A stretch of DNA of 41,716 nt from Jimgerdemannia flammicorona (lineage: Eukaryota), in the NCBI GenBank assembly GCA_003990765.1, contig RBNJ01000101.1:1-41716 (forward strand), written 5' to 3'. A program made the translations under genes and the position numbers. Below are positions 1-41,716 of this stretch, piece by piece. How positions within the stretch are numbered: the stretch's first letter is position 1; every line of letters starts with the position of its first letter. The notes under the pieces are model-generated. The model was given only the letters and a program-made list of their open reading frames with translations, was not told the DNA's origin and ran no database searches.

Positions 1-3000
1 AAAAAGACTATGTCCTAAGACATCTACAATGAAGCTTGGCAAAAGATTCAAGAAGCTAAGATAGAAGTCTCTCTCCTGCAGTTCCTCTAACTGATACCAA
101 CTAGAGTTCAAAACAAACTACTGAAAATCACTAGGTCTAGTACTGGTCAAGTCTCTATTCAAGCTATAGAGAAACATATCAGCATCTATCTATATAGAGA
201 TATTGGAGAACAAAAGGTGAAAATTCTCATAGATACAGGAGCAGCTGTCTGTGTTATTGTCAAATGATTCCTGGATACCCTCCAATGGCCTATTGATGGA
301 CTATCTAACCTCAATATCATAGTAGCAGATGGAGCCCAAACCCAACCTCTTGGAGAAGTACAAAACATCACCATCTCTCTTGGTCACATTTAGTTTCCTA
401 TTTTAAAAGCTGTTGTCACTGAAGCTGTCATCTATGATATGATTCTTAGTACTAACTGTATGAAAGAAATGAATGTAGTTATTGATATCAGTTAACAAGT
501 ATACAAGTTTGACTACTGAGATAAGAAGTATAGAGTAAAGGTAACCAGTTATGAGCAATCAAAGAAAAAGAAAAAGATTACTATCCAGGAAGAATATGCC
601 AGTAGCAAAGAGTTTACCACAGAAGAGAAAGAAGAATCTGAAGATGAAAATGATCCCAGACTCAATCCCTGAATCAATCTAGTATATGACAGACTAGAAG
701 TCAATATATGAGTCAGGAATATCATCCCTGTTACAATTGGAGCTATTTCAGGATAGATCAAAAGATGCCCCATCTATCTCAAACAATACAAGTATTCCAA
801 ATACATCTAAGTTTATTAAAACAAGGAATTTACCTGGCACAGCTTACCCTGAATGCAGAAAAAGAAAAAAGAATTGTAAATATATTCCAAAGATACCTAT
901 AGCTGAAGCTACAGAAATATAAGAAATTTGGAGTCAAGAATCATTTAAGGAAGAAAAAACCCCTAAGCAAGAGGTTCCTGAACAAGAAGTACCCAAAGAA
1001 GAAAAGATCCCTAAACTCATTCCCTAAGATGACCCTTGCTAGACTCTACCAGAAGATAATGACCCCTGGAATGTTGAAAAAAGACCCAGTATAATTCCCA
1101 TTATTTCAAAGTGAGAAGCATATCAAGAAAGAGTCTTTTGGCTAGGAAGATATCTACATCAAATGGTTTTCTACTCTCCTTAAGACTACTGCTATCAATG
1201 CTATCTACTGGATCAATAAGAAAGACAGAGACCCTGTAGGCCAGAACTCTTAATTACCAAAAAGTCTCTACAAAGTTATAAAGCTGAGCTAAAGAATAAG
1301 GCCTCTTTATCTAAACAGAAATATACTCTTTGGCTATCCTTCTCTCAATCTATGATCAAGATGGATATTAATTCCCAAGACAATAAGAGATCAATAATCA
1401 AGAATAGTATTTCTAAGTAATGAGATATTGTAACCATAAAAAACACCTAGATTGTCAAGACTGCAGACACCAGAAGATTCATCTTAGCTAAGATGTTGTG
1501 GTCCACACTCTAAAGAGAGAAGACAATAGAACTCAGATTTAGAAAATTCAGACCAAGAAACCAAGAAGAAGAACCCTCAAGATCTATGATTTGGAAGAAG
1601 ATATCCTAGCTCTCATTAGATATACAACTTGCCAAGAATAGATAGAAGATGCCACCAACTTCATAGAAGCCCTAGACTCTACAGAAAAAAGAGAAATCAA
1701 CTATCTCCAAGATCTCTATACTGGAGCCAGATGGCTGTACCTCAATCTCAGAGCATAGAGGTTTTCTGCTAGTAGAGCTTCAGCCCAAGGACAGCTTGAA
1801 CTCAGCAAAGATGTTACTCAGTATGTTCTGCTACACCCTAAGGCCAAACCTCTGACCAAAGTCTATTTAGAAGATATAGAGTATAACCTCTACAGTCTGG
1901 AGGATGAACTCATTAAACCTTGAAGAACATTGATATTCAGAATAAGACTAGCTATATAGCCACTCAAAGAAACTTATATCTAACTGACCTCAAGATCTGG
2001 AATATATAGGCAAAATCAAAATTATTCTACATAATAGTGATACAGAATAGCACTGAATTCTTAAAAGATAGAAGATTGCTTAAGTAGTCTTCATAGAAGT
2101 CAAGACCCTCCAATTAAAAGAAGTCTCTAAACTGACCAAAGGAATAAGGTAAGCTGAAGGATTTGGAAGCTCAGATAAGAAGGAAGTATATCTCCTTCAG
2201 ATCAACTATCTCAAGAAGAATACCCCTCAGCAAGTATATTGCCAACCAGTCAAACTGTATAAGAATTTCATCCTAGAGCCTGAAGAGTAAACCATCTTTG
2301 AAATCTTTATACCACCCAACCCCAGAAACCTCTTCTTCAAACCTAATAAAGATATCTTGAACCTAGACATTGAGAGATATATATTCTCTGACAAGGTGAA
2401 TCTAGTATACTCCTGAGCAACTAATTAGAGCTGGGAAAGTATTATATTACTAAAAAGAACTATCATAAGACATATAGTGCCCTTTATCAACTGAACCCAC
2501 AGAGAAGTCTATGAGCTAAACTTATCAGGAAACAGTAAAAGATCTCAGAAGAAAGGAAAGACCCCTCTGCAACCCAAGAGACAGTAAAGCCTTCCACCAA
2601 TATTGGAGAAGAATTGATACCTCAGCAATGACAACAACTAGTAGAACTTCTCAACAAATATCAAGATATCTTTACTACTAATTATGGCAACCTACTATAC
2701 AATCCATTATACCACTATAGTATAAATATAGAAAATACAACATCCATCTAGCAGAAACTCTACAGAATACCTCATCACTTAAAGATATTCAAAAAGAAAT
2801 ATATTCAAGAACTCTTAGACAATAGAGTCATCTGACCCTCTACCAGCTAGTAATAATGAAGAAGAAATCAAGATCAAGATTTAGAAGATCTACCCTGATA
2901 CAGTTCTGCCAGAATATAAGTCAGAGAAGATAGCTGGAATAGATATCACTATAATAGAAGAAACCATACTTGAGCCCCAGACAACTATTCTACTCACAAC

Positions 3001-3300
3001 TGGTCTATAAATAACTATTCTAAAGAACCATATTGGGATCCTTAAGACAAGAAGCAGTCTGGGATTACTATTGAAAGAGAAGTCATTGATTTGAACTATA
3101 TTTGAGAAATACTACTTATTGCTAGGAACTACAATCTCATGATTCTGTTTCCAATCAAGAAAAAGGACTGATTGATATAGATATTGATCTTTCCAGTCCT
3201 TTAGCCAAAGATTATAGAAGTCAAGAAGTTGGAGGAAATAGAAAGAGAATAGAAAGGATTCAGATCTATAGAAAGAGGAGTATTTGTTAGTATCAAGATT
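1..3300 (+). mobile_element. Degenerate Ty3/Gypsy pol remnant A (aspartic protease, long spacer, RT N-terminus, dUTPase); extends beyond window start
   Basis: Protease motif LIDTGAAVCVI starts at 226. RT N-terminal motifs (VELLNKYQDIF...QKLYRIP...IQELLDNRVI*PSTS) at ~2600-2850. dUTPase at ~2872-3275. Many stop codons and essentially no CpG. Confidence 0.85.
2872..3275 (+). pseudogene. dUTPase domain (trimeric type) within Gypsy remnant
   Basis: Manual translation gives LPEYKSEKIAGIDI (motif 1), TRSSLG (motif 2), EVIDLNYI*EI (motif 3, GVIDxDYxGE decayed), KKD*LI*ILIF (motif 4, GDRxAQ) and ERE*KGFRSI (motif 5, RGxxGFGST). One frameshift near 3065. Confidence 0.85.
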
Positions 3301-3934
3301 ATTGAACTGGATCACAGAAAGGAGAAAATCACTATCTGCACTCCTTTCTCTACTACCTTACTGGTTACAAGATTTGGTAGGTGATCTTCCAAGTCCCCTT
3401 TCCCCTATTATTACTCCCTCTACCTCAGGTTGGTTTGCTATACCTATATAGGCATAGTGGGAGGAGAGCAATAGTGATGAGTTGCCTCTTTATCAGTGTT
3501 AGATTAGTGTCTTCTCCACTTTTTCATGGATTCTGGTGCCTTTAGCTGTATCTGGGGTATACTCATTTTGGTATGGTACCTTCTTCTTTTTATTATTACC
3601 AACAAGATATTGTCTTGGTGTGTCATGGGTTACATAGAGAGTCAGCTGATCTTGGGCATCAAGTATCTAGTGTAGGTTATCTGTAGGTCCTCAGTATCTG
3701 TAGTGGGGCCCTCTGGCTTTGGCAAGCTTCCCAGCAAGCATGGTTCTGGCATATGTGACTGTTTTTTGAGTGTTATCAGGATGGGAGGAGAGATGGCCAT
3801 TATAGATAAATTATGATAAATTAGTTGAGTACCAGGCTAGGGGTAGTCATTGGGACTGGAGTAGACAATATTTCAGTGAGGCCTTTCAATTGGCTGGTGG
3901 GGGGTGGGGTGGTGCAGGGGCTGGTATCCTGGCT

Positions 3935-4080
3935 GTATCCAACTAGAACTGAGAGCTAATGCAGTAATATGATTGAGGCCCACAGGCTTAGAGAGTGGGA
4001 TCTTCCTTATTTGGCTATATCTGACTGGAACCAGGAGTTGACATGGCAATATGATTGAGGCCCACAGGCTCAGGGAGTGG
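3935..4080. repeat. Two-copy ~81-bp tandem repeat
   Basis: Core aatatgattgaggcccacaggct at 3966-3988 and 4047-4069, with similar flanks. Confidence 0.75.
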
Positions 4081-4507
4081 AAGTGGGGTCTTTTCTGGCC
4101 CAAGCCTATGTGTAAGTCCTTTGTGTAAGATTCTGCATATAAGTCCTTTACTCACCTACTTTGAATCTGCTTTGCTCTCTATTGGTTAGTTGGGGGGTTT
4201 TTCTTTGCCTCAGGCTTTCTTTTGGAGTTTGGGGGGCTATTCTTTATTCAGTCCTGACACTGCTAGATCTGATGTATAGGTATGCTCTCACATACAAATG
4301 ATGATCCAGCCCTGGTGAGCAGATAAGTCTAGTCTATATCATAGGGGTCAATGCCAGTGTTTGACAGATATAGCTGAAGCAGTGAGACTGCTGGACAGTT
4401 TAGTAGCCTAGGTTAATGGGGGGATATTGTTCAGTGGGTGGTGGGGGAGAGTTTTGGCCTATATAGTCTAGGTTCTCTTTCAATAAAAATCTGTAGGACT
4501 ATAAGTC

Positions 4508-4511
<4 letters not shown>

Positions 4512-4561
<50 letters not shown>
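4512..4561 (+). repeat. 50-nt poly(A) tract between two retroelement segments
   Basis: Run of A seen directly. Confidence 0.9.
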
Positions 4562-4563
<2 letters not shown>

Positions 4564-4599
4564 AGGAAATCACAAACAAGTATAGCTATATCATTGAAG

Positions 4600-7500
4600 A
4601 GGAATTCCCACTCAAGAAGGAGCTCAAAAAGATACTCTACAAATTCAAGGATATCCTATCATAGATTTTAAGGATATTAAAGAAAAAACTCTATACTACT
4701 ATTATAATATATAGATACATATAAGAGACATCAAACTAATCTATCAAAAAATAAGTCCAATTTCACCAGCCTTTCACAAATAGCTCAGAGAAGAAATCAA
4801 GCAGATAGAAGAAGCCAATATCATTAAAGAAGCCAACAGTCCTTGGGCTTCACCAGTTATACTAGTTCTGAAAAAAGAAAGCAAACTAGGAGAATTTGTC
4901 CCAAGACTCTGCACTGATTACAGAAAGCTCAACCTAACTATAAAGAAGGATTACCAACCACTGCCCCTCATCAGTGACATCCTTATAACTCTGAGAGATA
5001 AAGTACAGTATTACAGCACCTTGAATTTATACTCAGAATTCTACCAGATTGGCCTTACTGAAATAATAAGTAAAAAATCAGCCTTCATCACTCCAGATAG
5101 AATCTATGTCTATCTGTAAATATCATTTGGAATATGCAATACACCAGCAAGCTTTTAGTGAATGATAAACAAAATCTTCTACTATGATATGAGAAGATAG
5201 ATGATGGTTTATATAGATAATGTTATTATCTACAGTAAGATAGTCAAAGAATATCTACAGTACATCCAGCAGATGATGAAAAGCTAAAGAAGCATGGGCT
5301 TTATATCAAGTCCAAGAAGTATAAGTTTGTAGAAATTGAGATCTCCTATCTTGGCCATATCATCAACTAAGATAGAATACATATAGATCTATTTAAGATC
5401 TAAGCAGTAGTAGCATATCCAAGGCTCACTACTATCACTGAAACCCAAGCTTTCATAGGACTTGCCTCATACTACTACAGATTTATCAGAGAATTCTCTA
5501 ATATCACAGGCTCAATTTATAAACTCAACAAGAAGGATATCAAGTTCTAATAGACTAGTAGATAATAAAAAGTATTCAATAAACTCAAAATCAGGCTGAC
5601 CTAAGCACCTATCCTCAGAAGACCTAATTGGACTCAAGAATTTATCCTGCAGACAGATGTAAGCACATAAGAACTAGGAGAATTTTTAGCTCAAAAGAAA
5701 GACAAAGTGGAGTATATCATTACATATCTAAGCTGAGAAACTTGAGAAGCTGAAAAAGAGTATGAATCCTATAAGTTAGAATATCTTGCAGTTATCTGGG
5801 CTGTAGAGAAGTTCTACTACTATCTTGTAAGAAGATACTTCACTATTCAGATAGACCACTCAGCTCTCACCTGGCTACTGATCACTAGGCAATCTAAAGG
5901 AATCTATGCCAAATGGATTATAAAGTTGTAAGCTTATGATGTAACTATTGTGTATTGTCCTAAAAGAACCAATACCAATGCAGATGCCTTCTCATAGATA
6001 CTCTGAAGGACCCCCAACCAGCAAATCAACTATGAATAAAGAACTCTACTATAGAATTATCACCTACCTGAGAGAGCAAAAGATGCTCCAATATCTGGAA
6101 GAATGAATACAAATAATTATCAATAAAACATAGAAACAATTTGAGATTAATGGAGAAATACTAAAGAAAGAAAAGCTACTAGTCATATCTGAATACAAGA
6201 AGAAACAAATAATGAAATCAGTATATAAACTTAGCTATCTAGGAGGAACAAATACCTATGAAAAAGTAAGAAAAACAATATAGTGGTCAGAAATGGAGGA
6301 AGACATCAGACAATTTGTCAAGACCTATGACAAATACCAGAAATAGAAATAAGATAAATAAAATAAGATCTTGAGATCAGCACACATAGAACTAGTATTC
6401 TTTGTATATATTGTAATAGATATAATTAGCTCTCTACCCTTAACTTTGACTGGTAACTAATATGTATATCATTATAGATCTTTTACAAAATAGATAGAGG
6501 TAGAACCTCTCAAGAAAGCCAATATATAGTCAATTACTAATTTCTTCTACAAAGAAATCATCTGCTGATTTAAGACCCCAGTATAAGTAACTACAGATAG
6601 AGAAACAGAATTCATGAATCAGTTCTTTGAGGTTCTCTATAAGAAGTATAAGATCTAGCATATTTGGACTATAGCCTATCACTTTTAGAGAAATAAATAA
6701 GTAGAAAGACTCTCAAAAACATTATTACCAAGATCTATAATAACTATAAAAACTGGAATCACTATCTGCCAACAGTATTATCTGCTCTCTGAGATATCTA
6801 ATCACAAAGTACTTATTTTACCTCTTGAGAGATGCTGTTCAGAGAAGAAAGTTCTCAAGAAACTTTATCATCTAATAGAGATGCTATATAGAAATACATA
6901 GATATAGAAATACAGAGATTATATCAAATCTGAGGATTATATAACCAAGATACAGATACTATAACTGAATAATATAGAAAAGATTCACAAGCCTCTAGAG
7001 ATTATCAAGATAGAAGACAAAGTTCTGGTATATTGGAATATAATAGAAGCTTCATAGTCATAAAAACTGAAGCCTAAGTAGAAAGAACCCTATCTTGTAT
7101 AAGATATAAAAGAAACTACCTTTTGGTATAAAAACTCTCAGACACAATCATCTCTACTACCATTTACCAAAATTGACTCAAGAAGTATTATGGCTAGTCA
7201 ATAAAGTATAGTCATAGCTCTCAAGATTACTAGTGCTGCACAATGAGCTATAGAAAGGCAATGGTGTACTACTAAGCTACCCACAATGGAGGAATTCTTC
7301 AACAGTATCCAAAGTATAGTACAGTTATATCTGTTATAAATTTCATACTTTAAGGCCTATCAGAATTAGACAGAGCTTCAAGAATACTTCAAGTTAGGAT
7401 GACTACTGAATTCATAGTAAGAGATGAGAAAAGAAGATTGAATTAGAGAGTGTCAGCTCTTCTATATTCAGATCTCTATACTAAATAAGTATATAAGTTA

Positions 7501-8283
7501 TTTAAGAAGAATGAGTCAGCCCTAGCTCACTTTTAAGAAGTAATTCCAAGAGACTTCATATAAGTCATTATTGAGATAATATGATGGCACAGATTGTATA
7601 GTATAAGAAGATACAGCTTGTGGAGACTTGGAAGTTCAAGTAAATAGGATATTTTAGAAATGAATCACCTATTCAGGAGAAAGTTGTGATGGTTGATCTA
7701 AATTAGAATATAAATCAAGAAAATAAATATTTGATCATAGTATCTGAACTCAATTCCAAAATATAGTATAGCCTTATACATAAATAGCAGTCATATTTTT
7801 ACAAATGTAGAAACTTTATAAATGTAGAAATTCTACAGATGTAGAATCTTTATAATTATAGAGATTTCACAGATATAGAAGATCTATACTTGTAGAAAAT
7901 GACTCACAGAAAACATAGTTATAACTTAGCCACCTTATAGCTAGCAAACTTATATAAATATCTCAGTATTTAGAGTAAATAAACCTCAGATCAAAATAGT
8001 TTAAGTAAAGAAAAAGCAAAGGAACTAATAAGCCTACAAGCAGATATACTTTGAACTCACCCACCCCTATATCTCAAGGACTCTATAGAGTTAAAGAAGA
8101 TCAAGTTTTCAAGATATAGAAATCCAACATACTTACATAGTTATATATTTACTATGTTATATTAATAAATATAATAAAATATCTCTTTCCACTATAGGAA
8201 GTAATATAGATTAAATTGAGTATATCAGATATATATTTTGTTCATTCCTTAAATAGATACTAAGTTGTTTTATTTTCCATACA
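4600..8283 (+). mobile_element. Degenerate Ty3/Gypsy remnant B: RT-RNase H-integrase, downstream extra ORF relic and probable 3' LTR
   Basis: RT: SPWASPVILV at 4838, CTDYRKLN, SFGICNTPASF, and YIDN (decayed YIDD) at 5210-5221. RNase H: FILQTD...KLEYLAVIWAVEKF...IDHSAL...NADAFS at ~5640-6000. Decayed integrase zinc finger and core at ~6200-6850. RT-RH-INT order is Gypsy. Confidence 0.9.
7685..8283 (+). repeat. Probable 3' LTR of Gypsy remnant B
   Basis: A purine tract (caggagaaag) precedes TGTGATGG at 7685. The segment ends in CCATACA at 8277-8283, an imperfect terminal inverted repeat, exactly where the Copia relic is cut. No second LTR is in the window to confirm. Confidence 0.5.
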
Positions 8284-10950
8284 GTCCTTATAGAAACTCT
8301 TTAGATATATTATTAATAATCTATTTACTAAACTATTTCTTATCATTCTTTTTAGGCTCAATTTTTCTATATATCCTAAATATTAATATTATATATTAGA
8401 TATATATATCAGGTATAATTGTCATATATGTAATGACTTTCATACTACTTAACATATTATTGATTATATAAAAATTATCTCATTTTGATACTATCATAAT
8501 CTTCTTATTATTCAAGTTATATACTATTGCTTTTATTGGATATATATATTTCTTTATTACTATGGACTATTATTTTACTAATTAAAAAAAGATTCTTACC
8601 TATCTTTAGAGTATATAGTATATCTTAAAAAGTACTAGCAGACTCTGTAATATTTTCATAGAGATGTATACTGATATTTTCTCTTTTTTGAGTATATATA
8701 ATATTATTATCACTTAACTTGATTAGCACTAGATGTTCAAATGGCTCATATATAGAGAACTGTTCTCAGTAAGCTATTATATATTGTGTAGCATCTGAAT
8801 CTATAAGCTATATATTATTATTATTAGCTATATTGGTATATACTTTACTTATATTATTGCTTTTTACTAGCTAAAAAATGTATGGCTTAGATATGAATAT
8901 AGATATCTTCTCCAAATACTTAGTATATATTACTTGTATATAGAATATATGTATCTCTATCTTAGTTATTATTATTTTTGATAATATTTATATTATATTA
9001 TCTTTTACTGTTATATTTCTTTCCATTACTCTTATATTATTAATATTGGCTTTCATACTTATTTTCATTATTCTTCTTATTCTTATAATAGTAGTTATTT
9101 TACATATATCTATACTTATCACAGTAATAATAGTTTCAATCAAACTTAAATTTGTGTTTTTGATCTTCTTATCTTATCTCATAATCTGTAGAATACTTTC
9201 TCATCATTGTTATTATTACTATTTTCTTGACATATCTCTTTATTGATGAGACTTATTGTTATATAGATATAATCTATGAGTTTTCTACTTTTACATATAG
9301 CTGCTACTACAATATTATATATCTCAGTGAGATCTCTTATAAGGGTCAAAACCTTATCTTTATTACTAATATACTCTACTAATATACTTAGGAAATTCAC
9401 TTGATTTATCAGATTATTAATATATTTAGCATATTCATAGATACTTTTCTTAAGCTTTATTATAATTGAATAATTGAGATTTTAGATGGAATCAATTCAA
9501 TAAGAATGTTTATATATAATTATTATATAGAGTCTCCTATATATTATAGGCTATTATAGTATATATTTAAGCTTTATTTGTTAGTTTGATAATATAAAGA
9601 TAATCTCTTCTAAACTTAATAATTATTTATAGTATTATAATCTTGAATCTATATTTATAGTTTTATATACTCTATCAATCTATACTCTTCTAAGAGATTG
9701 CTTATAAAGAATATCTAAATGGTATAATTCTTATCAGCAAAGATAGATATAGACCTCTTGGCTATATTTATACTAGCTATAGAAACTGTGATCATTATAT
9801 CTATTTTAGAGATATCTATATCTGTTTATAATTCTAAATCATATATATTTATATATTAAGTAATATAACTCAAAGATGATATAGTTATATATATATAAGG
9901 TACATTATTAAGATATATAATAATGAGAATTTCAATACTATATATAATATTACTAAGATATTGATTGAGCTATAGACTAGTGGTTTTAATAAAGTAGCTA
10001 TTAAGTCTACTATAATTCTAGATAAACTTGATATTCTTGATAGTAGTTTTGTAATCATACTAGAACTACTAGTATCAGGTTCAGGGGTTTCTTAATTATT
10101 ATTTTAAGTCAGAATAATATAGTAGAGACTTTACTGAATCTGATAGCCTATAATCCTCATTATTAAATTATCTTTATTTATATATAGAAGCCTTAATAGT
10201 AGAGATAAAACTTTCTTTAATTAGTGTAATATCTCTTATAGTTCAAAAAAAGTCTTAACTTTATAGTAGCAATCATTAAAGAGGAAATTTAAAAAATATT
10301 CACTTGTAGCTTTGATAGATTTCTATATATATTTCTCATAAAAGTAGTTATTAATTAATTTTTTAAACTCTTCTTTGATACCTTGAGTATAGATAATCTC
10401 TTTATTGAGTATAATGAATATGTCAAATACTTTTTAAATAGTTTTATTGTTGAGTTTGTTAAATTTCTCTTAGCTGATATATATGAGTCTTAGTCTACTT
10501 AGTAATAATTCTATTGACTTCTTTAGCTTAGTTCTGAGGAGTAGCTAGAGTGAAGATATTTCTTAATTTTATATTACTATTAGTATTAATGATGGGTTCT
10601 TGTGAGGTTTTCTATACTTATAGTAGATTTTTAAGAGAGGTTACTTGTAGATAGAAGAAACTTTCACTGCTATTAAATTTTAATAAAACTATATACTGAT
10701 AGAATTATATATTATAGATAATTAGAGATAATTATTAGCTTTAAGTTCTAAGTTCTATAAAGAAGTACTAAGTTCCTTCTATCTATTGTAGAGATATAAT
10801 CTAAATATCACTTTCAGATTTTTATACTAAGTAGAGATATTGTACTTATATTCCAAGTTGATCAGGCTTAAAATTATTAACAAGTTGGATCTGAGAGTTT
10901 TTGATAAGAATACTTCTTTATTCTTAAGAGAGAAAAAGCCAAACTGGAGT
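8284..10950 (-). mobile_element. Extremely decayed Ty1/Copia relic (gag - protease - GAG-pre-integrase), truncated at the Gypsy LTR
   Basis: Minus strand reads LIDSDATQYII (Copia protease LDSGATxHM) at ~8775-8807 and DILYTLKIGKNLFLISK (nVLYVPxLxxNLLS) at ~8575-8625. I*Y*YLGYI...MIRNSLVNRL...FYKDC (WHxRLGH...CxxC) lies at ~8284-8395. The upstream boundary is approximate. Confidence 0.7.
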
Positions 10951-11329
10951 TATATATAATATACTCAGTATAGAGAATATTTATACTATAGCTAAATATA
11001 ATATACTAGTATAGTTATACTATATATATATATATAATATTTATGACTATTATATTAGAAATTCTATTGTAAATTCCATTGAAAATTCTGTTGTAATTTC
11101 CAGTAGCTTGTAATGAACCATTATAGTTTTCATTAAGTTAATATATTTTGAAGTTAGGATAAAATTTTGAATTAAATCAGACCTCAATTCAATTCAAACT
11201 TAATTCAATTTGATGACTTCCAATTTGATTTAATTGATTTGTTTGAGAGCACTAAGTAGTGCTCCGAACAAGTCAATTCAAATCAAATCTGGATTTGATT
11301 CGTCACATGACAGTTTGATTCAAATCTCA

Positions 11330-11700
11330 AATCCGAAGCCATCCGAATCAACTCAGATTTAATCTGAATCACCCCATCTGAATCACCCCATCTGAATCAC
11401 CCATCCGAACCACCCCAATCTGAATCACTCAATCCAAATCACTCAATCCAAATCGCCCCATCTGAATCGCCCCATCCGAATCACCCCATCCGAGTCACCC
11501 ATCTGAATCATCCATCCGAACCACCCCAATCCGAATCACTCAATCCGAATCACTCAATCTGAATCACTCAATCTGAATCACTCAATCCGAATCACTCAAT
11601 TTGAATCCTTCAATTCAAATCCTTCAATTCGAATCCTCCAATTCGAATCTTTCAATCTGAATCCTCATCTGAATCCTTCAACTGAATCCTCCAATCCAAA
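11330..11700 (+). repeat. Left subterminal tandem array (~14-bp units TCCGAATCACCCCA / TCCGAATCACTCAA)
   Basis: About 20 or more visible units, many with CG>TG decay (TCTGAA). Such arrays are typical transposase-binding repeats of hAT elements. Confidence 0.85.
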
Positions 11701-11800
11701 TTCTCCACATGACTCATATGCTGGATGCGTCTACAATACAACATACATATATGCATACACATATATACATACACATGCACACACAAACATACAAACACAC

Positions 11801-14391
11801 ATGTTGACAGATCAGTCTTCAACAGTTCACAGTACCAATGATGCTTCAAGTCAAACATCCCTGATAGTTCCACACCTTCTATGCAATTCTTGCTCTGAAA
11901 TCTGGCAATATTGTGCTAAGATAGGAGATGATATTATTTGTAATTATTGCAGGTAAAAAATTAAGATGCACCTATTGACACTTTGTTTTGACATACACAT
12001 GATATTGTTTTGACACACACATGATATTATTTCATCCACCCCCATGAACTGCACCAGCCAGAAGTTCAAAATGCTTGGGGGTACAACTTCGAACATAAAT
12101 CGATACATAAAAGACAAGTACTCTGACAAAATCAAAAAGAACACAAAGAAAAATAAAATCGACATCCAAGCTGTGGTGGGTATGTTTATCCAATTGCCTG
12201 ATCATTTCTGTACCAATAACACCATTTAATCAAAAATATTTAGCCATACTCTTCAGCAGAATTTCGAAATCGGCTCATTTGCTAGATTGTGTGCACAGAC
12301 CAGCCATTCACAACCATCGAGAGTGATCAATTGCATAGCATCTTTGGCCTCCTCAAGCATGATTTATATTTGCCAAGTGCTGATACTATTCGCAAAGATG
12401 TCCTGGAGGCCTATAGGAAGGAGCATGACAATCTCCGCCAGATACTTCAGGTAAAATAAGGGCAGCACTGTGACCTTTGCAAGCTGAATTATATAAAAGA
12501 GCTCACCAATTTAACCTCACATTCAATAAGCAGAATTCAGCAGGCAAAATTTCGTTTATGATTGATACATGGACATCCCCCAATGCAATTTCGTTTCTGG
12601 GCATTACCAGTCATTGGATTGACCTCGATTGGCAGCTTAAATCTCTCACCCTTGACTTTGTCAAACTTGCTGGCCCTCATTCTGGAGACAACATCACAGA
12701 TGCTTTTATTAGTTATATCCGGGAGCTTGGGATCACCACCAAGATAAAAAAGGGGGGCTTGCTGTCAGGTCGGCATTTTGAGGAAGATCCTAAACCAAAC
12801 CAGATTTTATTGGTTACTTATTTTCACATAAATTTGTCAACCAAATATTTCAAGTACAGATTTTGGCCATTATGACAGACAATGCCACAAACAACTCAAT
12901 ATTTTTCCAAGGTTTAGCGGCCAGCCTCAAACAGGAAAACATGGCCTTCAGTGCAGAAAGCTGTCATGTGCGATGCCAGGCCCACATACTGAACCTCGCT
13001 ATTCAGAACTATCTTACGCATGTAGATAAAACATCCGAGAGAGGAGGGGCCCTGAGTATAATTTCCAAGCTGTACAAACTGGTTGTGTTGGTCCAATCGT
13101 CCCCACAACAATGAGACAAATTCGCTGCGCAGTGTAGGGCAATCAGTTTAGCCCCGAAAGAGCTTATATTGGACGTCTGTATGCATTGAAACTCAACATT
13201 TGCAATGATCCAGCATGCACTGGAGTTTGCTGTGGTGTGTATTCTTTTTTTCTTCGGTTGGCTGAAGTAACTGTTTCAGATAATGAAAGATTTATTTTTA
13301 AAAAAAAAAAAAAAAAAAAAAAAAGCCAATAGATTCAATGATGGCTGCTGACAAGGAAATACAGGCTGAGGCTCTAGGTGAAAGCGAGTGGGATGTACTT
13401 AGGAATGTTGTCAGAGTTTTGGAAGTAAGTGGTAGTTACCCTGACTCCACACTCATTTTGTCTGCCTCCGTACAGTGCAATATCTCACCACATATAACTG
13501 CCAGTGTTTCGATGATTGTATGAAGGATATAGTCAAACAAACGACCCCGACAATAAGCTCTGCGATCCCGGTATACAACCTTCTGATTGACCAGCTAGAG
13601 GACAAGTTCAAGGATAGGCTGGAGGGTTACAGTGATTTATGGTTAAGCCCGGATCAGAGAGATGCTGTGGAGATTGCTCTAAGCAAGCTTAGAAAATACT
13701 ACTCCCAAACAGATACTGCCATATACTCAATCAGTACAGGTATGTTGATGTCGGTATGTGGTCATTGCTCCTTCCAAAACAGAGGAAACCCTGCAAAAAC
13801 TCACTCTCCTTTTCTTCAAACAGTGCTGGACCCATGCTTAAAGCTACAATACCATAAAGATCAGGGCTGGGAGTAGTACTTCATTGAGAGAACCAAGCAG
13901 GCTGTAATTGAAATATACCAGAAAAACTATGCACCACCACAAGGTTCTGGCCGAAGTCCAGATGAATATGCCGAGGGATCCCTCCTGTCCCACATTTACT
14001 TTGACAGAAAGAAGAAGAGGGAGCCGTCAGTAGAAGAGCTGCCATCAATAGATGAACTTACTATTTATCTCGCCAGCGACTGTGTGGTCCTGCTGGAGGG
14101 TACGGAGGTGCTCAACTGGTGGAAGGTGGGTTGTCAGGCGGGCATTGGGCCAATTTAATCCACCAATCTAACCACCACTCTATCCACTGGAGTGTGTAGC
14201 TGCATCAAACAGACTTCCCCAGCCTGTGTGGTATGGCTTGGGACTATCTGGTGATTCCTGCCTCCAGCACTCCCATCGAGTGGATGTTCTCAGGTGGGGT
14301 GGACCTTGTTGCCCCAAAGAGGTGTACGCTGAATGCTGAGACAATCTGGGCATGTATGTATCTGAAGTCTTGGTGGGGCTCGGACCGCTAA
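11801..14391 (+). pseudogene. Multi-exon hAT transposase (BED finger, DDE core, C-terminal dimerisation domain) with premature stops
   Basis: SEIWQYC...IICNYC / GTTSNINRY (BED). FMIDTWTS and IMTDNATN (catalytic Asp residues), RCQAHILNL (CxxH), VLDP, VLNWWK, FPSLCGMAWDYLVIPASSTPIEWMFS and LKSWW, ending at a stop at 14391. GT-AG introns. Several stops are explicable by C>T/G>A. The start is approximate. Confidence 0.92.
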
Positions 14392-14529
14392 AATTCAGCA
14401 GGTCTGCAGATAAGTTGGTTGGCCTTGTGGAATATTTAATATCTTTCAAATTAATAAAAAAGGAAAAAAAAACCTGAGGACTTGGCCCAGAGTTTGCGGC
14501 CAAAGTGAGGCAGGGTTGGCAGCAGCAGC

Positions 14530-14990
14530 GGAGAGAGCATGCAATATTTGCGGCCCTCAGCCAGCAGCAAGGGGTAGCCCCAAGCTGCCAGTGCCTGAGT
14601 CAGTGGGCAGGTCAGTGGGCAGGTCAGTGGGTGGGTTGGTGGGCAGGTCAGTGGAGGGAGCACACAAAATTTGTGGTCCTCCACCAGCAGCAAGGGGCAG
14701 CCCCAAGCCGCAAGTGTCTGGGTTGGGGGGGTAGGCGGAGGGAGCACACAAAATTTGCAGTCCTCCACCAGTAGTGAGGGGCAGCTCCAAGCTGTCAGCA
14801 CCCGGGTCAGTAGGCAGGGTCGGTTGGTGGGTGCGGGGTCAGCAGAGGGAGCATGCAAAAATTTGTGGCCCTCCGCCAGCAGCAAGGGACTACCCCAAGC
14901 TGCAAGTGTCCAGGACAGATGGGGCAGGCGGAGGGAGTATGCAAAATTTGCAGCCCTCTGCTAGTGGCATAGAGGTAGCCCCAAGCTGCT
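14530..14990. repeat. Five ~57-bp GC-rich direct repeats with G-rich spacers between the two convergent hAT genes
   Basis: Core GGAGGGAGCA-CAAAATTTG-G-CCTC--CCAGCAGCAAGGGGCAGCCCCAAGC at ~14530, 14653, 14737, 14845 and 14929. The spacers are built from GTCAGTGGGCAG-like units. Confidence 0.85.
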
Positions 14991-15254
14991 AAGAAGTCCG
15001 GGGCAGAGGGTGCTTCTGGTGGTCGGAGGGCATTTCTGGCAGTCGAAGTCACTAGTTCAGGTCTCACAGGTACCCCGGCCCTACACTGCAGTGCCGCACT
15101 GGTGGCACTACAGAGCAGGGCTGAGGGGCTGGTAGGGCCCTGCATAATAGCTAAGCTAGTGCTACATAAGAGGCATCTGGCCCAATCCCCCCATATAAGA
15201 CTGCCCAACCCACACAAAATAGCTGTCTAACCCTCATGAAAGATTGTCTAACCC

Positions 15255-17348
15255 TCACAAAAACTGCTCCACCTGCCGGTCCCAGGCCTTGATGAGCCTG
15301 TCATCCATTGTGAGTGCGACAACTGTTGTGTCCGAGCTCTCCTCAAAGGCAACAGTACCATAGTGGTCATGTGGTTGGAATAGGACAGCTATGTTGGCTA
15401 CAAACGGGACCCCAAAACCATAGGTGAGGTTGTACCAGACTTTGCTGCTATCCTTCCAGGTTGGGCCCTTCCTTTTTGGGATGTAAAACATTACCGGGGT
15501 GACATTGTTATCTGTGTGTGTGAGCAGAGAAAGGTTGCGCCTGACATATCCTGATGTGATGCAAGTGTACAGTTGGGTGAACCCTTGGCCCAGGACCTCA
15601 TACTGCCAGGCTGTACTGGTAGATGCCTGCCCTTGGTCCAGCCCTGGGAGCCCCGGCTTGGAAACCTGCCAAAACAGACAGCAACCAATCAGTCCTTTTT
15701 GCATTCAGGGGGCAGAAACCCCCTGGGCTGCACAAACCCCCTGGGCTGCAGCACCCCAAAAAAGCGGAGCTCCTCACCTCATATGGTATGCTAAATTGCA
15801 CCAAGAATGTATGTACAGCCGCACCAAGATCACCACCAAGCTGGCCTACTGTATGCTCTACTAATCTGCTCAAAGAAACCCAGATCATAGCCGCCATCGC
15901 CGCACAGGCCGTGTCGTACTCGCATGCAGTTTGCTCTTCGACGGCACTTCTAAAGTTCCGGTAGGGGTACAGAATCTTGTGTATCCCTGGAATTGTATCA
16001 AAAGAGTATGTCGGCGAAGAGTGTGATTTATCTGGGGAGGGGTTAAAAAAAAAGGGAGATGAGTGTGGGGGATTTTGGAACCCACTCTTCGCCAGTGTTG
16101 CAGTATACCCAATTCCCGTCCAAACCCCCCCTCCTTGTTTTTTTCACCCCCTCTTCCCTGCCACCCAGTATTTGATACAATCCTCGTAAATCTCATTAAT
16201 GTGGCAGCGAAGCTCATTGCTGTAGAGGTTCCTTACCACCATCACAACCACCTCTCCACATTCATTAATAAAGATATGATTATCTTCATCATTGGTTACT
16301 CCTGCTGGCCAATGGACCCCTTGGTCGAGTACGATTGGCTCTGATTCGAATATAGACCCCCAAGCCTTAATGATGATGCTGGTACTGCTCATGCTGAACA
16401 TCTTACCCTCAAATTTCTCTATTTGATCAGATGCCAGATGTGGTTAAACTCAGGTAACTTTGAACTCTCCTTTTCAATGGAACTGAGCCCTGATCTGAGA
16501 GACCGAGATAAGTATGCAGACAGGTTGCATGCAGGCAGGTTGCGTGTGGGTTACGTGTGGGCAGATTGCATGTGGGCGGGCAGGTTGCATGTGGATGGAT
16601 TGTGTGTGGGTTACATGTGGGTGTGCATGTTTTTTAGGGGGAGACCACATAAAAATGAAATTAAATAAAACATGGAGATGGGTATTTCAGAAAAGAGCAT
16701 GAGTGAGTGAGCTGCATGCCGACAAGTTACATGCCGACAAGTTGCACACCGATGAGTTGCACGAGTTGCACAAGAATTGCTCATAAAGGCTTACTTCTGT
16801 TCCTTTTGAGACCTCCGCCACGTGATGCATTGACTCAACAGCTCAGCCACTAATGGCATACCCCACAACATCTGCCAGCCTTTCTTCATCTTGATCAGAT
16901 GTTGTGAATAAAGTTGGCAGATCTTGCCATAGAGCTGTGGACCCTAAGAAAAGCATGAGATGAATTGGGTCATGCTGGGGAAGTTTAAATAAACACAAGT
17001 AAACAAGTGGCGACTGAGTGAGCAACCTACATCTACTATTGGCTGCTCCAAAAAGGCTACTGCATACATAGCTGTGAGGTCTGTGAATTCCGAGGTCCGA
17101 AGGGCCACCATGAGTTGTTGCCAGAATTCTCCCTCATCCCCACTATTGCCATCACCACTGCCACCGCCATCGCCCCTTTGGCTCTTGATGAGCAGCTTGT
17201 GTGCTGTCCATATGAGAAAGAATCTAACATTGTCAGCAGAGAGTGTGTTTCCACCTCAAATACTCCCTCTTTTGATGATCATTACAGGGTGAAAAATGAG
17301 TAGACTGGACCAACATATGAATTAAGAGCTGCTGTTTTGTTTGCTCAT
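15255..17348 (-). pseudogene. Five-exon cargo gene (~523 codons), putative TET/JBP-like 2OG-Fe(II) dioxygenase, inactivated by stop codons
   Basis: Exons 17348-17031, 16974-16795, 16494-16086, 16031-15778 and 15665-15255. All introns are GT-AG with compatible phases and there is no frameshift. Internal stops are TAA/TGA (from CAA/CGA). The product has GVWTGIGY, HTD at 15510-15518 and a distal AVLFQPHDHYGT. The gene model is solid, while the family call rests on motif recognition only. Confidence 0.65.
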
Positions 17349-17354
17349 GATGTG

Positions 17355-17633
17355 GCAGGAAAGAACAAAGAAAAAGAACAAAGAAAAGAGAGAGAACAAA
17401 GAAAAGAGTGATGTCACCAAAGTGCAGTAGAAAAAAAAAAACAAGAGCGAAATGAACAAAAGAAAGGGTGATGTCACCAAAGATTTCAATCCGAATGGAT
17501 CAATCTGGATGGGTCAATCTGAATGGATCATCCAGATGGATCATCTAGATCAGATCACGAGACCAATCTGAGTTGATTCAAATCCATCATATGACGAATC
17601 TGAATCGAATCTCATCTGGATCAACTTCATTCA
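17355..17633. repeat. Right subterminal repeats of the hAT element
   Basis: Repeated AAGAACAAAGAAAAG, two copies of GTGATGTCACCAAAG, and ATCCGAATGGATCA-like units next to the right TIR. Confidence 0.7.
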
Positions 17634-18340
17634 TTCGGAGCACTAGCACTAAGTATAATAGTTTTAGTTTTTTTATAAGAAAGTAAATAAGTTCTAAAAT
17701 ATTCAAATAGTCTAAATAGCTTAAAGAGATATTATATATTCAAGTAGTTCTTGAAGATTTTCAGAAAGAAAATATTCTGAGATTTATTAAGCAGACAAAA
17801 AGAATATTTATATAAGATCTGAAAGAAAGATCCAGAAGAATCTTAGAAATAAAAAGAAATCTCAAAAGAATATTAAGAAAGAGTCTTGATAAGAAAGTTT
17901 TACAATATTCCAAAAGATGTTATGACTACCTAAGATAAGATACTTGATGCTGACACAAGACAAGAATGTTCTAGTGAAGTCTTGATGCCAAGAGAAGATT
18001 TCTAAATGTTCAGAAAGTACTGGAACATTGTGGAATATTTAGACAAGAAAAAACTAGAGAAAAGATGTGAAAATAGGCTATGACTAAAGAAATTATTACA
18101 CTGATGGTCACCAACCCATAAGGATATTAAAAAGCAAGGGAATACTTCAAATGAATAAATATAAATATATGTTTTATTGTTGTAAAGGATGCCTTGCATA
18201 ACAAATCTTTCGAAAGTCAAGAGCCCCATATAATGCTGATGGCGCAATGAATGATAGATGGAAAAGTTGGCTAACTATTCGTATATTCCATCAAAAGAGA
18301 TATGTTTATTGGATGTACCTTCACATCATATAAGCCAACT

Positions 18341-19905
18341 TCACAAAGACAGAGCGGCGGCCAAAGAACGCCGAATCGAAGCCGATATATTGGATACACG
18401 ACTTCGCCGAGTTGAAGCCGATCTATTCGAGATACGACTACGCCGATTCGAAACCGACACATCTGATACACTACTGAAGTATTTCCGGTAAAAAAATGAG
18501 GATATGACGAGTGAACATTGATTTGAGCGCGTATTAAGGAAGTTTGAGTACGAGATGAACATCATGCATATGTGCGAAAACATACTTATTGTCCTCTGCG
18601 GCTCCCAGAAGACTTAGATTCCTGAGAGAGGCATACGTGTGAAATTCACTGCTTGCAGTAGATGCTTCGCCAAAGAGAAAAGATGTGTTTGCGCTTGAAG
18701 CCTTGGATTGAGCAAAATGCAATTGACGCCTCTCATTTATGAAACATCTTGTCTTGTGAGACAAAGGTATCACAGGTAGCGTAAAATCTCGATCACTCCC
18801 AATGTACATAATTGGTTCCCCGGGAGCTGTCCCAAGACATGGCGTGAGGGAATCAAATAGAACGGTAGCGGAAGGTCGCCTGTCTGGGTCAACTTTCCAA
18901 CAATTCTGTAATACCCGTTTAAGCGCCGTTGGCATGTGCGGTATCATTTCTTCTCGCAGACAATTATTTGAACTGGCGATACCCCGTGGAGGAACACCGG
19001 TTACGAACTGCCACAGTAGAGTGCCAAGACAGTAAATATCAGAGGATTGTGTATAAGGTGCACCATTGAAGACTTCAGGCGGAAGATATGCAAGCCGGCC
19101 GTAGACACCATGTGAGCCATGTAGCATGTTGATGGCGCCGCTGAGTCCGACGTCGATGATACGTAGCTGGCGCCATTTTCCCCTTGTGACAAGGTTTCCT
19201 GGATGAAGGTCCCCATGGATGACGCCTAGTTTATGCAAAACCATGACGCTTCGTACCAATTCGATAGTAGCAGCCATGATTTCTGTCCAGTTCGAGAAAT
19301 TAAGTGGTTCTTGTTCAACATTCCCATTCGCGCACTCCATGACGAGGAGATAGTTGTTCGAAGTAGGGTCGGGGTATGGAGAGAGTCCGATTACAGGCAT
19401 TGTGATAGCATTGCCAATGGATGTATGTGTATGATATGAGATGTGCGTTGCCACCATGACCTATACCGAAAATAGAAAGGTTCGAGATACAATGTAGGTA
19501 TGAATGTTGGAGAGAAAATCTAGAATATCGCCGTCAGCTTACCTCGTGGGCCATACTGATATCAATCGTTTTCAATGCAAATTTCCGTCTAACGATGGTT
19601 TTCTTACGTCGAATGGCATGAATGGTTGGAAAGGCAAAGCCGGTCGGCCACTCGACGATCCCGGTGTATACGGTCGAGTATCCGCCTTTCCCCAAAACCT
19701 TCAGGTTGCCACTGAATCTTTCAATCGGTATCCACACAAGGTACTCGAGGAGCTCGAGAACATCCAACCTTGCCAGGTGAAAGCGCAGTTGCTCGTCGTT
19801 ACTCGGAAAGTTGAGTTTGTTGGCTTGTATCACCAAAGTTCGCTCTTGGGCGACGACGCCTTTCGCAAAGAGTTGTTTAAACGTTTGGAGTTTTTCGGCG
19901 TTCAT
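18341..19905 (-). CDS. TKL-like protein kinase, paralog 1 (exons 19905-19543, 19460-18586, 18473-18341)
   Basis: WIP...LGKGGYSTVY, FALK, HGDLHPGNL, IIDVGLS, YLPPE, SDIYCLG and CWKVDPDRRP. GT-AG introns are conserved in all paralogs. Ser/Arg-rich repeat tail. Confidence 0.9.
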
Positions 19906-20567
19906 GATTAAGAGTTGGTTAAGATTCACATTCGATGAATTAAAGAAAATATGTCCAACCCATGCACAGTAGCTTATTACATTATGTAATGCAGTAATTT
20001 ATCTTATGCCTAAGTTTGTATACCTCAAAGATCATGTGTGTAACTAAGTGTCACTGGATTGGGTCAACAGACCGTGACGACTTTGAAAGCAACCCAATAC
20101 CAATGAAGACGGAAACAGGGAGAAGAAACCACAACTCTCGACACACACCACCAACCATCAGCGTATTCCCCTATTCCTTGTTATCCATTCTTCGCGCCCC
20201 AGTATCCTCGAGGTTTACCAGATGCGCGTCGGTTGGTGGAGGCGGGCCACTGCGTTCGTCGGAACGGAGCGGAGACGTGCGGCGGCTAGGATAGCAGATA
20301 AAATGGTAGGAGGCAAACATGTGGGTTAGCGATGTACTTTTGGCGAGAGGTCAAAATAGTGGAGGTCGTGGGGAACCGAGATGGGTTTAATGGAAGAAGT
20401 TTGTATCATAGGATGGTATGGCGAATAGAAGAACGTTTGACATAATGCAATAATCAGTTTCTGGACTGGCTTGATTATTCAAACAAAATTATGTAGGAAA
20501 AATAGGGGGGAAGAAGTTCTTCATATGGCTCCGACATATCAGTATGTATATTGATGTCGACCAATAC

Positions 20568-20894
20568 GTCCGTCTAAAGATGGTTTCCTCACGTCGAACG
20601 GTATGAAAAGTTGGAAAGGCAAAGTCAGTTGGCCACTCGACAATCCCCGTGTACATGGTCGAGTATCCGCCTTTTCCTAATACCTTCAGGTTGCCACTGA
20701 ATCTTTCAATTGGTATCCACACAAGGTATATACTCCAAAAGTTCGGGCACACCCAACCTTGCCAGGTGGGGGCGCAGCTGCTCGTCGTTGCTCGGAAAAT
20801 TGAGTTTGTTGGCTTGTATCATCAAAGCTTACTCTTGGGCGACGGCGCCTTTCGCGAAGAGTTTTTTAAACGTTTGGAGTTTGTCGCCACTCAT
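20568..20894 (-). pseudogene. Truncated, frameshifted exon-1-only copy of the kinase
   Basis: MSGDKLQTFKKLFAK...YLVWIPIERFSGNLKVLGKGGYSTMY. A frameshift lies near 20735 and the copy ends before the ALK lysine and the splice donor. Confidence 0.85.
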
Positions 20895-21358
20895 GATTAA
20901 GCTGGTAAAGAAGAAGGTCGGGAGGGAATCGTGTGGCCTAGCGACATGTTTGTTGATGGGCCTAGAAAGTGGGGAGCTGGGATGAGTTTGATGAAGGGAA
21001 TAGGAAAACGAGTGTTTGTATCATATATCAAGCGGATTCGCTTCGCCTGATAATGGCCAACCCATTAAATATATACAAAGCAAAGGAATACTCCAAATGA
21101 ATAAATATTTGTTTCATTCATAAGGGACGCCCTGTACGACAAATCGTTCGGAAATCGAGAGCCCCACATCACAAAATCCTAGTACCGTATATATATTGTG
21201 CACTATTGAGTAGGTTTTATGATGCACATAATACTGGATAGTATAATGAATGCTGGATGATACAATGAATGCTAGGCGATATAATGGATACTGGATTGGG
21301 GTATTCCGTCAGAATAGAAGTGTTTGTTGGATGTACTTTCATACTGTGTAAACCAACT

Positions 21359-22889
21359 TCACAAAGACAGGACGGCGGCCAAAGAACGCCGAATCGAAGC
21401 CGATATATTCGATATACGACTTCGCCGAGTCGAAGCTGATATATTCGATACACGACTACGCCGATTCGAAGCCGACACATTCGATACACTACTAAAGTCT
21501 CGCCGGCCAAAATGAAAATATGACGAGTGAACACGTGTGATAAGGAAGTTTGAGGATGAGATGATCATGCATATGTGCGAAAACGTACCTATTGTCCTTT
21601 GTGGCTCCTAAAAGACTTAGATTCCCGAGAGAGGCATACGTGTGAAATTCACTGCTTGTAGTAGATGCTTCGCCAAAGACAAAAGATGTGTTTGCGCTTG
21701 AAGCCTTGGATTGAGCAAAATGCAATTGACGCCTCTCATTTATGAAGGATCTTGTCTTGGGAGATAAAGGTATCATAGGCAGCGAAATATCTCGATCACT
21801 CCCAAGGTACATAGCTGCTTCCCCGGGAGCTACTCCAAGACATGGCGTGAGGGATTCAAATAAAACGGCAGCCGAAGGTCGCCTGTCTGGGTCAACTTTC
21901 CAACAATTCTGTAATACCCGTTTAAGCGCCCCTGGCATCTGCGGTATCATCTCTTCTCGCAGACAATTATTTGAACTGGCGATACCCCGTGGAGGAACAC
22001 CAGTTAGGAGCTGCCACAGCAGAGTGCCAAGACAGTAAATATCAGAGGCCTGTGTATAAGGTGCACCATTGAAGACTTCGGGCGGAAGATATGCAAGCCG
22101 ACCGTAGACACCATCTGAGCCGTGTAATATGTTGATGGCGCCGCTGAGTCCGACGTCGATGATGCGTAGCTGGCGCCATCTTCCTCTTGTGACAAGGTTT
22201 CCTGGGTGAAGATCCCCATGGATAACGCCTAGTTTATGCAAAACCATGATGCTTCGTACCAGTTCGAGAAATTAAGCGGTTCTTGTTCAACATTCCCATT
22301 CGCGCACTCCATGACGAGGAGATAGTTGTTCGAGGTAGGATCGGGGTTTGGGGAGAGTCCGATCACAGGCATTGTGATAGCACCGCCAACGGATATTTGT
22401 GTATGATATGAGATGTGCGTTGCCACCATCAGCTATACCGACAAGTAGAAAGGTTCAGGATCAATAATGAGATACAATATGGTATGAATGTTGGAGAGAA
22501 AGGCTAGAATCTTGCTGTCTACTCACCTCGTATGCCATACTGATATCAATCACTTTCAATGCATATTTTCGTCTAACGATGGTTTTCTCACGTCGAATGG
22601 TATGAATGGTTGGAAAGGCAAAGCCGGTCGGCCACTCGACGATCCCGGTGTATACGGTCGAGTATCCGCCTTTCCCCAAAACCTTCAGGTTACCACTGAA
22701 TCTTTCAATCGGTATCCACACAAGGTACTCGAGGAGCTCGGGAACATCCAACCTTGCCAGGTGAAAGCGCAGTTGCTCGTCGTTACTCGGAAAGTTGAGT
22801 TTGTTGGCTTGTATCACCAAAGTTCGCTCTTGGGCGACGACGCCTTTCGCAAAGAGTTGTTTAAACTTTTGGAGTTTGTCGGCGTTCAT
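21359..22889 (-). pseudogene. TKL-like kinase paralog 2, frameshifted by a 31-bp deletion (exons 22889-22527, 22432-21589, 21491-21359)
   Basis: Same motifs as paralog 1. It lacks the TEIMAATIEL segment at ~22260, which splits exon 2 into two ORFs (22229-22429 and 21492-22247). Confidence 0.88.
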
Positions 22890-23421
22890 GATTAAGAGTT
22901 GGTTAAGATTCACAATCGATGGATTAGAGAAAATATGTCCGACCCATACGTGGTAGCTTATTACATTATGTAATGCAGTAATTTATCTTATGCCCAACTC
23001 AAAGATCATGTGTGTAACCTTTAGCATGTAGATGAAATGAAATAAAATAAAAACGCTTTCCTACGTCGCCTTTTGGCATTGTCCTCATTTTATCGAGTAA
23101 GCACATTAATTGAAATTTTTTTGCCTGTCCAACATGGCAATTTCTGGAGATGACCTTCTCAACATGCCAGCTTGACTTAGCAACAGCTCTTCTATTTGGG
23201 CCATTACCAAAAATAATTGACAGCAATTTTTTGTTCCGTGACAGCAAAAAGAAAATAACAATATAGGAAATGTTTACTAACAATCCAATGACATTTATAG
23301 AGTGACGTCTAATTATTACACGTGTCCACGGTGGTACAGAGACTTTGATTGACCTGTATTAGACTCCGTACCAATATGAGATTGGTGGCTAATATAACCT
23401 AATTGCTGCATCGACTTCACG

Positions 23422-25496
23422 ATGAGACTCCTCCTCGCCGTCTTCTCGTATATCCTCGTCCTCCAGGCGACGTTCGCCGACGCCCTCCCCCTTAACAGCC
23501 TGATCAAAACTAAGAGCGGTCTGATACAGGGCTTCGTCGACAAAATCACCAACGTCGTCAACTTCCTTGGAATTCCCTATGCAGAGCCACCCATCGGCGC
23601 GCTACGCTTCCAAACCGCCGTGCCTGTCAAGCCTTGGTCAAATGTGTTTAACGCCACGACTTTTGGTCACGCCTCCGTCCAGCTGCCGCTGCCGCCGCTG
23701 AAGGAAGCCATTTTTCATCAGGGTGTTTTACTCGATCAAAGCGAGGACTCACTTAATTTGAATATCTGGACGCCGAATGCCAATAGTAAGAAGCACGCCG
23801 TCATGGTAATCACACATCTCTTCACCTCACATGACAGCTCGTTTGTCGAACTCTTTGAAGTTCCGCAACACCAACTATTCTGTTTTCCATATCGCAGTTG
23901 TATATTCACGGCGGAATGGGTCTCACCGGAGCCGGTTCCTTTCCTTGGCACAATGGGCAAAACGCAGTTTCTCAGGGGGACGTTGTATACGTGACGATAA
24001 ACTATCGCCTCAACGCCTTCGGTTGGATTCATCTCTCTACCGTGGCCCCAAACGACTTCCCAAACACAACCAACCTCGCTATCTCGGATCAGCTGACGGC
24101 GCTGAAATGGGTATACGATAACATCGCACGTGAGAGTTTCTTTCAGCTGAAATGTGTACATCTGCCATGACTTCGATGTAGCATTATTCCTAACGACGCT
24201 TCTCTGCCTGAACCTGTAGAGTTTGGAGGCGATCCCAATAAGATAACTCTCATTGGCCACTCCGCTGGTGCCATGTCGGTCGCAACGCTCCTGTCACTCC
24301 CGGATGCTCGCCCTTACATTCGTCGTGTCATCCTTGAAAGTGTCCCTTGGACGATGCAGACGCCATCAGGTTACAGCAAGGACATAGCGTCGGCTTTCCT
24401 TGGTGCTTTAAACCTGACTGCGGAGACAGCGAAAGCAGTCTATAACCTTGACGTTCAGACCATCCTGGTAAATGTTCAGATGATTACAGATATGAAATGA
24501 TATTGAGGCCGATATTTATATTCCGGGTGGTCATTGCGGATATTACGAGTTGAGCTCTGTATACATGTGACTTTATGCCCGATATTGACGAACCGATTCC
24601 TTTATCCATTCATGTCATTCTCATAGAGCACAACCGAAAGCGTCATGTCGAGCAACACCAACTTCATCGACGGTCTGACCCCCTACGCCCTCACCATTGA
24701 CGGCAAGCAATTCTCCGAAGCATCCCTGCAAGCCCTTGCCAACAACCCACCCCACGGTATCGACATTATGCACGGCATAAACTATGACGAGTTTCATTTC
24801 TGGACACAGACGAGGCCCGGCTTCGCCGACACCACCGAGGAACAAGCGCTCGCCTACTTCGCCCAAGTTTTCGAGCAACCCCAAGACGCGTATAACATTT
24901 TCAAGAACGCCCTCCCAGCAGGCACACCCCCTTACGAGATTGTTAATCGCATGGGAACCGACGTCCTCTTCCGTGCCGGGACATGGCAATTGGTGGAGCA
25001 GCTCGCAGCTGACGGGATCAACGCCTACACTTACCAGTTCAATTACCGCTCTAACGCCTTCAACAACACTCTGGGCGCCTGCCACGAAATTATCTCCCCG
25101 TTCACTCGCGATAACGTGGCCATCTACGAGCAGCTCGGGTCGACTTTGCCAGGGTTTGGTGCTCTGCCCACTCGGGCTGACAAAGAGAAACTAGCGAGGA
25201 ATATGGTGGCGACGTGGACCAGCTTCGCGAAGACGGGCAACCCGAACAACAAGCATATCCCGAAATGGGCGCCGTACGATTCCGACAATCACAATGTGAT
25301 GATGTTTGCCTACAATAGCTCTGGTTATGATATCGGATATGATGTGATGCAGAGCGACCCTGATGCTGTTTTGCGCAACGAATGGAGACGGCAGCTATCC
25401 TACTGGCTGTTGAGTAACTTAGAGAATCTTTATGATTACGAATACACAGATTTTGTAACCACCGCAATAAGCGATGAAGATTGTTACTCATGCTAA
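23422..25496 (+). CDS. Secreted type-B carboxylesterase/lipase (alpha/beta hydrolase); exons 23422-23805, 23898-24129, 24220-24467, 24627-25496
   Basis: Signal peptide MRLLLAVFSYILVLQATFA. Motifs FLGIPYAEPPIGALRF, SEDSLNLNIW, YIHGG, VTINYRL and FGGDPNKITLIGHSAG (nucleophile Ser). GINYDE (acid), GACHE (His) and WTSFAKTGNPN follow. GT-AG introns are in phase. Confidence 0.93.
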
Positions 25497-26584
25497 CGTT
25501 AACGAATTGCTTTAGAAGAATCATTAAAGGAACCATATATATATATATATATATACGCTACAGTTATATGTATATACTTCATTTTCATTCAAAGACAAAT
25601 TGATGAACCAAATTATTGGAGCCTATGAAGGATGAGGGGTTTCGGTGTGCCAAAATTGATCATGGTTGCATGTTTGATTCAAAGAAATCGCCAGAATAGA
25701 TATGTAGCAGTAAATATGTTTTTTTGCCTATCGCATGTATTATTCGGGAAACGAAGCACAAAAAACGGTGCAAGATCATTCATTGGAGGTTATAAATAAG
25801 CACGGCATATGAGTAATGCCAAACCTAGCAACCGACTTCGGTGTTGATAGTCTTTTCGCAAGGAAACTCATGCCGAAAAAGTGCGCAGAGAGAAATCAAG
25901 CCACATGACACGTGTCACCTGTCAACATTAGGGGAAACCCCCTTCAGGTTGTGCTAGACCCTACTGGAATCGGCTCCCTTCTAGCCAAGTTAGGGATCCT
26001 TCGTTAAAATGCCCGACCAATCGAAGGGTTGAAATTATTTCCCTACGAATTGCACATACATTTGAGTCATGGCCTGCGGCAGCGGAAGTAGATACCCTCG
26101 GCTATAAACCCGGCGTTGTGCCGATGTTCGCTCATCTGCAAAGTCCACAGGTAAACGGACTTGCATTGGCTCATGGTTCCGAGGCTAGCTAAGTGATCGA
26201 GCCAATGTGGTGGGGATATTGCCCGGAATTTATGGTGAACAACTCACAAAGTATCTCATTTAAACGGTATTGTACAGCTGGCTGCCAAAGGTGTGGGCTT
26301 ATGGATGGTTAAGTCAATGGCACGTTAATAATTTGCTTGACACGAGGAGACTAACGTTTCCCAAGGTCAACAACTTTAATATACTCTCGTTTGGTAAATT
26401 TGTATTTACAAGGCTCTATTATTATACTATTTGAGCTGCGCATTTGACTCAGTTAACAGCATTGCGTGTTTTTACGCGTTAGCACGCCCGAATAACTTTG
26501 AACCCCCGCGCGACAAGAGTGGTATTTTGTGCAACATTTCGGCCGTGCTGACCGACCGTCTCCTTTACAAGCCTCCGCATCAAC

Positions 26585-27174
26585 ATAGTTAACCTCACCT
26601 TCCTTGCTACCGCTCTGATGAGTACCCTGACTCTGGCTGAGCTCGCCACGGGCGCCCCTGCTGCCTCAAAAGCCACCCTTGGCACATGGGAGAGCCAGGT
26701 CCTGACGTAGACAAACATGCACCGCGCGCATCACAGCGCCTACGCCCAGAATTGGGTCAACGGCTGCAAGTTCCACTACTCCGGAGCCCCATACGGCGAG
26801 AATATCTGGGCCCAGGGTAGCAGTGGCGGCGTCCCCAATCCGCCTGGCAGGCGTTCTCGGCGGCCCTGATGGAGAGGAAATAGGCCATCTCACCGCTCTC
26901 GTCTTAGTGGCCACCACCCAGATCGGTTGCGCAAAGGCCACCTGCCCCAGGGGGACCATCTGGGCAGAGTACGTATATTTAATCTATATTTCTCTTCTTA
27001 TTCCGTCCTTGGATGACACCAGTTATTGACTCGCTACCTTTTTCTTTCTACCGCCATGTATATAGTTGCGATGCAGAATTCGTGTCCTGCAATTACTATG
27101 TTCCCGGTAACATGTGCGGCCCTAACGGCGACGTCAGCTACTTCCAGAAGAATGTGCTTCCTTACCACGATTAG
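26585..27174 (+). pseudogene. Secreted CAP/SCP/PR-1-like protein pseudogene
   Basis: Signal-like N-terminus with ATA in place of ATG and an in-frame TAG at ~26708. Motifs N.HRAHH, YAQNWVNGCKF...YGENIW, GHLTALV...TTQIGCA and CNYYVPGN...YFQKNV. Internal deletions and a frameshift. Confidence 0.85.
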
Positions 27175-28232
27175 AGTAAATAACGAGGTTGATCTCGCCC
27201 ATAGAATTATTCCAGCTGGGCTGGGTTCAGTTTTACTATATCCTAGGTCTATCGATACCCGTGTAAAAAAAAAAAAAAAAAAAAAAATGCGCTTGTGTCC
27301 TCCGTGTAAATCTCAACATTTTCTTTTTTTGATCTCCAATTCTGAAACGCAATTCGAGAACCAACTGGGCAATATATCGACTGTGTGCTATCAAATATAG
27401 CACCTTCTAATGTAGTAGCATCTGAATATTAAGCCAGCGCTTCGTCATGCCGTGAACGAGGACGATCAAACTTGTGATTCGTTAAACATGTTCCGATCGC
27501 TGTTTAGGTCTTCCTATATCCGTTCAAATCATGCTCGTCATATTTGGTGTTGTTGGCATGGTAGGACACGTCCATTGTCATGATCCGCCTTTTTCATGTC
27601 GCGGTGCTGTGTGTACGGGGATAATGCGTTATAGCAAGGGATTAAATATGGGAGGATGGGATAGTATATAATATCTCACCTGCTTCTTGTCAAAATATTT
27701 TTCAACGTATTTCTAAAATGGCGTAGTTTACATGTATTGGGAAACATAAAATACGAACACAGAATCGCGGGCGTTTTACCAATTACCTTTTCTTCGGGGT
27801 AGAAGTGGTAGCGGTAATTAGGATAATACTGGCTGTAATGAAAAATAAAATAGATAAAAATAGTGCTCCATCAATCGCGATCGACTGCATATGCCACCAA
27901 AAAGGGCGCAGGACCACTGCTTACATAAGGATAGGCACTAGGCACTGTTCTCGTAGCCAAAGCCATAGTAGCTCTGGCGGATACAGAGTCAAAGTACGCT
28001 TTGATAAGCATACAAACGTGCAGCCAAAAGTTACGACCTTTACTATGCATGGTCGGACAGTAGGATGTTGGCACCCCGCCAGAAGCCAATAAACGGATCA
28101 AACTTTACCTCGTCATAGGCGTCAGGATAGCCACGCTTGTAAATAGGAATACCTTCTGTCCATGACTCCGGGTGGTTTGTCCTCTTCTATAAATCCGATC
28201 TATTCTATTTACCTCTCCATATCGACGGCCAC

Positions 28233-28705
28233 GATGCCTACCACCTTCCAGTACCTCTGCGGCTTCCACAGCGCGCTCGACGTGGCGACGGGTCTGGGTA
28301 TGATTTTCTTCGTCGACCAGTTGTCGGAGTCCAGCCACGACAAGGAGTTCACGCGTGCCCTGTTCGGGCTCAAGCCCGATAGAAATCCAAGCGAATCGGA
28401 CAAAGTATCGGGATCTCGGGCGAGGGGTACAAGTACATGCGCGCCGCCGAGGCCGTATCTGGTGAGTTGTTGGGAGTATGCAAACAAGGGGGGTCGGTTT
28501 GCTCGGCCTTGCCATTGATTGGAATGCACTCATCTTTTTGCCGATGCCGCTTGCTCCCCCTTGCCAAAGCATCCTATTCGCGAGCGTGGGCACGATGTAA
28601 GCCAGATCGATGACGGGCGCTACAAAGATTCTTCACCAAGGGATTCCTCAGCGTCCATGCCATGTCCTTCGGCATGCCATTTCCCCGCGCCATTTGGTTC
28701 ACGAA
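28233..28705 (+). pseudogene. Probable pseudogene of a small membrane protein
   Basis: GC-rich, codon-biased MPTTFQYLCGFHSALDVATGLGMIFFVDQL... downstream of a TATAAA at ~28188. A later piece QIDDGRY/RFFTKGFLSVHAMSFG needs a frameshift. Confidence 0.45.
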
Positions 28706-29269
28706 CGCGATTTCATCGTAATCGGCATCTCATGCACACTCTGACCGACCGACCGATCCGCCTACTCACAAACTTGGTCTCTTACAGCCTTCCGTATCTT
28801 CCACCAACGCCCACTGAAACTCTTTGGCGACGACTGAAAGAAGCAGGCCGCGCAGGATGTCGTTTTTGGTGGTTTATCAGCAATTTTTTGTCTTTGTCGT
28901 TCTCTCAGAGTTGTACCTTTTCTTAACTTCTACAATCTGGCTCCTATTCATAGCCGTTTTTTGGGGCGCATCCCCCGACTTGAAAATATAAAAAGCTACG
29001 TCGCCGAGTGGGTCGTGATATGATATTAAAGGACCCGAGGAATTTGCATTTCATATTTATGAGGTGTTCCGTAAAGTTTGATGTAATATTAAAGGAAAAC
29101 TCTCGCTACAATGTGAACACGACAGTATTCCCTTAAATTATCATACATTTATTTAATCTTATTTATTTTATTGGAGTTGGGTTTATTACAAAAGTGGAGG
29201 CATTGAAAATAGGCAACACAAACCTGTTGCCAGTTCGGTATATTACAATGCTCGAAATTTCAAGGTCGA

Positions 29270-30099
29270 GTCACCAGCGTCAGGCATTGAGCAGTATGCG
29301 GTATTGCAATAGGGAAAGTGAAGTAATTCAAATAATCTTTCGTCGCTACCTCAATCATTGGTGATGTCTGAATTGGTACACATCCAAAAGTGTTTCCAAA
29401 TTGAAAGTCGACTTGATATACCAGGTTCAATCTGACGAACACCCTGGCAACCGATTGCGCCTTGAGCTGAGGCCGCCGATTCTCGATGTGGGTGGCTGCC
29501 GCTGAGCAGCAGAGACAGCGATGGTCTGTCGTGGATGCCCTCTGAGATCGTGAGGCGTTGGAGTGAACGGGGAAGCCGATTGTCAAACTGGTCGTGAGTC
29601 AGAGGGCATTACCGGCTGGATTGTGCAGTACTTGATTAGGCTGTCAAGTTACAAATCTCACTTGCTCTTATCGTCCCATGTCAAGTAAAACACTCACTGC
29701 CTCACAACAACCTTTCATCCTGCAACACTTTCAAACCGTTTTGGGTAATATCCACAGGCCGCAGCCGTATATACATCGTCATTCTGCATTTAACAATTAT
29801 CTTTCAGCAATTCAATATCGTTCTGCAGTTTAGTGCTGTTTATCGCCATTCCTCAATTCAATGCCTTTCAGCGATTCTGTGGTCGCCATTCTGCACTTCT
29901 GCCATTCTACAGTTCTGCCATTCACATCATTCAGTTTATCAATTCGGGTTTTCGGGTTCGAATTTCAGGTTGACTGGTTAGCTTCAAGTTTGGACTTCAA
30001 GTTTAGGTTCGGGTTGACTGCGAATTCGGACCTATCGGAGCTTTGTAGTTAGTGTGGTAGCGGAAATTTTATTTTCCCAGTCCATATCGTTGAACTCTA
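29270..30099 (-). mobile_element. Probable truncated 5' remnant of a second hAT-like element
   Basis: The minus-strand end TAGAGTTCAAC at 30099 is followed by a cluster of TTCGGGTT-like subterminal repeats (29940-30040). A BED-like SRLSIWKHF...PYCNTAY fragment lies at ~29300-29415. No partner TIR was found. Confidence 0.35.
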
Positions 30100-30124
30100 A
30101 TTATGATATGAAAATACGTAATAT

Positions 30125-30243
30125 TTAGCCACACGACTTTTGACCTGGGCACACAAGGTAAATTACTGCATTACACAATGTAGCAAGCTTCCGCGCATGG
30201 GTCAGATACATTTTCTCCAATCCACCCCAATCTGAATCTGAAT
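30125..30243 (+). repeat. Inverted copy of the kinase 5'-flank element
   Basis: Its reverse complement aligns with 22920-23015, 19935-20015, 31900-31980 and 34315-34410 (GGAGAAAAT...GACCCAT...TGTAATGCAGTAATTTA.CTT.TGCCCA). Confidence 0.85.
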
Positions 30244-30296
30244 CCGTCAAAATAGATAAGTTTGTTGGATACACCTTCACACTATGTAAGCCAACT

Positions 30297-31870
30297 TCAC
30301 AAAGACAGGGCGGCGGCCAAAGAATGCCGAATCGAAGCCGATATATTTGATATACGACTTCGCCGAGTCGAAGCCGATATATTCGATATACGACTTCGCC
30401 GATTCGAAGCCGACACATTCGATACACTGCTAAAGTCTCGCCGGAAAAAATGAAAATATGACGATTGAGCATTGATTTGAACGTGTGGTAAGGAGTTTGA
30501 GGATGCGATAACATTATGCATATGTGCGAAAACATACCTATTGTCCTCTGCGACTCCCAGAAGGCTGAGATTCTTGAGAGAGGCATACGTGTGAAATTCA
30601 CTGCTTGTAGTAGATGCTTCATCAAAGACAAAAGATGTGTTTGTGCTTGAAGCCTTGGATTGAGTAAAATGTAATTGACGTCTCTCATTTATGAATGCTC
30701 TTGTCTTGCGAGACAAAGGTATCGGGGGTACCTTACAATCTAAATCATTCCAAAGGTATACGATTTCATCCCCAGGAGCCGCTCCAAGAAATCGCGTGAG
30801 GGATTCATATAAAACGGTAGCGGAAGGTCGCCTGTCCGGATCAACTTTCCAGCAATTGCGTAATGCCCGTTCAAGCACCATCGGCATCTGCGGTATCATC
30901 TCTTCTCGCAGACAATTATTTGAACTGGCGTTACCACGTGGAGGCACACCAGTCATGAGCTGCCACAGCAAGGTACCAAGACAGTAAACATCAGAGGCTT
31001 GTGTATAGGGTGCGCCGTTGAAGACTTCCGGCGGAAGGTATGCAAGTCGGCCGTACACACCCTCCGAGCCGTGTAGCATGTTGATGGCGCCGCTGAGTCC
31101 GACGTCGATGATGCGTAGCTGGCGCCATTTTCCTCTTGTGACAAGGTTTCCTGGGTGAAGGTCCCCATGGATGACGCCTAGTTTATGCAAAACCATGACG
31201 CTTCGTACCAGTTCGATGGTAGCAGCCATGATTTCTGTCCAGTTCGAGAAATTAAGTGGTTCTTGTTCAACATTCCCATTCGCGCACTCCATGACGAGGA
31301 GATAGTTGTTCGAGGTTGGGTCGGGGTTTGGAGAGAGTCCGATCACAGGCATTGTGATAGCATTGCCAACCGATTTATGTGTATGATATGAGATGTGCGT
31401 TGCCACCATGACCTATACCGTCAAGTAGGAAGGTTCGGGATCAATAATGAGATACAATGCACGTATGAATATTGGAGAGAAAATCTTGAATCTTGCCGTC
31501 AACTCACCTCGTGGGCCATACTGACATCAATAATTTTCAATGCATATTTCCGTCTAACGATGGTTTTCTCACGTCGAATGGTATAAACGGTTGGAAAGGC
31601 AAAGCCGGTCGGCCACTCGACGATCCCGGTGTATACGGTCGAGTATCCGCCCTTCCCCAAAACCTTCAGGTTACCACTGAATCTTTCAATCGGTATCCAC
31701 ACAAGGTACTCGAGGAGCTCGGGAATATCCAACCTTGCCAGGTGGAAGCGCAGTTGCTCGTCGTTGCTTGGAAAGTTGAGTTTGTTGGCTTGTATCACCA
31801 AAGTTCGCTCTTGGGCGACGACGCCTTTCGAAAAGAGTTGTTTAAACGTTTGGAGCTTGTCGGCGTTCAT
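30297..31870 (-). CDS. TKL-like protein kinase, paralog 3 (exons 31870-31508, 31412-30538, 30429-30297)
   Basis: Same motif set (GKGGYSTVY, YALK, HGDLHPGN, DVGLS, YLPPE). Reading frame is intact. Confidence 0.9.
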
Positions 31871-31974
31871 GATTAAGAGTTGGTTAAGATTCACATTCGA
31901 TGGATTAAAGAAAATATGTCCGACCCATGTGTAGTAGCTTATTACATTATGTAATACAATAATTTATCTTATGC

Positions 31975-32470
31975 CCAAGTTTGTATACCTCAAAGATCAT
32001 GTGTGTATTGTAATTAAGTATCACTGGGCTGGGTTAGATCAGCCCAACAGACCGTGACGACTTTTATCCAATACGGAAACAGGGGGAAGAAAGAACCGTA
32101 ACTCTCGACACACACCACCAACCATCAGCGTATTCCCCTATTCCTTGTTATCCATTCTCCGCGCCCCAGTATCCTCGAGGTTTACCAGATGCGCCATGCG
32201 CAGATAAAATGGTAGGAGGCAAACATGTGGGCTAGCAACGTATTTTTTGGCGGGCCCGGACGGAGAGATCAAAATAGTGGAGGTTGTGGGAGCCGAGATG
32301 GGTTTAATGGAAGGGGTTTGTATCATAGGATGGTATGACGAATAGATCGTTTTACACAATGCAATAATCAGTTTCTGAACTGGCCAGAGAAAATGCCGAT
32401 CCATCAAACAAAATTATGGAGGAAAAATGGGGTTCGTATTGCTCCGCCATATACTGATGTCGACCAATGC
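31975..32470. repeat. Duplicated intergenic spacer (homologous to ~20010-20565)
   Basis: Shared blocks such as ACTCTCGACACACACCACCAACCATCAGCGTATTCCCCTATTCCTTGTTATCCATTCT and GATAAAATGGTAGGAGGCAAACATGTGGG. Confidence 0.85.
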
Positions 32471-32733
32471 GATCCATATTATATCAAGCGAATTAAGATG
32501 TGACTCGTTCTTGCCTGACGTTAAAGTTACACAAAGGAATATTCTAACGAATAAATATAAATATTTGTTTTATTGTCGAAAGGGACGCCCTGCATGACAA
32601 ATCTTTCGAAAGTTGGGAGTCCCATACAAACTGACGGTACAATTGCTGCATGGTACAAGTTGGCTTAATATTGGGATATTCCGTCAAAATAGATAAGTTT
32701 GTTGGATGCACCTTCACATTATGTAAGCCAACT

Positions 32734-34303
32734 TCACAAAGACAGGGCGGCGGCCAAAGAACGCCGAATCGAAGCCGATATATTTGATACACGACTTCGC
32801 TGAGTCGAAGCCGATATATTTGATACACGACTTCGCCGATTCGAAGCCGACACATTCGATACACTACTAAAGTCTCGCCGGCAAAAATGAAAATATGACG
32901 AGCATTGGTTTGAGCGTGTGATAAGGAGTTTGAAGATGACATAAACATTATGCATATGTGCGAAAACATACCTATTGTCCTCTGCGACTCCCAGAAGACT
33001 GAGATTCCTGAGAGAGGCATATGTGTGAAATTCACTGCTTGTGGTAGATGCTTCACCAAAGACAAACGATGTGTTTGTGCTTGAAACCTTGGATTGAGCA
33101 AAATGTAATTGACGTCTCTCATTTATGAATGCTCTTGTCTTGCGAGACAAAGGTATCATAGGTGCTCTATATTCTAGATCAGACCAAAGGTATATAATTT
33201 CAGCTTCGGGAATATTTCCAAGATCTCGCGTGAGGGATTCAAATAAAACGGTAGCGGAAGGTCGCCTGTCCGGATCAACTTTCCAGCAATTGCGTAATGC
33301 CCGCTCAAGCGCCACTGGCATCTGCGGTATCATCTCTTCTCGCAGACAATTATTTGAACTGGCAATACCCCGTGGAGGCGCACCGGTTACGAGTTGCCAC
33401 AGCAGGGTGCCAAGACAGTAAATATCAGAGGCTTGTGTATAAGGCACCCCGTTGAAGACTTCCGGCGGAAGGTATGCAAGCCGGCCGTAGACACCCTCCG
33501 AGCCGTGTATCACGTTGATGGCACCGCTGAGTCCGACGTCAATGATGCGTAGCTGGCGCCATTTTCCTCTTGTGACAAGGTTTCCTGGGTGAAGGTCCCC
33601 ATGGATGACGCCTAGTTTATGCAAAACCATGATGCTTCGTGCCAGTTCGATCGCAGCAGCCATGATTTCGGTCCAGTTCGAGAAATCTAGTGGTTCTTGT
33701 TCAACATTCCCACTCGCGCACTCCATGACGAGGAGATAGTCGTTCGAGGTTGGGTCGGGATTTGGAGAGAGTCCGATAACTGGCATTGTGATAGCACCGC
33801 CAACGGTTGTTATGGTATGATATGAGATGTGCGTTGCCACCATCAGCTATATCGACAAGTAGAAATGTTCGGAATCAATTATGAGATACAATGTAAGCAT
33901 GAATGTTGGAGAGAAAACTAGGATCTTGCCATCTGCTCACCTCGTGGGCCATACTGATATCAATCATTTTCAATGCATATTTCCGTCTAACGATGGCTTT
34001 CTTACGTCGAATGGTATGAATGGTTGGAAAGGCAAAGCCGGTCGGCCACTCGACGATCCCCGTGTATACAGTCGAGTATCCGCCTTTCCCCAATACTTTC
34101 AGGTTGCCACTGAATCTTTCAATCGGTATCCACACAAGGAACTCGAGGAGCTCGGGAACACCCAACTTTGCTAGGTGGAAACTCAATTGCTCGTCGTTGC
34201 TCGGAAAGTTGAGTTTGTTGGCTTGTATCATTAAAGCTCGCCCTTGGGCGACGACGCCTTTCGCAAAGAGTTGTTTAAGCGTTTGGAGTTTGTCGTGGTT
34301 CAT
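32734..34303 (-). CDS. TKL-like protein kinase, paralog 4 (exons 34303-33941, 33846-32972, 32866-32734)
   Basis: Same motif set and intron positions. Reading frame is intact. Confidence 0.9.
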
Positions 34304-35138
34304 GATTAAGAGTTGGTTCAGATTCTGATTCAGTGGACTGGAGAAACCCTCTCCAGCATATTAATTATGTAATATAGTAATTTATCTTGTGCCCAGGTCA
34401 AGGATCATGTGCCCCAATTTGTGCTATTTAACAGACCGCAGATGGACTGGTGCAGAAAATCGATCTTCAAATATAGTTATTTTCCCTAACAAATAATTAC
34501 TCTCCGTCACCCATCTTTACCTCAGTGCTTTGGTCAGCTCGGCGATACCACCTTCCAACTTGGGGCTTGGCCCTTGGGAATCTGTAAATAGCTGAGGCGT
34601 AATTGTGGCGTGTCGGTCTATAACTACTTTAGGCCTGGGTTGATGTAATGGAATGATGTAACAATTCCAAAACCTACGTGGTCTGGTGATAGTCCTGCAG
34701 CGCATCGGGGCCTTCTTAGCTGCCAAGAACCTATAAACCGTTGCACAACGGTTCAAAAAAATCCTTCCAAGACCAAATTGAAAGCAATATACGAAGTTTA
34801 TTTGGAAATTCCTTTTGAGATTCGAAAGATTCATTGAATGAAGAAATTAATGAAGCTATGAATATGCCCAGTGGGTTATGTACAAATTCTGTATAGTCTA
34901 TCCAATACGACAATCTGTGAGGTGTACGATACGGATATTGGCCGAATGTAATTGGACAAAAAACTGAGTGCGTATTAACGGAATCGAGGACTGAAAAACT
35001 GTTGACTGTGTATTGTTCCGTTTTTCATACTCTTCCCGTCGTAATCACTCCTGCACACACACCGCACCCGTTTCCCACGTTGTATCAACACGACTTCCCT
35101 CTCACCCTCCAATCCCCTAAAACGTGCGGATCCACTCC

Positions 35139-36214
35139 TTACTCGCTCTTCTTGGACTTCCTAGCACTGCTGTAGGTCCTCCTCGCAAAGTCGAGGAACA
35201 GGTAGGTAAGCGGGCACAGATAGGCGACGTTGATGGCAATGGCGAACTTCTGGCCAGGGGTGGACAAACAGTTGGGAACGAAAAGATAGCTGACGGCCAG
35301 CGTTGTTCCAACGAGGAACTGCGTGATCTGCATGCTTGTTAGGTACTTCTTGCCCGGAGGGTTGATACCGACGCTGGTAAGGGCGTAGTACGCGTACATG
35401 ATGGAGTGAATGAAAGAGTTGAAGAGGACGAAAATCCAGACCGGCGTCGACTGGTAGTGGATGCCGGACCTTGATAGAGAAAATGGAGATAATGTAAGTG
35501 AGTATTTAAAGATTGGAATGACCGGATACCATGCGCAAAGAAATCGAATACATCTATGACAAGCGACAAGCTCAAAATTTGCTTACCACATCGTGATCAT
35601 CGCGCCGGCGTGATGATATGTTTGCAAGAGAGAGGAACGACGACCCTTCAAGAGAATGATGATGGTGTCGATGATCTCGTAATACTTGGATAGATAGAAC
35701 AAATAACCCCAGTAGCCGAGAGAGTTGTTCCATAGGAATGAGTCCTTATCACAGTACTACGAGGTTTGGGAAAACGCGTTGAGACGGAAAGAAAGAAAAA
35801 ATCAATTCATTGATTCTACCTTCCATCGACATGTGATCCAACTAAATACACGACCCTACTTAATCCCATACTCACAGCATTTTTGATGGAATCCGCCCTT
35901 CCGAAGCTTGCAGTCATACCTCGAGCCATGTTAAAGAAAGTAACGGCCGAGTATGCACACAAGAGTAGGTTGTGGACGAACACGAAGGCCGTCATCGCCG
36001 AGCTCGACTGGGAGACTTTGGCCGGCGTGGCGTCAGTAGCAGACTTAGCGACGACACGCGACACCTTCGAGGTTGGCGGGTTCAAGAGCGCTATCGAGAT
36101 GGTGTAGAGACCGGCAATCACCAACGGGGTCTTCCAATTCATAAAGAAGTCGTAATACTCGGGGTATGGGATGCCCGCTGGCATGGGTGAACCGCTGGGG
36201 AAGAGGGCTTCCAT
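35139..36214 (-). CDS. ELO/GNS1/SUR4-family fatty acid elongase (exons 36214-35876, 35756-35587, 35469-35139)
   Basis: HNLLLCAYS, FYLSKYYEIIDTIIILLKGR, LQTYHH, NSFIHSIMYAYY and TSMQITQF. C-terminal KKSE is an ER dilysine-type signal. Confidence 0.93.
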
Positions 36215-38952
36215 TTGGAGGATTGATTGAAAGACGGTTGGGAAAGAAGGGCGAATCTACGTAGTGAAATACTCTGATTTGAGATAAAATAATTTTTCCA
36301 GGTTGGTTGTCAAGGGTTTATAAACGTTGTTAGATAGGGCAAAACTTTGGGGTTTTAACTTCACACAATATATATATATATATATATATATTGGAAAGAC
36401 AGATATGATTTCCTTTTGCAATATCGATACACCGCTCAGCGGAACTTCGGCTTCTAGCCTACAATCTGCGCCCAGGCCAATCGAAGGGTCCAAACCCGGG
36501 CAAGAATTCCTGTGATGCTAAGCGGTGATTGTGGCAGAGCGAGTCAAGCCAACAATGGTTTTCGGCTTGGTAATCTTCGGAATCTGCCGTTTGATCTTTC
36601 CCCAGAGATTGGGTCTGTTGGCGGAGAGCGGAATCTCGCCTTTTTGGGGCAGAAGCCACAAAGATTTCGGGACCGATCCTTTGGTCGATGTTGAATCACA
36701 TGAAGCAAGGAACACATATCTTGCCGTATCTCGATTTTCGGATTTCGATTGGAATAAGGTAGGGAGATCCCTAGGCCACGCCGATGAAAGGGAAACCGGC
36801 GGGAACACATGGTACCTTGGCGCTTATCCTGTAATGTTAGCGGCTCTACACTGATGTCACATTTGGAATAACATTTCACCTAAATGGAAAGTTACAGTAA
36901 TAAAAATATCAGAGAATGCCAGCCTTGTGGGTGGATTGATACGCCAAGACTGGATTTAGAAGGGTGTATCTAATGACCCCACGAAAAGTCGTAAGGTTTT
37001 TTTAAACCACGCGTCGCATTATTTGGCAGCTACACAAAAATGTAGAAGACCTAGCCAGAACGATGCGAGCTTGTAACATACAACATGGCTGATACGGGAA
37101 ATCCATATAAAAGCATTGGGTTCAGGGGCAGCCCCAAAACCTGCCTGCATAGTTCACATGTGTATGTTTTGGCGGCATGTTGATCCCCATATTTTGCCAT
37201 CCGGTTGTAAACAATGTGCGTACTCTTTGGGAAGAGATCGATTAGCGTTCTTTTTTCCGTTTTGCGTCGCTTTGTAAACATGAATGCCTTGATACGACTC
37301 CGCCCCATCGGACCGATCTGTATCTCCGACCATTATTCTACTAAACAAGGGTGCTGGGCCTTGTAACCTACAAAAAATTCCAAATTTATATTTAATCTCA
37401 TGGCCATGGGTATCTACGACGCAGACCACCCCGGGGCCATCTTAAAAAGAAGCGTGCTCGTTGAATCAAGGGAGTTCGACGCGTTCCAATGGTCATTTGT
37501 TCGAATCGCATCATTTCACATATTTCATGTCACTTATTACATGAAAGCACGTATTGAGTCCCATCCCCGTGAGATCCAGGTCTATCGCCATGATCCTTAC
37601 TCACCGACAACAGAGTGGGAGTGCTATCTTTTTTTTTTTTTTGGAAATTTTGCCTACCTGGTACTGGCTCGGGTCCCACCGATTTCAGCCGTATAACCTT
37701 GTTGCTTTGCCAGGACCTACCATCAATGAGATGGATTTAGGTGAGCTCTCAAGATTGTAAAGGTAGGAAAATACTCTCCTTTGTTGCTTGAGGGTTATAC
37801 TACTCGAGAGCAGCGATACATGAACGCGTTGGTGAATGATTAACGTAAAACAAACACTTTTTTTTTTTTTTTTTGCTATTTCTTATCGCAAGACTTATTT
37901 TCCTCTAAGAAAGCATAAAGAAGTTTGAAATTCGTAGATTCTTTGATATTATGTTCTCGTTCATCTTAAAACCACATCACATATATATATGATACATCTG
38001 TACTAAATGTATGGTACAGGTATAGTACAGATACTCGAATGTATGGTACGGATACCAGTTGAGGTTTCACTGAAACGTTAGGTATTCATCTGAGAGTCAA
38101 TTCTAGGAGCTTATCCTCTGATACCATTTTTCTGACCAACAAGCTTATGTTATTGGAAATCAGTTAACTAACGTCATCGCGTACGTCGCCTGGCCCAACT
38201 AATGTAATTCAAGCAATGTTTCGCCACCCTCCGCCGGCACCTTGTGAGGTTACACTTCCAGCGGCTCTTATGTTAGGCAAGATTGAGGTTCGCTCAAGAA
38301 TTTTGGAATTCGGACCTAGAAAGCGGCCAGATATAGAGCCGGTCCATAATTGCCAGTGGCGGATGCGCCAGAGACGCCAGGTGACGGACTACACAGCAAC
38401 TTGCGAAGCCTATCTTGCACAGAAATTTGTAACAACGGAGCCTTAGTCGAGATTTTCGAGCAACGGGTTTTAGTTTTGATCCATCTTTGAATTGCGCATT
38501 CAGCGTTTTCTTCTTTTCTCTTTCTATTATGCTGCTTTCTTGCTATTCGAGGACTCCTTGGTGTTACATACTTCTTGCGACTAGAGATCTTCCAAAACTC
38601 GGCTTTCATGAATTCCCTCCATTAAGTATCACGAGGATTTTCCGGGATTACAATACACTACCCTGTATGAAATTCTGGAGGACAAGGTAGGCGCTCGGTT
38701 GATGATGGCCGCAAACGGCGCCTCGTCGACAACGCTTGGGTTTCTTCGGATTTTCGCGACAATTCACAATTTGGTTTCATAGCAAACGCGCTAAATCGTT
38801 TATGCATTTTATGTATGAAGTGGATGGGACATGTAGATGGACAGGTCATAATATAATAAAGAGGTGATGTCAAAAGAATGTCTACGCAAGGATTGCCCAC
38901 ATAAAAAAATGTCCTAGATAAGCGCACGACGCAAACTATAGTGCGCACGAAC

Positions 38953-39556
38953 TTAATGCGTGACGTCGTTGCCGGTGGGCTTAGCGACCAAAACGGAAGT
39001 GTGAGCGTTGTGGACAAGGAAGTCGGACACGGAACCAACAATGTTCCTCTTGACGGCGCCAAGGCCGCGAGTGCCGACAACGAGGAGATCGACGTGGGCA
39101 TCAGCCGCGTACTTTGCAATCTCTGCGCCGGCGCTGCCGTGGAGGACGACGATCTGCGTGGTGACGTCCTTGACAGACTCGCGGATCTCGGCAGTGATAC
39201 CATTAAGGATGGTTTCTGTGTTGGACTCAATTTCCTTGACTCGCTTGCGGTAGTCCTCCTCCTCCACCAGGCCCCAGGCCGCGGCAGCGTCCAGCGACGG
39301 TTTATCGAACCACTTGGACTTGTCGGCGTTGATCACGCTCACGATCACGACATGATCGCGGCCCGGGATCAGGACTTTGTCGATCGCCTGTGAGGCAGAG
39401 AGAAGGGAAAGGTCGTGTGAGTAATGAGGGGATTAACGCACTCTAGTGGAACAGATGGGAAGGTCTGACACGTACATATTTGTAGGTCTTCTGGGCGCAG
39501 AGGGAATTGTCGTAGGCGATGAGCACCTTGCGACGCAGTTCAAGGGGAAGAGACAT
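38953..39556 (-). CDS. Universal stress protein (UspA-like); exons 39556-39476, 39387-38953
   Basis: RRKVLIAYDNS and DLLVVGTRGLGAVKRNIVGSVSDFLVHNAHTSVLV (G-2x-G-9x-GS ATP-binding motif). Confidence 0.93.
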
Positions 39557-40369
39557 GTATTGAACGGTGCGGTGGTGATGCTGATGCTGCTTGCTAGTAT
39601 GAGGAGTCGTAGTGAAACAGTTATTTCAAAGTTTGTAAAGAGGATAGCATGCAAATGGTCACCCTTTTTATAGGACGCGCTCGGAGGCTTATCGCGCTAT
39701 TCAGGTATTCAAGGCCGTGTGAATCAAAGTGGCGTGAGACCGCTGCGGCCAACCGAAATTCCGTCGACGTTCATGACGGCATCCGTCACACACCAGCTTG
39801 AAAACGCGTCAAGGTTCCGAAGGACCTGGGCCTTTGGAAATATTAAACACGCAATAACAAATCCTTCCTATCGCACGCCTACATACCCTAAGCGAAGGCC
39901 TCTGAGCCCTCTATGACCAATAAACCTACCCATTTGATGCGGTCCCCTGATCAGCCATTCGGTGGTTGCTTTGCAAGCGCGTTCATGACTGTCGAGCGCG
40001 ACGGCCAGCGGAGCGGCCAAAAGTTATGCAACGTGAGACAGGACATAATGCAGGTCCGATATTGCCTTTATTGTTCGTCATGCTATGCTTTCTTGGATAT
40101 ATGGCGCAAATGCTGGGATTTGCCGTATGCCAAATGCTTGAAACCCGTGTAGTTGGTCGTAGTTTTCAAGCACGGTGGAATTTTTGATTTTACAATAACA
40201 ATAATAAAATAGTTGATCTCAGTTTGCACCCGTCATTAGACTTTGACAAATTTATGTGTATATACACCAAACTATGTGAACCCGGAAATCCGATCGTCTT
40301 TTGCATAAGCATTTTTTTTTTTTTTTTTTTTTTTTTTTCTTTTTTTTTTTTTTTTTATTTTTTTTTTTT

Positions 40370-40403
<34 letters not shown>

Positions 40404-40835
40404 CCCTTCATTTCATTGTCTAAATTTAAGTTTCTACTGGATTCTAGACCATTTGTGGGCGGACAGCAACGCCTACAATCCTTCGACATTGCATCTTGAA
40501 CCATATTGTTGTGACTGGGATTCTGTCGTACTCTTATTGTAATTACGTCATACGACTATACATGTGTCGGCGAAATTCGCCCCAGTTCTTCGTCATGCAA
40601 AAACCGACGTCCCACTTGACGGGCTCCAATTATTTTGCGTTTTGCGAATATACATTGGTGATCACTCAAAGCCAGTGTCGCTGCACGTGCTCTTCGATAT
40701 CAGGTGGTGGCGATTCCACCAGTCCACTCGTCAGCGATACATTTCCGCTCCCCCTATTTAAAGTTCCTACGTCCCGACCTCACTTACCATATTCCAAACC
40801 ACCATCCTACCATCACCACAAAAGAAACCCACATC

Positions 40836-41495
40836 ATGTCTCGCAAGGTCTTCATCGCCTACGATCACTCCAAGACGAGCGAGTACGCTGTCACCTGGGT
40901 CCTCGACCACAACGTCCTCCTCCCCACCGACCACATCATCGTCGCCAATATCGTAGACGAGGAGCCCACCCGCCTCTATGATTCGCTCACCATCCAGGCT
41001 GCCGCCGCATCCGCGGGAGAGTGGCTCGCAGAGGATTATAAGCTTCGTGTCGCCGCGCTCGAAAAAGATGCCAAGGGGATTCTCACCAGCGTCGCCGCGC
41101 TGATTAAGGCCAAAGGAGTAGGTGTAAGGCAGGATCAATTAAGGAAGTTGAGAGTGTGGTTGCGTATGATAGCTAACGTGGCGGGTCTTGCTGTTATTCA
41201 TAGTTCAATGTCGAGGCCATCATGCTGCAAGGGAATGTCAAGGAGCAGATCATCAACTATACCGAGTCGCACGGAGTTGACATCATCATCATCGGATCTC
41301 GCGGGTTGAGCTTCTTCAAGAGGTATATACGCGTGCCTCCTTTCTTGCAGCATGATAATTCGATAAGAGAGTCGACTCTAACCGGTACCCCTGATCAATT
41401 ATAGGACCTTGCTCGGTTCCGTTAGCGACCACGTCGTGCACCACTCCAAGGCTTCAGTCCTTCTCGTTCGCGCGCCGGAGGAGGCGAAGCATTGA
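40836..41495 (+). CDS. Universal stress protein (UspA-like); exons 40836-41117, 41204-41322, 41405-41495
   Basis: SRKVFIAYDHS and [37 protein letters not shown]. GT-AG introns are in phase. Confidence 0.93.
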
Positions 41496-41524
41496 ACGTA
41501 AATGCTCGTCTTCTTCCATGTACC

Positions 41525-41557
<33 letters not shown>

Positions 41558-41674
41558 TCATAATTGCTGTGACCAACGCTTTGTACATTTACTTTGCATT
41601 CCTACAATGCCTCCTAATAAAATTGGCAAATATTTTGTTAGGTTGCCATACGCCACGAATCTACGATTTGCTTG

Positions 41675-41710
<36 letters not shown>

Positions 41711-41716
41711 CTTTTT

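Follow-up and report, generated by a model that had tools for sequence, protein, structure and literature searches.

A single hAT element spans positions 11257-17645 of the window (the whole 41,716-nt stretch of a Jimgerdemannia flammicorona contig analysed here), and inside it a second gene lies on the minus strand. We read the locus, with a probability of about 0.6, as a dead two-gene hAT element with a divergent TET/JBP-like cargo. The TET/JBP-like identity of the cargo is plausible as read by eye against transposon TET sequences; its substrate, its benefit to the element and the joint movement of both genes as a family are what we infer. TET-type cargo on fungal transposons, hAT included, is known, and the present case is most likely a divergent version of it on a new carrier.

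Results

The 12-bp terminal inverted repeat (TIR) TAGTGCTCCGAA matches at 12 of 12 positions at the two ends of the element and occurs nowhere else in the window, and both ends are flanked by the same 8-mer as target-site duplication (TSD; Table 1), although a 7-bp duplication extended by one chance match may also account for the eight identical flanking bases. Inside the TIRs, the motif GATTCGTCAYATGA has an inverted partner at the opposite end, a perfect inverted pair of 15 nt connects 11345-11359 with 17565-17579, and 14-bp subterminal repeats form an array at each end. Subterminal repeats act as transposase-binding sites in other hAT elements, and those found here are presumed to be sites of this kind. 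Searching the window with the element (blastn) yielded no further copy of it there, and the window holds no empty-site paralogue of its flanks. Four sequencing runs match the window with small shares (0.14, 0.06, 0.06 and 0.06), and no RNA run is among them.

The left-hand gene is a transposase remnant whose C-terminal hAT dimerisation domain is recognised by Pfam, and it is recognised again in the read-through frame (PF05699, E 9.8e-9). The conserved blocks are interrupted in frame at 13112 (TGA), 13187 (TGA) and 13874 (TAG). The strings DTWTS, MTDNATNN and RCQAHILNL are presumably hAT-like as well. A zf-BED match is weak (E 0.053, below the Pfam cut-off), and two pieces of the putative RNase-H-like DDE core retrieved nothing relevant in a PDB sequence search.

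Table 1. Features of the element, from the left to the right flank (cargo exons are listed in order of transcription)
Feature	Position in window	Strand	Evidence
Left TSD copy GCACTAAG	11249..11256	.	same 8-mer at 17646-17653
Left TIR TAGTGCTCCGAA	11257..11268	+	2 window matches, opposite strands, one per end
Left subterminal motif GATTCGTCACATGA	11297..11310	+	inverted partner 17587-17600; at least 2 matches in 0 of 100 shuffles
Left subterminal array, 14-bp unit AATCCGAATCACTC, 24.6 copies	11361..11701	+	
hAT transposase gene remnant, several exons	11801..14391	+	conserved blocks hold at least 3 in-frame stops
hAT C-terminal dimerisation domain	14200..14391	+	PF05699, E 8.3e-10, 38.8 bits, cut-off 21.4
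GC-rich tandem array, ~5 units of 84-123 bp	14513..14990	.	between the two convergent genes; families D2-D4, D9
Cargo exon 1, proposed ATG, 2 premature stops	17031..17348	-	splice signals and phase only
Cargo exon 2, 1 premature stop	16795..16974	-	splice signals and phase only
Cargo exon 3, 4 premature stops	16086..16494	-	P0001, E 5e-18, 36% identity
Cargo exon 4	15778..16031	-	P0002, E 8.4e-7, 51% identity
Cargo exon 5, 136 codons and stop, no internal stop	15255..15665	-	P0003, 77% identical over 97% of exon
Right subterminal repeats, 14-bp unit, 4.2 copies	17486..17543	-	76% complementary to left array
Right subterminal motif GATTCGTCATATGA	17587..17600	-	pairs with left motif
Right TIR	17634..17645	-	window-wide TIR search
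Right TSD copy GCACTAAG	17646..17653	.	identical to left copy

The cargo gene runs convergently with the transposase gene, and its 5' end adjoins the right subterminal repeats. It has five exons and four introns, all with GT..AG borders. When spliced by coordinate, the exons join in phase into 1572 nt, i.e. 523 codons followed by a terminal TGA, as the first-pass annotation had proposed for a length of ~523 codons. Seven premature stops (codons 9, 31, 150, 173, 181, 183 and 283) make this copy dead. Five of the seven are TGA and the other two TAA, which bears out the earlier remark that no other stop breaks the frame. The element thus described, bounded by TIRs and TSDs and holding a convergent, spliced and dead second gene, is the one that the first-pass annotation had outlined, and the peptides quoted there are all present. 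Exon 3 would open the candidate TET-like domain (PIVLD .. GEVVVMVVRN .. GGGVWTGIGYT), and exon 5 contains HTD, YGxG (with R as the last residue in P0003), FQPHDHYGT (ending in LHGT in P0003) and ..DDRL. Exons 1-2 (~166 codons, three of the seven stops) are modelled from splice signals and open frames only, and no homologue of them was found.

Intact relatives of the cargo protein lie on three metagenome contigs of 755-1019 bp, and they match exon 3 (P0001), exon 4 (P0002) and exon 5 (P0003), which is why we regard the cargo gene as real. The first two were recovered with phmmer, using exons 3-4 against 1,835,955,588 proteins, and the third with a word-based protein search (E 2.7e-62). The relatives span 36-77% identity, so conservation of the protein extends over a real evolutionary distance. 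The phmmer search returned P0001 and P0002 only, and no PE- or PU-type protein, the names given to two types of transposon-borne TET; such proteins would be expected among the sequences searched. Other searches added no further relative: the word-based comparison of the exon 5 fragment with longer proteins gave 137 candidates and that of the 281-residue read-through with proteins of similar length 1460, none of which scored, and scans of JGI metagenomes with alignments A2 and A1 gave 173 and 334 pattern matches, respectively, of which tblastn confirmed 0.

Computed searches for a dioxygenase signal were negative throughout. Pfam reported no match to Tet_JBP (which we take to be PF12851) or to another 2OG-oxygenase family in the cargo fragments (E up to 1 or 10), in P0001-P0003 or in the six read-through frames. 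PDB sequence profiles of alignments A1 and A2 retrieved no relevant entry with E up to 10, and feature searches of the protein atlas with the exon 5 fragment or P0001 gave no usable match. The structure neighbours of P0001 in the protein atlas all had a TM of 0.41 or less and belonged to unrelated bacterial or viral clusters. AlphaFold2 models reached a pLDDT of 30.6 for exon 5 (2 sequences) and 29.9 for exons 3-4 (3 sequences), and both are unusable for fold comparison.

We compared the cargo, together with P0001 and P0003, with ten PE-type rows from Table S1 of Kojima 2025 (PMC12730594), reading by eye and with both sides already seen, a procedure that can mislead. About ten blocks follow one another in the same order over ~300 residues in the cargo and in the PE-type rows, and partly in the PU-type ones. 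Cargo PIVLD corresponds to PE PIxxLD, GEVVVMVVRN (GNVVSLVLRD in P0001) to PE G-E/S-L-V-x-M/V-V-x-R-D/N, and GKRG..GGGVWTGIGYTA to PE SRKGDxG..G-aromatic-S-A-G and PU GGxMWxIGWR. These are followed by a helix, A..A.M.W in the cargo and in PE alike, by GYVR (PE NYxR), by HTD (PE HxE, PU HxD) and by a hydrophobic strand that leads to ..KR. The distal part comprises P0003 SGGIWYDLTYGFRV (PE xGGHFFLASHGVRF), P0003 NTAVLFQPHDLHGT (PE NSLLIWxPxLLHGT) and cargo VALTMDDRL (PE FVTSSRL). Against Zisupton-24_AB, a hand count over the 36 ungapped columns of the SGGIWYDLTYGFRV and NTAVLFQPHDLHGT blocks gave 11/36 for P0003 and 7/36 for the window copy; where the two differ in this stretch, the PE residue is found five times in P0003 and once in the window copy. 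P0003 is thus nearer to the PE type, as the decay of the window copy predicts. In the Kojima 2025 supplement, the words LHGT (3 occurrences) and MVVR (2) are confined to PE-type rows, at the homologous blocks. The TET/JBP-like reading of the first-pass annotation accordingly stands as far as colinear blocks seen by eye are concerned, whereas the profile, sequence and fold methods recognised nothing.

For the candidate active site, the annotation had proposed an HxD followed by a distal His. The HxD/E iron motif is present as HTD in exon 5 and is invariant in P0003, together with the PHD..GT block and R123. The His candidates of the annotation, the two in PHDHYGT of exon 5, do not hold up: the likely distal iron-binding His, expected ~50 residues downstream of HxD, is the residue next after them, which is His in P0003, where ..QPHDLHGT aligns by eye with ..QPxLLHGT of the PE-type rows, and Tyr (TAT) in the window copy. 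Likewise, the Arg of YGxR in P0003 is Gly in the window copy. For the distal 2-oxoglutarate-binding Arg, previously described as not obvious, R123 (..DDRL) is a candidate: it follows the last strand and, by eye, falls in line with ..SSRL, which is conserved in the sampled PE-type rows. At both positions where the PU-type rows conserve an Arg (the GWR motif and the TRLG strand), the cargo has Thr by eye. The hallmark HxE of the PE type is replaced by HTD in both the window copy and P0003.

The surroundings of the element have lost their CpG, as had been noted for the neighbouring repeats: the repeat block at 1-11248 holds 0 CpG against 271 expected. Inside the element 123 are observed against 337 expected, so that about a third is kept. 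The observed/expected ratio is 0.37 in the transposase part and 0.35 in the cargo part, and this like decay fits a shared history.

Discussion

The reading of the cargo as TET/JBP-like has to be weighed against the view that it is a passenger of another family, be it a host gene that was captured or a transposon accessory protein not yet characterised, with the HxD...H arrangement and the block matches owed to chance or over-reading. We consider this unlikely, since some ten blocks that are colinear over ~300 residues would have to be explained away, as would the better fit of intact P0003 to the PE-type rows, its having, where the window copy differs, the very residues that one would expect to be important (His in LHGT, Arg in YGxR) and the restriction of common four-letter words to PE-type rows at homologous blocks. 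It does draw support from the uniformly negative dioxygenase and TET/JBP searches, from two uninformative structure models, from the missing HxE and from Thr at the two Arg positions of the PU-type rows. That there is no gene at all and the minus-strand frames are open by chance can practically be dismissed: for exons 3-5 this is refuted by three independent relatives (E 5e-18, 8.4e-7 and 2.7e-62), and four introns with canonical borders keep the phase, even if the seven stops and the orphan exons 1-2 would suit a chance origin.

We also consider unlikely a cargo that is TET-like but no stable part of a hAT family, having arrived as a nested insertion or as a fragment captured from another TET-carrying transposon, for which a Helitron, having neither TIR nor TSD, is one candidate donor. 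Repeated movement of TET genes from one transposon superfamily to another has been reported, the moved segments showing no signature sequence at their ends, and Helitrons are among the carriers of PE-type genes (both from PMC12730594); the linkage of cargo and transposase is known from one copy, and the repeat array lies between the two genes. On the other hand, by inspection, none of the 25 longest of 62 inverted pairs in 14350-17560 brackets the cargo in the manner of a second element's ends. Neither a Rep/helicase nor another transposase was seen in the six read-through frames, the two parts have similar CpG decay, and the position of the cargo 5' end beside the right subterminal repeats is the layout of a two-gene element. 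A one-time capture would in any case be the origin of every such family.

Under the preferred reading of a two-gene hAT element, the left-hand gene would encode a hAT transposase that binds the 14-bp subterminal repeats, cuts at the 12-bp ends and reinserts the element with an 8-bp duplication. The right-hand gene would be transcribed inward from the other end into a protein of ~520 residues, whose C-terminal ~300 residues (exons 3-5) are predicted to form a divergent TET/JBP-like Fe(II)/2-oxoglutarate dioxygenase, PE-like and partly PU-like. By analogy, an intact copy may oxidise methylated bases on the element's own DNA, likeliest 5mC at CpG. Such oxidation would work against silencing by methylation, and also against the CpG-to-TpG decay through which the surrounding repeats have presumably lost all their CpG.

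More tentatively, the cargo could represent a fourth transposon-borne TET/JBP-like type not described before: a PE-like scaffold with HxD and with Thr at both PU Arg positions, on a classical hAT with an 8-bp TSD, nearly missed by protein databases (three short metagenome fragments, two found with phmmer and one by word-based search). We think this possible rather than probable. If it were true, DNA-modifying cargo on fungal transposons would be wider than the eleven lineages listed so far, and the enzyme, its co-substrate site being altered, might carry out a reaction different from plain 2OG-dependent oxidation of 5mC, as CMD1 does. Transposon-borne base-modifying enzymes have been proposed to serve as counter-defence against genome silencing, and TET genes are documented on 11 DNA-transposon lineages, hAT included (Kojima 2025, PMC12730594, in the extracts used here). 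Should the main reading hold, it adds classical hAT as a carrier, with a TET-like protein that standard searches miss; the divergence of such a protein suggests that this kind of cargo is under-counted. The setting, a CpG-free block around an element that retains a third of the CpG expected in it, is useful. The present copy is dead, so what it offers in itself is a lead to its family.

Classical hAT elements (Ac, hobo, Tam3 and their fungal relatives) share with the present one the 8-bp duplication, short TIRs, subterminal repeats and the C-terminal dimerisation domain. To our knowledge, the transposase is the only protein that classical hAT elements encode, and the present element differs from Ac, hobo and Tam3 in the second gene that it carries besides the transposase.

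The annotation knew of no described hAT carrier of TET-type cargo. That claim is out of date, since hAT7, a TET-carrying hAT with a 7-bp duplication and a PU-type gene, has been described in six Puccinia species (PMC12730594). Both hAT7 and the present element are hAT-superfamily carriers with a TET/JBP-type gene (here TET/JBP-like by eye) besides the transposase, and the role proposed for hAT7, escape from methylation-based silencing or hypermutation, is the one considered here. We nevertheless reject membership in hAT7: its TSD is 7 bp against the eight identical flanking bases found here, and its ends begin with CAACGGTGGGCC.. or CAGCGATGGGCAG.. in five rows of Table S1, whereas the present element begins with TAGTGCTCCGAAC. 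The TIR of the present element and its reverse complement have 0 occurrences in the supplement of Kojima 2025. In the rows used, the PU type of hAT7 shares only some blocks with the cargo (GGxVWxIGY, HxD and VMF.IP), and the distal block of the cargo is PE-like.

The AG-type TET of Kyakuja/Zisupton in basidiomycetes, with CcTET of Coprinopsis cinerea, is likewise a transposon-borne Fe(II)/2OG dioxygenase, and for CcTET the oxidation of both 5mC and 6mA has been shown (work cited in PMC12730594). AG-type identity was rejected, as its blocks NRxTPxHRD, RHGV and GDR have no counterpart in the cargo. The PE type is, like the cargo, barely detectable by sequence (HHpred E 1.4 against CMD1; PMC12730594). 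Its stated hallmark is HxE (Kojima 2025, PMC12730594), and hAT is not among the PE-type carriers in the extracts of that paper used here. Because phmmer with exons 3-4 reached no PE-type protein, the cargo can at most form a distant branch of its own, and with HxD instead of HxE we call it PE-like, not PE type. Among the types compared, the PE type is the best match by eye, in the order and spacing of the blocks, in ..QP...HGT, in YGxR and in the ..RL end.

Structure of the element

Positions 11257-17645 of the window are a single DNA transposon: 12-bp terminal inverted repeats (TIRs), identical 8-base flanks and two extra inverted subterminal matches bear out the first-pass annotation, which had drawn one bounded element here. 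One of these is GATTCGTCAYATGA, found at distances of 40 and 45 bases from the two ends, and none of 100 shuffles reached two matches; the second is a perfect 15-nt pair. Each end also carries an array of a 14-bp unit (24.6 copies left, 4.2 right). The window contains neither a further copy of the element nor an empty-site paralogue of the insertion.

The last transposase piece matches the hAT dimerisation domain in Pfam (PF05699; E 8.3e-10, 38.8 bits, cut-off 21.4), and since this domain is accompanied by an 8-bp duplication and short TIRs, the element is a classical hAT. The strings DTWTS, MTDNATNN and RCQAHILNL are presumably hAT-like, a BED finger gives a weak Pfam match below cut-off (E 0.053), and sequence searches detected no PDB relatives of the core pieces. 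The transposase is dead, with at least three in-frame stops within conserved blocks. A GC-rich array fills the gap separating the two convergent genes.

Features of the element and its surroundings (window positions)
Feature	Position	Strand	Remark
Flanking duplication GCACTAAG	11249-11256 and 17646-17653		8 bases, identical outside both ends
Left TIR TAGTGCTCCGAA	11257-11268	+	12-mer, just 2 occurrences in 41,716 bases
Right TIR TAGTGCTCCGAA	17634-17645	-	second of the 2 occurrences
15-nt subterminal pair	11345-11359 / 17565-17579		
hAT transposase pieces	11801-14391	+	stops 13112 TGA, 13187 TGA, 13874 TAG
hAT dimerisation domain	14200-14391	+	
GC-rich tandem array	14513-14990		~5 units at a spacing of 84-123 bp; GGGG-N3-CCCC-like core in every unit
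Cargo exons 1 to 5	17348-17031, 16974-16795, 16494-16086, 16031-15778, 15665-15255	-	
15-bp GCAGGCAGGTTGCAT-like repeats	16505-16763		
Protein-kinase ORFs, four paralogous	18534-19460, 21492-22271, 30297-31412, 32734-33846	-	Pkinase E 6e-20 to 2.5e-22
Carboxylesterase	23398-25496	+	ordinary host gene
Fatty-acid elongase (ELO)	35139-36256	-	ordinary host gene
Host gene	40662-41309	+	weak universal-stress-protein match

The cargo gene and its relatives

Splicing the cargo exons by coordinate confirmed the proposed five-exon, in-phase gene of about 523 codons: all four introns are GT..AG, and the join is in phase over 523 codons. Its seven premature stops (five TGA, two TAA; exon 5 is intact) agree with the interruptions reported earlier and, with those in the transposase, with the verdict that this copy is dead. 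Short repeats occupy much of intron 2 (300 nt).

A phmmer search with the exon 3-4 read-through against 1,835,955,588 proteins (E up to 0.001) returned two metagenome fragments and nothing beyond them: P0001, matching exon 3 (128 aa, E 5e-18, 36% identity), and P0002, matching exon 4 (55 aa, E 8.4e-7, 51% identity). A word-based search with exon 5 yielded a third, P0003 (136 aa, E 2.7e-62, 77% identity across 97% of the query). All three are unnamed singletons on contigs of 755-1019 bp. No homologues of exons 1-2 were found, and protein searches gave no longer relatives. The relatives of exons 3-5 show that the cargo gene is more than a chance frame.

Identity of the cargo

For the proposed TET/JBP-like identity, the computed searches were blank: in Pfam neither Tet_JBP nor any other 2OG-oxygenase matched the cargo fragments, P0001-P0003 or six read-through frames, PDB profile searches (E up to 10) returned nothing relevant, the protein atlas gave no usable match and two JGI metagenome scans produced zero confirmed matches. 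The AlphaFold2 models, from alignments of just two or three sequences, have pLDDT values of 30.6 and 29.9. What speaks for the proposal is a comparison by eye, without score, with the transposon-borne types of Kojima 2025 (PMC12730594), in which the cargo is colinear, block after block, with the ten PE-type rows of Table S1 that were compared.

Blocks of the cargo or its relatives beside published types (by eye)
Block	Cargo or relative	PE type	PU type
1	PIVLD	PIxxLD	
2	GEVVVMVVRN; P0001 GNVVSLVLRD	G-E/S-L-V-x-M/V-V-x-R-D/N	
3	GKRG..GGGVWTGIGYTA	SRKGDxG..G-aromatic-SAG	GGxMWxIGWR
4	helix A..A.M.W	helix, same pattern	
5	GYVR	NYxR	
6	HTD	HxE	HxD
7	PVMFYIPKR	hydrophobic strand plus ..R	FVMFIP
8	P0003 SGGIWYDLTYGFRV	xGGHFFLASHGVRF	
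9	P0003 NTAVLFQPHDLHGT	NSLLIWxPxLLHGT	
10	VALTMDDRL	FVTSSRL	

Across blocks 8-9 (36 ungapped columns, counted by eye), P0003 shares 11 identities with Zisupton-24_AB and the window copy seven; where the two differ, the PE residue stands in P0003 five times and in the window once, an asymmetry that decay of the window copy would produce if both belong to one family. Within the supplement, the words LHGT (three occurrences) and MVVR (two) are confined to PE rows, at corresponding blocks. On this by-eye reading, which carries no statistic, we put the probability that the cargo is a dioxygenase at roughly 60-70%.

The HxD...His iron layout suggested previously survives in its first half, HTD being invariant between the window cargo and P0003. 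Judged from sequence, the likeliest distal ligand is the ..LHGT His, which is Tyr (TAT) in the window copy; neither His singled out before would then be the ligand, and this copy would lack one. The Arg of YGxR is likewise changed here, to Gly. The distal 2OG-binding Arg had been called not obvious; after the final strand comes an Arg (..DDRL) that is invariant, and the PE type has one there too.

CpG decay

The stretch 1-11248 has no CpG against 271 expected, in line with the depletion claimed for the neighbouring repeats; the window's first CpG (11265) lies within the left TIR. CpGs are also absent from 17654-18210 and resume at 18211. The element retains 123 of 337 expected (o/e 0.37 over the transposase and 0.35 over the cargo, with TpG/CpA in excess), and 17654-41716 has 1332 versus 1249 expected. 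The hAT thus lies within a repeat block whose CpG erosion is complete, while its own erosion is partial. The CpG-free block contains heavily decayed retrotransposon genes, detected in 1-11248 only by reading through stops: Gypsy-like on the plus strand (protease, dUTPase, RT-RNase H, integrase zinc domain) and copia-like on the minus strand (gag, Pol beta-barrel).

GC is 22-36% in the CpG-free stretches, and the gene-bearing rest has normal CpG (o/e 1.05-1.10). The flanking kinase, carboxylesterase and ELO genes look fungal; the kinase ORFs form a local cluster with flanks 84-87% identical at the DNA level.

Later arrival than the surrounding repeats is the simple explanation for the partial CpG retention of the hAT; slower decay caused by the cargo is possible. 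Extrapolating from this one copy, the transposase of an intact element would cut and paste it, acting on TIRs and subterminal repeats, and the second gene, which faces inward, would provide a TET-like oxidase for the element's methylated bases. By analogy, oxidation would relieve silencing and CpG decay of the kind seen in the neighbouring block, a relief that Kojima 2025 (PMC12730594) hypothesises for all such elements.

Comparison with known TET-carrying transposons

Kojima 2025 (PMC12730594) describes TET/JBP genes carried by complete DNA transposons from 11 lineages, including hAT, and distinguishes a PU type in rusts, an AG type in Agaricomycetes, related to CcTET, and a PE type in Pezizomycetes and Agaricales, in which HxE replaces HxD and which is far from known TETs (HHpred E 1.4 to CMD1). 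The AG type bears no resemblance to the cargo by eye. PU-type identity was rejected; two Arg positions conserved in that type are Thr in the cargo and its relatives. PE-type identity was rejected on the stated HxE hallmark, the cargo having HxD. The earlier statement that no hAT carrier had been described is outdated, as hAT7 elements in six Puccinia species carry PU-type genes. Membership of hAT7 is ruled out by the 8-bp duplication (7 bp in hAT7), the different ends and a TIR missing from that paper's supplement. By its sequence, then, the element is best placed among the classical hATs, its putatively TET-like gene being PE-like and carrying HxD; the kind is known, and this combination is the new part.
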